DNA of 64,000 bases from Chloroflexota bacterium. GTDB taxonomy: Bacteria; Chloroflexota; Anaerolineae; Aggregatilineales; Phototrophicaceae. The first letter of the stretch is position 1. Every line of letters begins with the position of its first letter. The stretch is taken from the NCBI GenBank assembly GCA_028875245.1, contig JAPPEU010000033.1, positions 24,992 through 88,991 of the forward strand. The letters run 5' to 3'. Below, piece after piece: positions 1 through 64,000 of the stretch. The translations under genes were made by a program, and so were the position numbers. The notes beneath the pieces were generated by a model that saw only the letters and a list, made by a program, of their open reading frames with translations, made no database searches and was not told the origin of the DNA.

Positions 1-155
1 CAATAACAGGCCGAGATTCTCATATCGCGCGCGCTGTTTCTGTTCTCGCTCCATTGTCGCCAGGATTCGGTCGGCGCTCCCAAATTGCACGTCCTCATAA
101 CCGCGCATCATCTCCGGTGGCGGCAGAGGACCCGAATAATAGGCAACATGTTGTT

Positions 156-410
156 CTATTCGGACGAATTCGCGTTCTTGGGATTGGTCGGGCATGTCTT
201 TTCTCTGGGACGTTCTTCGTAGGTCGTAAATGTACGAGCATGCACACCCATCGCATCGTACAAATAGCCGCCAACCGTTTCCCAATCTTCGCGCAGCGCC
301 TCAGCGTCAGCTTCCGCAGCGGTTTCGGCAAAGAGACGCCGGTTCAGCACATCAATCCAACTGAACAAGCCGCCGAAACCACGTATGAACGCATTTGTTC
401 TGGCCGCCAT
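156..410 (-). CDS. small hypothetical protein, tandem paralog A (C-terminal 'EALREDWETVGGYL' motif)
   Basis: ATG at 410 is preceded by GGAG (GGAGCATAACATG). It shares the N-terminal 'MA...N.F' and a C-terminal D-W-E-x-V-G-x-x-L motif with the neighbouring ORF at 463..685. No family recognised. Confidence 0.4.
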   Translation of the reverse strand: MAARTNAFIRGFGGLFSWIDVLNRRLFAETAAEADAEALREDWETVGGYLYDAMGVHARTFTTYEERPREKTCPTNPKNANSSE

Positions 411-462
411 GTTATGCTCCTCGGTTTTGCTCGCCACTTGCACTTGGAGTTCTGCTAACGCC

Positions 463-685
463 TTATGCCTTGCGCCTTTCATGCTCGCCAATGGCAAGCC
501 ATAGATCTGCGCCCACCGCTTCCCAATCGGCGCGCATATCGTCTGCGATTTGAACGAGACAGAATTTCGTCACTGAACTCTTTAGTCTCTGAATGAGTGA
601 AATCCAGCAAGCTGGCAATCCCGCGCAGTATGCTGTATTTTGGAAGACAGAATGAATTCGCGATTTTGTTCTTGTCGAATGCCAT
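463..685 (-). pseudogene. tandem paralog B of the small protein; reading frame broken near 560-570
   Basis: ATG at 685 has a GAGGAAGAT RBS and gives MAFDKNKIANSF... The conserved C-terminal motif (QIADDMRADWEAVGADLWLAI) lies in a different frame (track ORF 463..696). One indel would restore a ~74-aa protein. Confidence 0.35.
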
Positions 686-820
686 ATCTTCCTCACAACT
701 CTGGTCGTAGCATAAGTTCATCATGATTAACAACCATACTGTAGCACATTTTCTATCTATCCCATAGATCGCTTATAGTCAGCGCCGCCCTATTTCAATA
801 AGGTCAAATCCCCTGCTTTA

Positions 821-1075
821 TCAAACGCGCCCATTCATCCGCGAGACAGGCCCATGAAACACCCCATTAACTGCGGCGACAGCCTGGAAATTGCCCCCAA
901 ACAGCAGCCCCGCGCTCGCCTCAAACGCCTGCTCGTCCGGCAGCGATGTCAAATAATGGGACGCCCATCACCCAGCCGATTTAGCTCGGAACGCTCCCAC
1001 CGCGCCAACTCATCCGACGCCGACTTGGCAGATGAAGCCTCTCCTTCCTCATGGCGAAGGGATTTGAGGTGGGGA
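821..1075 (-). pseudogene. decayed 3'-terminal fragment of an HK97-type portal gene
   Basis: Minus-strand translation gives AKSASDELARWERSELNRLGDGRPII. After a frameshift it gives LTSLPDEQAFEASAGLLFGG..., which aligns with the last ~70 aa of the portal at 9970..11382 (VAKSVLDELAQWERFALNRLE...TSLPDELAFEVSAGLLFAR). Nucleotide-level similarity is visible. The first ~400 codons are absent. Confidence 0.55.
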
Positions 1076-1114
1076 CTGAAGTCCTTCTGCAACGGGCGAC
1101 TCACAGATCCGCCC

Positions 1115-2266
1115 CTAGATTCTTGCATTCTGGCGGGTGAAACAATCCTCGATGACCGGCTCCAGCTGTTCCAGTGCTTGCGGCAGGCTTCGCCGTCCCA
1201 AGCCAAGGCGGAAGGTGTTGCCCTCAAAGAGCATGACTTCCGCGGGCAAGACCATGACGCCGGCCTCGCGCAAGGCGGCATCGGCGAAGTCGCTGACCGG
1301 CATATCCGCCGTCAGCTCCGCCAGCGTGATCGTGCCGCATTGAGGATACACGATCCAGAACAGATCGCGATGACGCCCGAAGTATTCGCGGCAGAAGTCG
1401 ATGTTCGCCCTGACGATATCGATGCTGCGCGCACAAAGCGCCTCGCGGTTCTCCAGCGCGATCAACGCCAGGATTTCACTGGGCGCGCTGCCGCAGATAG
1501 TCGTGTAGCTCTTCATCTCTTGCAATTCGTGGCTCAGGCCGGCGTCGCGCGTGACCAGCCAACCGACGCGCAGACCGGGCAGCCCGAAGCATTTTGACAA
1601 TCCGCCAAGCACAATCGCCCGCTCGTAAAGCTCGCAGGCCGATGGCAGGCGCAGGCTCGCGTCATGCTCGGTGAAGCGGTAAATCTCGTCCGAGAAGAGG
1701 ATCAGGTTCTGCCGGCGCGCCAATTCAACCACGCGCTCGAAATCGGCGCGGCTCGGCAGATAGCCGCTGGGATTATGCGGGAAGTTGATGATGAGCATGC
1801 GAGTGTCGGGGCGTATCAGGCCCTCCAGCTCTTCGACGTCAAAATGCCAGCCCGTCTCGGTCCGCCGCTGCTCCCAAAAGGAGAGCTCGCAGCCGGTCGC
1901 GCGCGCAATCTCCCAGAGCGATTGAAAGCTCGGCTGCATCACCACCACGTGATCGCCCGCATTGAGCAGGCTGTTCATGGGCAGGAAGACGCCTTCCTCC
2001 GGCACCACCTCGATGACATCGCGCGCGTCGATGCCGGCGTGCATATCGGCGATATGAGCGCGCAATTCGGGATGCCCCTGCGTCTCGGTATAACCCAGCC
2101 AGAGCGTCTCGAATTGCTGGCGGCGTTCGGGGCTGGCATAGCCCAGCAATTCATCCAGCGTCAGCGGCTCGCTGTCCGATTGGCTGATGCCGTAAGGCGC
2201 GCTGAATTCGTGCTGGCGGAAGAAGTTCTCGATCTTGAAAGGGGCGAATTTCATGCTGTTCACCAT
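1115..2266 (-). CDS. PLP-dependent aminotransferase, class I/II fold
   Basis: 383-aa ORF. It has the 'LGGLSKCFGLPGLRVGW' PLP-lysine region, 'NFPHNPSG', and the typical length and architecture. The start could be 2254 (MKFAPF). Confidence 0.85.
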   Translation of the reverse strand: MVNSMKFAPFKIENFFRQHEFSAPYGISQSDSEPLTLDELLGYASPERRQQFETLWLGYTETQGHPELRAHIADMHAGIDARDVIEVVPEEGVFLPMNSLLNAGDHVVVMQPSFQSLWEIARATGCELSFWEQRRTETGWHFDVEELEGLIRPDTRMLIINFPHNPSGYLPSRADFERVVELARRQNLILFSDEIYRFTEHDASLRLPSACELYERAIVLGGLSKCFGLPGLRVGWLVTRDAGLSHELQEMKSYTTICGSAPSEILALIALENREALCARSIDIVRANIDFCREYFGRHRDLFWIVYPQCGTITLAELTADMPVSDFADAALREAGVMVLPAEVMLFEGNTFRLGLGRRSLPQALEQLEPVIEDCFTRQNARI

Positions 2267-2292
2267 TCAGGCGGCTTGGGTAGATTTGATTT

Positions 2293-2369
2293 AACCACAG
2301 AGGACGCAGAGGGCACAGAGGGATTTCGGCGCTTGCTCGCATAATTAGGGGCGACATAGCATGTCGCCC
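2293..2369. repeat. octamer-repeat module (ACCACAGAGG..CACAGAGGG) plus GC hairpin GGGGCGACATAGCATGTCGCCC
   Basis: Same motifs recur at many intergenic sites in this window. Confidence 0.7.
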
Positions 2370-2385
2370 GCTCGCTATCCTGAAT

Positions 2386-3132
2386 TTATGTTGGAGCGAC
2401 CTCGATGCAGACGCCGTTGTGGTCGCTGAGCCGCGTGCCGTCTTCGGCGAAACGACTTATAAAGCGTATAGATCTCAACACAATATCTTTACTCAACGCG
2501 ATATGGTCGATGAAGCGTTTATCCAAACTGGGATCGGGAGACTCGCCCGCGGTCGGGATATTCCAGTCGGTGAAGGTTGCCGCGCATTTCTGGCTGACAG
2601 CCTTGGTTTGGCCTGAGGTTTTGCCACGCGGGATATGTAGGTTGTAATCGCCAAGCAGAATGGTTCGCTGTCGAAAGCGAACTTGCGGAAGAACCTCGTG
2701 TCTGAGGACGTCCAAGTATATCTCCGCGCCCTGCCACTGACGCATAGTCGTATCGCCCCAATATTTTCTGTTGGCGCGATAGCCGAAGTAGGGAATACAC
2801 ATGCCCGCGAATCGCCATCGCACACCATCAGTAACGGTATTCGCGCTGGCGAAACGGCCCTCAGGCAAATCGGGCGACCCGATAACATCGACATCACCCC
2901 ATTCGTTGCGACTCCAAAGCAATACTTTGCGAGCGCCGTCCGCTTCCGCTTTGATGCGTCCCGATACCTTGCTTTTGATCAGATAACCGCCATCAGGCAA
3001 GCTCTCCGGAAAAGCTTCGGTCAAGCAAATGACATCCGCGTTGCAATCCGCTATCGTTGCGCGTATAAGCTCAAACTTGTCCGATTTGGCGCGCGGGCTA
3101 ACGAATTCCGTATTCCAATTCAGAATCTTCAT
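2386..3132 (-). CDS. endonuclease/exonuclease/phosphatase (EEP) family protein
   Basis: MKILNWNTEF... 'DVICLTE' and C-terminal 'SDHNGV' motifs typical of the EEP fold. ATG at 3132 lies 7 nt after the stop of the upstream gene. Confidence 0.75.
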   Translation of the reverse strand: MKILNWNTEFVSPRAKSDKFELIRATIADCNADVICLTEAFPESLPDGGYLIKSKVSGRIKAEADGARKVLLWSRNEWGDVDVIGSPDLPEGRFASANTVTDGVRWRFAGMCIPYFGYRANRKYWGDTTMRQWQGAEIYLDVLRHEVLPQVRFRQRTILLGDYNLHIPRGKTSGQTKAVSQKCAATFTDWNIPTAGESPDPSLDKRFIDHIALSKDIVLRSIRFISRFAEDGTRLSDHNGVCIEVAPT

Positions 3133-3139
3133 GGTCGCG

Positions 3140-4906
3140 CTACAAGCCCGCTTTGTCGAGTTCATCCTGCAGGGCGGGCAGGCGCGCGAACTCCCGCCGC
3201 AAATCAGCAATGAGCCTTTGCCAGCCTGCGCTTTTGTTCATTTGTCGATACATCTCCCGGACCTCTCTCAATAGTTTTGCCGCCTGCGCATAATCCTTCC
3301 TGCTTCTAAGATCAATCTCGGCGCGGGCGTATTTGATGTAGATCGGGATGGCGAGGGCCGGTCGTACATGGCCTGATTTTTCCGCCACAGTGAAGTCGAG
3401 ACGGTAGATCACCTGCGAGGGATGATGATCCTGTCGCTGAGAAACTTTGCCTAAGGCATCCCAGGCCAAATCCCAATCTTCATCATGCAAATAGGCTTCG
3501 GCGAGTACCGCGTAAACCTCTTTCCGTTTGAGTTCGCTGATAACTTTTGGGCGGGTACTCCCCCAGCCCCCGACCGCTTCGGCCGCAGCGCGCAAACCGA
3601 TATAATGGTTGATATGCGGGTCTCTTCGCATCCGATTTAACTGCCAGCGAAATTCCGCTTTTCCATCACCTTGTTTCCGATACAAGTCGATAAGCCAGTC
3701 CGCAATTCGGCTGTCATAGTCGCTTTCCAACGCCGCTTCCGCCAGTTGAATCGCCCTTTGGTTCTGCCGATGCTCGACGAGCAAATCAAGTCCGCGCTGT
3801 AATTCATACGCGGGATGCAATTTCGCTACAACGCCGGCAGCCTCTTCATAACGTTTCAACTCAAGCAGCGCGCTGGCTTGTGAATAATGCAACTCTTTCG
3901 CTTGAAGCCGTTTGAGTGTTTCTTCAGGATCGGTCGAATCAATCTTGTCTAATGCCATCAAAAAATACTCATAAGCCTCGCCAGTCCAATTGCTGTAATA
4001 TTCTTCTTCGCTTTTACGCTCCTCAGCCAAGCGAATGCGCTCACGGATGCGGGGGGTATCAGCCGGCTGCGCGATTTCCAGGATAATCTCATCCGCTTCA
4101 TCCGCATAGCCAATCCCGCCAAAGTCGATATCCCATATCACTGCGCCCGTCAGCAGATCGAGCAGGCCTTGGCGCAAATCTTCATGTTGATCCATATCAA
4201 GATGAGAAAGGGCTTCTTGCAAGCGGGAGACGGTGTTGTTGATCGCCTCAATGTATTGCCCTTCATCATCCGTTGGATAGGCATTGGCGTTGCATTCTTC
4301 GAGAATGGCGCAATAGATGGCAATGGCATGGACGTAATCGCCGCGCCAGGCATAGCGATCGCCCAGGCTGGCGAGTTCGTAGACCTTGTTTTCGGCGACG
4401 CGATCCATCCATTCTCCGCCAAAGTCTAAAGCCGCCTTTAATTCACGGTGAATGGCTGTTAAGTCAATGAGTTGGTTTGGAAAGCCATCGACTGTCGCGT
4501 GTTCAACAATATCTTCAAGATCAGGGTAGCGTACAATCATCGCTTCAATGATGTCAAGCAAATCCCGTTTCTCGCGCGACATGAGTTCATCCCGCAGAGT
4601 CTTGCGCTTCTCAAAATGTTCTGGCTGGCGCAAATACGCGAGCAGCATGGCGACGATATGCTTGCAGTCCCCGCCCCAATCATATTCGCAGCTGCAACTT
4701 GCGGCGGCAATTTCCGCGTCTATGAATTTTGCCCATACTCGATAGGGTTGAGCATAGGATCCTTGGCAGCGCGCGCTGATCTCATCGCCTCGGCGAACGG
4801 GCGAAGAGATAGCGCCATTCTCATAAAGCGTTTTGCCACGGTCAAAACTTTTGCCAACAGTACGCTCTGTAATCTGCTGAAGGTCTAAGCTGATTTCAAC
4901 GGACAC
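3140..4906 (-). CDS. SWIM zinc-finger protein with long helical-repeat (TPR-like) C-terminal region
   Basis: CxC-x7-CxH signature 'CSCEYDWGGDCKHIVAMLL' follows an N-terminal beta region, then ~450 aa of helical repeats. Confidence 0.75.
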   Translation of the reverse strand: MSVEISLDLQQITERTVGKSFDRGKTLYENGAISSPVRRGDEISARCQGSYAQPYRVWAKFIDAEIAAASCSCEYDWGGDCKHIVAMLLAYLRQPEHFEKRKTLRDELMSREKRDLLDIIEAMIVRYPDLEDIVEHATVDGFPNQLIDLTAIHRELKAALDFGGEWMDRVAENKVYELASLGDRYAWRGDYVHAIAIYCAILEECNANAYPTDDEGQYIEAINNTVSRLQEALSHLDMDQHEDLRQGLLDLLTGAVIWDIDFGGIGYADEADEIILEIAQPADTPRIRERIRLAEERKSEEEYYSNWTGEAYEYFLMALDKIDSTDPEETLKRLQAKELHYSQASALLELKRYEEAAGVVAKLHPAYELQRGLDLLVEHRQNQRAIQLAEAALESDYDSRIADWLIDLYRKQGDGKAEFRWQLNRMRRDPHINHYIGLRAAAEAVGGWGSTRPKVISELKRKEVYAVLAEAYLHDEDWDLAWDALGKVSQRQDHHPSQVIYRLDFTVAEKSGHVRPALAIPIYIKYARAEIDLRSRKDYAQAAKLLREVREMYRQMNKSAGWQRLIADLRREFARLPALQDELDKAGL

Positions 4907-4930
4907 AGCTTCTCTATCCCATTCTTTCTT

Positions 4931-5620
4931 TCACCAGTCCAGCGGCTGCTCATCGCGGAAGAAGCCGCCCGTCGGTCCATCATCGGGCAGAGTCGCCGCC
5001 CAGACGATGCCGGCCGCGCCTTCGGGGATGGGTCGCCCGCCGGGATTGTTCGGGTCTGTCGCCACCCAGCCCGGGCAGACGGCATTGACCAGCGCGCCGT
5101 CCTCTTTCAGTTCAGCCGCCAGCATCCGCGTCAAGGCATTGAGGGCCGCTTTGCTGGCGATGTAGGCCGGCGGACCGGCGCCCAGGCTGCTGAGGGCGGC
5201 CGCGCCGCTGCTGACGTTGACGATGCGCGGACGCTCGCTCTTTTTCAGCAGGGGCGCGAAGGCACTGGTTACGCGCCAGGGTCCGTAGAGGTTGGTTTCG
5301 GCTGCTTCGCGCACGGTGCTAAAGTCTGCCTCCAGCGCCGTCTGCCAGTAATCGTAGTGCCCGCCAGCATTGTTCACCAGCACATCCAGCACGCCATATT
5401 GCCGCGCCACGGCATCGCGGGCTTGTTTGACGCTCGCCTCATCGGTGACGTCAAGCTGCAGCGGGTAGATACGGTCGTGGCCAAGATCATTGACGGCGGC
5501 TTCCGCTTTCTCCCTGTCGCGCGCTGACAGCAGCGTATGGCAGCCGGCTTGCGCCAATTGCAGGCAGACTTCTTTGCCGATGCCTCGGTTGGCGCCCGTG
5601 ACCAGCGCGATCCTGCTCAT
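4931..5620 (-). CDS. short-chain dehydrogenase/reductase (SDR)
   Basis: 'VTGANRGIG' dinucleotide motif, 'NNAG', and catalytic 'YIASKAAL'. Confidence 0.85.
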   Translation of the reverse strand: MSRIALVTGANRGIGKEVCLQLAQAGCHTLLSARDREKAEAAVNDLGHDRIYPLQLDVTDEASVKQARDAVARQYGVLDVLVNNAGGHYDYWQTALEADFSTVREAAETNLYGPWRVTSAFAPLLKKSERPRIVNVSSGAAALSSLGAGPPAYIASKAALNALTRMLAAELKEDGALVNAVCPGWVATDPNNPGGRPIPEGAAGIVWAATLPDDGPTGGFFRDEQPLDW

Positions 5621-5643
5621 GAGTTTCTTCCTCTCAATTGGGC

Positions 5644-6786
5644 TTACAGCCTCTCTCGCAGCATGGCCGCCATGATCGCCGCCCGTTCCGGCAGCGACGA
5701 GATTTCGCCATATTCGTTTATCGCGTGGCCGCCTTCGCCGACCATGCCCATGCCATCGAGCGTGGGCACACCCAGCGCCGCCGTCTTGTTGCCGTCGGAG
5801 CCGCCGCCGGTGCGCCCCTCTTCCAGGACGATGCCCATCTCGGCCGCCAGCGTTTGCGCCCGCTTGAACAGCGCCGCGATCTCGGGGCTGCGCTCCATCG
5901 GCGGGACGCCGACGCCGCCTTCGATTATGATTTCCGCTTCTGGATGAACAGCCCGCAAGTTCATCATTTTCTCGTGAATCGCCTGCTGGTTGACGCGGGT
6001 CCAGGCGCGCACGTTGACCTCAACCATCGCTTCCGCCGGCACGACATTGGCGCGCGTGCCGCCGCTGATGACGCCGACGTTGGCGGTTGTGCCGATGGCA
6101 TAATCCGTCATCGCTTCCACCGCTATCACCTGATGCGCGATTTCTTCAATCGCGTTGACGCCATGCTCATGATCGGCGCCTGAATGCGCGGCGCGCCCCC
6201 TGGCCCGAATCGTGTATTGGCTGACGCCTTTGCGCTGTGTTTTGTAGGCGCCGTCCTGGGGCGGCTCGGTCACGAAGACGACATTGTGCGCGAGCGCCTC
6301 GCTTTCGATTTCCGCGCTGGAATGCTTGCTGCCGGTTTCTTCATCGGAATTGAGCAGGTAGCTGATGGGCTGACGGGGGAAGCGCTCAAGCGCGCGCAGG
6401 GCCCGCAGCGCCCAGAGCGCGATGACGATGCCGCCTTTCATGTCCATGGCGCCGACGCCATACAAGCGATCGCCCTCGATGCGCGTCGGCCGGCCGGCCA
6501 CCGTGCCGACATCCCAGACCGTGTCCATGTGGCTCATGATAAGCAGACCGCCCTCGCCCGGGTTCCAGCGGGCGCGCAGGACATCGCCGACCTCGGTTTT
6601 GGGCAGGACCTCGACCGCGCCGCCCAGCCCGCGCAGTTCCGCCGCCAGCGCCTTGCCCAGCGCATCGACAGCGGCCTTGTTTGTCGTGGGGGATTCCAGC
6701 GCGATGAAGCGCTTCAAATCAGCGACCATGTTTGGGCTATGCTCGCGCAGGTAGGTCAGGATGCGTCGGTTGTCGTCAGCGGTCAT
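5644..6786 (-). CDS. M20 family metallopeptidase (carboxypeptidase G2-like)
   Basis: 'SHMDTVW', 'GAMDMKGG', 'NSDEETGS' and 'GGSDGN' motifs. 380 aa. Confidence 0.85.
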   Translation of the reverse strand: MTADDNRRILTYLREHSPNMVADLKRFIALESPTTNKAAVDALGKALAAELRGLGGAVEVLPKTEVGDVLRARWNPGEGGLLIMSHMDTVWDVGTVAGRPTRIEGDRLYGVGAMDMKGGIVIALWALRALRALERFPRQPISYLLNSDEETGSKHSSAEIESEALAHNVVFVTEPPQDGAYKTQRKGVSQYTIRARGRAAHSGADHEHGVNAIEEIAHQVIAVEAMTDYAIGTTANVGVISGGTRANVVPAEAMVEVNVRAWTRVNQQAIHEKMMNLRAVHPEAEIIIEGGVGVPPMERSPEIAALFKRAQTLAAEMGIVLEEGRTGGGSDGNKTAALGVPTLDGMGMVGEGGHAINEYGEISSLPERAAIMAAMLRERL

Positions 6787-6957
6787 GTGGCTGCTTTCCT
6801 CGTCTGATGAATAGTTGGGGAGAGTATACCACTGCGACTGCCAATCTCGCCCGCCGCCCGGCCCCCCGCCCGCAGATTTATTCGCCGCCCCGGCCGATTC
6901 GCAGCAATTGCGCCTGTTCGAGATATTTTGCGGTTAAGATATAAGCAGGAGGCGCAA

Positions 6958-7482
6958 ATGACGGACAGCACCCGCGTGAAAAGAAAGCTCGTGGCCGGCC
7001 TGGATGAGGGGCGAGCGGCGGCGCGCGCCTTTGTATCGAGGCTGCCGCCGGATTTGCCCGTGCATGAAGACTCTGATTGGACGGCGCGCGATCTCGTCAT
7101 CCATCTGACCGCCCTGGAATCCGATATGGTCAGGGCCGCGCATTGCGCCGTGGCCGGCGAGGCCTTCGCCGTCGAGCTGCGGGGGCAGGCGGATGCGCCC
7201 GCTCTCTACGAGTTGCGCCGGCGAGACATGGACGATCGCAGCTGGCATGACCTGCTGCGCGCCTGGGAGCGCGCGCGTGAGCAGCTGCGCAGCGTCGTCC
7301 TCGCGTTCCCGGGCGAAAAGATGCAAACGCGTTTCCCGACGCCCTTCTTTGAAGATTACGATTTGATCGCGGCGGTCCGCGCTTGTGAAGCGCACGAGCG
7401 GCTGCACCTGGCCGAGATGCGCGCGGCGCTGGCGCGGCATGTGAGCGCTGAGGACAGCGACGATATTGCGGGCGGCGAGTAA
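6958..7482 (+). CDS. DinB-like four-helix-bundle protein
   Basis: AGGAGG RBS before the ATG at 6958. 'WTARDLVIHLTALE' and C-terminal 'HERLHLAEM' His-containing helices are typical of the DinB_2/MDMPI-N fold. Confidence 0.55.
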   Translation: MTDSTRVKRKLVAGLDEGRAAARAFVSRLPPDLPVHEDSDWTARDLVIHLTALESDMVRAAHCAVAGEAFAVELRGQADAPALYELRRRDMDDRSWHDLLRAWERAREQLRSVVLAFPGEKMQTRFPTPFFEDYDLIAAVRACEAHERLHLAEMRAALARHVSAEDSDDIAGGE

Positions 7483-7606
7483 ACCTGTCTATGGAGGCGC
7501 CGTGCATGCGAGTCTGCTGAACCAGCGCCTTCTTCTGTATCGTTGGGACGCCTGGTATGATTTAGGCCTAATCGACACGCCGTCTTGGTCCAGCGCGCTG
7601 AAATCA

Positions 7607-8557
7607 ATGCTTCTGTTTCGTGCTATTACCGCTTTGCTCATCTGTCTCCTCGCGACCGTCGCCTCGGCGCAGGGCGAAATCCCGCCGGCCTTCCAGCCCG
7701 AACCGCGGCCCGTGCCCGCGTCCGTTCATGCGCTGGCGGATATCCGGCTGGAACTTTACTTCTCCTCGCTGAAACAGGGCGGCGTCGGGCTCCTGCGGCT
7801 CGATGGCGGCGGGGTCGCTGGCGCGCAGGCGGAAGTCCGCGGGGAGATCATCCCTTTTTTCCGACAGGATGGCGACGCGTGGTATGCGCTGGTCGCTGTC
7901 GACATGAACACAAGCCCAGGCGCCTATGCGCTGAATGTGCCGGTGCGGCGCGGCTCAGGCGATGTCAGCTTCGCGCTTGAACTGCGCGTCGAATCGGCCG
8001 GCTTCATCGCCCAAACGCTGGACTTGCCCGGCGACCGCGCCTGGCTTGAAGACGCCGAGATTGAGAATCAGGAATACGCTGCCCTCGACGCGCTCGCTTC
8101 GGCGATCAGCCCCGTCCCGCTTTGGGACGAGACCGGCTTTGAACTGCCGCATGCCAGCGAGCTGACCTCGCCCTTCGGCGCCTTCCGCCAATTGAGCAAC
8201 GAGCGGCGGACGCGGCACACCGGTTGGGATCAGAATCTGCCGAGCGGCAGTCCGGTGCGGGCGCTGGCGGCGGGCCTGGCGCGCTTCGCCGGGCAGCTCG
8301 ATATCCGGGGAAATTATGTATTGATCGACCACGGCCTCGGCCTCTACTCCGGTTATGCCCATTTCTCCGAACTGCATGTGGCGGCGGGCCAGCGGATTGA
8401 GGCCGGCGAGATCATTGGCTTTAGCGGCAACAGCGGCCGCAGCAGCGCGCCCCATCTGCATTGGGAGACGCTCCTGCGCGGCCATTGGGTGGACGGCGCC
8501 GCCTTGCTCGATATGTGGCTGCCAACGCCGAGTGCCAGCGTCGACGCGGCGAGTTGA
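7607..8557 (+). CDS. M23 family (LytM-type) peptidase, secreted
   Basis: Signal-like N-terminus MLLFRAITALLICLLATVASA. 'HTGWD' (HxxxD) and 'APHLHWE' (HxH) motifs. Confidence 0.8.
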   Translation: MLLFRAITALLICLLATVASAQGEIPPAFQPEPRPVPASVHALADIRLELYFSSLKQGGVGLLRLDGGGVAGAQAEVRGEIIPFFRQDGDAWYALVAVDMNTSPGAYALNVPVRRGSGDVSFALELRVESAGFIAQTLDLPGDRAWLEDAEIENQEYAALDALASAISPVPLWDETGFELPHASELTSPFGAFRQLSNERRTRHTGWDQNLPSGSPVRALAAGLARFAGQLDIRGNYVLIDHGLGLYSGYAHFSELHVAAGQRIEAGEIIGFSGNSGRSSAPHLHWETLLRGHWVDGAALLDMWLPTPSASVDAAS

Positions 8558-8620
8558 TAAGGTATATTTATGCCAAGCGTCAAACAAGGGTATAATGCTC
8601 AAATGACCGGCGGCGAGTTT

Positions 8621-8629
8621 TGGTATAAT
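8621..8629 (+). promoter_or_regulatory. extended -10 element TGGTATAAT upstream of the FHA gene
   Basis: Perfect TGnTATAAT about 90 nt upstream of the start at 8718. A second GGGTATAAT lies at ~8588. Confidence 0.35.
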
Positions 8630-8717
8630 TAGCTTTCTACGTGCCATGTCGCTCGCTGGGCGGTCCAGGGCGAGCATGACATCGTATTAGCGCCGCTCGC
8701 TGGCTGAGGAGGGCATC

Positions 8718-9530
8718 ATGCAGCAGAATGACAGCTTCCGTCTGGTCGTGCGGCGCGGGCCACAGCCCAACCACGCCTTTGAAATCAGCAAAGATGTCAC
8801 CACGCTGGGGCGCGATATCAGCAACGATATCGTGCTCAACGATCGCGAAACGAGCCGTCATCACCTGCGCCTGATGCTCGCCGGCGATACGCTGACGATT
8901 GAAGATCTCGGCTCGACCAATGGCACCTTCGTCAATGGCAAGCGCGTCTCCGGCGTGACGCCGCTGCAAAATGGCGACATGATCGGCCTGGGCGAGACGG
9001 TGACCCTGGCGCTGGAGAGCGTCAACACGGCGAGCAGCGCGCCGCCGCCCGCCATGGAAGCGCCCGCCCCGCTGCCCGCGCCGCCGGTGGAACCGGCCAT
9101 GCCCGCGCCGGAGCCAAATCTCACGCCGCCGCCCGCCGAATATGGCCTGCAAGGCGCGACGCCCCCACCAGCGGACCCCTATGCGCCAGCCGGCGAAGGT
9201 TTCCCGCCGCAGCAGCCGGCATACCCCGCTTATGCGGAACAGCCGGCCGCGCCAGCGCAGCAGCCCCAATATTATCCGCAGCAGCAAGCGGGTTACCAGA
9301 TGTCGCCGGCGCCGCCGCAAGGTTATCCCGGCTACGATTATGATCCCTACGCCGCGCGCGAGGAAAGCGGCGGCACATCGCCCTGGCTGATTCTCGGCTG
9401 CTTCGTCTTCTTCATTTTGGTCATCGTCTGCTTCGCCGGCATCGCCCTGACCTTGATCGATGTGCTCAATCTCTGGTGCGATCTGCCGGTGGTGCGGGAT
9501 GTCGTGCTGGCGCTCGGGTTTGGTTGTTGA
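8718..9530 (+). CDS. FHA-domain protein with Pro/Gln-rich linker and C-terminal membrane anchor
   Basis: 'TLGRDISNDIVLNDRETSRHHLRL...IEDLGSTNGTFVNGKRV' is a textbook FHA core. It is followed by a PAPxP/QQP low-complexity region and a hydrophobic C-terminus. Confidence 0.85.
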   Translation: MQQNDSFRLVVRRGPQPNHAFEISKDVTTLGRDISNDIVLNDRETSRHHLRLMLAGDTLTIEDLGSTNGTFVNGKRVSGVTPLQNGDMIGLGETVTLALESVNTASSAPPPAMEAPAPLPAPPVEPAMPAPEPNLTPPPAEYGLQGATPPPADPYAPAGEGFPPQQPAYPAYAEQPAAPAQQPQYYPQQQAGYQMSPAPPQGYPGYDYDPYAAREESGGTSPWLILGCFVFFILVIVCFAGIALTLIDVLNLWCDLPVVRDVVLALGFGC

Positions 9531-9600
9531 CAATTCTTGCACCCCCATCCCCGTCAGATTTGGATTTGTAGGGGGGCGCTGAAACGCCCGTTGCGACAGC

Positions 9601-9878
9601 GGTAATGGCGGGTGGGCGAGTCACCGCCTCGCCCCTACGAATTACAATTGTGGCGATAGCGGTAATGGCGGGTGGGCGGGACAAGTCTCGTCCCTACGGA
9701 TTACCAATTGTGGCGAGCGCCGTAATGGCGGGTGGGCGAGACAAGTCTCGTCCCTACGAATTACAATTGTGGCGATAGCGGTAATGGCGGGTGGGCGAGT
9801 CACCGCCTCGCCCCTACGATTACGATTGTGGCGAGCGCCGTAATGGCGGGTGGGCGAGACAAGTCTCGTCCCTACAGA
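9601..9878. repeat. five-unit tandem array of ~60-bp hairpin-containing repeats
   Basis: Units start at 9601, 9661, 9721, 9780 and 9839. Each has GTAATGGCGGGTGGGCGAG-loop-CTCG(C/T)CCCTACGAATTACAATTGTGGCGA. Two loop/tail variants are mixed between units. Confidence 0.85.
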
Positions 9879-9969
9879 TGGTGAAATCGGCCTATATGTA
9901 AACAAATAGTCGCCCTTTGACGCGCGCGGGATGCTAGCCTGCGCGGAGACAAATCGAAGGAGCGACCCA

Positions 9970-11382
9970 ATGTTCAACTGGCTCACCGACTTTTTCCACA
10001 CTCGCCGCGACAAACTGCGCCCGCGCGCGCCCCACATCGAACGGGTGGCGGCGCAAAACCGCTACGCCCTCAATCCGCCGCTCGATATCCACAGCGCCCG
10101 CGTTTACGAAGGCTCGCCCTGGGTCTACGTCGCCATCAACCGCATCGCCGAAGCCGGCGCCCTCGTGCCGCTCAAGGTTTATCGGCTGGCCGGCGAAAAG
10201 CGCATCGGCATTGAGAATCACCCGCTGGAGACGCTGCTGAACGCGCCCAATCCGTTGACCAGCCGTTTCGAGCTTTTCGAGCAGACGATCGGCTCGCTGG
10301 AATTGCAGGGCAACGCTTACTGGTTCCTGGCGGGCGATGAGCGCGGACAGCCGCGCGAGATCTGGCTGCTGCGGCCGGACCGCGTCACGATCGTCCCCCA
10401 TGAGCGGCGCATCGTCGCCGGTTACCTCTATGAGATCAACGGCGAGCGCATCCCGCTGGACGCCCTGGAAGTGCTGCATTTTCGGCGCTGGCATCCGGCG
10501 GACGACTTCTACGGCCTCTCGCCCATCGCGGCGGCGCGCGGCGCAGTGCTCAGCGACCGGCACATGGCCGACTGGAACCGCAACACCTTCGGCCAGGACA
10601 ATGGCGTGCCGGCCGGCATCGTCAATATCAAGGACTTCATCAGCGACACCGACTTCGAGCGGGTCAAGCGCGAATGGCGGGGCAACTATGGCGGCGCGGC
10701 GCGGCGGACCGCTTTCCTGCGCGGCGGCGCCATGGAATGGCAGCACATCGGCTTGAGCCACAGCGATCTCGATTTCCTGCAGGGCCGGCGGGCCCAGCGC
10801 GACGAGATCCTCAACATCTTCGGCATCCCGGTCGGCCTGGTCAGCGAGAACGCCACCGAAGCCAACGCGGTAGTCGCCGAGCGCCAATTCATCGAGCGCA
10901 CGCTCTGGCCCAAGCTGGCGCGCATCGCCCAGAAGATCACGCAGGATTTGCTGCCCTTCTACGGCGCGGACCTGGTCGCCGAATACGATGACATCCGCCC
11001 GACCGACGCCCAAGCGCGCCTGGCAGAGATTCGCACGGCCTACCCGCTGCTGAGCATCAACGAGCTGCGCGCGCAATACTTCCAGCTGCCGCCGGTGGAA
11101 TGGGGCGATGTGGCGGTAAGCCCTCACTCCCCGCTTAACCCCGCTCTAAATCTCCCCCCGACGCATCAGGGGGAGACTTCCGTCGCCAAGTCCGTGCTGG
11201 ACGAGCTGGCGCAGTGGGAGCGGTTCGCGCTGAATCGGCTGGAGCGGGCGGAGCCGGGGAGACCGTTTGAAGTGACGTCGCTGCCGGACGAACTGGCTTT
11301 CGAGGTCAGCGCCGGGCTGCTGTTCGCGCGCGATCGGGAGAGTGTGAAGTCGGTGTTTGCTGGGGTTAGGGCGGGGCTTTAA
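9970..11382 (+). CDS. phage portal protein, HK97 family (orphan)
   Basis: GAAGGAG RBS before the ATG at 9970. The N-terminal 'SPWVYVAINRIAEA...', 'NPLTSRFELFEQTIGSLELQGNAYWF' and 'FGIPVGL' regions are typical of HK97-type portals. Confidence 0.8.
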   Translation: MFNWLTDFFHTRRDKLRPRAPHIERVAAQNRYALNPPLDIHSARVYEGSPWVYVAINRIAEAGALVPLKVYRLAGEKRIGIENHPLETLLNAPNPLTSRFELFEQTIGSLELQGNAYWFLAGDERGQPREIWLLRPDRVTIVPHERRIVAGYLYEINGERIPLDALEVLHFRRWHPADDFYGLSPIAAARGAVLSDRHMADWNRNTFGQDNGVPAGIVNIKDFISDTDFERVKREWRGNYGGAARRTAFLRGGAMEWQHIGLSHSDLDFLQGRRAQRDEILNIFGIPVGLVSENATEANAVVAERQFIERTLWPKLARIAQKITQDLLPFYGADLVAEYDDIRPTDAQARLAEIRTAYPLLSINELRAQYFQLPPVEWGDVAVSPHSPLNPALNLPPTHQGETSVAKSVLDELAQWERFALNRLERAEPGRPFEVTSLPDELAFEVSAGLLFARDRESVKSVFAGVRAGL

Positions 11383-11387
11383 GTTTT

Positions 11388-11433
11388 TTTCACCACAGAG
11401 GACGCTGAGGCAACACAGAGAACACAGAGGGAT
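11388..11433. repeat. octamer-repeat module (TTCACCACAGAGG...CACAGAGGG)
   Basis: Directly follows the portal stop codon. Same family as 15447, 19229, 39942, 43196. Confidence 0.7.
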
Positions 11434-11446
11434 TAAGGTTATGTCG

Positions 11447-11674
11447 TTATGTCTCACATTTGTATTCGCGCTCAATCTGGCGCAGAGCTTCGCGCGCGGG
11501 CATCACATCGCCATTTTTCATCTGAATCAGGCTGACGCGCAAGTCTTCCAGAAACTCGGCTTGCGCTTCGGTAAGCTCCGACGATTCCGACCCGGTCGAC
11601 TCGCGTGTCGTGGGCGCCGATGACCCGTTGGCTCTTATGTGGCGCGGATGCCGGTCTGACTCATTGACTTTCAT
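11447..11674 (-). CDS. small hypothetical protein (75 aa), last gene of the low-GC module
   Basis: ORF begins 12 nt after the XRE-ImmA stop. The C-terminal 'EFLEDLRVSLIQMKNGDVMPAREAL' resembles antitoxin-type helices, but no family could be assigned. Confidence 0.4.
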   Translation of the reverse strand: MKVNESDRHPRHIRANGSSAPTTRESTGSESSELTEAQAEFLEDLRVSLIQMKNGDVMPAREALRQIEREYKCET

Positions 11675-11686
11675 TTCAAGTCTACA

Positions 11687-12793
11687 TCACATCTCTATTG
11701 AAGCGTCTGAGCCACCCCATGTTCCAAACTGAACATCGGCTCCGGGAAACTTGATAACCTTTCGCGGATAATACCACTCGTAGAAATATTTCAGATGCAC
11801 TCTCAACAGCGTTGCCAACTCCTGGTCGCTATAACCAAGTTTTTCCTTGTGAGCGTCGAGTATTCTCTTGACAAGGCTTGGTGTCTCATGCGGTATAGGA
11901 AACGGCTCGTTCTTACGATACCCAAGCCTACTCAACTGCTGAAACAATGACCGATATCTGGTTTCCTTAATGATTTTAAGGTCCTTGGCTCGGAAAATCA
12001 AACATGCCATCGACACCTTCCAATGCGGTTTAAGCTCTAGCATATGCTGCAGCGAAACTGGTGCTAATTCTTCAGAAATGTCGTTCGCCGGCAAAAGGAA
12101 AGCGGAAGCAAACCGGTCAGCTTCTTTTTCCATATTCTTGTAGGGTTCAATGCCACGGTGCATAACCAAATGTCCGAGCGCATGCGCTAGTGAAAACCTT
12201 AGTCGATCTGCCGGACTACTGCTGTTGACAAGGATTATCGGAGGCGCTGGCGGAATCCATTGGACGACCTCATCAATTTTTTCAGTCTCGAAATCCCACT
12301 TGAATACTAGACATGACGCTTGTTCGAGCCAGCCAATTAAGTTGTTTACCGGACCCGTCGGCATTTGCCACAGCGCCCGCACGGTAGAGGCAATCTCTTC
12401 AATATCGTCGAATTCATCAACGGATATGGAGGGTATATACGACGCGGACTCTGGCCTGAATGCCTTTAGTAACTGTTCACTACTAATGCGAAAAAGGTTT
12501 ACCAACCCATCAATTCGTTTGAGATCTCTTGTCCGCACCGTACGACGGCTTCGATGAAATATTTCGCTGGTTCCAGCGCCGTAGCGTGTGCCAACCTGCA
12601 GAAAGAACTCCGGCGGAAATTCCAATACAGCAGCCAAAGATTCAAGGTCGGCCTCGCCAACTTCGGAGACGCCGCCTTCAAATCTGGAAATCTTCGCTTG
12701 TCTAATATCGCTGTTTTCAGCGAGCTTTGACTGTGTCAGCCCTCGGATTTCGCGCGCAAGCGTTATCATCTCTGGGTTGACGCTTTGTCGCAT
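11687..12793 (-). CDS. XRE-family HTH fused to an ImmA/IrrE (M78-like) domain with HEXXH changed to HALGH
   Basis: N-terminal 'LAREIRGLTQSKLAENSDIRQAKISRFEGG' HTH. C-terminal 'FSLAHALGHLVMH' and 'EKEADRFASAFLLP' are characteristic of COG2856/ImmA. Confidence 0.8.
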   Translation of the reverse strand: MRQSVNPEMITLAREIRGLTQSKLAENSDIRQAKISRFEGGVSEVGEADLESLAAVLEFPPEFFLQVGTRYGAGTSEIFHRSRRTVRTRDLKRIDGLVNLFRISSEQLLKAFRPESASYIPSISVDEFDDIEEIASTVRALWQMPTGPVNNLIGWLEQASCLVFKWDFETEKIDEVVQWIPPAPPIILVNSSSPADRLRFSLAHALGHLVMHRGIEPYKNMEKEADRFASAFLLPANDISEELAPVSLQHMLELKPHWKVSMACLIFRAKDLKIIKETRYRSLFQQLSRLGYRKNEPFPIPHETPSLVKRILDAHKEKLGYSDQELATLLRVHLKYFYEWYYPRKVIKFPGADVQFGTWGGSDASIEM

Positions 12794-12805
12794 CGTACGA
12801 CCCTT

Positions 12806-13492
12806 TCAGCTTGAGTCCTTGTAAGAATCCTCCTCAGCATCATTATATGTTGGTTTGATAGGAGGTACAGGGGGAAGTGACTCGAAGTTATCCGTTGCAT
12901 CTGACGCAGGTGGTACTTGCAGAGTTAGCTTCGCAATGATTCGCTGATCGTCTTGTTCAATCAAATGCAAGGCAATTATTAGACCCTCTAATTTCTCGTA
13001 GTACAAGCCATAGTGGCGCTGGTGACTAAGAGGCGGTTCAAGTGAAAAGATTTTCGGCTCAATCTCCGCAATAGACAGTGCAAGTTGTATATGGCTAGCC
13101 GTCTGAGATGGAAAATCGCTAGTGCCTGCTCGTTTTGAGCGTTTTATGGTTTCGGGCGCGGGCAGAGGCGAGTTGTCGCGACCAATTCCCTCTTCCGGAA
13201 AGTGCCTGATATAAAGGCTGATTATATCGTCAAGTATGACGCGCAGGATTTTTCTCGGGCCCGACTTGACTCTCGCGCTGCTGGAAACCGCAAATTGTAT
13301 ACGCAAGCCGTCGGTGAAGAACACTCTGCAATAGTTTCCTTGATGCCACGCGTCTCTGTGGTCATGTGTATTGGGGTCAGCACTGCGGTCTTCAGTGATC
13401 TTCCCATTTGCATATATCGCTGCCAGAATCAAGTCAGGCCCGATCCGCGCGGCGATTAGTTGCATTTCTTTGTTCGGCGGTATTTCTGACAT
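12806..13492 (-). CDS. hypothetical protein (228 aa), no recognisable domain
   Basis: GAGG RBS before the ATG at 13492 (track ORF extends to 13522). It stops 12 nt before the XRE-ImmA start. Low GC. AT-rich promoter-like region upstream. Confidence 0.55.
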   Translation of the reverse strand: MSEIPPNKEMQLIAARIGPDLILAAIYANGKITEDRSADPNTHDHRDAWHQGNYCRVFFTDGLRIQFAVSSSARVKSGPRKILRVILDDIISLYIRHFPEEGIGRDNSPLPAPETIKRSKRAGTSDFPSQTASHIQLALSIAEIEPKIFSLEPPLSHQRHYGLYYEKLEGLIIALHLIEQDDQRIIAKLTLQVPPASDATDNFESLPPVPPIKPTYNDAEEDSYKDSS

Positions 13493-13665
13493 ATCGCTTA
13501 CCTCTGGCCGTCCTAGTTCCAAGAAACTCTATCCGAAATTGTCAATAAATGATAATAAATTACTCACGAGCTTATATTTCCTCGATTATGCTGCAATTTA
13601 TCCTTGAGAGCAAGTGTAACATTCTCTGGCACCTGTGTCAAGCGAAGGGAATCCAGATTACCCCA

Positions 13666-15393
13666 TCAAATCAAATCCCGCTGACTCTCCCCATCCTCAC
13701 TAACGCTACCCCCCTTCCACCTACTTGCCCGCTGATGCGTCCCATGCTGCGGCGGCATCGCCACGCCCGCGCCGTCGAACAGATCCCCAATCGTCAAGAT
13801 CTGGGTGCGCCGATACTTCTTCCCCCAAGTCCGCGACTCGTACCAGCCGGCCGCCAGCGCCTCTTTGATCATCGCCTGCGTCGGCCGCTCCAGCGTGATG
13901 AAGACGCCGATAGCCGCCCCCTCGCGCTCGACCGTGCCTTTCAAGTCGCGGATTTGCCCCGCATTCACTTTACCCGACTTGACCTGCAGGACCACCTTCC
14001 GCGCTTTCTTCACCCCCTTCTCGTCTTCATCGAAGAAGTTGATGACGCCGTCGATGCCTTGGTCCGCGCCTTTCTTGCCTTTGCGCGAGCCCGCCGAGCC
14101 GCCCACCGGTTTCGCTTGCAGCAGCGAAAGCGCCCACCATTCGAATTGGTAGCGGCCTTCGTTGGCGGAATCCCGCGCCAGTTCGCGCGCGCCTTCCACC
14201 GTCGCTGGCTCGCCGATGACCGCGTAATCGACGCCCGAGACCAGCTCGAACATATCGGCCAGGCGATACTTCTGCAGGGCGATGGACAGGTGGGTGATGT
14301 CGATGCCGATCCAGGCCCGTCCCAGCTTGTGCGCCGCGGCGATGGCGGTGCCACAGCCACAGAAGGGATCAAGGACGACATCGTCTTCGTCCGACGAGGC
14401 GCGGATGATGCGCTCGAGCAGGGCTTCGGGTTTCTGCGTCGGGTAGCCGAGGCGCTCTTTGGCGTGTGGCGACAAGCGGTCAATATCGGTCCATAGATTC
14501 TGTACTGGAACGCCGGGCATTTCATGCAGATATTGCTTGAAGTGAGGTACGCTACCCTTTGGAGGCCAATAGATGTAGCCGTTTTCGTCCAGCAAGTCCA
14601 GCCGTTCCGCCACAGACCAAGACAGCGCTTCTTCGCCCCCTAATTGACGGATTATTCGCTTTGGTACACTCCAGCTTCGACCGCTTGTAGTCGGGCTATA
14701 ACCGCGCCATGTGGAACCGGAATCGCCAAGGCTGATTTTAGGTCCTGTCAGAGTTACCGCACGATAGCGTCCACGATCATCCTCGTATCGAAAGAACTTG
14801 CGAATATATTCCTCAGAATACTCTGTGTATTGAGTATTCCACAGGAAATCATCATTTTTGCTGTAGAACAAAATCGTGTCTGTGATTCGCCCATATCGCA
14901 TAGGGTCATTGTGCGCATAAGTACGCTTCCAAATCACCTCGTTGCGGTAATTCGACCCGCCGAAAATCGTGTCCAAAATGATCTTGAGATAATGGCTGGC
15001 GGTCGGATCGCAGTGCAGATACAAGCTCCCGGTCGGCTTCAAGACCCGATACAGCTCGACCAGCCGCGCCGTCATCATCACCAGGTAGGCCATCATCTGG
15101 TTGCGCTCGATCAGGTTCATCAGCGCTTCGATGGCGGTGGCGACCTTGTGCGGCGCGTCCACGATGATGTCGTCATAGGTCGCTTCGGCCGTCTCGCCCC
15201 AATGCCAGGTGTCCTCGAAGGCGGTGATCTGCGCTTCGCTGTCGGCGCCGCTTTCCGATTTGAAAAGCACGTTGTAATTGCGGTTGCTGTTGAAGGGCGG
15301 GTCAAGGTAGATGAGGTCGACGCATTCGTCCGGGAAGTACTCACGGCTGCGCAGGATTTCCAGGTTGTCGCCGTAATAAAGCCGGTTCTTCAT
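13666..15393 (-). CDS. beta-class N6/N4 DNA methyltransferase fused to a C-terminal Mrr-like (PD-(D/E)xK) nuclease-fold domain
   Basis: 'IYLDPPFNSN' (motif IV) is N-terminal and 'VLDPFCGCGTA' (motif I) is later. The C-terminal 'GADQGIDGVI...VVLQVKSGK' resembles the Mrr catalytic core. Confidence 0.85.
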   Translation of the reverse strand: MKNRLYYGDNLEILRSREYFPDECVDLIYLDPPFNSNRNYNVLFKSESGADSEAQITAFEDTWHWGETAEATYDDIIVDAPHKVATAIEALMNLIERNQMMAYLVMMTARLVELYRVLKPTGSLYLHCDPTASHYLKIILDTIFGGSNYRNEVIWKRTYAHNDPMRYGRITDTILFYSKNDDFLWNTQYTEYSEEYIRKFFRYEDDRGRYRAVTLTGPKISLGDSGSTWRGYSPTTSGRSWSVPKRIIRQLGGEEALSWSVAERLDLLDENGYIYWPPKGSVPHFKQYLHEMPGVPVQNLWTDIDRLSPHAKERLGYPTQKPEALLERIIRASSDEDDVVLDPFCGCGTAIAAAHKLGRAWIGIDITHLSIALQKYRLADMFELVSGVDYAVIGEPATVEGARELARDSANEGRYQFEWWALSLLQAKPVGGSAGSRKGKKGADQGIDGVINFFDEDEKGVKKARKVVLQVKSGKVNAGQIRDLKGTVEREGAAIGVFITLERPTQAMIKEALAAGWYESRTWGKKYRRTQILTIGDLFDGAGVAMPPQHGTHQRASRWKGGSVSEDGESQRDLI

Positions 15394-15446
15394 GGGCGTA
15401 TCTCTTTAGCCAAGCCAGTGTCGCCAGTATAGCATAGCGACAGCCC

Positions 15447-15477
15447 CTCTCTGTGCCCTCTGTGCCTCTGTGGTGAA
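15447..15477. repeat. octamer-repeat module CTCTGTGCCCTCTGTGCCTCTGTGGTGAA
   Basis: Identical core to 19229..19259 and 39942..39972. Confidence 0.75.
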
Positions 15478-15586
15478 AAATCAAATCAGATTCCACCCAT
15501 GCGCCCCACACTCTACAGCATCGCCAATTCCGCGACCATCGGTTAGAATCTGCGCGTCCGGCAAGTCATCGTTTACTACGACAAAC

Positions 15587-16435
15587 ATGGATTTAGACAT
15601 GTCCATCAACTACAACCTAAAGCGCCAACATCTCGACCGCGACGGCTTCTGCCTGCTCGAAGGCATCATCGACGAGACCATGCTGGAGCGGCTGCGGCGG
15701 GTCACCGACCGGGCGATTGCGCGGCAGGAGGCGGCTCATTTTGAGCGCAATCGCGCCCAGGGCAGCCTGATTCGCGTCACCGAAGAGCCATACATGGCGC
15801 GGCTCATCGCTTATCCGCCGATGCTGGCGGCGCTGGCGCGGCTCGGTTTCCCCGATCCCAAATGGGGCAGCGGCTTCATCATCAGCAAACCGCCGCATAG
15901 CCCGCCTCTCTTCTGGCATCAGGACGCGCGCTTTTGGAACGACCCCATCAGTTACACCGCGCGCGCGATTCAGTGCTTTCTGATGATCTATCTGGTGGAT
16001 ACGACGCCGCATAACGGCTGTCTGCGGCTGATCCCCGGCTCGCATTTGAAGCGTCACCGGCTGCATGACGCCCTGCCCGACGCGCATGAGGAGACGCTGA
16101 GCCGCGCTGATGATATGGCGCAGTTGGCTTTTCAGCGGGCCGAGGGCGAGGTTGATGTGCCGGTGAAGGCGGGCGATGTGGTCATGGGCAGCGCGCGGCT
16201 GCTGCATGCGGCGCATGGCAACCAGAGCGATCGGCGCCGCAGCAATATCACGCTCTGGTATTATCCCGATTTCGCCAGTCTGCCCGAATCGATACAAGCC
16301 TATCTGGCGGAGGGAGACTGGCCCGCCGAGTGGCAGGCGGGAAATCAGGACTTGCTCGAGCCCCTGCGGCCTGTGTACGCGGGTGATGCCGAGCCGATCA
16401 CGCTTAATCGGAAGCCGGGACCCGAGCTGCGTTAA
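15587..16435 (+). CDS. phytanoyl-CoA dioxygenase (PhyH) family Fe(II)/2-oxoglutarate oxygenase
   Basis: 'FWHQDARFW', 'RLIPGSH' and 'LLHAAHGN' form an H-x-D...H facial-triad pattern. Confidence 0.8.
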   Translation: MDLDMSINYNLKRQHLDRDGFCLLEGIIDETMLERLRRVTDRAIARQEAAHFERNRAQGSLIRVTEEPYMARLIAYPPMLAALARLGFPDPKWGSGFIISKPPHSPPLFWHQDARFWNDPISYTARAIQCFLMIYLVDTTPHNGCLRLIPGSHLKRHRLHDALPDAHEETLSRADDMAQLAFQRAEGEVDVPVKAGDVVMGSARLLHAAHGNQSDRRRSNITLWYYPDFASLPESIQAYLAEGDWPAEWQAGNQDLLEPLRPVYAGDAEPITLNRKPGPELR

Positions 16436-17813
16436 GCGCGTACAATGTCGCCTTCTGAAACTCAAATACTAGCCGCAGCGTTTGGCCGGCGAGCTCGGCC
16501 GGGTCGCGCTCCCGCCAGCGCAATGGACAGCGCGCCCCGCCCTGCTTGATGGCGCGGCAATCGGCCATGCCGAAGCCGCTCACTTCCGCGCCGCCGGCAT
16601 CCATGATCATGGCGCGGATTGAGCCGCCCGGCTTGATGTCCGCGTTGACGCTCAGCCCGTCGCCGCGCAGCAGCAGGGGAGTCGTCTCGAGCCGCGCTGT
16701 TTGCTGCGGGTCGTCGGGAATATAGCCGGCCCAGCGGTCGATGGCCAGCGTCGCCAGGTTGAGCGAGCCTTCACGCCAGTTGTTGTGCAGGCCGTTGCTC
16801 CCGCCGTAGTAGATGAAAATCGCCCCGTCGTGGACGAAGGGCGCGGCGGCATAGACGCAGCCACAATCATGCTCGCCGTCGGGGTAGCTGCCGGCGCCAC
16901 GCGGAATCAGCGGCTGGCCCGGGCAGATGCGCTCCCAGTTGACGCTATCGACGCTGAAAGCCAATTCAGTGTCGACCGTATCCCAATCGGCGGCGCTCTC
17001 GTCGCCCTTGTGGAAAATAGACGGCAGGCCGATGGTCAGGTCGCCATAGCGGCAGATGGGCATGGAATAGATTTGGTCATGAGCGTCAGCGCCGCGCATG
17101 ATCTCGGCCGGCTCTGTCCAGTTGATGAAGTCCTCGCTTTCGCTGCGCAGGACGGTGCGGATGCCGGCCGACCAGCCGCGCGTGATGCAGATGTAGCGCT
17201 CAAGCGCGGGCGACCAGATGGCGTTGTTGTGGCAATCGCCGACGGCGTCATGCGCGCCCCAGAGAACGGGCTGCGACCAGCGGAGGCCATCCGCGGAGAA
17301 GCAGGTCGCCATACGCCGCGCCCGCGCATTGCGATGGATGAATTTGTAGCGCCGGGCCGGGTCGGGCTCGCGCGCGTCTTTGAGGACGCCGCCGGCATGG
17401 AGCCCGTGACTGCGCCGGCGCATGACCAGGTTGTTGGCCGTCGAGCCCTCGAAATCAATGAGCCCGAGCGCCGGTTTCTCCCAGTGGATGCCGTCGGATG
17501 AAATGGCGTAGAGCAGGCCCTCTTCGCGCTCGGATTCGCCGTAGGATTGATGCGGTCGCTGGGGCGGGGCTGTGCGATTGGACAAGCCGTCATAGATGAA
17601 GGCTTTGTACCAGCACTTGAAGAGGCCGTCTTCAGGGTCGTAGATGACGTTGGGGTAGACGTTGTCCAGGCGCGCTTCCCAGGGCTTGGGCGGCTCAGCG
17701 AAGGACTCCTCGACGAAGAGCGGATTGGCTGAGTGCTTCTGGACCGCGCCGAGCTTGAGCTTGGCGTTGGGAGTGGAGGCCACGATGCGCGAGTCAAGCA
17801 GTAGACGCGCCAT
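16404..17813 (-). CDS. beta-propeller glycoside-hydrolase-like protein (GH32/43/130-like fold) with C-terminal beta-sandwich
   Basis: Repeated 'W..P' blade motifs ('DGIHWEKPALG', 'DGLRWSQP', 'INWTEP', 'VNWERI'). The C-terminal 'LRLVFEFQKATLYAL' is typical of the sandwich domain of such hydrolases. The exact family was not determined. Confidence 0.5.
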   Translation of the reverse strand: MARLLLDSRIVASTPNAKLKLGAVQKHSANPLFVEESFAEPPKPWEARLDNVYPNVIYDPEDGLFKCWYKAFIYDGLSNRTAPPQRPHQSYGESEREEGLLYAISSDGIHWEKPALGLIDFEGSTANNLVMRRRSHGLHAGGVLKDAREPDPARRYKFIHRNARARRMATCFSADGLRWSQPVLWGAHDAVGDCHNNAIWSPALERYICITRGWSAGIRTVLRSESEDFINWTEPAEIMRGADAHDQIYSMPICRYGDLTIGLPSIFHKGDESAADWDTVDTELAFSVDSVNWERICPGQPLIPRGAGSYPDGEHDCGCVYAAAPFVHDGAIFIYYGGSNGLHNNWREGSLNLATLAIDRWAGYIPDDPQQTARLETTPLLLRGDGLSVNADIKPGGSIRAMIMDAGGAEVSGFGMADCRAIKQGGARCPLRWRERDPAELAGQTLRLVFEFQKATLYALNAARVPASD

Positions 17814-17835
17814 CGTCATCAGCAATCTCTCGACC

Positions 17836-19134
17836 TCAAGCGTGCACCCGCCGCGCCAGCGCTGTGAAGCGATCGATCATATCGTCAATGGCGAAAGACT
17901 CTTTGCCGATGATGAAAGAATGCGCCTTGTTGTTGAAGTTGCGGGTCCAGTGCTCGGGGATGGCGTCTTTTCCATAAGCGGCGCCGAAGATGCTGCCGGC
18001 GCTGGCGGCGGTGCAGTCATTGTCCAAGCCCATGGCCACCGTCTCGCCGATGACCTTGGTGAAGTTGTCTCCGCCGATGTTCAATCCCCAAATGGTCAGC
18101 GCCACATTGTTGATGGTGTGCACCGGGTGCATGCCGGCGTAGCGCTCCTCGGCGGCGGCGCGCGCGGCGCGATAATCCTTGATGTCGCCGGCGATGTCCA
18201 ATGCCCAGCGCACTTCGCGCGCCAGCACGCAATCAGCAGGTATCTCCGCCAGGCCGGCCTCAAGCGCCTGCAGTGGATCGCCCGTGGCGAAGGCGGCAGC
18301 AATGACGGCGGAGAAATACATAGCGCCGTAGATGCCGTTGCGGCGGCTGGAGACGGTGGCATTGCGCCAGGAGAATTCGGCTGCTTTTTCGGGATAACCG
18401 GGCGCGGCATAGCCCCAGGGGTCGGATTGAATGTCGCCGATGATCCAGAACATGGTAGGGTTGTCGACCGCGGCCGCCTGATTAGCTGGTATGCCCGCTT
18501 GCAGATTGCCGAGCACGGGCGACGCCGGCGAGACGGGCAGGTACTTGACCCAGGCCGCGCCGACATCGTCGGTGCTGAAGTCGATGCCATAATCTTCCAG
18601 GATGAGCATGCCCAGCTGCGTGTAGATGAGGTCGTCATCGGTGGGCACGCCGTCCATTTTTGCCGGCGTGAAGGCGTCGCGCCGGCTGGTCTCATACTTG
18701 TATTCAAAGGGCCGCTCGGCGGCGCTCCAGTAATCGGCGGGCGGAAAGGCTTCGCCGAGGTAAGCCGCCCAAGCCTCCATTTGCTCCGGCGCCCAAAGCT
18801 CGACGATCGAGCCCAAAGTGCAGCCGGCGCAGCGCCCCAGCCAGGCGCCCTCCAGGCGATCGCGGTAGGTCGCCTCGGGCAGCTCGGTCCAGTAGCGGCG
18901 CGTCCCGGCGGGCCGCAAGGCGCGTATCCCGTCCAGGTCATCCGGTTCGGCGGCGCGCAGAGCGGGGTCATCGGGCAGGGCGCGCAGCTCCGTCAGCTTT
19001 TCGGCGAGCAGTGATTTAATCTCCGCCAATTTTTCCGGGATGCCGGCGGCGCCGGTTTCCGTCTTCAGCTGCGCCCAGAGGTTGATCGTTCGGGCGCTGT
19101 CTTGCAGGCCTTCGGGGTAGTTGTAATTGGTCAT
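17836..19134 (-). CDS. ADP-ribosylglycohydrolase-like protein, tandem paralog P1 (most divergent)
   Basis: C-terminal 'AMGLDNDCTAASAGSIFGAAYG' ARH signature and 'VPTDDDLIYT'. About 100-aa N-terminal extension shared with P2-P4. Confidence 0.75.
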   Translation of the reverse strand: MTNYNYPEGLQDSARTINLWAQLKTETGAAGIPEKLAEIKSLLAEKLTELRALPDDPALRAAEPDDLDGIRALRPAGTRRYWTELPEATYRDRLEGAWLGRCAGCTLGSIVELWAPEQMEAWAAYLGEAFPPADYWSAAERPFEYKYETSRRDAFTPAKMDGVPTDDDLIYTQLGMLILEDYGIDFSTDDVGAAWVKYLPVSPASPVLGNLQAGIPANQAAAVDNPTMFWIIGDIQSDPWGYAAPGYPEKAAEFSWRNATVSSRRNGIYGAMYFSAVIAAAFATGDPLQALEAGLAEIPADCVLAREVRWALDIAGDIKDYRAARAAAEERYAGMHPVHTINNVALTIWGLNIGGDNFTKVIGETVAMGLDNDCTAASAGSIFGAAYGKDAIPEHWTRNFNNKAHSFIIGKESFAIDDMIDRFTALARRVHA

Positions 19135-19228
19135 GTATTATTCCTAATGCATTGTACGGTTGGGCGGATCGGCGGGCGACCCCAATGGGTCACTCCTGCA
19201 AGGATTCCAAGAATTGATGGCGCCCCGT

Positions 19229-19259
19229 TTTCTCTGTGCCCTCTGTGCCTCTGTGGTGA
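19229..19259. repeat. octamer-repeat module
   Basis: TTCTCTGTGCCCTCTGTGCCTCTGTGGTGA abuts the stop codon of P2. Confidence 0.75.
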
Positions 19260-19261
19260 GT

Positions 19262-20572
19262 TTATTCACCCGCCAGCGTTGTCTTCGCCAGCGCCGTGTA
19301 GCGCTCGAACATATCATCCAGCGCGAAATGGGGCTGCCCGATGATGTATGAATAGACCGTGTTATTGAAATTTCGCGTCCAGTGTTCAGGGATGGCGTCT
19401 ACCCCGTAAGCGGCGCCGAAGATGCTGCCGGCGGTGGCGGCGGTGCAATCGTTGTCGAGGCCCATGGCCACGGTTTCGCTGATGACTTTGCCGAAATCTT
19501 CACCGCCGATGGTCAGCCCCCAGATAGTCAGCGCGGCATTGTTGATGGTGTGAATGCGGTGCATGCCGGCGAAGCGCTCGTCGACGGCGGCGCGCGCCTC
19601 GCGGTAGTCATTGATGCCGCCGGCGGCTTCCAGCGCCCAGCGTATTTCGCGCGCCAGCAGGCAATCAGCGGGTATCTCCGCCAGGCCGGCTTCCAGCGCC
19701 TGCATTGGATCCCCCAGGGCGAAGGCGGCGGCGATCACAGCGGAGAAGTACATCGCGCCGTAGATGCCGTTTCGCCGATGGCTGATGGTCGCGTCGCGCC
19801 AGGCGAACTCAGCGGCTTTCTCGGGATAACCGGGCGCGGCGTAGCCCCAAGGGTCGGAGCGGATATCGGCGCCGATCCAGAACATGAAGGGATTATCGAC
19901 AGTCGCCGCAGCCATCGGCGGGACGCCGTTGTGCAAATTGCGCAGGGCGACGCCTTCCGCCGTCGCCGCATGGGGCAGGTATTTCATCCAGGCGGCGCCG
20001 ACATCGTCCACGCTGAAGCCGGGCCCATAATCTTCCAGGATGAGCATGCCCAGCTGGGTGTAGATGATGTCGTCATCGGTGGGCACGCCATCCATTTTGG
20101 AGCGGGTGAAGGCCTCGCGCAGGCTTGTCTTGTATTTGAGATCATGCGGCCGTTCCGCCTCGCTCCAATAATCAGTCGGCGGGAAGGCGTCGCCTAAGTA
20201 TTCCGCCCAGCGCTCCATCTTCTCGATCTCCCAGCATTCGACGATCGAGCCCAAAACACAGCCAGCGAAGCGTCCCATGATCGCGCCTTCAATGCGGTCG
20301 AGGTAGGAGTCTTCCGGCAGTTCTGTCCAGTAGCGGCGCGTCCCCGCCGGCCGCAGGGCGCGGATGCCATCCAGGTCGTCCGGTTCCAGCGCTTGCAGCG
20401 CGGGGTCATCGGGCAGGGCGCGCAGCTCGGCCAGCTTCTCGCTTAGCAGGACGTTGATCTCCCCCACTTTCTCGGCGACGCCGGGAGCGCCCGTTTCCGC
20501 CTTCAGCTGGGCCCAGACGTTTATGGACCGGTCGATGTCTTCCAGGGGCTCGGGATAATTATAGTTGGTCAT
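19262..20572 (-). CDS. ADP-ribosylglycohydrolase-like protein, tandem paralog P2
   Basis: Same architecture as P1. Both N-termini begin with the same MTNYNYPE octapeptide. Confidence 0.8.
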   Translation of the reverse strand: MTNYNYPEPLEDIDRSINVWAQLKAETGAPGVAEKVGEINVLLSEKLAELRALPDDPALQALEPDDLDGIRALRPAGTRRYWTELPEDSYLDRIEGAIMGRFAGCVLGSIVECWEIEKMERWAEYLGDAFPPTDYWSEAERPHDLKYKTSLREAFTRSKMDGVPTDDDIIYTQLGMLILEDYGPGFSVDDVGAAWMKYLPHAATAEGVALRNLHNGVPPMAAATVDNPFMFWIGADIRSDPWGYAAPGYPEKAAEFAWRDATISHRRNGIYGAMYFSAVIAAAFALGDPMQALEAGLAEIPADCLLAREIRWALEAAGGINDYREARAAVDERFAGMHRIHTINNAALTIWGLTIGGEDFGKVISETVAMGLDNDCTAATAGSIFGAAYGVDAIPEHWTRNFNNTVYSYIIGQPHFALDDMFERYTALAKTTLAGE

Positions 20573-20628
20573 GGGTTGCTCCTAAATGGTTGCATGCTTG
20601 TTCATATCGTCCTCTCAAGGAGAAACTT

Positions 20629-20742
20629 GTAGGGGCGTCTTGCTGAGACGCCCGCGTTCTGTACATGGGATTTCAGGCGAGCCGCCGTCTCGCCCCTACA
20701 GTTTCGAATGATTGCAGGCGACCCGGTTGGGCAGTCCCTACA
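20629..20742. repeat. cluster of GTAG-type GC-rich hairpins (REP/BIME-like)
   Basis: GTAGGGGCGTCTTGCTGAGACGCCC..., GGCGAGCCGCCGTCTCGCCCCTAC and GCAGGCGACCCGGTTGGGCAGTCCCTAC in alternating orientation. Confidence 0.75.
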
Positions 20743-20758
20743 ATCTCGCGCGCGGCGA

Positions 20759-22066
20759 CTAGCCCGCGGCGTGCGTCTTCTCCGCTTGCGCGACAAAGCG
20801 ATCGATGACGTCATCTATGGCAAATGGCGATTGGTGATAGAGGAAGGTATGCACCTTGTTGTTGAAGTTCTTGTACCAGTGTTTGGGGATGGCGCTTTTG
20901 CCATAGACGGCGCCCCAGATGCTGCCGGCGGTGGCGGCGGTGCAGTCGTTGTCCTTGCCCATGGCGACCGTCTCGCCGATGACCTTGCTGTAGTCCTCGC
21001 CACCAACCGTCAAGCCCCAAACGGTTAGCACGGTGTTGTTGATGGCATGCGCGCCGCCCATGACCGTATAGCGCTCCTCGATGGCGGCGGCGGCATCGCG
21101 ATAGTTCGCGATCTGCGGCGCGACTTCCAGCGCCCAGCGTGTCTCGCGCGCCAGGTAACAGTCGGCCGGTATTTCTTCGAGGCCGATCTTGAGCGCGTCG
21201 ACTGTGTTGTCGACGGCGAAGGCGGCTGAAATGGCGGCGGAGAAGAACATGGCGGCGAAGATGCCATTGCGCCGATGGCTCACGTAGGCGTCGCGATGGG
21301 CGAACTCGGCCGCTTTCTCCGGCCAGCCGGGCGCGGCATAACCCCAGGGGTCGGAGCGGATGTCGGCGCCGATCCAGTTCAGAAAGGGATTATCGACCTC
21401 GGCCGCCTGCAGCGGCGCGACGCCCTTGCGCAGGTTGTCGAGCGCGATGCCTTCGGCGGTGAAGGCGAAGGGCAAATACTTGATCCAGGCCTCGCCCAGC
21501 TCGTCGGTGGTGAAATCGAGCCCGTACTCCTCGAGGATCATCAGGCCGAGCAGCGTGTAGTTGAGGTCGTCATCGGTGGGTACGCCGTCCATCTTCGCCG
21601 GCGTGAAATCTTCGCGCAGGCTGGTCTGATACTTCTGCATGTGCGGCTGTTCGGCGACGCTCCAATAATCCACCAGCGGGTATTCGTCGCCGAGATAAGC
21701 GGCCCAATCTTCCATGCGTTCGACCGTCCAGCCTTCGACGATGGAACCGAGTGTGCAACCGGCGCAGCGCCCGAGCCAGGAGCCTTCGAGGCGCTCGCGA
21801 AAATCGTCGGCGAGCGAGTTCCACATTCGGCGTCCGCCGGCGGGGCGCAGGCGGCGGATCGTCTCCAGGTCGTCGGGTTCCGCTTTTGCCAGGGCGGCGT
21901 CGTTGGGCAGCGCGTCGAGCTCCGCGACTTTCTGCGCGAGCAGGGCTTCGATCTCGGCCACCTTTTCGGCCACGCCCGGCGCGCCAAACTCGACTTTCTG
22001 CTGGGCGTAGGCGTTGATCCTGCGTTCCCAGGCCGCTACCTTGTCCGGATATTCAAATAGACGCAT
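20759..22066 (-). CDS. ADP-ribosylglycohydrolase-like protein, tandem paralog P3
   Basis: GAGGAG RBS before the ATG at 22066 (MRLFEYPD). 'AMGKDNDCTAATAGSIWGAVYG'. Confidence 0.8.
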   Translation of the reverse strand: MRLFEYPDKVAAWERRINAYAQQKVEFGAPGVAEKVAEIEALLAQKVAELDALPNDAALAKAEPDDLETIRRLRPAGGRRMWNSLADDFRERLEGSWLGRCAGCTLGSIVEGWTVERMEDWAAYLGDEYPLVDYWSVAEQPHMQKYQTSLREDFTPAKMDGVPTDDDLNYTLLGLMILEEYGLDFTTDELGEAWIKYLPFAFTAEGIALDNLRKGVAPLQAAEVDNPFLNWIGADIRSDPWGYAAPGWPEKAAEFAHRDAYVSHRRNGIFAAMFFSAAISAAFAVDNTVDALKIGLEEIPADCYLARETRWALEVAPQIANYRDAAAAIEERYTVMGGAHAINNTVLTVWGLTVGGEDYSKVIGETVAMGKDNDCTAATAGSIWGAVYGKSAIPKHWYKNFNNKVHTFLYHQSPFAIDDVIDRFVAQAEKTHAAG

Positions 22067-22255
22067 GATGTTCTCCTCTGTGAAATTTCTTTGCCGACTG
22101 AATAAAGCTTTCTTCGTGGGATTGCTCGACACTATTTCGCCGTCTCTTGCGCCATTAGGCTACCCACTGCCTTTAGACACTCGCTAATGCAAGAATGATT
22201 GCGGTAACATAAAATTGCGTTAGCGTATCTGAACCAGATCGAGATCGGACAATCA

Positions 22256-22468
22256 ATGGAAAGCATTGTGGCAGAGTCGTTGTCGCCCGCGGATAATACT
22301 AGCACGACGCAAGAGTCTATCCGAGAGCGTATGAAAGGCATTGAAAAAGATATTGAGTGGATCAAACGGCTGCTCTTTGTCATGATCGCCGGTATGCTCG
22401 CATTGTTTGTAGTTCTCTATGAGCTGCGAGGGACAGTTGAAGCGATTCAGAATAGCTTGTCAAACTGA
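22256..22468 (+). CDS. small coiled-coil protein with C-terminal transmembrane helix (XhlA-like topology)
   Basis: 70-aa ORF in a low-GC pocket, on the opposite strand to its neighbours. 'IEWIKRLLFVMIAGMLALFVVLY' is a hydrophobic helix. Weak RBS. Confidence 0.45.
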   Translation: MESIVAESLSPADNTSTTQESIRERMKGIEKDIEWIKRLLFVMIAGMLALFVVLYELRGTVEAIQNSLSN

Positions 22469-22584
22469 ACTGTTGTCCGCGCCAAAGCCAGCATTTGATT
22501 TGATGGTTGTGATGCAATGCCATTTCCTAAACTTATCAAAATGTTGACGGGCGACCTCACAGATTCGAAACGAATGCGGTTCGC

Positions 22585-23892
22585 CTAACTCTCCGCCATG
22601 ACCCTTTCGGCCTGGGCGGCGAAGCGATCTACGGTGTCATCAATGGCGAAGGTCCGCTTGCCGTTCAGGTAAGAGTGCATCGTGTTGTTGAAGTTGCGCG
22701 TCCAATGTTCCGGTATCGCGCTCGCCCCATAGACGGCGCCGAAGATGCTGCCCGCGGTGGCGGCCGTGCAGTCGTTATCCTGGCCCATGGCGACGGTCTC
22801 GCCGATGACCTTGGTGTAGTCATCACCGCCGACGGCCAAGCCCCAAACCGTCAGAGCGTTGTTCTGCAGGGAATGCGACTTCCACAAGCCGGGATAGCGT
22901 TCTTCACAGAGCGCGGCGGCGTCTTTGTAACCGGAAATCGACGGCGCCTTATCCAGCGCCCAGCGAATTTCACGCGCCGTAATGGACTCGGCGGGAATCT
23001 CTTCCAGGCCGATTTGCAGCGCTTCCATCGGATCGTCGACGGCGAAGGCGGCCGCGATCGCCGCTGAGAAGTACATGGCGGAATAGATGCCGTTGCGGCG
23101 GTGGCTGATTGTCGCGTCGCGCCAGGCGAATTCGGCCGCTTTTTCCGGCCAGCCGGGCGCGGCGTAGCCCCAGGGGTCGGAGCGGATATCGGCGCCGATG
23201 AAGTTGAGGCAGGGGTTGTTGAGCGCGCCCGCTTGCAACGCCGGCACGCCATTGCGCAGGTTCTCCAGCGCGACGCCCTCGGCGGTGAAGGCGAAGGGCA
23301 GGTATTGCACCCAGGCGGCGCCCACATCTTCGACGGTGAAATCGGGACCGTATTCTTCCAGAATCAGCAGGCCAAGCGCGGTATAGTTGAGGTCGTCATC
23401 GCTGGGCACGCCGTCCATCTTGGCGGGCGTGTAATCGTGGCGGGTGCTGACCTTGAGCCGGGGCTCGTGGGGCTGTTCCGCCTGGCTCCAATAATCCACG
23501 AGCGGGAAGGGGTCGCCGATATAAGCGGCCCAGCGCTCCATGCGGTCGACCTTCCAGCCTTCGACGATAGAGCCGAGCGTGCAGCCGGCGCAGCGCGCCA
23601 GCCAGGCCCCTTCCAGCCGATCGCGGAAGTCGTCGGGGAGCGATGTCAGCATGCGGCGGCGGCCGGCGGGGCGCAAGGCCAGGATGGACGGCAGATCGTC
23701 TGGCTCCGCCTGCTCCAGCGCGGGGTCATTGGGCAGCGCGTCGAGCTCCGCGACTTTCTGCTTGAGCAGCGCTTCAATCTCGGCGACCTTTTCCGCGACG
23801 CCCTGGGCGCCGAATTCGACCTTTTGCTTGGCATAGCGGTTGATGGTCAGCTCCCAGCCTTCCAAATCGTCAACATAATCAAAAAGCTTCAT
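22585..23892 (-). CDS. ADP-ribosylglycohydrolase-like protein, tandem paralog P4
   Basis: ATG at 23892 (MKLFDYVDD). 'AMGQDNDCTAATAGSIFGAVYG'. Confidence 0.8.
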   Translation of the reverse strand: MKLFDYVDDLEGWELTINRYAKQKVEFGAQGVAEKVAEIEALLKQKVAELDALPNDPALEQAEPDDLPSILALRPAGRRRMLTSLPDDFRDRLEGAWLARCAGCTLGSIVEGWKVDRMERWAAYIGDPFPLVDYWSQAEQPHEPRLKVSTRHDYTPAKMDGVPSDDDLNYTALGLLILEEYGPDFTVEDVGAAWVQYLPFAFTAEGVALENLRNGVPALQAGALNNPCLNFIGADIRSDPWGYAAPGWPEKAAEFAWRDATISHRRNGIYSAMYFSAAIAAAFAVDDPMEALQIGLEEIPAESITAREIRWALDKAPSISGYKDAAALCEERYPGLWKSHSLQNNALTVWGLAVGGDDYTKVIGETVAMGQDNDCTAATAGSIFGAVYGASAIPEHWTRNFNNTMHSYLNGKRTFAIDDTVDRFAAQAERVMAES

Positions 23893-24081
23893 AGCATCAT
23901 CCTGTTTCAAAGCATCAATTGGCAGTTCCGCAAGCATAACAATTCAGACAACCCGCGTCAAAAGAATCTCGATTGCTTGAATTACCGAGGCAATACCTGT
24001 CTCGCCACCGTCCAACAGCTTAAAGAAATTTGCGGGCGAGCCGGCGGCAATCGGGCGGATCCGCGCGCTAATGAACGTTTC

Positions 24082-24873
24082 TTATTTGGCGCGCAGAAGC
24101 GACAAAAGCTGCGCGGCATTCTGGCGGGCGGCTTTGCGCCGATCCGGCCATTGGTGCGGTTCAAGGCAATAGTAACCGCCATAGTTCGCCGCCTTCAGCG
24201 CCGCCACTTGCCCTGCCAGGTCAACGACGCCGTCATTGATCGCCACCCAGCCCGCCTCAGCCGTCCAGTTTTTGAAGTGGACATGGGCGATCAGATCGCG
24301 CGCCGCGTCATAACCGGCGGGGTAGGCGGTTTCGCCGGAGGCGGCCGCGTTGGCCGGATCCCACGCGACTTTGACGCCGAGGGTCCGCGCGATCGTCGCC
24401 AGATTGGCGCCGGTATCGGCATAGATGCTGGAGACGTTTTCCAGCAGGACTTCAATGCCTTCGCGCGCGCAGAGGTCAATCGCCCGGCCAAGATGGTCGT
24501 AAATGGCCGCCGGAATCGCTTCAGAGCGGCTCTCGCGCCGGAAGCTGAAGAGGGTCATGCGCCGAATCTCCAGGCGCTGCATCAGGCGAAAGGCCGTTGG
24601 CAGGCGCGTCTCGAAGGTCTCCGCGATATCGGCCGCGTCCAGCGGCCCCTTGAAAAAGCCGGGGCTGACGCCGATCAGCTCCAGGTCGAGATCGGCGGCG
24701 GTATCCGCCACTTCTTGCAGAGCCCGCTCGGTCACATCCGGGAAGCGCCGGCCCGCCAGCGCGCGCAGCTCATAAGCGCGAATGCCCAGCGACCGCCCCA
24801 GCCTCGCCGCCTCGGCGAAGGAGTCGTCAATCTCGTCGCTGACGATGGCGAGTCGGTCCGTCCAGTCGGTCAT
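24082..24873 (-). CDS. sugar phosphate isomerase/epimerase (xylose-isomerase-like TIM barrel)
   Basis: 'LAIVSDEIDDSF', 'ENVSSIYADTG', 'VHFKNW' and 'YCLEPH' pattern typical of the AP-endonuclease-2/TIM family. Confidence 0.75.
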   Translation of the reverse strand: MTDWTDRLAIVSDEIDDSFAEAARLGRSLGIRAYELRALAGRRFPDVTERALQEVADTAADLDLELIGVSPGFFKGPLDAADIAETFETRLPTAFRLMQRLEIRRMTLFSFRRESRSEAIPAAIYDHLGRAIDLCAREGIEVLLENVSSIYADTGANLATIARTLGVKVAWDPANAAASGETAYPAGYDAARDLIAHVHFKNWTAEAGWVAINDGVVDLAGQVAALKAANYGGYYCLEPHQWPDRRKAARQNAAQLLSLLRAK

Positions 24874-24993
24874 TGCTTGCCTTTGTCCTGTCGGTTGTCT
24901 TCGCCTACTTCCGACAATGGTAACGCTTCCCGCGCGCCACTGCACGAAATGCGGGGCGACACTGGCGTCGCTCGCAACACATTAGGATGATTT

Positions 24994-25210
24994 GGGCGTT
25001 TCAGCGCCGCGACATAGGGCGCGTAGACACTGACCGCCGACACTGCGGGTCAAACGCCCCTGCGGGTCTTCAAATTGCAAGATTTTAATTACTTATTTGG
25101 AACTACAGTCCCTCACGAGTGGCAACTCGGCTCACACAAAAATATGAACCCGCAAAATGGAAAGTTTTAGATTGCTTACTTGGAATCACTTCTGTGCCTC
25201 TGTGGCGAAA
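24994..25210. repeat. composite repeat block: GC hairpins, inverted copy of the ~75-bp module (25103..25160), octamer tail
   Basis: 25103..25160 is the reverse complement of the module at 53991..54066 with few mismatches. Confidence 0.7.
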
Positions 25211-25320
25211 AACCGCTGTGCTCTCGCAGGAATTATCCTCTACAATTGCAGTCTAACATCCGCCAAGAAAATGCAGGGGCGAGCCATTGAGTCGCCCGTT
25301 AACCAAGAAGGCTACAGTCT

Positions 25321-26427
25321 ATGAAGATAACGGATATCGAACTGCGCCAATATCGCTGGGAGCGAGGCGCGCCGATTCGCAACGGCATGCACACCTACGT
25401 CTGGACCGGAATTGGTCTCATCCACATTCACACCGACGAGGGCGTCAGTGGTATTGGCTGGGCGCTGGAGCCGCAGCATGCCGGTATCGCGCAGGTGGCC
25501 GCGGGCTTGCTCGAATATTGCAAGCCCCTTCTCATCGGCGAAGATCCCTTCAATTATCGGCGAATCTGGGAGAAGCTCTGGGTACCGAAGCTGGTCGGCC
25601 GGCGCGGCTTGACCACGCGCTTCATCAGCGGGATTGATATCGCGCTCTGGGATTTGATGGGGGTAGCGACCGGCAAGTCGGTGCACAAGCTGCTGGGCGC
25701 GGCGCAAGCGCGCGTGCCGGCCTACATCGCGGGCGGCTATTACGAAGAGGGCAAGGGGCTGGCGGGCCTGGCGGCGGAAATGGAAGCGAACCTGGCCCTG
25801 GGCGCCAAGGCGGTCAAGATGAAGATCGGCGGGGCTTCAATTGCGGAAGATGTCGAGCGCGTCCGCGTCGTGCGCGAGACCATCGGGCCCGATGTCGACT
25901 TGATGGTCGATGCCAACTGCGCCTACAGCGGGCGCGACGCGGTCAAACTTGCGCGCAAAATCGAGCGTTACGACATTTTCTGGTTCGAGGAGCCGCTGCC
26001 GCCGGATGATTATCGCGGGCATGGCCGGTTGGCCGCCGCGACATCCATCCCGATCGCCACCGGCGAGAACGAGTATACGCGCTACGGATTCCGCGATCTC
26101 ATCGCCCATGACGCGGCCGCCATCTTTAATGCCGATGCGCAATTGCTGGGCGGCATCACCGAGTTCATGAATGTCGCCGCCCTGGCCGCGGCCCATGACC
26201 TGCACATCGCGCCTCATGGCGATCAGGAGATTCACCTGCATCTCGTCGGCGCGATTCCCAACGGGCTCATCGTGGAATATTATCGCGACACGATTGACGC
26301 CAACCGCGGGAATCTGTTTGAGGAAAAACTGAGTTTGGATGATGACGGCTGGCTGACGGTTCCCGATCGTCCCGGGCTGGGCTTCACGCCGAATTACGAC
26401 TTTCTCGAGCGGCATCGGCTGGCTTAG
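25321..26427 (+). CDS. enolase-superfamily enzyme (mandelate racemase/muconate lactonizing family, acid-sugar dehydratase-like)
   Basis: 'VKMKIGG', 'LMVDANCAY', 'FWFEEP' and 'IATGENE' metal-ligand pattern. Confidence 0.85.
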   Translation: MKITDIELRQYRWERGAPIRNGMHTYVWTGIGLIHIHTDEGVSGIGWALEPQHAGIAQVAAGLLEYCKPLLIGEDPFNYRRIWEKLWVPKLVGRRGLTTRFISGIDIALWDLMGVATGKSVHKLLGAAQARVPAYIAGGYYEEGKGLAGLAAEMEANLALGAKAVKMKIGGASIAEDVERVRVVRETIGPDVDLMVDANCAYSGRDAVKLARKIERYDIFWFEEPLPPDDYRGHGRLAAATSIPIATGENEYTRYGFRDLIAHDAAAIFNADAQLLGGITEFMNVAALAAAHDLHIAPHGDQEIHLHLVGAIPNGLIVEYYRDTIDANRGNLFEEKLSLDDDGWLTVPDRPGLGFTPNYDFLERHRLA

Positions 26428-26583
26428 ACGCCATCCCGGCGGCGAAGGAGATTTACCAGCGAGTTTTGAAAACAAACAGGGCTGGAATCGCGAGGAAGGA
26501 GTGCTCCAATTCCACTTGAATCGCTTGAACTGTCATGTCATCGTGGTACAATTGCGTTGTGTCTAATCGCTGATAGAGGCTGA

Positions 26584-26883
26584 ATGCTGATGATGAATGA
26601 CGCGCGGTTTCAACGGATGTCTGATGAGTACAAGGCTGTCCGCAATGTTCAGGACAAGATCATGGACGGGCTGGACGAAGTGTTGCCAGCTATGGCGCGC
26701 ACAATTGACGAAAACCGTCAAGCAATAATGGAGAACCGCCAAGCAATAATGGAGAACCGTCAAGCCATTGAGCAGAACCGTCTTGCTATCATGCAGGCTA
26801 ATGCCAAGCTTGATGCGCTCATTGCGCATTTCGATGTGGATTATAAACCCACGGGATTCAATCCTGATACGCCAGAGCAATGA
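26584..26883 (+). CDS. small coiled-coil protein containing four tandem 21-nt (heptad) repeats
   Basis: GAGG RBS and a TACAAT -10-like box upstream. 'ENRQAIM ENRQAIM ENRQAIE QNRLAIM' is encoded by 21-nt units at 26710..26793. Low-GC pocket. Confidence 0.45.
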   Translation: MLMMNDARFQRMSDEYKAVRNVQDKIMDGLDEVLPAMARTIDENRQAIMENRQAIMENRQAIEQNRLAIMQANAKLDALIAHFDVDYKPTGFNPDTPEQ

Positions 26884-26952
26884 CATAAGCGACAAGAACC
26901 GACAGAAGAAGCAAGCCCCGCCTGGCTCATTTAGCGTATAAGTCCCGAGCGA

Positions 26953-28164
26953 ATGTCAAAACCGCTGCGCCTCTGTTATGTGCTCAATCATGGGGACTCG
27001 CTGACGCAATGGAAAGACGCGGGCTTGCTTGATTTGCAGCTCCGGCTCATCCGCGCCTTCCGGCAGCGGGGCGCCGAGATAGACATCGTCAGCCATGGCG
27101 GGCGCGAAGAGCTTGCGCTCCTGCCGCAGTTGAATGGCATGAAGCTGCACTGCAACTGGATGGGCCTGCCGCCGAAGACTTACGCCCGCCGCATCCACCA
27201 ATTGCACGCGCCCCGGCTCATCGGCTCGCAACTCGTGCAGACCTGCGACGCGGCCGCGATCGTGGTGGCGCAGCGCATCGCCTGGGCCTGGCGCATCCCG
27301 CTCGTATACCGTTTCGGCTTCGTATTGTCTGACCAGCGGCGCGCCTCCCCCGAGCGCTTCTCGCCGGCGGATTTGGCGCTGGTGGAGAGCATGGAGCGGC
27401 AAGGGGCGCGGACGGCGCAGCACATCATTTGCCCGACGCGGCAGATTGCGCAGCAATTCGCCGACATTGAACCGCTGGCCCGCGACAAAACGACTGTGAT
27501 CCCCAGCGCGGTGGATTCCGAGAATTTCCGCCCGCTGCCGGAACCCAAGCTATACGACCTTGTCTATCACGGGCGCGCGCTTGAATTCAAGAATCTATGG
27601 GCATTGCTGGAAGCGGTGGAGCGGCTCGACGTAACGATCGCCATGATCGCGGGTCCGCTGCCGCGCGAGATCGGCACGGAAGATGACGAGCTGCCCGCCC
27701 TGAAGAAGCGCTTCGGCGATTTGGACGGCCGCATCCACTGGCTGGGCCGCATCGAGAATACGCAGCTGCCGGCTTATCTCAACCGCGCGCGCGTCTCAAT
27801 CATCACATCTTTCAGCGAGGGAACAGCCCGCAGCCTGTCGGAAGCGATGGCCTGCGGCCTGCCCTGCATCGCCACGCGCGTGCCCGAGCTCAAATATATG
27901 ATTGAGCATGAAATCAATGGCTACCTCTGCGAGACCGATACGGCAAGCATCGAGGACGCAATCAAAACCGTGCTGTCGAAGCCGGATATGATGAAGACAA
28001 TGGGCGAAAACGCCAGGCGCGACGCGCTGGAAGTTTATTCTTTTGAACAGCTGGCGCAGAAAGAATACGACCTGCTGCTGGATATCGCCCGGCGCAACCC
28101 GGTCGAAGGCGCGCCCGCCCGCATCGCGAAGTATCTCTTCAGGCGGAACCCCTCCTGGGCTTGA
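26953..28164 (+). CDS. glycosyltransferase, GT4 (GT-B fold) family
   Basis: 'SFSEGTARSLSEAMACGLPCIATRV' E-x7-E motif region. 403 aa. Confidence 0.8.
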   Translation: MSKPLRLCYVLNHGDSLTQWKDAGLLDLQLRLIRAFRQRGAEIDIVSHGGREELALLPQLNGMKLHCNWMGLPPKTYARRIHQLHAPRLIGSQLVQTCDAAAIVVAQRIAWAWRIPLVYRFGFVLSDQRRASPERFSPADLALVESMERQGARTAQHIICPTRQIAQQFADIEPLARDKTTVIPSAVDSENFRPLPEPKLYDLVYHGRALEFKNLWALLEAVERLDVTIAMIAGPLPREIGTEDDELPALKKRFGDLDGRIHWLGRIENTQLPAYLNRARVSIITSFSEGTARSLSEAMACGLPCIATRVPELKYMIEHEINGYLCETDTASIEDAIKTVLSKPDMMKTMGENARRDALEVYSFEQLAQKEYDLLLDIARRNPVEGAPARIAKYLFRRNPSWA

Positions 28165-28227
28165 CCCGCCATAGCGCAGAATGCAGGCGCGACCGGCCAC
28201 ACCGCCCGAAAACGCATCCGACACCGT

Positions 28228-28398
28228 CTGCCCCCTACAGGCAACATGTATATGAAACGTTGTAGGGGCGAGACTTGTCTCGCCCAAATGCACGGGCGAC
28301 CATAAGCACGGGCGACCAGGGCCTACAGATGCCTATTTTGAGGGTTCGTTAATTTGTGTGCGCCAAGTCACGACCCGCTAGGGCCTGTGGCGAAAAAC
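28228..28398. repeat. REP-like hairpins followed by a copy of the ~75-bp composite module
   Basis: GTAGGGGCGAGACTTGTCTCGCCC, then CCTACAGATGCCTATTTTGAGGGTTCGTTAATTTGTGTGCGCC...GGCCTGTGGCGAA. Confidence 0.7.
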
Positions 28399-28418
28399 GA
28401 AGCGAGCGCCCCTGTCTA

Positions 28419-28609
28419 CCCTCTTCCTATACTTGCAGGCAGTGTATCGAATTCGGTTGAAATTCATTTTCACCACAAAGGAAAGAAGGACACAAAGAAA
28501 TTGCATATAGTCTACGTTTCTCGGTGTCCTCGATTTTCTCGGTGTCCTCGGTGGTAAAGTTTTTTGTTTCCACCGAAAGGGATACACTTCCCCTCTTCCT
28601 ATACTTGCA
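28419..28609. mobile_element. foldback MITE-like element bracketed by 19-bp direct repeats
   Basis: Direct repeat CCCTCTTCCTATACTTGCA at 28419..28437 and 28591..28609. Terminal inverted repeats GTGTATCGAATTCGG (28442..28456) and CCGAAAGGGATACAC (28573..28587). The interior is a long imperfect palindrome built from octamer-type modules. Confidence 0.5.
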
Positions 28610-28644
28610 ATGCCATTTGCAATGCCGCGCGCGATATGTTATGA

Positions 28645-28666
28645 TTATCGAAATCGATTTCGATAA
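28645..28666. promoter_or_regulatory. 22-bp perfect palindrome TTATCGAAATCGATTTCGATAA, candidate LacI-family operator
   Basis: Perfect dyad with a central CG, 31 nt upstream of the LacI-family gene start. It fits the generic LacI operator pattern (half-sites around a central CG). Confidence 0.5.
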
Positions 28667-28696
28667 CGGTCGTCAAGCGACCGGACCCTAGGCAGG

Positions 28697-29728
28697 ATGC
28701 CCATGCCGCTGACCATTGAAGACTTGTCAAATCGATTGGGGATATCTTCCTCGACCGTGTCCAAGGCGCTCAATGACCGCCCGGATGTCGCGCGCGACAC
28801 CAAAGCGCGTGTCTTGCAGGCGGCGCGCGAGCTCGGTTATCAGCCGTCGGCGGCGGCGCGCAACCTCCGCCGTCAGCGCAGCAACAAGATCGGCTTGGTG
28901 GTCACCTACCCTGTTCAGCGGGTATCCGACTTCCTCTCCGAGCTCATCCTGGGCATGGCGACCGTCGCGGAACAGGCCGAATACAACCTGATTCTCTATA
29001 CATCCATGGTCGGCAGCGCGGAGCGCATCAAGAAATTATGCCGTTCGCGCGAGGTCGATGGCATCATCATCGCCTGGCCGCCGCGCCGGCAGGAGACTGT
29101 TGCGCTTTCGCTGCTGCTGGCGGATGAAGACATGCCGCATGTCTTCCTGCCGCGCCGGGTGCCGCATGACGCGATCTCGTATGTAGCCGCCGATCACCGG
29201 GGTGGCGCGCGCCAGTTAACCCGGCACCTGATTGAGCTGGGGCACCGGCGCATCGGTTTTGAACGGCTGCCGGAAGTGTATGAAACCGATTATGACCGCC
29301 ACGCCGGCTATGTCGCGGCGCTGCGTGAAGCGAGCATGGCTTATGACCCTGCCCTGGTCATTTCGGCTGATTCGCAGGCTGCCGATTACGGCTGGCGTTC
29401 ATTTGACGACTTTCACGCGCTGAATGAGCCGCCAAGCGCCATCCTCTTCTTCACCGACCCGCTGGCAATCCGCGCCCTTTCCCACGCCAAGGCGCGCGGC
29501 ATTCACGTACCGCAGGACCTGTCCATCGCCGGCTACGATGGCATTCTTTCCTCCGGCGTGACGGAACCGGCGCTGACGACCGTGCGGCAGCCGACGGCGG
29601 CGATGGGCGAGCTGGCGGTGCAAAGTCTCTTGAAGCTAATTGCGAACGGCAGCGCGAAAGCGGAGCAGCACATCCTGCCGGTGGAATTGATCGCGCGCGG
29701 CTCAACCGGCCCGAAACCGAGGGCATGA
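28697..29728 (+). CDS. LacI-family transcriptional regulator
   Basis: N-terminal 'IEDLSNRLGISSSTVSKALN' HTH plus a periplasmic-binding-protein-like effector domain. Confidence 0.85.
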   Translation: MPMPLTIEDLSNRLGISSSTVSKALNDRPDVARDTKARVLQAARELGYQPSAAARNLRRQRSNKIGLVVTYPVQRVSDFLSELILGMATVAEQAEYNLILYTSMVGSAERIKKLCRSREVDGIIIAWPPRRQETVALSLLLADEDMPHVFLPRRVPHDAISYVAADHRGGARQLTRHLIELGHRRIGFERLPEVYETDYDRHAGYVAALREASMAYDPALVISADSQAADYGWRSFDDFHALNEPPSAILFFTDPLAIRALSHAKARGIHVPQDLSIAGYDGILSSGVTEPALTTVRQPTAAMGELAVQSLLKLIANGSAKAEQHILPVELIARGSTGPKPRA

Positions 29729-29798
29729 CTATGGTCGACTCGCGCCGCTTGGCCAAGTGGCGGTCTTCTGAAAGGCGGGAAGGAAGGGAGAGTTCGCT

Positions 29799-30626
29799 GT
29801 GACTCGTATTTCCGAGGAGCAAATTGAGCAATACCAGCGCGAAGGCTATTTTATTCTGGAATCGGTGATACCCGAGCGGGTCGTCGATGCCCTGCAAGAC
29901 GAGTGTATGCGCATCATCGACATTTATGACAAAGAGATGGAAGCCAAAGGTCTCAAGACATTGCGCATCAATCACTACAAGAAACGCTATTTCGTCGCCA
30001 ACCGCAGCCCCGGCAGCCCCGTCATGACCGAGTTTCTATTCGGCGATCTGATGGCGGATATCTGCCGCGCCACGTTGGGTGATGAGGCCTATCTTTACAA
30101 TGAACAATACGTGGTCAAAGCCGCCGATACCGATACCCGGTTCGCCTGGCATCAAGATTCGGGTTATGTCGGGCATTATCATCGCGCCTTCTTGTCCTGC
30201 TGGTGCGCCCTGGATGATATGAGCCTCGAAAACGGCACGATATACATCTTGCCCTACAGCCGAGACGGCCGCCCGGACATCGACGACATCAGCGACCATC
30301 CGGAGGAAGCGGGCAGCAATGACAAGGTCGGCTATCACGGCGATGACCCCGGCGACCCCGCCATCGTGCCCAAAGGCAGCATCGTGGTCTTCAGCAGCCG
30401 CACCTTCCATCGCAGCGGCGCCAACATGACCGACGCCTATCGCCGCAGCTACCTGGCGCAGTATTCAACCGAGCCAATCATGACAAAGGACGGCAGCCAG
30501 GTCTTGGTGCGCGCCGAACCGCTGCTCAAGAATGGCGTCCGCGTCAATCCCGCCATGGCGGCAGCCGCGTCTTGGGCGCCGCTCATGTCTGGCGGCCGGG
30601 CGGGCAAGGGGCCTGGCGCCGATTAA
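29799..30626 (+). CDS. PhyH-family Fe(II)/2-oxoglutarate dioxygenase (second copy)
   Basis: GTG start. 'FAWHQDSGY' and 'FSSRTFHRSGAN' form an H-x-D...H pattern. Confidence 0.75.
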   Translation: MTRISEEQIEQYQREGYFILESVIPERVVDALQDECMRIIDIYDKEMEAKGLKTLRINHYKKRYFVANRSPGSPVMTEFLFGDLMADICRATLGDEAYLYNEQYVVKAADTDTRFAWHQDSGYVGHYHRAFLSCWCALDDMSLENGTIYILPYSRDGRPDIDDISDHPEEAGSNDKVGYHGDDPGDPAIVPKGSIVVFSSRTFHRSGANMTDAYRRSYLAQYSTEPIMTKDGSQVLVRAEPLLKNGVRVNPAMAAAASWAPLMSGGRAGKGPGAD

Positions 30627-30702
30627 GTTTGGAAAAGGTGGCGGACGCTTGAAAGCAGCGCGCCTTTTTGCAGTGTCGGATTATCAGTTTAAGGAGATAG
30701 AA

Positions 30703-31992
30703 ATGCGCAAGTTAATAATCGTTTTATCGTTGCTGGGGTTGCTCATCGGCATTCCCGCATTCGCCCAGATGGAAGGAACCTGCAATATCGATCCGCCCAT
30801 GGATCCAGTCGATATCAATTTCATCGGCTGGAGCTTCCCCATCGCCGATTTCAACGCCGGCGAGGTCGAGAATTGCGATGACGTCGACAATATAAATGTG
30901 AACATCAGTCTGCTCTCATCCGGCGATGTGCTGGAGCAGGTGCCGCTCGCGCTGTCGGCCGGCGGGGCTTCTCCCTACGAAATCTTGCACGCTTCCAACG
31001 GCCAGGTCGGCGGCTGGGGCGGCAACGGCTGGCTGATGCCGCTCAATGACCTGGTCGAGAAGTACTGGGACGAATACGACCTGGGTGACATTCCGGAGGC
31101 CGTTTGGGATGGCGGACGCTATGGCGATATCATCTATGGCGTTCCGACCAGCGGCAATACGCTGCATCTGATCTATCGCAGCGATGTCCTGGATGAGATG
31201 GGCATGGACGTGCCAACTACCTACCAGGAAATCCTCGAATTCTGCGACGCGGTCGGCCTGGACAACATGGATTGGGACTCGCCCTTCGCGATTGATCTCT
31301 CGCGTCCGCGCGGCTGGGAGCTGGAATTCTTCATGGTCCTGGGCGCTTACGGCGGCGCCTACCTGGGCGAGGGCAACATGCCCGCCTTCCATGGCCCCGA
31401 GGGGCTGGCCGCTGTTGAACTGATGCTGGAGGTTTACCACCGCTGCATGGGCGACGCCGCTACGATGATGACCAACAACGGCATGGAAACGGGCATGCAG
31501 CAAGGCACCTTGCCGATGACCAAGCTCTGGGCAAGCCGCGCTGCCGTCATGACAGCCGAGACTACCGACCTGGTTGATGTGATTGCCTTTGCGCCGGCGC
31601 CGAGCGTCGAAGCGGGCGGTCCGCTGGCCAGCTCGATCTGGAGCGACTTTTACTTCATCCCCGCCACCGTCACCGCTGATCCGGACTTGATCTTCCGCAT
31701 CATCATGGAAGCGCTTGATGTCTCGTCGCAGCAGGAAGCGGCCCAGATCGGCATTCCCGCGCGCGAGTCCGCCGCCGGATTCGGTGGTCCCTATCTGCCC
31801 GCGTCCAACGCGACCGCTGCTGGCGGCGTCGGCAATTACGACAAGAACCCGGCCGTCAACATCGTCATCGCCAAATTGAGCGATTTCCTGCCGCTCACGG
31901 CGACCGGGGAATTGAGCCCGCAGGAGGCGCTGGACGCCGCCGCCGAAGCCTACATCGAAGAAGCGACCGCCCAGGGCTACATCGAGGGTTAG
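30703..31992 (+). CDS. ABC transporter extracellular solute-binding protein (carbohydrate type)
   Basis: AAGGAG RBS. Signal peptide MRKLIIVLSLLGLLIGIPAFA. Size and position upstream of two MalF/MalG-type permeases. Confidence 0.8.
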   Translation: MRKLIIVLSLLGLLIGIPAFAQMEGTCNIDPPMDPVDINFIGWSFPIADFNAGEVENCDDVDNINVNISLLSSGDVLEQVPLALSAGGASPYEILHASNGQVGGWGGNGWLMPLNDLVEKYWDEYDLGDIPEAVWDGGRYGDIIYGVPTSGNTLHLIYRSDVLDEMGMDVPTTYQEILEFCDAVGLDNMDWDSPFAIDLSRPRGWELEFFMVLGAYGGAYLGEGNMPAFHGPEGLAAVELMLEVYHRCMGDAATMMTNNGMETGMQQGTLPMTKLWASRAAVMTAETTDLVDVIAFAPAPSVEAGGPLASSIWSDFYFIPATVTADPDLIFRIIMEALDVSSQQEAAQIGIPARESAAGFGGPYLPASNATAAGGVGNYDKNPAVNIVIAKLSDFLPLTATGELSPQEALDAAAEAYIEEATAQGYIEG

Positions 31993-32030
31993 GCTGACCT
32001 TTACCCGCCCACGGCCTACCCCCCTCGGTC

Positions 32031-32130
32031 CCCCCATCTCAATGGGGGGATGGCGCCTGCGTTGGCGCGATTCGATTCATAGCGGCGCTCCCCTTCCCTA
32101 GCTCGCTGGGGAAGGGGCCGGGGGATGGGG
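32031..32130. repeat. C-rich/G-rich hairpins (CCCCCATCTCAATGGGGGG; CCCCTTCCCTAGCTCGCTGGGGAAGGGG)
   Basis: Second hairpin family. Related copies at 37371..37399 and inside the portal ORF at 11152..11175. Confidence 0.6.
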
Positions 32131-32176
32131 TAGAATATCAGCGGTCGCCCCTACACTCAAACATAGTGGCTACCTG

Positions 32177-33040
32177 ATGAAACGCAATATCTTCCTCGTT
32201 TTCGCCTCGCCCAGCATCCTGGTCATGACCTTGCTGATGGCGCTGCCCCTGGCGATGGCCATTTGGCTGAGCATGCACTTCATGACCTTCACCAATGTCT
32301 TGGAGCCGCAATGGGTGGGCTTGCGCAATTATGTCGATGTGCTCGGGGACGCGCAATTTTGGCAATCTTTCGAGTTCACCGTGGTATATATCGCCGTTGT
32401 CGTCCCCAGTTGGATCGTCATCGGTTTCATTATGGCGCTGCTGCTCGATCAGCAGAGCGGCCTGGCGCGCGGCATCTATTTGTCCATTTACCTGCTGCCC
32501 TTTATCATTGTGCCGATTGTTGGCACGATCATGTTCCGCCAATTGTTTGAGCCTTCGGGCATACTGCGCTGGCTGTACCAGGAGATTTTTAATACGCGCT
32601 TCCGCTATACAGAGCAGACGGTGAAGGCGCTGGTGCTCTTTCATGGCGTTTGGTATGTGACGCCGTTCACGCTGGTGGTGTATTTCGCCGGCTTGCAGAC
32701 GCTGCCGCAAGACCTGCTGGAAGCGGCCGGCATCGATGGCGCCAGCCGCTTGCAGAAGATCCGCTACGTCGTCATCCCCCATGTGCGCTCGCTGACGCTC
32801 TTCATTCTGCTTTTCAGCATCATGGATTCTTACCGCGTGTTCGACAGCGTCTACGTGCTGACCGAGCTCAACCCCATCTACAAGGCGCATACCGTCATGA
32901 CCTACACCTTCCAGACCTCGATGCGCCTGCAGCGCCTGGGCAAAGCCAACGCCATGGCCGTGCTCACCGTCATCGGCATCATGGTTGTGCTCATCCCCAA
33001 TTTGTATTATTCCTGGAAAGAACAGCTTGCGGAGCGCTAA
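32177..33040 (+). CDS. carbohydrate ABC transporter permease (MalF/UgpA-like)
   Basis: Six hydrophobic segments. 'LEAAGIDGASRLQKIRYVVIP' EAA-loop motif. Confidence 0.85.
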   Translation: MKRNIFLVFASPSILVMTLLMALPLAMAIWLSMHFMTFTNVLEPQWVGLRNYVDVLGDAQFWQSFEFTVVYIAVVVPSWIVIGFIMALLLDQQSGLARGIYLSIYLLPFIIVPIVGTIMFRQLFEPSGILRWLYQEIFNTRFRYTEQTVKALVLFHGVWYVTPFTLVVYFAGLQTLPQDLLEAAGIDGASRLQKIRYVVIPHVRSLTLFILLFSIMDSYRVFDSVYVLTELNPIYKAHTVMTYTFQTSMRLQRLGKANAMAVLTVIGIMVVLIPNLYYSWKEQLAER

Positions 33041-33043
33041 AGC

Positions 33044-34048
33044 ATGGACCGGGTGACCAGCCGCTGGGGCCGCATCCTCATTCAAATCATCCTGTTTCTT
33101 TTTGCAATTTACAGCATTGTGCCCTTCGTCTGGACGGCGCTGCAATCCATCAAGACCGTGCGCGATGCCGGTTCGCGCATACCGAAACTCCTCTTCACGC
33201 CGACGATGGAAAATTATGAAGATCTCTGGCTGCGCTCGACGCCGGCGAACCCGGAAGCGCTGGCCTTTTTCCTGCTGCTGGCGCTGGTGCTGCTGGTTGG
33301 GCTTTTGCTCTTCGCGCAATACATCCCCGGCCGCCGCCCCCTAGTTTATGGGCTGGCGGTCGCCGGTTTCACGACATTGCTTTGGGGCATCCCGCAACTG
33401 TTGGATACGGACCGCTTCTACGATTTCTTCATGAATACGCTCATCGTGACTGTGGGCACGATCGTGATCTCCATCAGCATCGGCTGCCTGGCCGGCTACG
33501 CCCTGGCGCGTTACATCGGGCTGCTGGGCGTATTTCTGCTGCTGGCGGCGCTGGCCTTCCGCGCCTTGCCGCGCTTCGCCTTCGTCCTCCCCTATTACTG
33601 GATCGGCAGCGCGCTGCACCTTCTCGATTCCCGCATGCTGGTCATCATCACGCTGGTCGCCGTCAATCAGCCCTTCACGATCTGGATGCTGCGCAGCTTC
33701 TTCATGGAAGTGCCGAAGGATCTGGAAGAATCGGCGATGGTCGATGGCGCCAACCGCCTGACGTCTTTCCTGAACGTCATCGTGCCGGTCGCTTGGCCCG
33801 GCATCATTTCAACCGCGCTATTCACCCTGCTTTTGGCGTATAACGAATTCTTGCTGGTGCGCGTCCTGACGCAGACCAACTGGACGCTGCCGGTGGCCAT
33901 TTCACGCTTCACGGGCGGCGAGGATCCGCGTCATCTGACGCTGGCGGCGGCGGCATCCGTCTCCGCGACCATCCCGATCATCGTGGTCATCCTCCTCTTC
34001 CAGAAGCATCTGGTCAAAGGCTTGGCGGCTGGCGCGGTCAAAGGCTAG
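33044..34048 (+). CDS. carbohydrate ABC transporter permease (MalG/UgpE-like)
   Basis: 'EESAMVDGANRLTSFLNVIVP' EAA-loop motif. Starts 4 nt after the upstream stop. Confidence 0.85.
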   Translation: MDRVTSRWGRILIQIILFLFAIYSIVPFVWTALQSIKTVRDAGSRIPKLLFTPTMENYEDLWLRSTPANPEALAFFLLLALVLLVGLLLFAQYIPGRRPLVYGLAVAGFTTLLWGIPQLLDTDRFYDFFMNTLIVTVGTIVISISIGCLAGYALARYIGLLGVFLLLAALAFRALPRFAFVLPYYWIGSALHLLDSRMLVIITLVAVNQPFTIWMLRSFFMEVPKDLEESAMVDGANRLTSFLNVIVPVAWPGIISTALFTLLLAYNEFLLVRVLTQTNWTLPVAISRFTGGEDPRHLTLAAAASVSATIPIIVVILLFQKHLVKGLAAGAVKG

Positions 34049-34051
34049 CGG

Positions 34052-34135
34052 CGCCCGCCAGAGCGCAAATGCAGGGGCGACTCTGTGAATCGCCCGCCAG
34101 AGCGCAAATGTAGGGGCGAGCCATTGGGTCGCCCG
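34052..34135. repeat. tandem pair of REP-like hairpins
   Basis: CGCCCGCCAGAGCGCAAATG(C/T)AGGGGCGA-loop-TCGCCC occurs twice. Confidence 0.7.
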
Positions 34136-34160
34136 ACGAACAAGAATCAGGAGAACCCAC

Positions 34161-35159
34161 ATGGCAAAGACGCAGGCGCAGCAGAACCGGGAAATCATCA
34201 GCGCATTCTGGGCCGCGATGAACGATGCGGACGGGGGTCAGATAGCGGATATCGTCAAAGCCCATTGTCGCGAAGACATCGTTTGGCACGGTCCGGCGCC
34301 CTACCAGGACATCAAGGGCGCCGACGCGCTCATCGAGCGATTCTGGCAGCCGCTTTTGCATTCATTTCCCGATTTGCGGCGCCGCTGCGATGTGCTGCTG
34401 GCGGGGACTTATCGCGAGCAGGATTGGGTCAGCGCCTCGGGTTATTTTCGCGGCACCTTCCGCGAAGATTGGCAGGGCATCGCCGCCAATGGCGCGGAGA
34501 CCTTGATCCGCTTCGGCGAAGTCATGGCGCTGGAAGCGGGCAAAATCGTCAAGACTTATTTCTTGCTCGACCTCATTGATGTGATGCAGCAGGGCGGCTT
34601 TCAGCTCCCCTGGGACGCGCCGGCTATTGAAGGGCTGCGGCCGCCTGTCAAGCTGGGCAGCGGGGTGCTGGGCAGCGAGCAGGACCCGGCCGAGACGCGC
34701 CAGACCCTGCTGCTGGTCGAGGCGATGTTATTCGGCCTGGTGCGCAAGGACCAGCCGATGTCGCTTTATTGGGACCCGGAAATGGTTTGGAACAGCCCCA
34801 GCGGCGTGGGCAGCGCGCGCTCTCTCGCTGAGTTTCTCGACCGCGTGCATCATGTCTTTCTCAACGGTTTGTCCGGCAGCTGGACCGGCTCGCACAATGC
34901 GCGTTATGCCGAAGGGCGCTTCGCCGTTTCGACCGGCTGGCCCAGCCTGGTCGCCGTGCACGATGGCGTGTTTCTGGGCTTCCCGCCCAGCGGCAATGAG
35001 CTCCACTGGCGCATCATGGACTTCTGGGAGCGCGTCGGCGACAAGCTCATCACCAACTGGGTGCACATCGACATGATCAATATCTTCGGTCAAATCGGTG
35101 TTGACGTCTTCGACTTGTACCAGCAATATCGGCGCGAAAAGAGCTCGCAGGTGAACTAA
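34161..35159 (+). CDS. two-domain SnoaL/NTF2-like (ester-cyclase-like) protein
   Basis: Two repeats of the alpha+beta cone pattern ('REIISAFWAAMN...', 'HWRIMDFWERVGDKLITNWVHIDM'). Assignment by motif resemblance only. Confidence 0.5.
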   Translation: MAKTQAQQNREIISAFWAAMNDADGGQIADIVKAHCREDIVWHGPAPYQDIKGADALIERFWQPLLHSFPDLRRRCDVLLAGTYREQDWVSASGYFRGTFREDWQGIAANGAETLIRFGEVMALEAGKIVKTYFLLDLIDVMQQGGFQLPWDAPAIEGLRPPVKLGSGVLGSEQDPAETRQTLLLVEAMLFGLVRKDQPMSLYWDPEMVWNSPSGVGSARSLAEFLDRVHHVFLNGLSGSWTGSHNARYAEGRFAVSTGWPSLVAVHDGVFLGFPPSGNELHWRIMDFWERVGDKLITNWVHIDMINIFGQIGVDVFDLYQQYRREKSSQVN

Positions 35160-35174
35160 ACATGACGTGTAAGG

Positions 35175-36038
35175 ATGGCCGCGCTGGCGCCGCGCGCTGA
35201 CGACGGTATGCGACCATCCGGCGGCGCCGAGCGCTCGCGCGACAAAGGCTCCCCGTTTCTTTACGGTCGGACGTCCTTCATTGCCTATAGCGCGGATCCT
35301 CGGTTCTCATACTGCTTGTACCTGCCGGATGAGATTCGGCGGATCTGCGTTTACGTGCACGGGACCTACCGCGACGCCGCCTTCTATCGCGATCAACTCA
35401 CGGACTTCGCCGTCCGCAATCAAGCCTTGCTGGTTTGTCCCTTGTTCCCAGCCGGTCTCATTGAGCCGCGCGACGTAGAAAATTACAAGCTGTTGCGCTT
35501 CCACGAGATTCGCTACGATCGGATTCTGCTGGGCATGCTGGATGAGATAAGCCAGCGTTACGCGGTCCCTTGCGAGCGATTCATGTTGGGCGGTTTTTCC
35601 GGCGGCGCGCAGTTCGCCCATCGTTTCGCTTATTTTCACGCGGAGCGCCTTAGCGCGCTCTCGTTGGCAGCGCCGGGCCGGGTTACGCTGCTCGATGAAT
35701 CGCTCGACTGGTGGAGCGGCGTACGAGACGCCGAGCGACTCTTCGGCCGCGCCATTGATATCGCCGCCCTGCGCAGGCTGCCGATACAGCTATTGGTAGG
35801 CGAGAACGATGATGACGATATCACCATTGCGGACGACGATCCCTGGTGGGCGCCCGGCGCCAATCTCGCAGGCGCAACTCGCCGTGAACGTCTCGCATCG
35901 CTGTTCGGGCAATATCAGCGACTGGGCTGTGACGCGACGCTAGAGGTAATAGAAGGCTGCGGGCACGAATGGACGCCGCTGCGAGACGCGACGACTCGCT
36001 TCTTTGAGGTATCATTTACTTCCGCGGACGAGGATTAG
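35175..36038 (+). CDS. alpha/beta-hydrolase (esterase / PHB-depolymerase-like)
   Basis: 'GGFSGGAQFA' nucleophile elbow (GxSxG) and C-terminal 'GCGHEW' His. Confidence 0.65.
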   Translation: MAALAPRADDGMRPSGGAERSRDKGSPFLYGRTSFIAYSADPRFSYCLYLPDEIRRICVYVHGTYRDAAFYRDQLTDFAVRNQALLVCPLFPAGLIEPRDVENYKLLRFHEIRYDRILLGMLDEISQRYAVPCERFMLGGFSGGAQFAHRFAYFHAERLSALSLAAPGRVTLLDESLDWWSGVRDAERLFGRAIDIAALRRLPIQLLVGENDDDDITIADDDPWWAPGANLAGATRRERLASLFGQYQRLGCDATLEVIEGCGHEWTPLRDATTRFFEVSFTSADED

Positions 36039-36051
36039 CCGGGAGCGATTT

Positions 36052-37230
36052 ATGATGGCGCAAAATAGAGAAGTCACCGGCGATTCAGCGACTGTTGGCG
36101 ACCAAAAGCCGCCCGGCAGCGACGCGGCCGAACCGAAAGCGATCGCTCATGGCCTGAGCATCATGCCGCGCGACTTCTCGATTTCGCTGGCGGCCAGCGG
36201 CGGCGCCGACGCATTGCTGCGGGGAGCGGGCGGAGAACGCGGCCAGAGCATGCGCGGCTTTGAAGAGCAATACGCCGACATCATCGACTACATCGTGCGC
36301 ATCACCCATCGCATCTGGGAAGAGAAGGACATCGGTTACATCTACGACACCTACAGCCACAAGGCGCATGTCTATGACGACTACGGCTTGCAATACGGCA
36401 GCGAGAAGATCGTCGCCGACACGGTGCATACCATCAACGCCTTCCCCGATATCCGCCTCTACGCCGATGAAATCATCTGGGCGGGCAACGACGAAATCGG
36501 CTTCCACACTTCGCATCGCACCGTGATCAAAGGGCATAACACCGGCTACTCGCGTTATGGACCGCCGACCGGCAGAAGCGTCTTCCTTTGGTGCATCGCC
36601 AACTGCGTCTCGCTGGAGAACCTCATCTTCGCCGAATGGGTGATTTATGACACCGCCAATATGATTCGGCAGTTGGGCTTCGACCTGCCGACCATGGCGC
36701 GGCAGCTCGGGAATGAGATGGGCGCCGCGATAGAAGACGAGCGCTTCGGCGAAGCGGAACGGCTCCGGGGTCAAAACAAGCCGGCGCTCATGAAGGCGGG
36801 CGATGGGGGCGGCTTCGATGTCGAAGATTTCCTCCGCCGCACTTGGCATAACATCTGGAACCGGCGCAGCCTGCAGCAGGCGCGGCAATCATACCATCCG
36901 TCGCTGTTGGCGCGGGGCGCGACCGGCCGCGTCTTCTACGGCCGCGGCGAATATCAGTCCTTTGTGCTCGGCATCTTGGCCATGTTCCCGGACGCCATGC
37001 TGCAAATCGATGACATCTACTGGATGGGCAACGATGACGATGGCTACCTGGCGTCGGTGCGCTGGCGCCTGGTCGGCACGCATCGCGGGAATGGCATCTA
37101 TGGCGCGCCGACGGGGCGCCGCGTCAATATGTGGGGCATCGCGCAGCAGCAGATCGAAGGCGGGCTGATCACGAAGGAGTGGCTGCTTTTCAATGAATTC
37201 GCCGTCATGCAGCAGATTTATCGGGATTAG
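36052..37230 (+). CDS. two-domain SnoaL-like / predicted ester cyclase
   Basis: GGGAG RBS before ATGATG at 36052. 'IVRITHRIWEEKDIGYIYDTY' and 'LRRTWHNIWNRR' start two NTF2-like halves. Confidence 0.55.
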   Translation: MMAQNREVTGDSATVGDQKPPGSDAAEPKAIAHGLSIMPRDFSISLAASGGADALLRGAGGERGQSMRGFEEQYADIIDYIVRITHRIWEEKDIGYIYDTYSHKAHVYDDYGLQYGSEKIVADTVHTINAFPDIRLYADEIIWAGNDEIGFHTSHRTVIKGHNTGYSRYGPPTGRSVFLWCIANCVSLENLIFAEWVIYDTANMIRQLGFDLPTMARQLGNEMGAAIEDERFGEAERLRGQNKPALMKAGDGGGFDVEDFLRRTWHNIWNRRSLQQARQSYHPSLLARGATGRVFYGRGEYQSFVLGILAMFPDAMLQIDDIYWMGNDDDGYLASVRWRLVGTHRGNGIYGAPTGRRVNMWGIAQQQIEGGLITKEWLLFNEFAVMQQIYRD

Positions 37231-37243
37231 TCCGCGGATCTGT

Positions 37244-37533
37244 CTGTAGCGGCGTTTAGGTTAAACGTCCGTCCATGCGATAGCGCGCGCTTTAGAGCGA
37301 GACAAGGGTCGCGTAGACACTGACCGTCTCTCGCCCCTGTTTACGTTGCGGGCAGTCAACCCCACCCCCGGCCCCTCCCCGACGAGTCAGGGAGGGGAGC
37401 GAAACGCGCCGAGATGCAAAGTGTTTTGCGTGAGCCGCTGCTGTGCAGCGCGTGTGTCTACAGATTCCCATTTTCGGAGTTCGTCAGTTTATAGGAGCCG
37501 AGTCCTGACTTGCGAGGGGCTGTGGTGAAAAAG
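37244..37533. repeat. composite repeat block (reverse-complement copy of the 59648..59740 unit, C/G hairpin, ~75-bp module ending TGTGGTGAA)
   Basis: 37260..37340 reads as the reverse complement of 59650..59735. 37458..37533 is a module copy abutting the hydrolase stop. Confidence 0.7.
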
Positions 37534-37536
37534 GGC

Positions 37537-38481
37537 CTAGGCATTGCGCAGGCGCTCAGCCGCCAGCGCCACCACTTGCTCGCCATCGACGCCGACGCAG
37601 ACATTGACCAGCGGGCGACCTTCCCAGGCCGGCAGCGTTTGACCACCGGTGGCGGGCCAGGTCTTGCCGCGCCCCAAACCCTGCCTGCCGACGCGGATCG
37701 CCCAGCGCCGAACCTGAAAAAGAGCGGGATCAATCAAGTAGGCGATTGCGCTTGAGTCATGCACGAAGATGCCTTCGGCGTCATAATTCGCTTCGAAATA
37801 ATTGCGGTAATGCGGCAGGATGCGGCTGATATGATCCGACATTGGATTGCCATGCGCGGCGTATTCGTCGATATGCTCGGGCCGCATGTGCACGCGCAGG
37901 GTCACATCCAGGCCGACCATTGTCACCTGCCAGTCGGCGCCGAAGACGACATCGGCCGCTTCCGGATCGTTGCGGATATTGGCTTCGCCGGCGGGGCTGG
38001 CGTTGCCCGGCACGAGAGCGTTCCCGCCCATCAGCACGACTTCGTCGACCCAGTCGGCGATGCGCGGCTCCAGCCGCAGGGCGAGCGCGATATTGGTCAG
38101 AGGACCGACGGGGACCAGCGTGATCTCCCCCGGATGGGCGCGCAGCTGTTCGATGATGAATTGGGCGGCGCTGAGGTCGATGGCGGTTCCGGCGGGGTCG
38201 GGGGCGAAAATATCGCCCTGGCCGTCCTCGCCATGCACGAAGGGGACGGGCCCCTCAAAAGGTTGGGCGAGAGCGTCGACGGCGCCTTGCGCGACCGGGA
38301 TCTCGGCGCGGCCGGCGATCTCGAGCAGGCGCAGGGCGTTCTTCGTTGCCAGCTCGGTATGCACGTTGCCGAAGATAGTGGTCAAGCCGATGACATCCAG
38401 CTCGGGCGAGCAGAGGGCGAAGAAGATCGCCATCGAATCGTCAACGCCGGGGTCGGTGTCGATTATGATTTTGCGCGGCAT
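37537..38481 (-). CDS. inosine/uridine-preferring nucleoside hydrolase family protein
   Basis: ATG at 38481 with a GAGGGAAGGG RBS. 'IIIDTDPGVDDSMAI' DxDxxxDD signature. Confidence 0.85.
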   Translation of the reverse strand: MPRKIIIDTDPGVDDSMAIFFALCSPELDVIGLTTIFGNVHTELATKNALRLLEIAGRAEIPVAQGAVDALAQPFEGPVPFVHGEDGQGDIFAPDPAGTAIDLSAAQFIIEQLRAHPGEITLVPVGPLTNIALALRLEPRIADWVDEVVLMGGNALVPGNASPAGEANIRNDPEAADVVFGADWQVTMVGLDVTLRVHMRPEHIDEYAAHGNPMSDHISRILPHYRNYFEANYDAEGIFVHDSSAIAYLIDPALFQVRRWAIRVGRQGLGRGKTWPATGGQTLPAWEGRPLVNVCVGVDGEQVVALAAERLRNA

Positions 38482-38536
38482 AGTGGCTGCCCTTCCCTCT
38501 CTGGCCTCAATAACTTCGGTGACCTCGACGGTAATA

Positions 38537-38944
38537 TCATCCCGCGATGATCTTGACTTGCACCTGCCGGCTGCGCGGGCCATCGAACTCATAGAACAAG
38601 ATGCTCTGCGACCAGCCCACGAGCAGCTCGCCGCCGTCGATCGCCAGTGTGATTGAGTTTCCCACCAGGGTCGCTTTGATGTGGGCGGCGGCGTCGGCGG
38701 GCGTGTCATATTGGTGGACGAAATCGACGCGCGTCGGCACCAGTCGCTTGACATCGGCCAGGATATCGGCCGGCGTCGCCGGGTCCAGCCCCGAATTTAG
38801 CGTGATGGCGGCGGTGGTATGCGGCACGATGAGAACGCAGATGCCCGCTTGGACGCCGCTTTTGGCCACGAGCGCCTTCGCCTGCTCCGTGATATCCACC
38901 AAGGCGTCGCCCGCCGATGTTTCGATTTCAATCTGTTTCAGCAT
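38537..38944 (-). CDS. YjbQ/UPF0047 family protein (secondary thiamine-phosphate synthase-like)
   Basis: 'VPHTTAAITLN', 'AHIKATLVG' and 'GWSQSILFYEFDGPR' are typical family motifs. Confidence 0.8.
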   Translation of the reverse strand: MLKQIEIETSAGDALVDITEQAKALVAKSGVQAGICVLIVPHTTAAITLNSGLDPATPADILADVKRLVPTRVDFVHQYDTPADAAAHIKATLVGNSITLAIDGGELLVGWSQSILFYEFDGPRSRQVQVKIIAG

Positions 38945-39894
38945 GACAAATGGATTCCTGTATTATGGCGGTCGAGAATCGCTTGTGCGTCGGCGCGGGA
39001 TGGCGCATTTCGCCCCGCTCCGGCTCGCGCCACGCTGGCCGCGCCCATCGCATTGGCGATTGTGCCACATTCCCGCCGGGAATACCCGTTCAAATCGGCC
39101 CAGATGTAGGCGGCGGCAAAGGCGTCGCCCGCGCCGACCGTATCCACCACGTCAACTTCAAAGCCCGGGATAAGCGCATCACCCGCGCCCGACATGATGT
39201 GACAGCCGGCCTCCGCCAGCTTCAGGACAATGGTCAGCGATGGCAAGCGGCCCAGCAGCGCGCGGCAGGCAGCGGCGCCCGCCCCGCCCGCGGTCACGAA
39301 GGGGATCTCGTCTTCGGTCAGCAGCAGCACATCAACGACGCTCAGAGTTTGCTCAATTTTTGCTGGCGATAATTGCCCCAGGAAGGGCCCGACATCGAAG
39401 TAGACGCGGGCTTCGGCGCGCTCCAGGCCTTCCAACAGGCCCTTGACCAGGCCAGCCAGCCTGTCTTCCACCAAGGTATAACCGGGGATGAAGACCGCAT
39501 CGGTTCTCGCCAGCAGGTCCCGCGCCGGCTGCGTGATGGGGATATCAGCGCCGACGCCATAATGCCCCAGGAAGACGTGCTCGCCCCGCTCCAGGTCGGT
39601 GAGCGCGAGCACGGTGGTCGTTGTGCTGCCGGGCGGGATGATCAGGGCTGAGACATCGACCGCGGCGTCGCGGAGGATATCCAGCAGCATGCGCCCTTGC
39701 ATGTCATCGCCGACCGCCCCCAGCGCCGCGACGTGCAGGCCCATGCCGCGCGCCGCAAGGATTGTTGTGCAAGCGCCGCCGGCTTCGAATTGCAGGCGCT
39801 CCGCGGTTTGATGGCGGCCGGCCTGTACCGGCAAGCGCGCATCCAGTAGCAGATCAACAACCAGATCGCCGACGGTCACCAATCGCTTAGCCAT
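38938..39894 (-). CDS. PfkB-family carbohydrate/nucleoside kinase
   Basis: 'VVDTVGAGDAFAAAY' catalytic motif and N-terminal 'VGDLVVDL'. Overlaps the yjbQ-like start by 7 nt. Confidence 0.8.
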   Translation of the reverse strand: MAKRLVTVGDLVVDLLLDARLPVQAGRHQTAERLQFEAGGACTTILAARGMGLHVAALGAVGDDMQGRMLLDILRDAAVDVSALIIPPGSTTTTVLALTDLERGEHVFLGHYGVGADIPITQPARDLLARTDAVFIPGYTLVEDRLAGLVKGLLEGLERAEARVYFDVGPFLGQLSPAKIEQTLSVVDVLLLTEDEIPFVTAGGAGAAACRALLGRLPSLTIVLKLAEAGCHIMSGAGDALIPGFEVDVVDTVGAGDAFAAAYIWADLNGYSRRECGTIANAMGAASVARAGAGRNAPSRADAQAILDRHNTGIHLSC

Positions 39895-39941
39895 CAGCTG
39901 GCCACATCAGCGTATGCCCACCGAGGTCCATAGATGCAGTT

Positions 39942-39972
39942 TTCTCTGTGCCCTCTGTGCCTCTGTGGTGAA
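39942..39972. repeat. octamer-repeat module
   Basis: TTCTCTGTGCCCTCTGTGCCTCTGTGGTGAA lies between the ARH stop and the PfkB start. Confidence 0.75.
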
Positions 39973-39994
39973 TCTCAACCATCCAAAACTCAAG

Positions 39995-40990
39995 CTATCG
40001 CGTTTCAATCAGACGCTGCAAGCCCGCCGCAATCTCGCGCACATTGTAGGATTGGAAGACTTCATCGTTTTCCAGGACGGCGACATCGTCGGCGCGCAGC
40101 GCGTCAAAGCCGGCGAAGGCCCCGGCCATGGCGCAGGCGATCGCGCCGATGGTATCGGCATCGCCGGAGAGATTCGCCGCCAGGATCGCCGTCTCTTTGG
40201 GGTCGCCTTGCCCTAGGGCAAGCAGCCCGAAAGCCGCGCCGACGGTCTCCGGCACATTCAGAGTGGCGCCGACTTCGTCGTAAATCCGCCGCAATTTCAA
40301 GCGTTGATCGGCGTCGTCAGAGGCGATTTCAAGCGCTTGCTCAATTTTGAATGGCACCGAACAGCCGAACCAGGGCCGTCCGTGGGCGCGCCCCAGCTCA
40401 GCGCCGCGCAATCCGGCGGCAATCACATCGTCCAGCGAGGCGCCTTCGCCCAGCGCCGCGGCAACGGCAGCCGCCACCGCGGCCGCGCCCGAGACCGCCG
40501 GTCGGGTGAAATGCGTGGGCATGCAAACAGTGACAGCGTCGGCGACGGCGCCCTCGATATCGCCCGGATGCAGGGCGCCGATGGGCGCGATGCGCATGGG
40601 CGCGCCGTTGGTATCACCCCATAGGCCGGTCCGTCGCGGGTCCTCGCCGGCTTTGAGCACATTGATGCCGCGCCGCGTGCTGGGCCCGACGAAGGGACAG
40701 TTATCGCCATCGACGCGGTCGTACCAGGCGACCAGTCCCGTAACCGCCGCGTCGAGGGTGACGCCGCCGGCGTCGATCACCGCTTGGGCGATGGAGAAGG
40801 CTTGTTCGGAATCGTCGGTGATGCGCCCGGCGGGCAGGCCAGCGTGCACCAGGTGATCGGCGGGGGCGGGCTGCCAGCTATCGAGCCAGCCGAAGCAGCG
40901 CTCGGTGTCTCCGGGGTGGACTTGGGCGGGCATGGCGAAGGCGTCGCCGAGGGCCTGGCCGTAGAGGCAGCCGAGGATTTTGTTGAGCAT
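39995..40990 (-). CDS. canonical ADP-ribosylglycohydrolase family protein
   Basis: 'GCLYGQALGDAFAMPAQ', 'ITDDSEQ' and 'SGDADTIGAIACAMAGAFAG' are the classical ARH/DraG motifs. Confidence 0.85.
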   Translation of the reverse strand: MLNKILGCLYGQALGDAFAMPAQVHPGDTERCFGWLDSWQPAPADHLVHAGLPAGRITDDSEQAFSIAQAVIDAGGVTLDAAVTGLVAWYDRVDGDNCPFVGPSTRRGINVLKAGEDPRRTGLWGDTNGAPMRIAPIGALHPGDIEGAVADAVTVCMPTHFTRPAVSGAAAVAAAVAAALGEGASLDDVIAAGLRGAELGRAHGRPWFGCSVPFKIEQALEIASDDADQRLKLRRIYDEVGATLNVPETVGAAFGLLALGQGDPKETAILAANLSGDADTIGAIACAMAGAFAGFDALRADDVAVLENDEVFQSYNVREIAAGLQRLIETR

Positions 40991-41171
40991 GATGTATCGC
41001 TAGCCTCCTGCAAGATATGTTGAAAGCGTAGAGCCACTGGACCGGCCATACACATGCTCTGTGTCCACTGTGCCTGAGTGGATAATTCCCCCGGGTCAAC
41101 ACAATACCTCCGCTCAGTCAGGCGTTGGCGCAGTTATTGTGGTTCATGGCAAACCATACGGGGCAACTGGC

Positions 41172-41507
41172 TTAAAGAGCTTCGCGGCGTTCCTCAAGCT
41201 CGCGGCGGATGGCTTCGAGCAGTTCAACGCTTTTTGCCTGGTAGCTGTTTCCTACTGCTAACCGATCTTCCAGCCGAGCCAGATCCGCCTTTGATTCTTT
41301 GCGCGTGTCATCAATTTTTGCGTCTGCCTTTTCGAAGCGTTCGTCCACTTTCTCGAAGCGCTCATTCATATCGTTTTCCAATTTGTCGAAACGGTCCTCG
41401 ATCCGCTGAATATCGGCTTTGGAGGGCATCCGCCAGACAAATACCACAATAATTGCGAGCACCGAAATAACTTCAAATACGGCGCTAGAGTCAAAGGTCA
41501 GATTCAC
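41172..41507 (-). CDS. small protein with N-terminal transmembrane helix and charged coiled coil
   Basis: GTG start with a GAAGGA RBS. 'VFEVISVLAIIVVFVW', then 'RIEDRFDKLENDMNERFEKVDERFEKADAKIDD'. Low-GC pocket. Confidence 0.5.
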   Translation of the reverse strand: MNLTFDSSAVFEVISVLAIIVVFVWRMPSKADIQRIEDRFDKLENDMNERFEKVDERFEKADAKIDDTRKESKADLARLEDRLAVGNSYQAKSVELLEAIRRELEERREAL

Positions 41508-41598
41508 TTAATCGTCCTTCTGTCGCTTAATAATAGAGTAACAGACAATCAGCTGTCATCCAACTGGCTAATATGAATATGACAGAATGCAGAAGCCC

Positions 41599-42984
41599 TC
41601 AGGCCCCACGCATCAAGACGCGTCCGCCGATCATGAACCAGACGGCGGCGCTCAAGACCAAGCCGATGACCAGCGCCAGCAGCGGCTGGAAGAAGAGCAT
41701 CAAAAACAGCGTCAGATATATGCCCAGCGAGACGATCGTCACCAGCGCGCTCGCCCGCCAGTTCTCCCGGATGCTGAAGATATTGCGGACGAAAGGCAGG
41801 CCGATGAGGAAGAGGATGATGGAGGCCGCGCCGATGATCAAGCCGGCCGGCGCCGCCGCCTCCGCGCCGCCGAAGCCGTTGGGCGCTGAGAGGATTGCCC
41901 CGCTCGTCACCGCGCCGATGACCGCCACCATCATCAGCAGCATGTGCAGGATGCTGATGCGCTGAATCGAGCCCCAGAAGGCGGCGTCGAAGCCGGCGCC
42001 GGAGGCCGTGCGCATTTCGCTGACGCGTTGGGAGATGCGCCGCTGCAGGGCGTAGATGACCAGCGCCAGCACGGTCGCGAAGTAGGGAATCGACTGCGGC
42101 AGCTGCGAGGGGATCTCCAGCGAGCCGATGCGGATGCCGAGCGCGTCGAAGAAGCCGAATATCGATGACGCGATCATGGCGCCGATCGGCGTCCCGCCGC
42201 CCAGCGACGGCGTAACCAGGGCGATGAAACCGCGCCCGTTGGTCATATCGCGCTGGAAGAGCTGCAAATAACCCATGCTGATATGGATGCCGCCCAAGCC
42301 GGCGAAGAAGCCACTGATCAGCAGGGCGTAATAGCGGATGCGCTTGACGTTGATGCCGACGGACGCAGCCGCCTCCGGGTTCTCGCCCACGGCGCGCAGG
42401 TGCATGCCGAAGGGCGTGCGATAGAGCACGATGGAGACGATGAAGACGGCGATAAAGGCGACCCAGGTCATCATGCTTTGATTGTCGAATACATCAAAGA
42501 AGAAGCCGCCGATCAGCGGAATATCGCGGATGAATTCCGGCAGCTGAATGAAGGGCATCTGCAGGCTGGCCAAGGTGCTGGTATTGCCGCGGTCACCGGT
42601 CAGCTCGAACATGATGGCGACGGTGGCGGAGGAGCCGAAGATATTCAGCGCGATGCCGGAGAGGAAGAGGTCCCCCTTCAAATCAAGGTGGAAGAGCGCC
42701 AGCACAAACGAGAGCAGCAGCGAGACGCAGACGCCCAGCAGCAAACCCAGCCAGGGGCCGATAGCGACGCCGGTTTCAAAGCCGAACCAGTCTTGCGAAT
42801 AAGCGCTGACCACGACGCCGGTGAAGGCGGCCGAGAGCATCATGCCTTCCAGGCCGATATTCAGCACGCCGGCCTTTTCCGATATCAGGGCGCCCAGCGA
42901 GGGCAGCAGGATCGGCGTGGTGACGCGCAGGATGGCGGCGACGAAAACTGCGCTGAAAATCCCGTCAATGACATTTTCGAACAT
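41599..42984 (-). CDS. BMP-type (nucleoside) ABC transporter permease with ~150-aa extra C-terminal membrane region
   Basis: ATG at 42984 (MFENVIDGIF). 'ISEKAGVLNIGLEGMM' is a typical permease core, followed by extra hydrophobic helices. Confidence 0.8.
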   Translation of the reverse strand: MFENVIDGIFSAVFVAAILRVTTPILLPSLGALISEKAGVLNIGLEGMMLSAAFTGVVVSAYSQDWFGFETGVAIGPWLGLLLGVCVSLLLSFVLALFHLDLKGDLFLSGIALNIFGSSATVAIMFELTGDRGNTSTLASLQMPFIQLPEFIRDIPLIGGFFFDVFDNQSMMTWVAFIAVFIVSIVLYRTPFGMHLRAVGENPEAAASVGINVKRIRYYALLISGFFAGLGGIHISMGYLQLFQRDMTNGRGFIALVTPSLGGGTPIGAMIASSIFGFFDALGIRIGSLEIPSQLPQSIPYFATVLALVIYALQRRISQRVSEMRTASGAGFDAAFWGSIQRISILHMLLMMVAVIGAVTSGAILSAPNGFGGAEAAAPAGLIIGAASIILFLIGLPFVRNIFSIRENWRASALVTIVSLGIYLTLFLMLFFQPLLALVIGLVLSAAVWFMIGGRVLMRGA

Positions 42985-43007
42985 AGTTATCGCACCTGCC
43001 GATTCCT

Positions 43008-43217
43008 GTAGGGGCGAGCAATTGGGGCGCCCGAATGAAACCTCTGCGTCATCAGTAGCGCAAAGAAAGTAAGGCAATAATACAAGGAGCGTGTAGGGGC
43101 GTCTCGCTGAGACGCCCGCTTACCCAGCCACCCAATTGTCGGGCGTTTCAGCGAAACGCCCCTACGGATTTCATTTGCATAAGTGACTTTCACTGGCCTC
43201 TGTGCCTCTGTGGTGAA
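43008..43217. repeat. REP-like hairpins plus octamer tail
   Basis: GTAGGGGCGAGCAATTGGGGCGCCC, GTAGGGGCGTCTCGCTGAGACGCCC, GGGCGTTTCAGCGAAACGCCCCTAC, ...CTCTGTGCCTCTGTGGTGAA. Confidence 0.75.
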
Positions 43218-43243
43218 TATAAGTCAGTCAATACCCGCCAATT

Positions 43244-44992
43244 TCAATTCATATCCGCGGCCTCCAGCGACTCCACCGTGTGTCCCTCTTCATCGATATC
43301 GGCTCGTTTTTGGCGCGCCTGGAAGAAGGTAACCAGCGCCTCCGCCGTGATGAGCAGGATGATGATGGCCTGGATCATGCGCACGACTTCAAAGCTGACG
43401 TTGGCGTCGCGCTCCATAAATTGGGCGCCGGCCCGCAGGTAAGCGTAGAGCAAGCCGGTGAATGGCACCACCAGTACATTCAAGCGCGCCAGCAGAGCGA
43501 CCACCACCCCCTCAAAGGCGAGAGCGAAGGAGATATTCAGGATTAGCTGGCGGTGGATGCCATTGGCCAGGTGCATGCCCGCCAGGCCGGCGACGATGCC
43601 GCCGATGGCCATCACCAGCATAATTGTGCGCCGCGAGTTGACCCCGCCATAATCGGCGAAGCGCAGGTTGGAGCCGATGATGCGAATTTCATAACCGAGG
43701 GGCGTACGGCGGATCAAGAGCCAGGAGAGGAGCACCACGACAACCAGCAGGAATACGGCGACCGTTACTTGCGTTTTGTCCACGATCACGGGCAGGACGG
43801 CGTTTTCGGTGAATTTAGCCGAGGCGACATAACCGGCGTCCGGCGGTTTCAACTGGAAGTTGAGCACCATCTCGAAGAAGCGCGTCGCCACGACGTTGAG
43901 CATCAGGGTCGAGACGAGTTCATTGGCGCCCAGGTAGGCTTTGAGCGCGCCCGGTATCAGCCCGTAGATGAAGCCGGCTGTGCCTGAAGCCAGGATGATG
44001 AAGGGGATTAAGATGATGCCGGGGATGTTGGGCGAGTTGAGGGCGATGATGCCGCTGACCAGCGCGCCGAAGTAAAGCTGCCCCTCGGCGCCCAGGCTGA
44101 ATTGCTGCGCGCGAAAGACGATGGCGAAGGACATGCCGAGCAGGATGAGCGTGATGGCGTCTTGAATCCAAACGCCCCAGCGATTGACGCGCTCGATCGG
44201 GCCCAGCAGCAGGGCCTCGAAAGCCAGCTGCGATTGGCTCAGCGCCTCCGACAAGACCGTGCCGGTCGCGATCTCTTCCGGGCGCGCGTAGAGCGTATAG
44301 ACCCCGTCGGCGGGCAATTCATAGCCCGCGATGACGGCATCCTTCACGCTCACCAGATCGTCGAAGGTCTCGTCAACTTGGGTCTCGGATGCGGAGGTTG
44401 CGGCTGCCAGGACAGCGCCGGAGGCATCGCGCAGCTCGACCAGCAGGTCGACATCGGAGCGCCGGTTCTTGGCGTAAGCCAGCAGCGAAACGACATCGCC
44501 CCCGCGCCCGGCGAAGGTCCAGGCGATCTCGCTCACCGGGGCGACGACATTGGGCTTGTTGAACTCGCCGCCGCGCCGCTTGTTGAACTGGAGATCGACT
44601 TCGTCATTCTCGGTCGGCTCGGCATCGGAGACGACCTGGACGCGAAATTCGCCGCGCCCGAAGCGATCGGCAGAATCGAGATTGAAGATGAAGGTCACCA
44701 AAAAGCCGAGCAGCAAGGCCACGACCACCGTCAGCAAGACGCGAATCGCGCCCCGTTTCAACTCGACGACAAAGAGAAAAATACAAGCGCCAACCAGCGC
44801 GTTGACCAGCAGGATGTTGGCCCAATCGGTCGTGCCGGTCATTTTTTCCAGCGAGCCGTCGAAGAGCGTGTTCATCATGAAGAGGGTGACGATGATGCCG
44901 GCGGCGCCGCCGACGATCAGCAGCAGATGCTTTCTGAGGAAAGAGACGTCGGGGGCGCTGTCTGGCTGCTCGCCCTTGCGCTTAAACCTCAT
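43244..44992 (-). CDS. BMP-type (nucleoside) ABC transporter permease with ~270-aa N-terminal extracytoplasmic extension
   Basis: The C-terminal ~310 aa are a typical permease ('GAEGQLYFGALV'). The N-terminal region has 2-3 helices plus a soluble beta-rich segment. Confidence 0.8.
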   Translation of the reverse strand: MRFKRKGEQPDSAPDVSFLRKHLLLIVGGAAGIIVTLFMMNTLFDGSLEKMTGTTDWANILLVNALVGACIFLFVVELKRGAIRVLLTVVVALLLGFLVTFIFNLDSADRFGRGEFRVQVVSDAEPTENDEVDLQFNKRRGGEFNKPNVVAPVSEIAWTFAGRGGDVVSLLAYAKNRRSDVDLLVELRDASGAVLAAATSASETQVDETFDDLVSVKDAVIAGYELPADGVYTLYARPEEIATGTVLSEALSQSQLAFEALLLGPIERVNRWGVWIQDAITLILLGMSFAIVFRAQQFSLGAEGQLYFGALVSGIIALNSPNIPGIILIPFIILASGTAGFIYGLIPGALKAYLGANELVSTLMLNVVATRFFEMVLNFQLKPPDAGYVASAKFTENAVLPVIVDKTQVTVAVFLLVVVVLLSWLLIRRTPLGYEIRIIGSNLRFADYGGVNSRRTIMLVMAIGGIVAGLAGMHLANGIHRQLILNISFALAFEGVVVALLARLNVLVVPFTGLLYAYLRAGAQFMERDANVSFEVVRMIQAIIILLITAEALVTFFQARQKRADIDEEGHTVESLEAADMN

Positions 44993-46530
44993 GCGTATTG
45001 CTCCATTTCATCCGCCGGTTGACGTTCGGCGCCCAGCATGTAGTAGCCGATGCGCTCTTCGGTCAGGCTTTCGTCATTGGGGAAGATGCCGACGATTTCG
45101 CCTTCGTACATGACCATGATGCGGTCGGAGAGCTTCATGACTTCTTGCAGGTCGGCCGAGATCAGCAAGATGGCCAGGCCGTTGGTGCGCTGGTCGACGA
45201 GCTCCTGGTGGATGAACTCGATCGCGCCGATATCGACTCCCCGGGTTGGCTGGGCGGCGATCAGCAGCTTGGGCGAAGACGAGAGCTCGCGCGCCACGAC
45301 CACTTTCTGCATATTGCCGCCGGAGAGCGCGTTGACCGGTATCGTCCCGTCCGGCGCGATGATATTGAATTCGCGGATCAGATTCTCCCCGTTGGCGACG
45401 ATGGAGTCGATGTTGAGCAGGCCGCGGCGGGTGAAGGGTTCGCGATAATAGCGATCGATGATGAGATTGTCGTCGATGGTAGACGTCAGGGCGACGCCGT
45501 TGGTCAGGCGGTCTTCCGGGATATGCGCCACCTGATGCTCGCGCACGGAGCGGGGCCCACGCCCGAGAATCTGCTCTTCGCTGATGAAGGCTTCGCCCGT
45601 CGTCGGCGGCCGCAAGCCAGTCAGCACTTCGGCCAGCTCCGTCTGTCCATTGCCCTCGACGCCGGCGATGCCGAGGATTTCATTCTCATAGACGCTGAAG
45701 CTGACGCGCTTGAGCAGCTGGTGGCCGCTGTCATCGGCGTAGGTCAGGTCGTCGACTTGCAAAACCGACGCGCCGCGCCGCACCGCGGGCCGGTCAACCT
45801 GCATGAAGACCTCGCGCCCGACCATCATGCGGGCCAGCTCGCGCTCGCTGGTCTTCGCCGTTTCGACCATGCCGATCTTGCGGGCGTCGCGCATGACGGT
45901 GACGCGATCGGAGATTTCGATGACTTCCTTCAGTTTGTGCGTGATGAAGATGACGGTCTTGCCGCCTTCGACCAGATTGCGGATGGCGGCGAAGAGGTCC
46001 TGCGTTTCGCTCGGTGTCAAGACGGCGGTCGGCTCGTCGAGGATGAGAATCTCCGCGCCGCGATAGAGGGCTTTCAAAATCTCGACCCGCTGGCGCATGC
46101 CCACCGGGATGTCTCCAATTTTGGCGTTGGGATTGACAGCCAGGCCATATTCTTGCGAGAGCGATTCCGTATCGGCGACTGCCTGTTGAAAATCAATCTG
46201 GAAGCCCTGTTTGGTCTCGCGGTTGAGGATGATGTTCTGCGCGACGGTGAAGGAATCCACCAGCATGAAATTCTGATGCACCATGCCGATGCCGCGTTCG
46301 ATGGCGTCTTGCGGATTGCCGATTTCAACTTCCTCGTCGCGGATGAAGACCTGCCCCGATGTTGCGTGCTCCAGGCCGTAGAGGATTTTCATCAAAGTGG
46401 ATTTGCCGGCGCCGTTCTCCCCGACGAGGGCGTGGATCTCGCCCTGTTCGACGGCGAAGTCGATATCGTCGTTGGCGTGCACGCCGTTGGGATAGATTTT
46501 GTGGATGCTGCGCGTTTCGATTATGGGCAT
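44989..46530 (-). CDS. ABC transporter ATP-binding protein, duplicated ATPase (ribose/nucleoside type)
   Basis: Walker A 'GENGAGKST', signature '[13 protein letters not shown]', a second half with '[15 protein letters not shown]'. Probable start MPIIETRS at 46530. Confidence 0.9.
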
Positions 46531-46543
46531 GACTTGGTTCCGT

Positions 46544-47650
46544 TTATTTTCCTGCCGCAATTTGATTCCAGGATTCTTTCAACTCGAATGTTATCGCTGG
46601 ATCATTCTCCAGATGCGATACATATGCGTCAACAAAGGAACGAGTCTCACCGATTAACCGCAAATAGTAAAGTAGGGTGCGGTCAACACCATTCACAATT
46701 AGTTGACAACCGTGAGTACGGGCAACATGATTTATGTCAGGTCTGAATTCGTCGTAGCTCGTATGCGAAAACGTAGTAAGTATGTAGAATACTTTGACGG
46801 GCGTAGTCCGTAATTTTTCGAAGGAGGTTTGAATCAATTCCGAAGTTATCGGTACATTATGTTTTAGTTCGTATCCCTCAAATAATGCGCCATTGCTATC
46901 GACAATATTTATGTCGCCGATGAGTTGCGAGCGTGAGTCCGCAGTCGTATGAGCCTCAAGTGGTAACAATTGGCAGTTTCGGTATCGGTCGGTTTCTCTA
47001 GCAAGGACAGTCAAAATAGCGTGAATGGCTAGCACTGGCAACCTAGCCGCACCCGGTCTCTTCACATCATGATGATGTTGCAGTCTATTTACGAGCTCGG
47101 CAATAGAAAGATTCACCGGGCGCGCAAGGTTTAGACTTGTGTTCTTGTCTCTCGCCTCTATCAAACCTGTGAACAACCTGAGCATTAAGAATTTCGCTTT
47201 ATCCGCGCCGTTTTTCTGTGCGGCATCAACCAAATGCAGAAATGACCTTTTCAACGCTTTCGGTGTAATGTTGCCAGGATAATTGAAGTCAAACGGATGC
47301 GACTGCTCAAAAGACCTGGTCAACCAACCTGACTCACTCATACTTGGGAACTGCTTGGATCGCAGGAAAGGTGTAACAATTTGCGTATCAAGCCTTCTAC
47401 CACTGAAACCACCGTCAAATTCTGTCCGGTGAAATCGTATATCCTGCGCGGGACTTGAGATTTTCTTTAGAAGCAATGTAACGAGTACCGCAACAGCCGC
47501 TTTTCTGTTCTCTTGATTTTTTATGACGGTCGAAAGTTGGCTCTCTTCTTCTTCGGAAATCTCAGATATGGACTCATCATTATTGTATCGATACATAGCC
47601 TCGCGATAAATGTCTTCCAATGCCTCGGCTCGCCAGTCCGGTTCTGTCAC
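46544..47650 (-). CDS. putative type II restriction endonuclease (PD-(D/E)xK-like)
   Basis: 4-nt overlap with the methyltransferase stop. Candidate catalytic 'IGDINIVD...FEGYELKH' (D...ExK). Low GC. No family recognised. Confidence 0.5.
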   Translation of the reverse strand: MTEPDWRAEALEDIYREAMYRYNNDESISEISEEEESQLSTVIKNQENRKAAVAVLVTLLLKKISSPAQDIRFHRTEFDGGFSGRRLDTQIVTPFLRSKQFPSMSESGWLTRSFEQSHPFDFNYPGNITPKALKRSFLHLVDAAQKNGADKAKFLMLRLFTGLIEARDKNTSLNLARPVNLSIAELVNRLQHHHDVKRPGAARLPVLAIHAILTVLARETDRYRNCQLLPLEAHTTADSRSQLIGDINIVDSNGALFEGYELKHNVPITSELIQTSFEKLRTTPVKVFYILTTFSHTSYDEFRPDINHVARTHGCQLIVNGVDRTLLYYLRLIGETRSFVDAYVSHLENDPAITFELKESWNQIAAGK

Positions 47651-48720
47651 AAGAGTCTCTCCATTACAGGCACTGCCGATTCTCCCAAGGCATTCCGCAT
47701 ACGCTCTTGAGCGTCAATACAGTATTCGCGGCTGATGTCAATTCCGATACAGCTTCGGCCTTCTTGCAGAGCCGCCACCATCGTCGAGCCACTGCCAAGA
47801 TATGGGTCCAGCACCAACCCGCCTTCAGGGCAAAGCAGCTGTATCAACTCCCTAACAACTTTCACCGGGAAGATCGCGGGATGGCCGTTTCCAGGCAAAC
47901 TCTCAACAGGATTCTCTATGACATCTCTTTTCAACGGCTCGCCTGAGATGCGAATTATGGTAAAGCCGTATCGCTCAATTCGCATCTTCCGGCCGCCTTC
48001 TTGCCCGCCATAAGCAGGAGCGTGGATGCCACGGATCTTCATCCTGAAACTATGAATCTTACCCTTACGAACATCGTCAATTACTTCGTCTAAAGCCTGA
48101 TGCGCCCCACCCTTCTCACACTGGCTCAAGGTTGAAGATTCTATTAGTTCCCGATACTTAGCGCCGAGTTTTTTTGTTGGCTTTGAACGCGGTCTACGAC
48201 CGGCCCGTTGAAACGCCTTCCGGTCGTAGTAGTAGTTACTACCGAGCGCAAAATGAAAAAACGGTTCGGTACTGGCAATTAGCCGGCGAGAAAACTGATG
48301 TGGCGTCGGATTGGATTTGATCCATGTAATGTCATTAACCAGTCGCAAATTGAAGTCGGACAGCACCTTAAGAGCAAACTGATAGGGTACGAGCATCATG
48401 CTCCCGTCAATGATCTTGTCACCCATATTGTAGACGATGTTTCCCGTCGGCTTCATGACACGCACGACTTTCGCGAAAGTAGTCATAATGCTTTCGAGAT
48501 ACTGTTCGATCGTTTCCTCGTTTCCAAGACCCTCTTCGCCATATTCTCGTTGCTGAAAATAAGGGGGAGAAGTAACCACCAGATCAACCGAGCGCGGCAC
48601 CACCTTTGAAAGTTCCGTATCGCTGTTTCCACAGATGACCTGGTATTCCAAGTCTCTCACTCGGTGGGAGTAGATTACGCCATTATTCATACGAAATACT
48701 TCTCGCCTGCTGACCAACAT
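47647..48720 (-). CDS. beta-class DNA methyltransferase, probably N4-cytosine (TSPPY)
   Basis: 'DLVVTSPPYF' (motif IV) precedes 'VLDPYLGSGSTMVAA' (motif I). The start may be 48690. Confidence 0.85.
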   Translation of the reverse strand: MLVSRREVFRMNNGVIYSHRVRDLEYQVICGNSDTELSKVVPRSVDLVVTSPPYFQQREYGEEGLGNEETIEQYLESIMTTFAKVVRVMKPTGNIVYNMGDKIIDGSMMLVPYQFALKVLSDFNLRLVNDITWIKSNPTPHQFSRRLIASTEPFFHFALGSNYYYDRKAFQRAGRRPRSKPTKKLGAKYRELIESSTLSQCEKGGAHQALDEVIDDVRKGKIHSFRMKIRGIHAPAYGGQEGGRKMRIERYGFTIIRISGEPLKRDVIENPVESLPGNGHPAIFPVKVVRELIQLLCPEGGLVLDPYLGSGSTMVAALQEGRSCIGIDISREYCIDAQERMRNALGESAVPVMERLL

Positions 48721-48794
48721 GAGGGCAGATCATCTCGACACTACTCTGTTGTGAACTGCATTAGCCTTTATCGTGAAGCTGTGCCGTCCAGGAC

Positions 48795-49046
48795 TCACTC
48801 AACCGATACCACATGTGGCGTGTACACGACAATGGTATCGGCATCCGGGTCTTTGCTTATCGGCTGCATTAGCACCGTGCCGTATTCGTGTTCAACATAA
48901 ACTGCGTCAGCCGCATGCCGGTAATCGTCGAAGATTCCGAGGACATTCTTTCCCTTGATCGCCACGAATTTACCGTCATGTTCCCGCGCCAACACCTCCC
49001 GAATCGAGAGGTAGAATTCATATTCTTTCTCCAACGGTTTCGGCAT
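48795..49046 (-). CDS. small protein, DUF5678-like ('GKFVAIKGKNVLG')
   Basis: 83-aa ORF heading the low-GC R-M cassette. The motif pattern resembles DUF5678 proteins. Not an HTH controller. Confidence 0.45.
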   Translation of the reverse strand: MPKPLEKEYEFYLSIREVLAREHDGKFVAIKGKNVLGIFDDYRHAADAVYVEHEYGTVLMQPISKDPDADTIVVYTPHVVSVE

Positions 49047-49094
49047 CAGAGCGCCCCTGCCCTACTCGTTCACCTTGCATTGTAGCATAACGTA

Positions 49095-49207
49095 GCGCGC
49101 CTTTATGAGCGCGCGCAAATCTGGCGTTGCGTGTACGGGCGAGCCGGCGGCCCGCCCGCAAGGTCTGGCGTTTGGCAATTAGGGCGGCACGATGGCTCGT
49201 CCCTACA
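49095..49207. repeat. degenerate REP-like hairpin cluster
   Basis: GGGCGAGCCGGCGGCCCGCCC ... GGGCGGCACGATGGCTCGTCCCTAC. Confidence 0.6.
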
Positions 49208-49230
49208 AACTGACCGAGTGAAGAGATGGC

Positions 49231-50379
49231 CTACATATCGTCCATCATCAGGTCGTCGATGGTCATGCCGGCGGTGGGCATATCGGCGCAAGCGGCGCCG
49301 ACCGAAGCCATCATGTCCTCGCTGGTGAAGACGGTCTGAACTTCGATATCGCCGGCGACCACTGCCTCCTCAGCCGCTTCCACCATGGCCTTGATGTCAT
49401 CGGAGGTGGCCATGTCATAGAACTCGTTCTTGGCCAGGCCGACGCCGCCCTCGGGGATGCCCAGGCTCTCGGCGGAGCCGTAAGGCAGCATGCCCTCGAG
49501 GTGCAGGGTGATGGCGCGGAAGATCGAGTTATCGACATTCTTCAGCATGGATGTCAAGATGCGCTCGGCTTGATCGGGGTCGGTCTCGGCGACGATGATC
49601 GCCTGATCCGAATCGACGCCGATGGCATAGCGCCCCTGTTCCTGCGCCGCTTCAAAGACGCCAACGCCGGTGCCGCCGGCGACCTGGAAAACGATATCGG
49701 CGCCTTGTTCGTACATCGCCAATGTGATCTCCTTGCCGCGCGCCGGGTCATTCCAGCTGCCCGCGTATTGGACGATGCTCTGCGACTCCGGATTGACCAG
49801 GCAAGCGCCTTGCTCGTAGCCGACGATGAAGTCGTCGATGACCGGAATCTGCTGCCCGCCAACTGCGCCGATGATGGGCGCGTCGTTGGTGCCTTCAAGC
49901 ATGCTGGTGGTGATGGCGGCGGCATAAACGCCGGCCAGGAAGGAGCCCTGATTCTGCGCATAGGTCATCGAATAGACATTGGCGCAGGCGTCGACGCAGA
50001 CATCGGCATTGTCATAGGGCATCGGCGCGTCGTAGAACATGAAGTACTTGTCGGGATAGTTGTGCGCGTTGGCCGCCATGAAATCGATCATCTGGAAGGT
50101 GCCGGCAAGCAGGATGTCGTAAGAATCCGTATCCGCCATCACATCCAGCAAGCCCGACTCCCAATTGGCCGGGTCGATGCCCAGCTCGACTGTATCGATC
50201 TCGATGTCGTATTCATCGGCGATGGCGTCCATGCCGCGCTGGGCGCTATCGAAGAAGGATTTGTCGCCCAAGGTGCCGTTGATGACCGATACGACCCTGA
50301 GCGGCTCATCCTGGGCGACGGCTGTGAAAGCCATCAAGAACACAAGCATCAGCGCTAGCGCAATCCGTAGCTTATACAT
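49231..50379 (-). CDS. BMP-family (PnrA/Med-like) ABC substrate-binding lipoprotein, nucleoside type
   Basis: GGAGGAAACTA RBS before the ATG at 50379. Signal peptide MYKLRIALALMLVFLMAFTAVAQ. 'GGTGVGVFEAAQEQGRYAIGVDSDQ'. Confidence 0.85.
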   Translation of the reverse strand: MYKLRIALALMLVFLMAFTAVAQDEPLRVVSVINGTLGDKSFFDSAQRGMDAIADEYDIEIDTVELGIDPANWESGLLDVMADTDSYDILLAGTFQMIDFMAANAHNYPDKYFMFYDAPMPYDNADVCVDACANVYSMTYAQNQGSFLAGVYAAAITTSMLEGTNDAPIIGAVGGQQIPVIDDFIVGYEQGACLVNPESQSIVQYAGSWNDPARGKEITLAMYEQGADIVFQVAGGTGVGVFEAAQEQGRYAIGVDSDQAIIVAETDPDQAERILTSMLKNVDNSIFRAITLHLEGMLPYGSAESLGIPEGGVGLAKNEFYDMATSDDIKAMVEAAEEAVVAGDIEVQTVFTSEDMMASVGAACADMPTAGMTIDDLMMDDM

Positions 50380-50383
50380 TAGT

Positions 50384-50461
50384 TTCCTCCGTTTTATGAT
50401 TGTCGAATCAGATGGAATTCTGATGGCGCTATTATAACCGCGTTTGGCGCGATTCGGCAAA
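50384..50461 (-). promoter_or_regulatory. promoter + 5'UTR module, copy A (TTGCCG-18-TATAAT, dyad ATCAGA-N6-TCTGAT, GGAGG)
   Basis: On the minus strand: -35 at 50455..50460, -10 at 50431..50436, dyad at 50407..50424, RBS at ~50386. 78 nt identical to 51367..51444. Confidence 0.55.
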
Positions 50462-50566
50462 GGGCGCTACGCTGCAAACGCTTGTCGGATGGCAACGCCA
50501 CAAAGACAACAGTGGCCAGACGCTGCGGTACATGCATTATGTTGAGGATTAGACTCGATATTGGCG

Positions 50567-50773
50567 TTAGACCGGTATCTTCTTTCGCCGTGAGCGATAA
50601 TAGACGAACATCGAGAGCGCTCCCAAATAGGGTATTAGCAGCGCGATAACACCCCAGAACATTAGGTCTCTCGCCGGCTTCCTATTAACGTAGAGGTAAA
50701 TCCATGCGAAAAGTAGCAGAATTGGATGCAAAAGCAGAAACACAATGAACAAGGGTTCAGTGTCGTAAAACAT
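50567..50773 (-). CDS. PLD-nuclease-N-terminal-domain-like small membrane protein
   Basis: Two hydrophobic helices and 'FWGVIALLIPYLGALSMFVYYRSRRK', typical of the PLDc_N family. Confidence 0.6.
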   Translation of the reverse strand: MFYDTEPLFIVFLLLHPILLLFAWIYLYVNRKPARDLMFWGVIALLIPYLGALSMFVYYRSRRKKIPV

Positions 50774-50784
50774 GAGGCCTCTCC

Positions 50785-51361
50785 CTAAACCTGGTGATGG
50801 CAGACATGCTGAATAGGCCTGACGTAAACGATCGGCTGCACCTGAACCACGAGATTGAAATTTAACTGCATCCGAAGCGTCTTGCCAGAATTCTGAAAAG
50901 CATTGTTTAACTGTATGTCACGCACATCGTGACCGTAAGGCGCCCCGATAAGTTCGTACCATTGCGCTATGAAACGGTCGAACGTGAACGAGCCGCCTGA
51001 CACGATTATCTCTACGCGCGCCTTTGAAGTAACGGTGGTAAGCGCGCCCCACTTCTGGCACTCGTAAGTCGAAATGACTTTCGAGCCGCTTGCCAACCAA
51101 CCGTAGTCGGAGTCACGTTGAAACACGAAATCCGCCGCCATCGCGTCGCCAGACAATCTCGCCACAACAGCTTGCGCCTCCTCAAGGTTTTCAATGCTGA
51201 AGACATCACCTGATTTCAACAGCGAGCCAGTGGGTACAAAACCATTGCCGCGCAAATATGCGTCTATTTCGGCAAAGTCCTTAGGTTGCCTCTTGCGCCG
51301 CAACGGTGAAAGCCAGCAAGAACGCAAGCATTGCCGCAAGCAACATTCGTAGCTTTTTCAT
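50785..51361 (-). pseudogene. secreted/lipoprotein-like gene of unknown function with a frameshift after the signal peptide
   Basis: ATG at 51361 gives MKKLRMLLAAMLAFLLAFTVAAQEAT, then TAA. The long ORF (50785..51339) continues in another frame from '...KDFAEIDAYLRG'. Confidence 0.45.
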
Positions 51362-51366
51362 TTGCG

Positions 51367-51444
51367 TTCCTCCGTTTTATGATTGTCGAATCAGATGGAA
51401 TTCTGATGGCGCTATTATAACCGCGTTTGGCGCGATTCGGCAAA
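51367..51444 (-). promoter_or_regulatory. promoter + 5'UTR module, copy B
   Basis: 78 nt identical to 50384..50461. Confidence 0.5.
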
Positions 51445-51459
51445 AGAATCGAAAGCCAG

Positions 51460-51626
51460 GTAGGGGCGACATACCATGTCGCCCGCCAAATCACAAACCC
51501 CAGGGCCAACCTGTCACGGCGTCCGAAACCGCATCCTATCGCAACGACGGGCGATTCACAGAAACGCCCCTACGGATTCCCATTTGGGTGCGCCGAGTTG
51601 TGGCTCGCGAGCTGCTGTGGTTACAA
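51460..51626. repeat. REP-like hairpins plus shortened composite module
   Basis: GTAGGGGCGACATACCATGTCGCCC ... GGGCGATTCACAGAAACGCCCCTACGGATTCCCATTTGGGTGCGCCGAGTTGTGGCTCGCGAGCTGCTGTGG. Confidence 0.7.
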
Positions 51627-51669
51627 TAGCCGAAACGCGAATCGCTTCAATATTCAAAGGGCCTCAACA

Positions 51670-52602
51670 ATGAAACTGATCATCGATACCGACGCCGGCG
51701 TCGACGACGCTCAGGCCATCATGCTCGCCCTGGCGCATCCGGGTGTGGAGACGCTGGCCATCACCACCTTGACCGGCAATGTGCATATTCGCCAGGTCAA
51801 CCCGAATGTGCTGACCATCCTCGAGATTATGGGGCGTGATGCGCCGGTTTACGCCGGCATTGACCGGCCCTTGATCTCGGAATGGGAGGACGCGGCCGAA
51901 TTTCACGGGGGCGATGGGCTGGGCAATTTGCGCGAGCGCCCGGCTTTGACGCGCCGCATCGAAGACGAGCATGCGGTTCTGGCGCTTTTGCGGCTGGCGC
52001 GCGAGCATGAGGGCGAGTTGACGCTGATCGCGCTGGGCCCACTGACGAATATCGCCGCCGCCGTGCGCATTGACCCGGCTTTCCCGGGGCGGATCAAGCA
52101 ATTTGTATTCATGGGCGGCACGATCGCGGCGCAGGGGAACACGCCCATCGTCAGCGCCGAATACAATATCTGGACCGACCCGGAAGCGGCCGCCATCACG
52201 CTGGCCGCCTTCGAAGAGGCGACCATGCTCAGCTGGGAGACGACGATGGCCCACGGTTTCCCGTGGGATCAATTCAACGCGCTTTGCGCCATTGATACGG
52301 CCAGGGGGCGCTTCTTCCGCGCGATTTCGCAAGAGACGGCCGAGCGGCTGCGCGGGGTTTATCGGCGGCCGGCCTATCTGCTGCCGGATCCGCTGGCGAT
52401 GGCGATTACGCTGCGGCCGCAGCTGATTCGTCAGAGCGGCAAGTTCTACACCACGGTCGAGCTTAATGGGCGGCATACGCGCGGGCAGACCGTCATCGAT
52501 TACACCGGCATCAGCGGCAATGCGCCCAATGTCAATGTGATTCAAGCACTGGATACCGATGGCGTTTATGAGCTATTCGTCAATGCGCTGTCGCAAGAAT
52601 GA
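51670..52602 (+). CDS. inosine/uridine-preferring nucleoside hydrolase family protein (second copy)
   Basis: 'LIIDTDAGVDDAQAI' DxDxxxDD signature. ATG at 51670. Confidence 0.85.
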   Translation: MKLIIDTDAGVDDAQAIMLALAHPGVETLAITTLTGNVHIRQVNPNVLTILEIMGRDAPVYAGIDRPLISEWEDAAEFHGGDGLGNLRERPALTRRIEDEHAVLALLRLAREHEGELTLIALGPLTNIAAAVRIDPAFPGRIKQFVFMGGTIAAQGNTPIVSAEYNIWTDPEAAAITLAAFEEATMLSWETTMAHGFPWDQFNALCAIDTARGRFFRAISQETAERLRGVYRRPAYLLPDPLAMAITLRPQLIRQSGKFYTTVELNGRHTRGQTVIDYTGISGNAPNVNVIQALDTDGVYELFVNALSQE

Positions 52603-52620
52603 GTAACCCCGCGGCCTGCC

Positions 52621-52694
52621 TTAGGGGCGACCTACCAGGTCGCCCGCTAGCCGGCGCGCGCATGGAAACGGGCGACATGATATGGCGCCCCTAC
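52621..52694. repeat. pair of REP-like hairpins
   Basis: TTAGGGGCGACCTACCAGGTCGCCC ... GGGCGACATGATATGGCGCCCCTAC. Confidence 0.7.
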
Positions 52695-52707
52695 AAGGCT
52701 TAGTACT

Positions 52708-53799
52708 GTGATGACTGCGCAAATCGTGAACTTGCTCAAGAGCATCAGCGCCGATCCAGCCACAACCGCTGACGCCATTTTCGCCATGTTGACGCGCTTG
52801 CTGGAGGCGCCGGCGCCGGCAAACAGCTGCACGCTGCCCGGCACGGTCGGCGAAGTGATTCAGCAGATGGCGGAGGAGCTCGGCTTGGATTGCGCGCCCG
52901 TCGCCGCGACGGGAAACCTGGGCATCGAAATCGGCGAGCCGGCCGCCCCGCTTGACCTGCTGATCAGCGCCCACATGGACCGCCCCTGCTTCCGCGTGCG
53001 GGATCTGGCGGCTGGGACCTTGTATCCGCTCTGCGCCATTCGCGTCCCGGGCGATGGCTATACCTGTGGCGCGATTGGGCTGCGTTATGTGGATGGCCGC
53101 GTGCGCGTCAGCTCGAGCGGCGACATGCGCTTTGAGAGCGCCGGCGGCGACACTCGCATTACTTATCAGCCGGCGGTTGGCGAGCTGGGCGCGGGCGATA
53201 CGCTGATGATGCGGGCGACGCCGCGGCTGCGCGAGGGGCGGATTGTGGGCACGGGGCTGGATAATGCAATCGGCGTGCTGCTGGCGCTGCTGGCGGCTTA
53301 TACGCTGGGCGAACATGCGCCTGATGCTATCGCCGGCCGCCGCGTCCTCTTCGCCTTCACCGACCAGGAAGAGGGCCCGCCCGTTGGCCTCTTCGGGCAA
53401 GGCGCGTCCCGCCTGGCGCAGAGCCTTGCGCCGCCGCGGCTCGGCTTCATCAATATCGATGGGCACAATGTGGATGAAGCGGCCGGGCATGTCCCCGGGG
53501 GCGGCGCGTCGCATGGCTTTGTCTCCGGCGACGGGCGCGGCTCGGTCGTGCCGCTGGATGCGCAAGCGCTGGCGGAGTCGCTGGCTGAACAGGTCAATCG
53601 GGCGCGGCCGGGCACGGTGCGGCTGAACCACAGTTATATCTCGCGCAGCGATGACATGCTGCTGAGCATGTGGGCGCGTCCGCTCGGTTTGAGCGGCGTC
53701 ATCGTGGCGAATGCGCATACGGTGGAGGAGACGGCGGCGCTGAGCGATGTGGTCTCGGCGGCGCATTGGGCGCCGGCTTTCATTAACCAACTTCTGTAG
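52708..53799 (+). CDS. M42-like (FrvX/CelM-type) metallopeptidase-fold protein
   Basis: 'LLISAHMDRPCF', 'GTGLDNAIG', 'FTDQEEGP' and 'ANAHT' follow the order of M42 metal ligands. Assignment by motif order only. Confidence 0.5.
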   Translation: MMTAQIVNLLKSISADPATTADAIFAMLTRLLEAPAPANSCTLPGTVGEVIQQMAEELGLDCAPVAATGNLGIEIGEPAAPLDLLISAHMDRPCFRVRDLAAGTLYPLCAIRVPGDGYTCGAIGLRYVDGRVRVSSSGDMRFESAGGDTRITYQPAVGELGAGDTLMMRATPRLREGRIVGTGLDNAIGVLLALLAAYTLGEHAPDAIAGRRVLFAFTDQEEGPPVGLFGQGASRLAQSLAPPRLGFINIDGHNVDEAAGHVPGGGASHGFVSGDGRGSVVPLDAQALAESLAEQVNRARPGTVRLNHSYISRSDDMLLSMWARPLGLSGVIVANAHTVEETAALSDVVSAAHWAPAFINQLL

Positions 53800-54066
53800 G
53801 GACGGCAGAGCCGCTGTGTCTACGCGCGGTAGCATGTCGCCCGACGCACATTTATGAATTCCGCAACGGCGACCCAATGGCTCGCCCCTACAGAGACTAT
53901 ACTGCGGGCAAACTGGCGTTTCAGCGCCGCGACCCCTGTCTCGCCCTAAACCTCGCGCTATTGCATGGACGGGCGTTTCAGCGAAACGCCCCTACAGATT
54001 CCTATTTTGCGGGTTCGTAATTTTGTGTGAGCCGAGTTGTCACTCGCGAGCGGCTGTGGTGAATCC
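53794..54066. repeat. large composite repeat block ending in the ~75-bp module (53991..54066)
   Basis: Contains several hairpins shared with 59648..59740 and 37244..37340, then CCTACAGATTCCTATTTTGCGGGTTCGTAATTTTGTGTGAGCCGAGTTGTCACTCGCGAGCGGCTGTGGTGAA. Confidence 0.75.
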
Positions 54067-54118
54067 CCTGCGGCAAATCGCACTGTACAGCCCCGCCGGC
54101 AGCGTTTACAGTCAGCGC

Positions 54119-55483
54119 ATGGCGCAAGCGAACTTCAGCAACCGCACCGTCTGGGTGGGCGACAACCTGCATGTGATGCGCGGGATCAACTCGGCCTGCA
54201 TCGACCTCATTTACCTCGACCCGCCCTTCAATTCCAATCAGGATTACGCCGCGCCCATCGGTTCGATCGCCGCCGGCGCCGCTTTCAAAGACACCTGGAC
54301 GCTCTCCGATATTGATGTGCATGAGCATGGCGAGCTGGCCGACCGCAACCCGGCCGCCTACAGCGTCATCGAAGCGGCCCGCAACGCCTCGGGCAAGAGC
54401 ATGATGAGTTATCTGATCATGATGGCGGTGCGGCTGATTGAGATGGAGCGGATTCTCAAACCGACCGGCAGCATTTATCTGCATTGCGACCCGACGGCGA
54501 GCCATTATCTGAAACTGCTGATGGATGCGGTCTTCGGGCGCGAGAATTTCCGCAACGAGATTATCTGGAAACGGACGAATACTAAGGGTGATGCCCGAAA
54601 GAACTTGCCGAAGAATCATGACATTTTGCTGCGCTATTCAAAATCAGAATCATGTACGTGGAATCCAGTTTATGTTCCGCATGACCGAGAATATATTGAT
54701 AAGTTTTATCGATTCGTTGAAGAAGGTACGGGCAGGAGGTATAGACTCGGCGACTTGACCAGTCCGCAAAAGAACCGCCCAAACTTGACCTACGAGTTTC
54801 TCGGTGTGACGCGCGTCTGGCGCTGGACAAGAGAAAGAATGCAAAAGGCTTATGAAAACGGCATCGTTATCCAAACCAAGCCAGGAAATGTGCCGGCCGT
54901 AAAGAGGTATCTTGATGAGCAGAAGGGCACTCAACTGGGAGGAGTTTGGACGGACATCAAGCCAGTACAGTCGCAGGCAAAAGAACGACTAGGCTATCCC
55001 ACTCAAAAGCCTGTAAAGCTGCTTGACCGCATCGTCGAAGCCAGCAGCAACGAAGGCGACATCGTCTTCGATCCCTTCTGCGGCTGCGCGACGACGCTGG
55101 TGGCGGCTGACCGGCTGGAGCGTCAATGGGCGGGCATTGACCTGTCGCCGCTGGCGGTCAAGCTGGTCAACGAGCGCATCCGCGAAGATAGGGGCGCATT
55201 ATGGGGCGGCGCCAACGTGGTCGACACCCTGCCCAAGCGCACCGACCTGGGCGCGCTGCCCAATTATCGCAGTCATCGGCATCGGCTTTATGGCGAGCAG
55301 GAGGGGGTCTGCCGCGGCTGCGATACGCATTTTCCCTTCAAGGTGATGGAGGTGGATCATCTGCTGCCGCGGTCGCGCGGGGGGACGGATCATGTGGAGA
55401 ATTTGCAGCTGCTCTGCAGTCATTGCAACCGGAGCAAGGGAAATCGCACGATGTCGGAGTGGCGGGCGGAGCGGTCGGCTTAG
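54119..55483 (+). CDS. beta-class N6/N4 DNA methyltransferase fused to a C-terminal HNH endonuclease
   Basis: 'IYLDPPFNSN' and 'VFDPFCGCATT'. C-terminal 'CRGCDTHF...EVDHLLPRSRGGTDHVENLQLLCSHCNRSKG'. Homologous over its methyltransferase part to 13666..15393. Confidence 0.85.
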   Translation: MAQANFSNRTVWVGDNLHVMRGINSACIDLIYLDPPFNSNQDYAAPIGSIAAGAAFKDTWTLSDIDVHEHGELADRNPAAYSVIEAARNASGKSMMSYLIMMAVRLIEMERILKPTGSIYLHCDPTASHYLKLLMDAVFGRENFRNEIIWKRTNTKGDARKNLPKNHDILLRYSKSESCTWNPVYVPHDREYIDKFYRFVEEGTGRRYRLGDLTSPQKNRPNLTYEFLGVTRVWRWTRERMQKAYENGIVIQTKPGNVPAVKRYLDEQKGTQLGGVWTDIKPVQSQAKERLGYPTQKPVKLLDRIVEASSNEGDIVFDPFCGCATTLVAADRLERQWAGIDLSPLAVKLVNERIREDRGALWGGANVVDTLPKRTDLGALPNYRSHRHRLYGEQEGVCRGCDTHFPFKVMEVDHLLPRSRGGTDHVENLQLLCSHCNRSKGNRTMSEWRAERSA

Positions 55484-55755
55484 CTTTCTTGCTCCATGTG
55501 TTCTCGGCGGCGATACATGCCAGTAAGCATGGCGGTCAAGTCGATGCCTTCGTCCAGATCATCCCAATAGATATTGAGGCCAAACAACTCGTATTTTTTT
55601 CGCTGCTCGTCGGTGGCGTTCTGCAAACGAGGATAGAATTTCAATGGAAGGCTAATCACTCGACCATCCGCAAGTGACACTCGCGCAAACTTCTTGCTGA
55701 AAGTCACCTTTTTTGCCGCGCACCGGACGGGGTTCACCAGCGGCATCAGATCCAT
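55480..55755 (-). CDS. DUF2442-like small protein
   Basis: GGAGGGGAGG RBS. 'FARVSLADGRVISLPLKFYPRLQNAT..QR..YEL...GLNIYWDDLDEGI' matches the usual DUF2442 pattern. Confidence 0.6.
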   Translation of the reverse strand: MDLMPLVNPVRCAAKKVTFSKKFARVSLADGRVISLPLKFYPRLQNATDEQRKKYELFGLNIYWDDLDEGIDLTAMLTGMYRRREHMEQES

Positions 55756-56008
55756 TGCTTAACCTCCCCTCCTCGTGTCCTTCGCTTTTCGGGATGCCAT
55801 GGTAATCGTCCCATTGTGCCAACAATCTGTCCTTGTGCTTCGTCACTAACTTCCGTATCCGTTTCAGATCTGTCGCTTTGAATCCAGGATTCTCCCCAAA
55901 TTCGATAGGATCCAAAAAGACTCTTATGTCCATATTGTCCTTCCACACGTGGACATGAGGCGGTTCATGATCATCTGGATATACAGCGACATTGTAACCA
56001 TGTTTCGC
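55652..56008 (-). pseudogene. DUF4160-like gene lacking a normal N-terminus/start codon
   Basis: In-frame 'YPDDHEPPHVHVWKDN' (DUF4160 hallmark). There is an in-frame TAA at 56009..56011 and no ATG before the motif. The only starts are the GTG at 55948 and a later ATG. The 3' end overlaps the DUF2442 gene by ~100 nt. Confidence 0.45.
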
Positions 56009-56260
56009 TTAAAAAGTAGTTTAACCAAATTCAATTCCTTGATGCAAGAATACTATGCGGACCACTATACACAACAGGACTGAAAATTACGCTAGAGGCG
56101 CCTTTGATTTTCGAAAGAATCGATATCGCAGTAATTACCTGGCGGAAATCCACATTTCGCCACGGGCCTCTGATTGCTAGCGGCAGCAGGTCTTTCACGC
56201 ATTATTCTATCTGAAATCGCGTATCGCAACATTACTTTGGCGCATCCCCCACAATTGCTT

Positions 56261-56332
56261 TTCTCTCGGTGACCTCGGTAGCAAAAGACCCTCTGCGCCC
56301 TCTGTGTTTCTTCTCTTCCTCATGTGGTGAAA
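56261..56332. repeat. degenerate octamer-repeat module ending ATGTGGTGAAAAA
   Basis: TTCTCTCGGTGACCTCGGTAGC...CCTCTGCGCCCTCTGTGTTTC...TGTGGTGAA. Confidence 0.6.
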
Positions 56333-56408
56333 AAACTAAGCACGTGCGCGCCAATCCCATCTGCGCTACATTAGTACCATCTCCACATCACCCGCAAAGG
56401 ACAAGCCC

Positions 56409-57572
56409 ATGCCCGCACGCAGCCCCATGCACCAGCAGATTGACACCTTGCCCGATCTCGTCCGCGCGATCGTCAAGCCATTTGACGCCTCCGCCCGCCG
56501 GGCTTTCGATTTCGAGACTTGCGCATCGGTCAAGCGCATTTATCTGGTCGGCTGTGGCGACAGCCATCATGCCCCGGTCGGCGCGGAGCTGGCATTTCAT
56601 CAGCTGACTGGTGTGCCGACGCAGGCCATGAGCGCGCTGCCCTTCAGCCGCTACACCGCCGGTTACCTGCCCGACACGGGACCCAAGACCAACCTGGTCA
56701 TCGGCGTTTCGGTCTCGGGCGAGGTCAGCCGCACGATTGAGGCGCTGGATATGGCGCGTTTGGCCGGCGCGACCACCGTCGCCTTGACGGGCAACCCGGC
56801 GGGCCCGCTCAATGGCGTGGCGCAGGCGCTCTTCGAGACGGCGGTGCCGCCGCTGCCGGATGAGCTGGCGGGCATGGTGGTGCCGGGCGTGCGCTCCTAT
56901 TTGGCGTCGCAGATTGCGCTGCTTTTGGCCGCCCTGCGCATCGCCGAGGTGCGTGGCAGCATGAGTACGCGGGCTGCCGATGCCGAGCGCGCCGCCATCG
57001 CTGAGCTGGCTGATGTGATTGAGGAGACGATTCAAGTCTGCGAGCCGATCGTAAATGAGTTGGTGGATGCCTGGGGGAACGCGCCGCTGTTCGAATTCGT
57101 GGGCGCCGGTCCGCTCTATGGCGTCGCCATGTTCAGCGCGGCCAAAGTGTTGGAAGCCAGCGGTGACAGCGCCCTGGCCCAGGAGACGGAGGAATGGTCG
57201 CATTTGCAGTATTTCGTTGAAGCGACGAATATCCCGACGATTCTGCTTTGCGCGAATGGCTTTGACGCCGACCGCATGGCGGAGGTGGCGCGGGCCGCTC
57301 AAAGCATCGGCCGCCCGTTGGCGCTGGTCTCGACCGAAGCGGCGCGGGAAATCCGCGGCTATGTCAAGACGCTGCTGCCGATCCCGCGGGAGGCGCCGGA
57401 GCGCTATGCTTCGGTGGTCTACAGCATCCCGGGCGAGCTCTTCGCGGCGGCGCGGGCGCAGGCGATCGGCGCGCCTTACTTCCGCAATTTCGAAGGCGGC
57501 CGCCGGCCGGATTGGGCGGATGGCGCCAGTCAAATCCGTTCCAGCCACATGATTACGGAGTTGAAGCGCTAG
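56409..57572 (+). CDS. double-SIS-domain sugar-phosphate isomerase/deglycase-like protein
   Basis: 'IYLVGCGDSHHA', 'GVSVSGEVSRTIEAL' and a second SIS half 'FEFVGAGPLYGVAMFSAAKVLE'. Confidence 0.8.
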   Translation: MPARSPMHQQIDTLPDLVRAIVKPFDASARRAFDFETCASVKRIYLVGCGDSHHAPVGAELAFHQLTGVPTQAMSALPFSRYTAGYLPDTGPKTNLVIGVSVSGEVSRTIEALDMARLAGATTVALTGNPAGPLNGVAQALFETAVPPLPDELAGMVVPGVRSYLASQIALLLAALRIAEVRGSMSTRAADAERAAIAELADVIEETIQVCEPIVNELVDAWGNAPLFEFVGAGPLYGVAMFSAAKVLEASGDSALAQETEEWSHLQYFVEATNIPTILLCANGFDADRMAEVARAAQSIGRPLALVSTEAAREIRGYVKTLLPIPREAPERYASVVYSIPGELFAAARAQAIGAPYFRNFEGGRRPDWADGASQIRSSHMITELKR

Positions 57573-57589
57573 CGGCTATAATTGGAAAT

Positions 57590-58609
57590 ATGATGAGCAT
57601 TTGGAAGCCAAATAGACGGCGGCGCTCCAATTCGCGCAACCTGAGGATGTGGATGATCCTCCTGACGCTTGCCGCTTCCGTCGTTTTCGCTGTCTTATCG
57701 CAACCCGAAGATCAGAGGCCTGGCGCAGCCCGGGGCAGCGCGCCCCGCCGCCCGGCCGCCACGCCCATCCGCGCGACGCAAAAGCCGGCCCTTAGCGCAA
57801 CCGTTCAGCGCGCAGAGCCCGAGGCTGAATCGAGGCAAAGGGGCTGCTATCCACACCGCCAGGCTTGGGTCAACGGCAAGATGAATATCCGGGGTCGCCC
57901 GTCCGCTTCCGCCCCGATACTGGGCACAACGCCGCCCGGCGAAGGCTATGCGGTGGTAGCCAGCCATCAAGGCGATGTCTACTGCTGGCTTAATATTGAT
58001 CTCGGCTGGATCGCGGTGACGCAATTCGTCAGCCCGGACAAAGCGCAGGCGCGCGCATCGGGGTCCTCAGCAAGATCGTCAACGGGCACCGCATCGCCTG
58101 TTCCGGCACAACCGGCGATCAATGCCGCCGTCCAGGGGGCGCTCAACAGACTCAAGGCGCTTGTCGTCGCGCGGGAGCATCGCTGTTCGCCCTATGACCG
58201 TGACGACTATTCTTATCCGCAATCGGTCGAGCCGCAGATCGTCAACCGCATGGGCGGCCGCATTTATGGTCCTTACACCGGCGCCCTATTCAGCAGCACA
58301 AAGGAAACAGACATCGAGCATATCGTGGCGGCATCAGAAGCGCATGACAGCGGATTATGCGGCGCCGGAGCGCGGACGCGCAAAGCCTTCGCCCGCGACC
58401 TGCTGAATCTCACGCTGGCCTCGCCCAGTGTCAACCGACATCAGAAGAGCGGCAAGGATTTTGCGGAATGGAGACCCGCGCTGAACAAGTGCTGGTTTGC
58501 GGACCGCGTCATCAAGGTCAAAACGAAGTACAAGCTCACGATCGACAGCGGCGAGAAAGCGGCGCTGCAGCGAACGCTTGCGTCTTGTCCGTCGGTGGAG
58601 ATGCGCTAG
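57590..58609 (+). CDS. membrane-anchored SH3b-domain protein with C-terminal DUF1524/HNH-like nuclease motif
   Basis: N-terminal helix MWMILLTLAASVVFAVL. 'VNGKMNIRGRPSASAPILGTTPPGEGYAVV' is SH3b-like. 'DIEHIVAASEAHD...NLTLASPSVNRHQK' resembles the GmrSD C-terminal/DUF1524 His-Me motif. Confidence 0.55.
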   Translation: MMSIWKPNRRRRSNSRNLRMWMILLTLAASVVFAVLSQPEDQRPGAARGSAPRRPAATPIRATQKPALSATVQRAEPEAESRQRGCYPHRQAWVNGKMNIRGRPSASAPILGTTPPGEGYAVVASHQGDVYCWLNIDLGWIAVTQFVSPDKAQARASGSSARSSTGTASPVPAQPAINAAVQGALNRLKALVVAREHRCSPYDRDDYSYPQSVEPQIVNRMGGRIYGPYTGALFSSTKETDIEHIVAASEAHDSGLCGAGARTRKAFARDLLNLTLASPSVNRHQKSGKDFAEWRPALNKCWFADRVIKVKTKYKLTIDSGEKAALQRTLASCPSVEMR

Positions 58610-58646
58610 GGCGCGACCGTAGTAACCCAGGTGGCGAAATAGACCC

Positions 58647-59564
58647 ATGACTAGGCCTGATTATCTAGCGATCGGCAGCATCATCATCGACGACATCGTC
58701 TATCCCGACGGTCGCACGAGCATGGGCGTGCTGGGCGGCGGCGGCAGTCACGCGGCTTACGGCATCGCCTTCGCTGGCGAGAAGCCGGGGCTGGTCGGTT
58801 TGGTCGGCGAGGACCTGCCGGGCGATATCCGCGCGCGCCTGGAAGCCGATTTCGAGCCTGCCGGTCTCGTCTGGACGCGGCATCCGCAGCTGCGCGGCTG
58901 GCAGATATTCGAGTGGAACGGCGTCCGCAACGAGATCTTCCGCGTCGAGGTCGTTGAGCCATTTATGTATGGTCCGGCCGCCGACAGCGCCGCCGTGCCT
59001 TTCGAGAGCGTGCGCGGTTTCACGCTGCTGCGCGCGCCGGAGCATGTCGCCGGTTGGCGCGCCCGCTACCCGGAGGCGGTGCTGCTCTGGGAACCGGTGC
59101 GCATTTTCATGCTCAGCGCCGAGCGCGAAGCCTTCCTGGAGGGCGTCAAACCGGCCGATATCGTCTCGCCCAACCTGCACGAAGCGGGGACGATGTACGG
59201 CATCGAGGACGAAATCGAGATCATGCGCCGGATGCTGGCCGATGGCGTGAAGGTGGCGGCCCTGCGCATGGGCGAGCTCGGCTCATTGGTGGCGCGGGCG
59301 GGCGATGGGCGCGCCTATTACATCCCCGCCGTCGAAGTGGCTGAGGTGGTCGATCAAACGGGGGCGGGCAATACCTATTGCGGCGGCTTTTTGGTCGGCT
59401 GGTGCCGCGGGGGCGATGTCGTGACGGCGGGCTGTTATGGCGCGGCGGCGGCGTCTTTCACGCTGGAGGCGGTCGGCTGCGCGCGGATGCCGGCGGAGCT
59501 GGCGCTGGAGTGGGCGCGCAGGTTGGATGAAGCGCGGGCCGGGGTGCGGTCCGTAGCGCTCTGA
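58647..59564 (+). CDS. PfkB-family kinase-like protein with GAGN instead of GAGD
   Basis: 'AIGSIIIDDIV' and 'VVDQTGAGNTYCGGF'. The AAT codon is at 59370..59372. Confidence 0.75.
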   Translation: MTRPDYLAIGSIIIDDIVYPDGRTSMGVLGGGGSHAAYGIAFAGEKPGLVGLVGEDLPGDIRARLEADFEPAGLVWTRHPQLRGWQIFEWNGVRNEIFRVEVVEPFMYGPAADSAAVPFESVRGFTLLRAPEHVAGWRARYPEAVLLWEPVRIFMLSAEREAFLEGVKPADIVSPNLHEAGTMYGIEDEIEIMRRMLADGVKVAALRMGELGSLVARAGDGRAYYIPAVEVAEVVDQTGAGNTYCGGFLVGWCRGGDVVTAGCYGAAAASFTLEAVGCARMPAELALEWARRLDEARAGVRSVAL

Positions 59565-59647
59565 GATTCCATCTATGAAGCTCGGGGCCGTCTGTGCCTC
59601 CTTATTGATGAATCTGCAAAGTGCCATCTGCAATCGTAGCGAAATTT

Positions 59648-59821
59648 GTAGGGGCGAGAGACGGTCAGTGTCTACGCGACCCTTGTCTCGCCCTACGAGC
59701 TCGCGATATCGCATGGACGGGCGTTTCAGCGAAACGCCCCTACAGCTTCCTTTTGTCGGGGATCCGTAATTTTGTGTGAGCCACGTCGTGACCTGTGAGG
59801 GGCTGTGCGCAAATCATCCGT
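59648..59821. repeat. composite repeat block plus ~75-bp module, copy 1 of the asnB 3' duplication
   Basis: GTAGGGGCGAGAGACGGTCAGTGTCTACGCGACCCTTGTCTCGCCCTAC..GGGCGTTTCAGCGAAACGCCCCTACAGCTTCC...TGAGCCACGTCGTGACCTGTGAGGGGCTGTGCGCAAATCATCCGT. Confidence 0.75.
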
Positions 59822-59919
59822 ATGTTCCTGGCGCACAGCGTCAACTTGCTGACGTACCCAAACCAGGAACGCCAAAACGCCGCTTGCCACGCCCACCAGA
59901 GCGGCAAGCGAAGTGAGGA

Positions 59920-60072
59920 TTACGAGATCCACGTATGCCCGCTCAGGAGAAGAACGCTCAAAACCGCGAACAATATGGCCAAGTAGAACGACAGGATTAT
60001 GACCAAGGCGAAGAATGCAGTGGGAATCTGTCGGCGACGCCTTTCCAAAGAATTGTCCACATCGCTCATCAT
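59920..60072 (-). CDS. candidate 50-aa single-pass membrane peptide (MMSDVDNSLERRRRQIPTAFFALVIILSFYLAILFAVLSVLLLSGHTWIS)
   Basis: Not in the supplied track because it is under 60 aa. GAGGAC RBS 5 nt before ATGATG at 60072. Basic N-terminus plus one long hydrophobic helix. Lies inside a low-GC cargo flanked by direct repeats. It competes with the 163-aa track ORF in another frame. Confidence 0.3.
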   Translation of the reverse strand: MMSDVDNSLERRRRQIPTAFFALVIILSFYLAILFAVLSVLLLSGHTWIS

Positions 60073-60189
60073 TTGAGTCCTCTACAACTTCAGTTTGATT
60101 ATATCCATTCATGGCGAAGCAATCAAGAATTCCTTCGCTCCACCCTATACTATGAGCCACGTCGTGACCTGCGAGGGCTTGTGGTGAAA

Positions 60190-62070
60190 TCATCCGTCCA
60201 CAAACTGACGATGCCATTCCTCCAGCGTGAGCAGGGCCCAGAGCTGCCGATTGTGATCACGCGCGCCCGCTTCGTGCTCGGCGATTAAACGCTCGACCGC
60301 CGAGATCTCCAGCAAGCCGCGTTCGCGCGCCCGCCGGCTGAGCAAGAGCTCGCGCATTGGCGCCATATCGCGCCGGAGCCAAGCGCCCAGCGGTACGCCA
60401 AAGCCGTGCTTTTTCCGGTCGATGATCTCGGGGGGGAGCAAGCCCTGCGCCGCCTCTTTGAGAATATGCTTGCTGCGCGAGCCTTTGAGCTTGAGGTTGA
60501 ATGGGATGATGGCGGCGGATTCAGCGAGCTCATGATCAAGGAAGGGGGCGCGCGTTTCCAGCGAGGCGGCCATGCTGCAGCGGTCGGCTTTGATCAGCAG
60601 GTCGTCGGGCAGATAAGACCGCATATTCGCTTGCACAAGTTCGGCGACAGGCTGAGTTTGGCCGGGATTCATATAGGCATTCATGGTCGGCTGAGTTGGA
60701 TCGGCCTTGGGGCAGATATCCGCCAGCAGCGTCGCATCGAAAATGCGGACCAGGTCGAAATAAGCATCCGCCAACCCTTGACTCGCCGCCCGCGCGAAAC
60801 GACGGGCGCGCTTGATCGGGTCATAGTAACCGGTTCCCTCTGGCAAGCGCCGGAGCAATTCGGCCGCGCCGCGCAGAAACGGCCCCGGCATGAATTGGAG
60901 CTTTCGCATCAGATCGACGGCGTAGAAGCGCTCATAGCCGGCGAAGAGCTCATCGCCGCCATCGCCGGTCAGCGCGACCGTCACCTGTTCGCGCGTGAGC
61001 TTGCTGACCAGGTAGGTGGGGATGGCGCTGCTATCGGCGAAGGGCTGATCGTGATGCCGGACCAGGTCGGAGAGCAGGCTCAATGCCTCGGGCTCGACGC
61101 GGAACGTGGAGTGCTCGGTCTCGAGATGGCGGGCGACTTTCTCGGCGTAGAGGCTTTCGTCGAAGGTCTCATCGCCCGCGAAGCCGATGCTGAAGGTTTT
61201 GATGGCGCTGTTGCTGCCCCGGCGCATCAGGGCGACGATCAGGCTGCTGTCGAGGCCGCCGCTCAAAAAGGCGCCCAGCGGCACATCGCTGATCAGGCGC
61301 AGTTTCACCGCTTCCGCCAGCTGTTCGCGCAGATCGCCGACATAAGTCGCCGCCTTGGCCGCCGGTTCGGGGGGCGCGAGCGGGGGCAAGTCCCAATAGC
61401 GCTGCTCCCGCGTCGCGCCGGATGGCTCGACATGCAGGGCACTCGCCGGTTGAAGCATGTGTATGCCGGCGAATGCGGTCTGTGGCGCTGGCACATAGCC
61501 GAAACTCAGGTACGCAGCCAGCGCGCGCCGGTCATCTCCCTCGAAGCGGGAGACGCGGGGTATAGCGGGATGCGCCAATAGTGCCTTGATCTCGCTGGCG
61601 AATGCGAAGACCTTGTTGTTCGCATAATAATAGAGCGGCTTCTGGCCGAAGCGGTCGCGCGCCAGGAGCAGGCGCCGCCGCCGCCCGTCCCAAAGCGCCA
61701 GCGCGAACATGCCGCGCAGGTGCTTCAGCGCGTCGGGGCCATGATCCTCGTAGAGATGAGCGATCGTTTCGCCATCGCCATCGGTTTTGAAGCGGTGCCC
61801 GCGCCCCATGAGCTGGCGGCGCAGCGCGCGATAATTGTAGATTTCGCCGTTGAAGATGAGGACAACGGAGCCGTCTTCGCTGCTGAGCGGCTGATCGCTG
61901 CCGGCGATGTCGATGATTTTCAGGCGGCGCATCGCCAGACCGATGTTTCCGTCGCTGAAATAACCAGCGCCGTCGGGACCGCGATGAGCGAGCCGCTCGT
62001 TCATGCCCGTCAGCAGCGCGCGACTGACCGGCTTTCCGTCGAAATGGATGACGCCGCAGATTCCGCACAT
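60190..62070 (-). CDS. asnB: asparagine synthase (glutamine-hydrolysing)
   Basis: N-terminal 'MCGICGV' Ntn-amidotransferase nucleophile. 'SGGLDSS' PP-loop. 626 aa. Confidence 0.9.
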   Translation of the reverse strand: MCGICGVIHFDGKPVSRALLTGMNERLAHRGPDGAGYFSDGNIGLAMRRLKIIDIAGSDQPLSSEDGSVVLIFNGEIYNYRALRRQLMGRGHRFKTDGDGETIAHLYEDHGPDALKHLRGMFALALWDGRRRRLLLARDRFGQKPLYYYANNKVFAFASEIKALLAHPAIPRVSRFEGDDRRALAAYLSFGYVPAPQTAFAGIHMLQPASALHVEPSGATREQRYWDLPPLAPPEPAAKAATYVGDLREQLAEAVKLRLISDVPLGAFLSGGLDSSLIVALMRRGSNSAIKTFSIGFAGDETFDESLYAEKVARHLETEHSTFRVEPEALSLLSDLVRHHDQPFADSSAIPTYLVSKLTREQVTVALTGDGGDELFAGYERFYAVDLMRKLQFMPGPFLRGAAELLRRLPEGTGYYDPIKRARRFARAASQGLADAYFDLVRIFDATLLADICPKADPTQPTMNAYMNPGQTQPVAELVQANMRSYLPDDLLIKADRCSMAASLETRAPFLDHELAESAAIIPFNLKLKGSRSKHILKEAAQGLLPPEIIDRKKHGFGVPLGAWLRRDMAPMRELLLSRRARERGLLEISAVERLIAEHEAGARDHNRQLWALLTLEEWHRQFVDG

Positions 62071-62168
62071 GTCGAGCGGTCCTCGCTTTGAATCAGCCGT
62101 ATGGTATTATGTACTGTAAAGGCTGCGCAAGATCTCATGCGAAGCCACTCTCACCTAGCAAAGTTTTG

Positions 62169-62197
62169 TTGACCAATGGTCAGAACCGCGTTATGCT
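62169..62197 (+). promoter_or_regulatory. sigma-70-like promoter TTGACC-17-TATGCT for the small gene at 62221
   Basis: -35 at 62169..62174, 17-nt spacer, -10 at 62192..62197. GGGAGG RBS at 62210..62215. Confidence 0.45.
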
Positions 62198-62220
62198 GCG
62201 GACAATTATGGGAGGCGCTT

Positions 62221-62469
62221 ATGGTCGCCGAAGCAAAATCCGGTCAAGACGTCGAACGACTGGCAGTTATCGAAACTCGGATGGACTCATTCGTCGCGAA
62301 GGATCAACACGAACGCGACAACGGCGACATTAAGGTTGCCCTCGCCCAACTCCGTGGCGAAGTCAACAATCTGCGAACCGATATCAAGAATCTCACCTGG
62401 CAGATTGCGGTGGTAGTCGCCATCCTGTCCAGCATCATTTCCTTCCTGGTAAGCAGAATCCCCATTTAG
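62221..62469 (+). CDS. small coiled-coil protein with C-terminal transmembrane helix (XhlA-like topology)
   Basis: GGGAGG RBS 5 nt before the ATG at 62221. 'LAQLRGEVNNLRTDIKNLTWQIAVVVAILSSIISFLV'. Lower GC than its flanks. Confidence 0.5.
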   Translation: MVAEAKSGQDVERLAVIETRMDSFVAKDQHERDNGDIKVALAQLRGEVNNLRTDIKNLTWQIAVVVAILSSIISFLVSRIPI

Positions 62470-62490
62470 CCGGCGACGCCAACCGGCGGT

Positions 62491-62529
62491 TTTCCGTCGA
62501 AATGGATGACGCCGCAGATTCCGCACATG
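62491..62529 (-). repeat. orphan duplicate of the asnB start (ATG + 13 codons)
   Basis: 39 nt identical to 62033..62071. It reads MCGICGVIHFDGKPPVGVAG, then stop. Confidence 0.85.
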
Positions 62530-62674
62530 ACTTTAGTCTAGCACCTGGATGGCGTTGCCTATCATACAGCGCGCGCCGCCGGATTACCCAATCTATTGAA
62601 GCGGCAGTGGCGTTAATGTATGGCTCGCTGTCATAGTTTTTGCGTCGGTGTAGTCGCTGGTATGAGGAAGGAAA

Positions 62675-64000
62675 TCAATCCAGCGGCGAGCGCAAATGCC
62701 AATCGGTCGCGCGCTGATAAGCCGCGCCCACTTGCAGGAGGCGCTCCTCCGTGAAGGGCGCGCCCAGGATTTGCAAGCCGATGGGCAAGCCGGCCGCGTC
62801 AAAGCCGCAGGGCAGGCTCAGGCCGGGGATGCCGGCCAGATTGGCCGATATCGTCAGCACATCGGCCAGGATCATACGCAGGGGATCCTCGGTCACCTCG
62901 CCGAATTTGAAGGCGGTGGATGGGGCGACCGGCGCGATCAAGACATCGACCTCGTTGAAGAGCGCGTCGAAGTCCTGCCGGATGAGCGTACGCACCGCCT
63001 GCGCCTTGCCATAGTAGGCGTCGTAATAGCCGGCCGAGAGCGTATAGGTGCCCAGCATGATGCGGCGCTTAACCTCTTCGCCGAAGCCGGCGCCACGCGT
63101 CTTTTTGTAGGTATCGATCAGATCGGCGCCATCGACGCGGGCGCCAAAACGGACGCCGTCGTAGCGGGCCAGGTTGGCGCTCGCCTCCGCCATGGCGATG
63201 ATGTAATAGGCGGGCAGGCAATAATCAGCGTGCTCAAAGCTGACTTCGCGCGCCTCGGCGCCCATGCCCTCCAAAGCAGTCACCGCCGCGCGCACCGCCG
63301 ACTCCACCGCCGGCTGCAAACCCTCGGCGAAGTATTCTTTGGGCAAACCGATTTTCAAGCCGCGGATGTCGCCGCTGAGCGCCGCGGCATAATCAGGCGC
63401 GGGCGTCGGCATGCTGGTCGAATCGAGCGGGTCCTGCCCGGCGATGACCGCCAGGACGCGCGCCAGATCGTCGACTGTGCGGGCGAAGGGGCCGGCCTGG
63501 TCGAAGGAGGAGCCATAAGCGATCAAGCCATAACGCGAGACGCGCCCGTAGCTTGGCTTGATGGCGGATACGCCGCAGAATGAGGCGGGCTGGCGAATGC
63601 TGCCGCCGGTGTCCGTGCCCAGGGTCGCCAGCGCCATGTTCGCCGCCACCGCCGCCGCGCTGCCGCCGCTGCTGCCGCCGGGCACATGATCGAGATTCCA
63701 GGGATTGGCGGTGGGGAAGAAGCCGCTGTTTTCGGTCGACGAGCCCATGGCGAACTCGTCCATATTCAGCTTGCCGAGCATGACGGCGCCGGCGGCATAC
63801 AGGCGGGCGACGGCGGTCGCGTCGAAGAGCGGACGATAACCCCGCAAGATTTTCGAGCCGCAGGTGGTTTCGATGCCTCTGGTCGAGAGCACATCCTTGA
63901 GGGCGATGGGGATGCCCAGCAGCGGGCGCTCGTCGCCGGCCGCGCGCGCCGCGTCAGCCGCCCGGGCCTGTTCGCGGGCAAAATCAGCGCTGACGGTCAA
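62675..64000 (-). CDS. gatA: Asp-tRNA(Asn)/Glu-tRNA(Gln) amidotransferase subunit A (5' end outside window)
   Basis: Amidase signature '[13 protein letters not shown]' and '[18 protein letters not shown]'. The ORF is open to the window edge. Confidence 0.9.

Follow-up and report, generated by a model that had tools for sequence, protein, structure and literature searches.

In the window, that is, the whole stretch of 64,000 nucleotides of Chloroflexota DNA analysed here, the spacer between asnB and pfkB is probably a hybrid allele, called R below, and the 45-nt direct repeat at the 3'-end of asnB is probably the junction, or scar, of a recombination in a sponge-associated population of these bacteria. 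On one side R matches allele C, which keeps a resident cassette of two small genes, and on the other side it matches allele E, which lacks the cassette; these parental-type alleles occur in independent samples, and the junction of R lies in a patch of sequence similarity. The earlier note had read the same repeat as a gene end duplicated by the insertion of a foreign cargo with a toxin-like peptide. Our analysis removes this false lead, as neither a gene-end-duplicating mobile element nor a toxin cassette is found at asnB.

The direct repeat at the 3'-end of asnB

The gene asnB (60190..62070, minus strand) encodes a glutamine-hydrolysing asparagine synthase of 626 aa (Pfam Asn_synthase, 1.3e-104; GATase_7, 3.4e-46), and the convergent gene of a PfkB-family kinase (58647..59564, plus strand; Pfam PfkB, 2e-21) is the right-hand anchor of the spacer. 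This synteny is kept in 19 of 21 congeners. Since the closest named relative of asnB in a contig search is merely 55% identical and hence too distant, the comparisons of the site drew on genomes of the same genus.

The repeat with six mismatches described in the earlier note is borne out: its copies lie at 59777-59821 and 60153-60197 with an identity of 39/45 and a start-to-start offset of 376 nt, and for the 19-mer TGAGCCACGTCGTGACCTG exactly two occurrences were counted in the window (0.02 expected from shuffles) and none in the rest of the 4.2-Mb genome. Copy 2 (60153..60197, minus strand) overlaps the end of asnB, with the last codons and the stop at 60190-60197 (TGA at 60190-60192); its remainder (60153-60187, minus strand) is S*, a lone 35-nt terminal sub-unit of a dispersed element, after which the rest of the element is absent. 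Copy 1 (59777..59821, minus strand) is made of two parts, namely the 22-nt patch ACGGATGATTTGCGCACAGCCC (59800-59821, minus strand), which consists of native codons T-D-D-L-R-T-A of the small gene ORF2, and 23 nt of S*, CTCACAGGTCACGACGTGGCTCA (59777-59799, minus strand), followed by the remainder of the element. Three of the mismatches (TTGCGC versus TTCACC) coincide exactly with the positions at which copy 1 tracks the orthologues of ORF2.

Hence the claim that copy 1 derives from the asnB stop region holds for one half of it, the S sub-unit, which appears to have been copied locally, and fails for the other 22 nt, which are native to ORF2. The supposed relic of asnB, TCATCCGT, reads on the minus strand as ACG GAT GA and belongs to the T-D-D of the ..DDLRTA.. 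motif of ORF2. The ORF2 reading ..VRQEHTDDLRTA is identical in the sister species L120 and homologous in G010, G003 and G007, and the ..DDLRTA.. codons also stand in strains of the same species and in sister species with neither element nor repeat there.

The arrangement is not an assembly artefact, because unbranched Logan contigs from two runs are continuous through copy 1, the insert, copy 2 and asnB (59675-62062 in run X1 and 59717-60973 in run X2) and the independent ENA and JGI assemblies L109 and L110 agree in the same order. C-type and E-type strains are found together in sponge metagenomes from the same studies, which would provide the reads for a chimeric MAG; however, with these contigs and assemblies, and with L110 carrying its own SNPs and a 1-nt deletion, we take such a chimera to be extremely improbable.

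The dispersed element and its sub-unit S

The element adjoining copy 1 (59591..59812, minus strand) is a copy of a modular, composite REP/MITE-like element of ~220 nt, which consists of S, a linker CACAAAATTACGG.. and GC-rich hairpins of GTAG type. It has 184 BLAST matches in the genome, ~20 of them near full length, with shared ends at query positions 24 and 240, and the repeat families D8, D11 and I5-I14 correspond to it. These copies are dispersed and mostly intergenic and have conserved ends, as is characteristic of REP/BIME- or MITE-like repeats; the ends also differ between individual copies. There are ~60 copies of S in the genome, often near gene ends, and all of them run on into CACACAAAAT. 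Several copies show the variants GAGT..ACTC and AAGT..ACTT together; compensatory changes may keep the palindromic units paired. Two weak matches to the Y1 (RAYT) transposase family Y1_Tnp were obtained (24.4 and 22.2 bits, the cut-off being 23). Between the element and the pfkB stop lie 26 nt (59565..59590) that are common to R and E and missing from C, and a genome-wide search for a donor or second copy of them found none.

As the first 35 nt of each repeat copy belong to this ~60-copy family, often found near gene ends, and as the element ends vary between copies, two modules might have been inserted fully independently, one after asnB and the other in ORF2, with the extra similarity being due to chance. 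We consider this unlikely. Both copies share the private S* substitutions of the variant CAGGTCACGACGTGG, which are in no other of the ~60 S copies, and copy 2 is old, with an orthologue in the sister species, so that a distant master would lack its private variants; the junction, too, lies exactly on a similarity patch of 17/23. The earlier note had named two independent copies of a dispersed module, sharing TCATCCGT by chance, as the observation that would speak against its own reading. In essence this is what is seen, except that the copies are not independent of each other.

Three alleles of the asnB-pfkB spacer

Exact-protein look-ups led to three alleles of the spacer in one species, whose asnB genes share at least 98.3% nucleotide identity. 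Allele C (L111, L112, L114-L117, L121 and runs X3-X5) has the order asnB stop, lone 35-nt S*, promoter, ORF1, overlapping ORF2, 48 nt and pfkB stop; the 3'-end of its ORF2 is intact, and it has no element and no copy 1. In allele E (L118, and run X6 with zero depth over 59821-60139) the cassette is absent, and the S remnant extends into a complete element of ~220 nt adjoining the pfkB stop, and this is the element copy that R has there. Allele R is that of the window, L109, L110 and runs X1 and X2. The segment between the repeat copies is present in some strains and absent from others, L118 having an allele without it.

On its left side R matches C up to 59800; on its right side it matches E, the junction with the pfkB stop included. 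Seen from C, contigs of this type agree with the window at 59800 and above only, diverging exactly at 59799/59800, past which they carry ..RGEIYEQLRRELS.., the orthologous 3' part of ORF2. R and E are nearly identical over the rest of the element (~3 differences in roughly 235 nt, counted by eye), and both have the junction ..GATGGAATC|TCA, TCA being the pfkB stop; hence their right side is a derived state common to the two. Allele C, in turn, is ancestral, because its order recurs in the sister species L122 and L120 (asnB 86%), together with an S-like remnant and the same ORF2-48 nt-pfkB junction. The remnant of L122, which is degenerate and lies 3' of the asnB stop, is orthologous to the S* of copy 2, and this makes copy 2 old.

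The S sub-unit of copy 2 is found in all three strain alleles, the S of L118 being chimeric: its first 18 nt are like copy 2, with the private ..ACAAGCCC.., and then a different hairpin follows, which is of the canonical variant, not of S*, with 5/16 bases differing. In the L110-type strains, a comparison of the sequences gives 26 identical nt between the repeat copies. The asnB SNPs form a mosaic among the four strains compared, so the population recombines; for assigning parentage to the last 150 nt, the same mosaic was too recombined to be of use.

The cassette of two small genes

Between the repeat copies lie 331 nt with a GC content of 0.50, against 0.63-0.66 in the flanks, and ORF1 and ORF2 are the only genes there. 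A sigma-70-like promoter TTGATT-17-TATAAT (60098..60126, minus strand) with 10/12 matches precedes them, and its -10 and spacer region is conserved among relatives. ORF1 (59920..60072, minus strand) encodes 50 aa, or 49 from the second ATG, with a basic N-terminus RRRRQIPT, one predicted transmembrane helix and a conserved C-terminal LLLSGHTWIS, and has the ribosome-binding site AGAGGA 5 nt upstream of its ATG. The earlier note was right about this 50-aa frame in AT-richer DNA with a good ribosome-binding site, which we find to be conserved and to have its own promoter. At the same locus in 7 congeners the protein is 62-84% identical, and the median pairwise dN/dS is 0.16-0.17, with dS at 0.4-1.7 in nearly all pairs and 2.9 in one, two further pairs being too saturated for the computation. 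All 13 clusters of the family are of 49-50 aa, and 10 contigs from a number of samples encode the identical protein. Purifying selection acts on ORF1, which is a real gene.

The native part of ORF2 (59800..59932, minus strand) begins with a GTG at 59932, overlaps the 3'-end of ORF1 by 13 nt and encodes a predicted transmembrane helix, then ..WVRQQVDAVRQEHTDDLRTA; in the window the gene is truncated, and its frame continues into the element to 59726. Full-length orthologues of 104-108 aa are present in G010, G007, G003, L120 and L122, and the family has 32 clusters, typically of 105 aa. As the GTG stands 10 nt before the ORF1 stop, its placement fits translational coupling of the two genes. A programmed frameshift joining them was rejected, for the slippery heptamer is absent and the GTG suits coupling. 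The 163-aa track ORF, which the earlier note had kept as an alternative gene, is an artefact: in relatives, the part of the frame ahead of the GTG stays open over just 8-108 codons and shows no conservation. In the window species ORF2 is in decay, and in G009, G020 and the window species ORF1 is intact where ORF2 is lost or truncated.

The cassette is located between asnB and pfkB in at least nine related species (G002, G003, G007, G009, G010, G015, G020, L120 and L122). Its nucleotide identity to the sister species is 87.7%, with 85.7% and 92.1% for the flanking genes, and its GC content is low in every species (0.44-0.54). We therefore describe it as a vertically inherited, dispensable operon of two genes for predicted single-pass membrane proteins. 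ORF1 and ORF2 are lineage-restricted orphans. Neither has a significant match in Pfam, NCBIfam, PHROGs or PADLOC, nor does an 82-aa ORF 5' of asnB; the top family match over all three is an XhlA-type 'hemolysin' with E = 0.11 in Pfam and 0.01 in PHROGs. A profile of the ORF1 family, searched against 1.84 billion representatives, returned its own family and one spurious repeat protein.

These data bear directly on the idea of a foreign cargo of ~330 bp, which would have been inserted after asnB with duplication of a ~45-bp target including the stop, and of which E would be the empty site. We find it highly improbable. A cargo-less allele with a single asnB stop, S and the rest of the element does exist (L118; run X6), the repeat is highly non-random, and the genome has other gene-end duplications around low-GC inserts. 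However, the asnB-like half of copy 1 is ORF2 coding sequence conserved in repeat-free species and strains, with the mismatches noted above exactly where it follows the orthologues, and the cargo itself is the cassette resident at the same site in related species, with flank-like divergence and a GC content that is always low. Moreover, allele C has the cargo without copy 1 and matches the outgroup architecture. The single copy in allele E is what a target duplication predicts, but its S is of a different variant. No inverted termini were found, and the DNA between the copies contains no transposase or integrase.

A further reading takes ORF1 for a type I toxin, or for a toxin or antitoxin partner of ORF2, and the segment for an addiction module. 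It starts from the 50 aa, the basic N-terminus and the one transmembrane helix, to which may be added that the presence of ORF1 varies among strains and that it is retained while the neighbouring ORF2 decays. We hold it to be very doubtful, for ORF1 is vertically stable at one locus across the genus with a dN/dS of 0.16, its promoter is ordinary and its Shine-Dalgarno site accessible, and an intact ORF1 without an intact ORF2 fits neither ORF2 as the antitoxin nor ORF1 as a mere antitoxin. The database searches gave no toxin family, a promoter-like site on the strand opposite ORF1 was sought and none found, and a permissive Rfam search over 59400-62800 gave no match. Beyond size and hydrophobicity, the toxin-like composition claimed earlier thus has no counterpart in any toxin feature found here.

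Probable origin of allele R

In the reading we prefer, R would join the left part of C, through the ..T-D-D-L-R-T-A of ORF2, to S* and the rest of the element, out of the right part of an E-type allele. The join would be placed in the patch where ORF2 ACGGATGATTTGCGCACAGCCC resembles the asnB stop with the S terminus, ACGGATGATTTCACCACAAGCCC. S* would thereby be present twice, each time preceded by ACGGATGATTT, which gives the 45-nt repeat, and the 3' two-thirds of ORF2 would be removed. In allele C, the best match of the 23-mer of asnB stop and S is 17/23 and lies exactly at the ORF2 patch, a value that 2 of 5000 shuffles reach. That C should already have such a patch is improbable (p about 4e-4), and the corresponding match in the sister species, 14/23, is at chance level; an earlier exchange between the two sites may have left a few asnB-side bases in ORF2.

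Two mechanisms could produce this join. One would be an unequal or homology-facilitated illegitimate crossover between C-type and E-type DNA, anchored in pfkB; the other would be a templated break repair in ORF2, in which S*, 376 nt distant, would be copied first and an element would supply the remainder. An E-type parent with S* is not among the recovered alleles, as the only E allele recovered, that of L118, has the canonical hairpin, so that extra conversion steps must be assumed. We also observe four Cs in copy 1, whereas three would be predicted from a simple crossover within CCC.

As to the order of events, E may have arisen from C, and R then from C and E; or R may have arisen from C, and E then from R by deletion between the repeats. 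In the second order, R would come from templated break repair with template switching, along a path from the ORF2 end to copy 2 and on to an ectopic element, and the repeat would be an active substrate of deletion rather than a product of C and E. We regard this order as possible, though somewhat unlikely. The chimeric S of L118 would be expected from a crossover between the copies if copy 1 once had the canonical hairpin, and the identity of the copies over 26 nt in L110-type strains agrees with it; on the other hand, a later conversion of the copy 1 hairpin to S* would be required, and no deletion joint is seen in the contigs, though contigs drop rare variants.

Whether R arose as a join of C- and E-type DNA, as we think probable, or before E, the finding is one of ordinary micro-evolution. 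Among uncultured sponge symbionts whose population recombines, it offers a fully sequenced case in which an old repeat remnant and a chance similarity patch would have led to a hybrid locus with a direct repeat, and the repeat may still function as a substrate for deletion of the cassette. It also adds two real small genes that are unannotated or easily missed, ORF1 (50 aa) and ORF2 (~105 aa, truncated in the window). A much wider reading, which at present we can offer only as a speculative and rather unlikely one, would be that the flanks of asnB and several other gene ends mark a general process at the population level. Short REP-like remnants or duplicated gene termini (42-95 nt) would then be portable recombination anchors, by which small accessory cassettes are shuffled among co-resident symbiont strains with no dedicated recombinase. 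Such cassettes would comprise tiny membrane proteins, toxin-antitoxin pairs and orphan methyltransferases, and ORF1 would stand for a new orphan family of functional membrane proteins of 50 aa, which persists where its partner has repeatedly been lost.

Comparison with known systems

Like the toxins Hok, TisB, Fst, Ldr and Ibs, ORF1 is shorter than 60 aa, its single helix is hydrophobic and its ends are charged. Unlike type I toxins, it has no family match and no signal of an antisense RNA (promoter or Rfam), and it is syntenic under purifying selection, with ordinary translation signals and a putative coupling to a second membrane protein. The spacer also resembles an attL/attR pair in that accessory DNA lies between direct repeats, one of which touches a stop codon, and that there is a strain lacking this DNA. 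However, there is no recombinase gene, the gene end is not duplicated, and the bracketed DNA is an ancestral resident, not a newcomer.

The element is best compared with the REP/BIME and MITE-like intergenic repeats (PMC3333891, PMC3184786). As in these, there are tens to hundreds of dispersed intergenic copies with GC-rich hairpins flanked by GTAG/CTAC, and modular mosaic arrays near gene 3'-ends, which are substrates of rearrangement. The differences are that it is a composite of ~220 nt with the distinctive terminal sub-unit TTCACCACAG..GGCTCA, and that neither terminal inverted repeats nor target duplications were seen with it.

Illegitimate, or homology-facilitated, recombination is described for natural transformation in Acinetobacter, Streptococcus pneumoniae and Pseudomonas stutzeri, and unequal crossover between alleles is a related case. 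The patch in the window is longer than the typical 3-10 nt of such events, and the event is known here from its product alone. Illegitimate recombination at microhomology is discussed in PMC6382021 and PMC8116780, and the likeness to it is twofold: one side of the locus is fully homologous (pfkB) and the junction at the other sits in a short patch that matches imperfectly, at 17/23, and the outcome is a hybrid locus from which the intervening 3' part of ORF2 has been lost.

Results

Position and make-up of the repeat

Two direct repeats lie beside the stop codon of asnB (60190..62070, minus strand), namely copy 1 at 59777-59821 and copy 2 at 60153-60197, which are identical at 39 of 45 positions and spaced by 376 nt. 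Both contain a 19-mer with two occurrences in the window, where 0.02 would be expected, and none elsewhere in the 4.2-Mb genome. As the earlier note had described, copy 2 overlaps the last asnB codons and the TGA, and the 331 nt separating the copies have a low GC content (0.50 vs ~0.65 in the flanks) and contain an ORF of 50 aa (ORF1, 59920..60072, minus strand). Since non-branching contigs of two independent runs cover the whole structure, and ENA and JGI assemblies of other samples show it again, an assembly artefact is ruled out.

The first 35 nt of each copy, reading TTCACCACAG..GGCTCA on the asnB strand, are the terminal sub-unit (S) of a dispersed REP/MITE-like element. A regular-expression scan found about 60 copies of S in the genome, all of which continue into CACACAAAAT.. 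and GC-rich GTAG-type hairpins, and by BLAST the element is a modular composite of ~220 nt, present nearly in full about 20 times. Copy 1 heads a full element (~59591-59812) and copy 2 is a solitary S. The flanks past the S terminus are unrelated in the other genomic copies; a further ATCATCCGT beyond this terminus is common to copies 1 and 2 only, and the same two alone have the CAGGTCACGACGTGG variant of the S hairpin.

Several of the ~60 S copies carry paired hairpin variants (GAGT-loop-ACTC vs AAGT-loop-ACTT), a pattern suggestive of selection on base pairing, of the DNA or of an RNA. The terminus TTCACCACAG is common to two repeat families, and in 39 of 64 matches of the S pattern an ORF of at least 100 codons ends within 80 nt upstream. 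Weak Y1_Tnp (PF01797) matches on two other contigs, C36:17395-17559 (24.4 bits) and C79:45114-45431 (22.2 bits), could be candidate REP-associated tyrosine transposases for GTAG-type repeats.

The cassette between the copies

The source organism is a Chloroflexota bacterium from a sponge metagenome, the nearest named relative of its asnB has only 55% identity, and the comparison set consisted of 24 same-genus genomes. Of 21 congeners, 19 keep the convergent pfkB-asnB pair in synteny. ORF1 is found at the same place and in the same orientation in seven congeners (G002, G003, G007, G009, G010, G015 and G020; 62-84% amino-acid identity), and also in two contigs of sister species (L120 and L122). 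Among eight orthologues the median pairwise dN/dS is 0.16-0.17, with dS of 0.4-1.7 in nearly every pair (one of 2.9 and two saturated). ORF1 is accordingly a genuine gene, maintained by purifying selection, which bears out the small gene proposed before. It is preceded by a sigma-70-like promoter, TTGATT-17-TATAAT (60126..60098, minus strand), whose -10 region is kept in relatives, and by an AGAGGA ribosome-binding site.

The DNA between the copies, hereafter the cassette, had been taken for inserted cargo. This does not agree with its residence in congeners, nor with its divergence, which resembles that of the flanking genes (identity to L122 is 87.7% for the cassette, 85.7% for asnB and 92.1% for pfkB). 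Moreover, the GC content of the cassette is 0.44-0.54 across species, which indicates that the low GC belongs to the cassette itself and is no mark of recent arrival.

In G010, G007, G003, L120 and L122 a second ORF of 104-108 aa (ORF2) starts with a GTG 10 nt ahead of the ORF1 stop (GTGGATCTCGTAG). It is laid out as a transmembrane helix, then WVRQQVDAARQEN(A/K)DDLRT(A/V)RGEIY..RRELSAELRA.., then an acidic tail, and its family has 32 clusters, most of exactly 105 aa. In the window the ORF2 frame reads ..WVRQQVDAVRQEHTDDLRTA and goes on into the element. The reverse complement of 59800-59821 is ACG GAT GAT TTG CGC ACA GCC, which are the codons T-D-D-L-R-T-A of ORF2, and the identical peptide ..EHTDDLRTA.. 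is present in L120. The TCATCCGT that had been read as an asnB relic in copy 1 falls inside this stretch and is therefore native ORF2, so that the proposed duplication of the asnB stop is rejected. The 163-aa ORF considered as a competitor of ORF1 was likewise discarded, as an ORF2 remnant joined to an upstream frame open by chance, which is unconserved and open for 8-108 codons in relatives.

ORF2 is decaying in every allele of the source species, where three independent lesions are found (59800-59932; L110, L111, L121): in allele R the element cuts it short, in L110 one nucleotide is missing (GGG>GG), and allele C combines TGG>TAG with the loss of 1 nt. ORF1 is identical in all conspecific contigs except for a synonymous TTG>CTG in some.

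Three alleles of the asnB-pfkB spacer

Conspecific contigs (asnB identity at least 98.3%) were found by exact-protein look-ups and fall into three alleles. Allele C (L111, L112, L114-L117, L121; runs X3-X5) equals the window from asnB via copy 2, ORF1 and ORF2 to ..ACAGCCC, and then continues with GTGGGGAAATCTATGAGCAATTGCG.., the orthologous 3' part of ORF2, 48 nt and the pfkB stop. It has neither element nor copy 1, and its match to the window begins at 59800 and runs upward only. In allele E (L118; run X6, with zero depth over 59821-60139) the order is asnB stop, S, the rest of the element and pfkB stop, in a spacer of 249 nt with no cassette. Allele R, the hybrid, comprises the window, L109 and L110 (runs X1 and X2). 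Over the rest of the element R and E are nearly identical, with ~3 differences counted by eye across roughly 235 nt, and they have the same junction with the pfkB stop.

The sister contig L122 has the C architecture, with an S-like remnant 3' of its asnB stop whose alignment with copy 2 extends through the next 20 nt. Allele C is therefore the ancestral one and copy 2 an old remnant, and E and R are derived.

In L111 (a JGI 3300009937 contig, ~3770-4086) only the last 267 nt of pfkB match, followed by unrelated sequence, and pfkB is intact in L121, another contig of type C; either the locus has been rearranged once more in L111, or this contig is a chimera.

The 5' side of asnB

In sister species (L119, L120) the native promoter lies directly before asnB, with an 82-aa ORF upstream of it. 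In the source species (region 62029-62529) this promoter, with the first 43 nt of asnB attached, is left stranded beyond the 82-aa ORF, towards gatA.

The sister leader directly before the asnB ATG reads ..GCTGTATGATA..GTGCTAGA.TAAA.., and the stranded leader with its 43 nt of asnB would encode a 20-aa peptide, MCGICGVIHFDGKPPVGVAG. The 82-aa ORF has weak hemolysin matches (Pfam XhlA, E = 0.11; a PHROGs hemolysin family, E = 0.01), and a similar 69-aa ORF (motif GDIKV..W..) occurs in G001, G002 and G023. Another ORF, of 119 aa, occupies the opposite strand of the asnB-pfkB spacer in other congeneric species; it has a coiled coil, and its transmembrane helix is C-terminal. The loci behind the 119-aa and 69-aa ORFs are L119, L120 and L103 (G017) and L100, L105 and L104. 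The flanks of asnB are a hot spot of genes for small bitopic membrane proteins.

Other bracketing repeats in the genome

Outside the window, at C63:63328-64168, the final 63 nt of a UPF0014 (FetB-like) permease gene recur without mismatch 778 nt downstream, and a DUF433/DUF5615 toxin-antitoxin-like pair lies between the two copies. Both copies are present in 5/5 strain contigs (L123-L127), whose sequences part directly after the TGA of the second copy and lead into three or more distinct downstream islets. At C31:151877-153423 a low-GC insert of 1463 bp, which encodes an orphan DNA methyltransferase, is bracketed by two copies (40/42) of the 3'-terminal 42 nt of a 6-phosphogluconate dehydrogenase gene. 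Isolated direct repeats also enclose low-GC inserts at C75:10101/11715 (88 nt, 93% identical, ending in the gene start CAT; insert 1526 bp) and C27:28175/29012 (95 nt, 98% identical; insert 742 bp).

Discussion

The private substitutions in the S of copy 1 are found elsewhere only in copy 2, the old remnant, so that this S was copied locally and did not arrive from a distant master copy by a new insertion. The ORF2/S junction lies in ..CACAGCCC|C.., where ORF2's own ACGGATGATTTGCGCACAGCCC resembles the asnB stop plus S terminus, ACGGATGATTTCACCACAAGCCC. Within allele C, where copy 1 is absent, the best match of the asnB-stop/S 23-mer is 17/23, exactly at this patch, and was equalled in just 2 of 5000 shuffles; in the sister species the same comparison reaches 14/23, the chance level. 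Allele R probably arose by unequal or illegitimate recombination at the patch, either in a cross of C-type with E-type DNA, for which pfkB would have served as homologous anchor, or through templated repair of a break in ORF2, in which S would have been copied over a distance of 376 nt and the remainder of an element after it; by the latter route, E could derive from R via deletion between the repeats. The S of L118 is chimeric, with a terminus like copy 2 followed by the canonical hairpin, which shows that additional exchanges took place. In addition, SNPs along asnB form a mosaic among strains, which shows that they recombine freely.

As for function, ORF1 and ORF2 are predicted to be single-pass membrane proteins, probably made from one transcript with translational coupling: the N-terminus of ORF1 would be inside, from the RRRR ahead of its helix, and that of ORF2 outside, with an amphipathic, acidic cytoplasmic tail. 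ORF1 is intact despite the loss of ORF2 in the source species, G009 and G020, and the entire cassette is missing in allele E, which suggests a dispensable accessory gene whose function is independent of ORF2. The earlier note had proposed a type I toxin; this is unlikely, because ORF1 is inherited stably and in synteny, its translation signals are ordinary and no antisense promoter was found at it. Of that interpretation, three parts hold, namely the small gene, its polymorphic presence or absence among strains, and a share of local copying; the duplication of the asnB stop and the insertion of a cargo do not, and the toxin finds no support.

The cassette has no match in Pfam, NCBIfam, PHROGs, PADLOC or Rfam, and an ORF1 profile searched against 1.84 billion representatives returned its own lineage-restricted family only. 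The repeat pair is best read as an ordinary recombination scar in which a REP/MITE-like repeat took part. The locus also carries two orphan genes for small proteins.

Follow-up and report, generated by a model that had tools for sequence, protein, structure and literature searches.

A doubled asnB start in a sponge-associated Chloroflexota species: a probable recombination scar rather than a mobile element

The beginning of asnB occurs twice in the gatA-asnB region of a sponge-associated Chloroflexota species, in direct orientation, with a small gene on the opposite strand between the two copies. This raises the question of whether the intervening segment was brought in as foreign or mobile DNA, as a sequence-only reading of the locus had proposed, or whether the gene start was doubled in some other way.

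The duplication and its setting

The window, that is, the whole 64-kb stretch of DNA that was analyzed, contains the following features in this region (related loci are designated by L numbers):

60190..62070, minus strand: asnB, full-length glutamine-hydrolysing asparagine synthase of 626 aa (ORF; Pfam Asn_synthase 1.3e-104, GATase_7 3.4e-46)
62029..62071, minus strand: proximal repeat copy, comprising codons 1-14 of asnB and the base before them, heading the functional gene (repeat search, strain alignment)
62072..62130, minus strand: asnB leader A, with SD GAGGA (62080-62084) and putative promoter TTGCGC-18-TACCAT (62125-62130 / 62101-62106)
within 62072..62130, minus strand: conserved block in leader A, GTACATAATAC(C/T)ATAC
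62169..62215, plus strand: small-gene promoter TTGACC-17-TATGCT (62169-62197) and RBS GGGAGG (62210-62215), from a consensus scan
62221..62469, plus strand: gene for a conserved protein of 82 aa that has an N-terminal coiled-coil region and, at its C-terminus, a membrane helix (WQIAVVVAILSSIISFLVSRIPI); 46 homologues
62470..62486, no strand: junction spacer from the small-gene stop to the distal copy, with a 1-nt indel that varies among strains
62487..62529, minus strand: distal repeat copy, read as the stranded original asnB start, inside a relic 20-codon ORF; alignable, upstream flank included, with the genuine start of asnB in L182, L181, and L174
62466..62528, minus strand: relic stub ORF of 20 codons, MCGICGVIHFDGKPPVGVAG (ORF list)
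62530..62674, minus strand: native gatA-asnB spacer with the putative leaderless-type promoter PB (orthology to L182, L181, and L174)
62535-62543, minus strand: extended -10 of PB, TGCTAGACT (pattern match; TAGAAT in other strains; first T of the hexamer at -12 from the ATG)
62675..64000, minus strand: gatA, amidase, Glu-tRNA(Gln) amidotransferase subunit A-like (ORF; 5' end beyond the window; PF01425 Amidase on the same gene in L001)

The 39-nt identity first noticed between 62033-62071 and 62491-62529 was confirmed, with two matches in the window and none in 100 shuffles. Gapless extension lengthens the repeat to 43 nt and brings in a single mismatch (62029-62071 and 62487-62529); the doubled part of asnB is its first 42 bases, at a start-to-start offset of 458 bp. 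A longer homology of ~50 nt with indels had been suggested; this was not reproduced beyond coding position +42, past which the two copies have no convincing similarity. As described earlier, the proximal copy heads the full asnB, with both of its domains present, and the distal copy encodes only the short ORF. The copies bracket a module of ~415 bp that carries the promoter, the RBS, and the opposite-strand gene (62169-62469, plus strand), and the lower GC content ascribed to it was also found (~0.46-0.55 between the copies versus ~0.62-0.70 in the flanking genes). This structure recurs in 13 contigs assembled from different samples (ENA, JGI, Logan), with at least 10 independently assembled contigs of ~98%-identical strains showing it, and every strain contig from the three sources has it. 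These strains carry copy-specific SNPs, including a synonymous G>A in the proximal copy that is not found in the distal copy. At the other end of asnB, a small-gene segment of ~375 bp is present or absent between 45-nt direct repeats (L002, same population).

The 46 homologues of the small protein share 61-100% identity and belong to a single family, and those that were examined all lie at the asnB locus; 19 columns of the alignment are invariant. Searches of Pfam, PHROGs, and PDB sequences returned only generic coiled-coil, CCDC90-like, or XhlA-like matches below threshold. The description of the protein as XhlA-like thus holds as a weak resemblance but not as a family assignment, the window protein scoring 13.1 bits (E = 0.11) against XhlA (PF10779), below the gathering threshold of 34.7; weak XhlA matches were seen in 21 of 32 family members, with a best E of 6.2e-5. 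Between the small-gene stop and the distal copy no terminator-like site was seen, RNA structure 3' of the gene was no more stable than that of shuffled sequences (z = -1.2), and an Rfam search of 59400-62800 at E <= 1 found no known RNA family.

Two versions of the gatA-asnB spacer

Scans for AsnB in large genome and metagenome contig collections yielded only relatives of <=55% identity and were dominated by generic asparagine-synthase motifs; the related loci described here were obtained by exact-protein look-ups. Eight of the related Chloroflexota loci carry the small gene with its promoter and an SD-containing asnB leader in the same place and orientation, and none of the eight has the duplication. 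This arrangement, version A, joins an SD-containing asnB leader to the divergent gene for the 82-aa membrane protein, and in L172, L173, L175, L177, L178, and L180 the module directly adjoins the asnB start, as it would in a donor. Conserved in L172, L175, L177, L178, and L180 are both the leader-A block with its SD and the small-gene promoter, which reads TTGAC(C/T)-17-TA(A/C)GCT followed by AGGAGG or AGGAGA; L173 has an SD-type leader without the block. Because the module is syntenic and free of duplication in eight relatives, it is not considered foreign or mobile: judged by these comparisons, the module with its gene, promoter, and asnB leader is resident DNA, and the proposal of a foreign cargo did not hold. 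Nor is the synonymous divergence of the small gene from its relatives lower than that of its neighbors. Its third-codon identity to the A-type lineages is 51-58%, versus 58-70% for asnB or gatA, so none of the sampled lineages is a recent donor.

In version B (L182, L181, and L174, with a diverged form in L176), asnB lies directly behind a leaderless-type promoter, TGCTAGAAT-6 nt-ATG. The arrangement of promoter and start is conserved in L182, L181, and L174 as GTGCTAGAATAnnnnC-ATG, the orthologous element in these loci being GTGCTAGAATA(A/G)(A/G)NNC-ATG. Leaderless genes have been characterized by a TANNNT element whose first T lies ~12 nt upstream of the start codon, with no SD (PMC3160421). 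PB has this form, TGCTAGACT-AAAGTC-ATG (62526-62543, minus strand), and TGCTAGAAT is kept in L182, L181, L174, and other strains. Both PB and the leader-A element are predicted, from their sequence motifs, to be active promoters.

The distal copy belongs with version B. Together with ~50 nt upstream it aligns with the asnB promoter and start of L182, L181, and L174, as ATCCA(A/G)GTGCTAGA(A/C)TAAA..CATG, in agreement with the claim that it keeps the native upstream region; the sequence upstream of the proximal copy does not align with the asnB promoter region of these loci. An empty site in relatives, which the sequence-only reading had named as a check, was found in L182, where gatA is followed by a 110-nt spacer, GTGCTAGAATAAACGC, and the asnB ATG. 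This locus, orthologous to the distal flank in the window and devoid of the small gene, in effect amounts to an empty site, although in another species (AsnB 79% identical); no module-free strain of the window species was found. In L181 and L176, a hydrolase gene occupies the site of the small gene.

By its housekeeping genes, too, the window falls with three B-type loci lacking the small gene, L176, L181, and L182. AsnB is 86, 80, and 79% identical to these, respectively, and GatA 93% identical to L176 (216 aa available), then 91 and 89% to L181 and L182; for the full-length A-type loci L172, L173, L175, L178, and L180 the values are 76-77% for AsnB and 83-86% for GatA. The first ~35-42 nt of asnB are the best-conserved stretch of the gene, with lineages diverging after codon 12-14. 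The limits of the repeat are the limits of this cross-lineage identity, and the leaders upstream of the ATG are unrelated. Sliding identity along asnB and gatA detected no donor tract or breakpoint, L176 being closest throughout, and a test for recent transfer by third-codon identity gave no signal.

Origin of the doubled start

The locus is thus a mosaic, its distal part orthologous to version B and its module to version A. The duplication is, on balance, probably the junction scar of a recombination between these two spacer versions, each of which is found separately in related Chloroflexota; the comparisons above favor a recombination scar over a mobile element. The asnB start would be doubled because one species combines both versions, and their merger would have left the original promoter and start stranded 458 bp upstream. 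Versions A and B have only the asnB coding start in common and would have been joined through it. Counting against such a merger are the absence of a breakpoint in asnB or gatA and of a recent donor among the sampled lineages, and also the length of the repeat, since 43 nt is close to the lower size limit for RecA-dependent crossover. One route would be a Campbell-type single crossover of a circularised fragment, setting module A between PB and asnB; the 43-nt repeats that flank the inserted DNA are what such a crossover leaves behind. A one-sided homologous join combined with an illegitimate one would give the same product. With either event inside the shared stretch, that stretch necessarily remains on both sides. 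The event may have been an insertion into a B-type locus or the reverse. In E. coli, single crossovers between circularised DNA and the chromosome duplicated the homologous segment at the flanks in most integrants (PMC3240628). The earlier interpretation therefore survives in part: its module bracketed by repeats, native distal upstream region, empty site, and Campbell-type crossover over a short homology arm, still one of the two best mechanisms, were retained, while its foreign cargo and its template switch were not.

An older origin of the structure appears unlikely, although several observations are compatible with it. In such a scheme, the dual structure already existed in the ancestor shared by the window species, L176, L181, and L182; the sister B-type loci arose by precise deletion between the 43-nt repeats, and the distal copy was kept by selection or conversion, for example as a regulatory leaderless uORF start or an antisense target. 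A deletion between the repeats would give exactly the L182 junction, the synonymous divergence seen in the small gene would suit a long vertical history in this lineage, and repeat-bounded presence and absence of a similar size is seen among strains at the asnB 3' end. However, the spacer upstream of PB is strongly diverged between the window and L182, yet the stub is identical to asnB at 42 of 43 positions, and a neutral relic of such age should have decayed. Ongoing conversion is not seen, since in other strains the synonymous change of the proximal copy is missing from the distal copy, and the 1-nt indel among strains alters the stub C-terminus, so the stub peptide is not conserved. On the AsnB-based grouping, at least two independent deletions would also be needed. 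A conserved regulatory leader peptide, the arrangement that was to count against an insertion, is excluded: the upstream copy is present in 0 of 11 related loci, and the same indel changes its C-terminus.

It is quite improbable that the locus copied its own asnB start, by template switching or slippage, to a position immediately past the small gene, with no second haplotype involved. The source and copy lie only 458 bp apart in direct orientation. After the small-gene stop, L172, L175, and L180 read CTT(G/T)AGCG, loosely like the ACTTTAGTC that follows the distal copy, a likeness that could mark a clean insertion of ~60 nt but extends over just 6-10 nt around CTTTAG. The template-switch insertion fails on the distal promoter sequence: the ~50 nt beside the distal copy are orthologous to the asnB promoter of L182, L181, and L174 and are absent beside the proximal copy; copying of the proximal start alone therefore could not have produced the distal one.

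Still less credence is given to a miniature integrative or cis-mobilisable element, with the 43-nt repeats as attL and attR and the ~415-bp cargo moved in trans by a recombinase encoded elsewhere. Integrative elements rebuild the end of their target genes. Here, the low-GC segment between the direct repeats has a promoter and a gene of its own, and the element-side repeat would rebuild the 5' end of the target gene with an RBS. Against this, eight relatives have the cargo in synteny and without the repeat, all 46 homologues of its protein form one family and the examined ones sit at one locus, no second DNA copy or related small protein occurs elsewhere in the 64-kb window, and the cargo has no recombinase gene within or beside it and no inverted repeats at its ends. 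A transposon or IS was likewise rejected, as the only notable ORF encodes the 82-aa membrane protein and no inverted-repeat pair brackets 62072-62486. Finally, a collapsed or chimeric join in the assembly, suggested only by the metagenomic source, is effectively refuted by the shared structure and independent SNPs of the ENA, JGI, and Logan contigs.

Consequences and relation to known systems

If the two versions were merged as proposed, asnB may be expressed in tandem from a leaderless and an SD-led arrangement. The PB transcript would be leaderless and would run first through the 20-codon stub, then antisense through the gene for a conserved small membrane protein, and into asnB. Translation of asnB itself would start from the leader-A SD, probably with a proximal promoter of its own, as its upstream motifs suggest. 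A further idea, to which we attach very little probability, is that the 43-nt repeats turn leader A and the small gene into a 458-bp cassette that can be excised without a recombinase. Expression of asnB would then change from SD-led to leaderless when the cassette is lost, and back when it is gained, the L182 type being the excised state. While the cassette is present, the 3' end of the small-gene mRNA, carrying 43 nt perfectly complementary to the asnB translation start, would serve as an antisense regulator of asparagine synthesis. Excision would leave the junction ...GGTGCTAGA(C/A)TAAAG(T/C)CATGTGCGG...GACGGAAAGCCGGTCAGTCGC at the locus, joining PB to the asnB body, and ...CCATTTAGCCGGCGACGCCAACCGGCGGTTTTCCGTCG...CACATGTCGAGCGGTCCTCGC on the circle.

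The asnB scar leaves the current understanding of recombination and gene regulation unchanged. As a natural case it would show clearly how otherwise unrelated promoter/leader haplotypes can cross over at a single point, a coding start that is very short and strongly conserved, with a stranded promoter and a stub ORF as the outcome. It also calls for caution in annotation and in mobile-element searches, in that a low-GC, promoter-bearing gene segment within long direct repeats can be resident DNA.

Several known systems resemble parts of this locus. Like XhlA (PF10779) and similar small coiled-coil proteins, the small protein has ~80 aa, an N-terminal coiled coil, and a C-terminal membrane helix; unlike XhlA, it has no phage lysis context and is a conserved chromosomal neighbor of asnB. 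As with the attL and attR of integrative elements, direct repeats of tens of nucleotides overlap a gene end and the gene is intact after insertion. In contrast to integrative and cis-mobilisable elements, no recombinase lies in or next to the cargo, which is the resident gene of the clade at its usual locus, and signs of mobility are absent. The anchors reported for homology-facilitated illegitimate recombination (HFIR) are much longer than 43 nt. The locus is similar to HFIR during DNA uptake in that homology in asnB anchors one end, while the join at the other end, right after the small-gene stop, involves no homology; it differs in its anchor of only 43 nt and in that no donor tract was found inside asnB. 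HFIR integrates sequence absent from the recipient (PMC3240628), and in its classical form it is expected to delete rather than duplicate recipient DNA (PMC3240628). The locus also resembles Campbell-type integration in form, although the duplications in E. coli conjugation integrants of this type are 109-950 bp long (PMC3240628) versus ~42 nt of homology here, and although the donor would be not a plasmid but the corresponding stretch of chromosome in another haplotype or lineage. As in such integrants, the shared segment of homology becomes a direct repeat on either side of the inserted DNA, with one copy retaining the native upstream region and the other heading the intact gene.

The duplicated asnB start in the window and in other strains

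Thirty-nine nucleotides are identical on the plus strand of the window at 62033-62071 and 62491-62529, and gapless extension lengthens the repeat to 43 nt with one mismatch (62029-62071 and 62487-62529). The 39-nt pattern occurs twice in the window and in none of 100 dinucleotide-preserving shuffles, so the duplicated asnB start described in the sequence-only reading is real and well supported. From the coordinates of asnB, the proximal copy comprises one upstream base and codons 1-14 of the full gene; the distal copy, upstream, heads a 20-codon stub.

60190..62070, minus strand: asnB, 626 aa, with Asn_synthase (1.3e-104) and GATase_7 domains
62169-62197, plus strand: promoter-like TTGACC-17-TATGCT, between the copies
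62210-62215: GGGAGG, between the copies
62221..62469, plus strand: 82-aa ORF (the small gene), between the copies
62466..62528, minus strand: 20-codon ORF MCGICGVIHFDGKPPVGVAG, headed by the distal copy

Thirteen contigs from ENA, JGI and Logan assemblies encode the exact 82-aa protein, its gene lying between asnB and gatA in every one, and both repeat copies are present in all ten fetched contigs wherever the contig reaches them. Among strains that are ~98% identical, a synonymous G>A is seen in the proximal copy and not in the distal copy, and a 1-nt indel lies at the junction adjoining the distal copy. The duplication is therefore older than the separation of these strains. Its two copies evolve independently, and the C-terminus of the stub is not conserved. 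Recurrence of the structure across these assemblies, with copy-specific changes, excludes the assembly artefact that the earlier reading had proposed checking for.

GC content is ~0.46-0.55 between the copies versus ~0.62-0.70 in asnB and gatA. The small protein has 46 homologues (61-100% identity), many of which share contigs with AsnB homologues. In the family alignment, an N-terminal heptad-like region is conserved, with a 7-residue deletion in some members, and the C-terminal hydrophobic helix WQIAVVVAILSSIISFLVSRIPI is nearly invariant. The protein had been called XhlA-like; the architecture is indeed similar, but its XhlA score of 13.1 bits, where the cut-off is 34.7, leaves it short of demonstrated membership. 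Weak XhlA matches occur in 21 of 32 family members (best E 6.2e-5), CCDC90-like and other coiled-coil families are matched by similar numbers, and nothing specific was found for the protein in PHROGs or PDB sequences.

Two arrangements of the gatA-asnB locus among relatives

Eight related Chloroflexota loci (L172, L173, L174, L175, L177, L178, L179 and L180) were fetched through homologues of the small protein. In all eight, asnB (minus) is followed by a spacer, the small gene (plus) and gatA (minus); PfkB lies beyond asnB in those reaching far enough, and the asnB start is not duplicated in any. From asnB to the small gene, the window spacer can be aligned to that of L172 (77% over 147 nt) and also to L180, L177, L178 and L175. 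The SD of the asnB leader (leader A), GAGGA, is also present in L172, L173 and L180, while the block GTACATAATAC(C/T)ATAC and the small-gene promoter TTGAC(C/T)-17-TA(A/C)GCT, followed by AGGAGG or AGGAGA, both recur in L172, L175, L177, L178 and L180. L177, the closest small-gene relative (91% protein identity), has unrelated sequence directly after its stop codon. The insert, formerly read as cargo, is instead the clade's own locus module, resident in relatives; a mobile element is further rejected by the lack of a second copy in the window, of bracketing inverted repeats and of an adjacent recombinase.

By housekeeping genes, three loci without the small gene are nearer to the window, L176 (AsnB 86%; GatA 93% over the 216 aa on the contig), L181 (80% and 91%) and L182 (79% and 89%), than are the full-length small-gene lineages L172, L173, L175, L178 and L180 (AsnB 76-77%, GatA 83-86%). 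An alpha/beta hydrolase replaces the small gene in L176 (L176:1235-2449) and L181 (L181:1963-3363); L182, where 110 nt of spacer are all that separates gatA from asnB, resembles the empty site that the earlier reading had suggested seeking. In L182, L181 and the distant small-gene lineage L174, asnB stands directly behind GTGCTAGAATA(A/G)(A/G)NNC-ATG, without an SD. The window has GGTGCTAGACTAAAGTC-ATG upstream of the distal copy (TAGAAT...GCC in other strains), and this flank aligns with L182 over ~50 nt upstream (…TGTAT.A…ATCCA(A/G)GTGCTAGA…), as fits the earlier claim that the distal copy keeps the native upstream region; what precedes the proximal copy bears no relation to the asnB upstream region of L182, L181 or L174. 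In the promoter upstream of the distal copy (PB), TG precedes the hexamer, whose first T is at position -12 relative to the ATG, the signature of leaderless genes (PMC3160421); in L176 the counterpart, TGATAAACT-GGGCCT-ATG, has diverged. The distal copy is the native asnB start, left stranded.

All consequences for expression are predictions from the sequence. PB should begin a leaderless transcript at the distal ATG, which would encode the 20-codon stub and then cross the small gene in antisense. The minus strand shows no terminator-like site from 62529 to 62072, and the transcript would continue into asnB, whose translation would start from the leader-A SD. A promoter of its own (putative TTGCGC-18-TACCAT), kept in relatives, is probable for leader A. 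Since no terminator can be recognised for the small-gene mRNA ahead of the distal copy, the 3' end of that mRNA could hold 43 nt complementary to the asnB start.

Other repeats and genes near the locus

Among relatives, the gatA-asnB spacer is a hot spot for insertions. Two are present in L175 (L175:2674-3424 and 4031-5260), where an IS (DUF4096 + DDE_Tnp_1) separates asnB from the small gene and an IS110-family transposase separates the small gene from gatA; L180 has a repeat-rich insertion of ~390 bp (L180:2320-2700).

At the 3' end of asnB (window 59777-60197), a direct repeat of ~45 nt, 87% identical (59777-59821 and 60153-60197), flanks a low-GC segment of ~375 bp containing the following.

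59920..60072, minus strand: 50-aa membrane-protein ORF
60126..60098, minus strand: promoter-like TTGATT-17-TATAAT

In strain L002 exactly this segment is missing and a single repeat copy remains. The 50-aa protein is also encoded 3' of asnB in L176 (90%), L175, L182, L181 and L173, and with this conservation the L002 state is most likely a deletion.

A dispersed intergenic repeat family with hairpin core GACGGGCGTTTCAGCGAAACGCCCCTACAG occurs at 59650-59760, 53928-54000, 43140-43177, 51548-51586 and 37244-37338 (reverse complement), and similar units (GGGCGA...TCGCCCCTACA) lie in intergenic regions of L173, L178 and L181. Short elements with CTCTGTG/CACAGAG heptamers, ending in GTGGTGAA, directly follow stop codons of minus-strand genes.

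15448-15477, 19227-19259, 39939-39971; also 59777-59821, 60153-60197, 53999-54060, 25102-25162: CTCTGTG/CACAGAG elements

Three copies are identical over 29-33 nt, and the motif also follows gatA in L172, L173, L175, L176, L181 and L182; it may be a clade-wide gene-end or terminator-like repeat. Elsewhere in the window are four tandem paralogues of ~430-457 aa (17836-23937, minus strand; 70-78% mutual DNA identity), a tandem array of period ~60 nt (9590-9879; units 82-92% identical) between ORFs 8637..9548 and 9931..11382, and a 139-nt direct repeat, 89% identical, with copies ~1 kb apart (50324-50461 and 51306-51444). Outside the window, ~4 kb past gatA, weak Terminase_6N/6C matches adjoin coaE in all strains (L001:11889-12249, L002:10457-12041), and may represent a prophage remnant or gene-transfer-agent-like cluster near the locus.

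How the two arrangements may have been joined

The window combines haplotype A (small gene, leader A, asnB) and haplotype B (PB, then asnB), each found separately in relatives, and the asnB start is the only sequence common to both. The first ~35 nt of asnB differ at no more than one position in L176, L181, L182 and L177, and asnB diverges among lineages from about codon 12-14 onward. The limits of the repeat (ATG plus one base to codon 14) match those of this shared block, which is the outcome predicted for haplotypes joined by a crossover within it. The start (62033-62070 and orthologues) is conserved even at synonymous sites, against 77-85% nucleotide identity over asnB, which may reflect a constraint arising from leaderless initiation or from the catalytic Cys motif MCGICG at the N-terminus.

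Two observations favour insertion of module A (small gene plus leader A) into a B-type locus: the relatives nearest to the window are of the B type, without the small gene, and the stub is 42/43 identical to asnB while the neighbouring spacer has strongly diverged from L182. It is unlikely, by our estimate, that the dual structure is older and that the B-type loci of sister species arose by deletion between the repeats; strain L002, which lacks window 59822-60152 and retains one copy of the 45-nt repeat at the other end of asnB, presents a similar repeat-bounded difference within the same population. As to the source of an inserted module A, no donor tract or breakpoint was found in asnB or gatA between the window and the sampled lineages, third-codon identity to A-type lineages is no higher for the small gene (51-58%) than for asnB and gatA (58-70%), and small-protein identity follows that of GatA. 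These three points argue against recent transfer from any sampled lineage; the donor could be a close lineage outside the sample. A self-copy by template switch, raised earlier as an option, fails on the PB flank orthologous to L182, L181 and L174, which it leaves unexplained. A conserved leader peptide, for which the earlier reading had advised a check, is absent from all relatives examined, none of which carries the upstream copy, and the stub frame is not conserved among strains. No known RNA element was matched by Rfam across 59400-62800 at E <= 1.

Either a single crossover with a circularised fragment or a one-sided homologous join coupled to an illegitimate one would leave the shared asnB-start block on both sides, and the sequence alone is compatible with both routes and does not discriminate between them. 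Of the original structural proposal, the insert bracketed by duplicated homology stands, as do the native upstream region on the distal copy and the existence of a relative resembling an empty site; the reading of the insert as cargo does not. Single crossover with a circularised fragment has been shown experimentally, most integrants carrying duplications of 109-950 bp (PMC3240628), and the locus is a fresh instance of an already known type of recombination scar.
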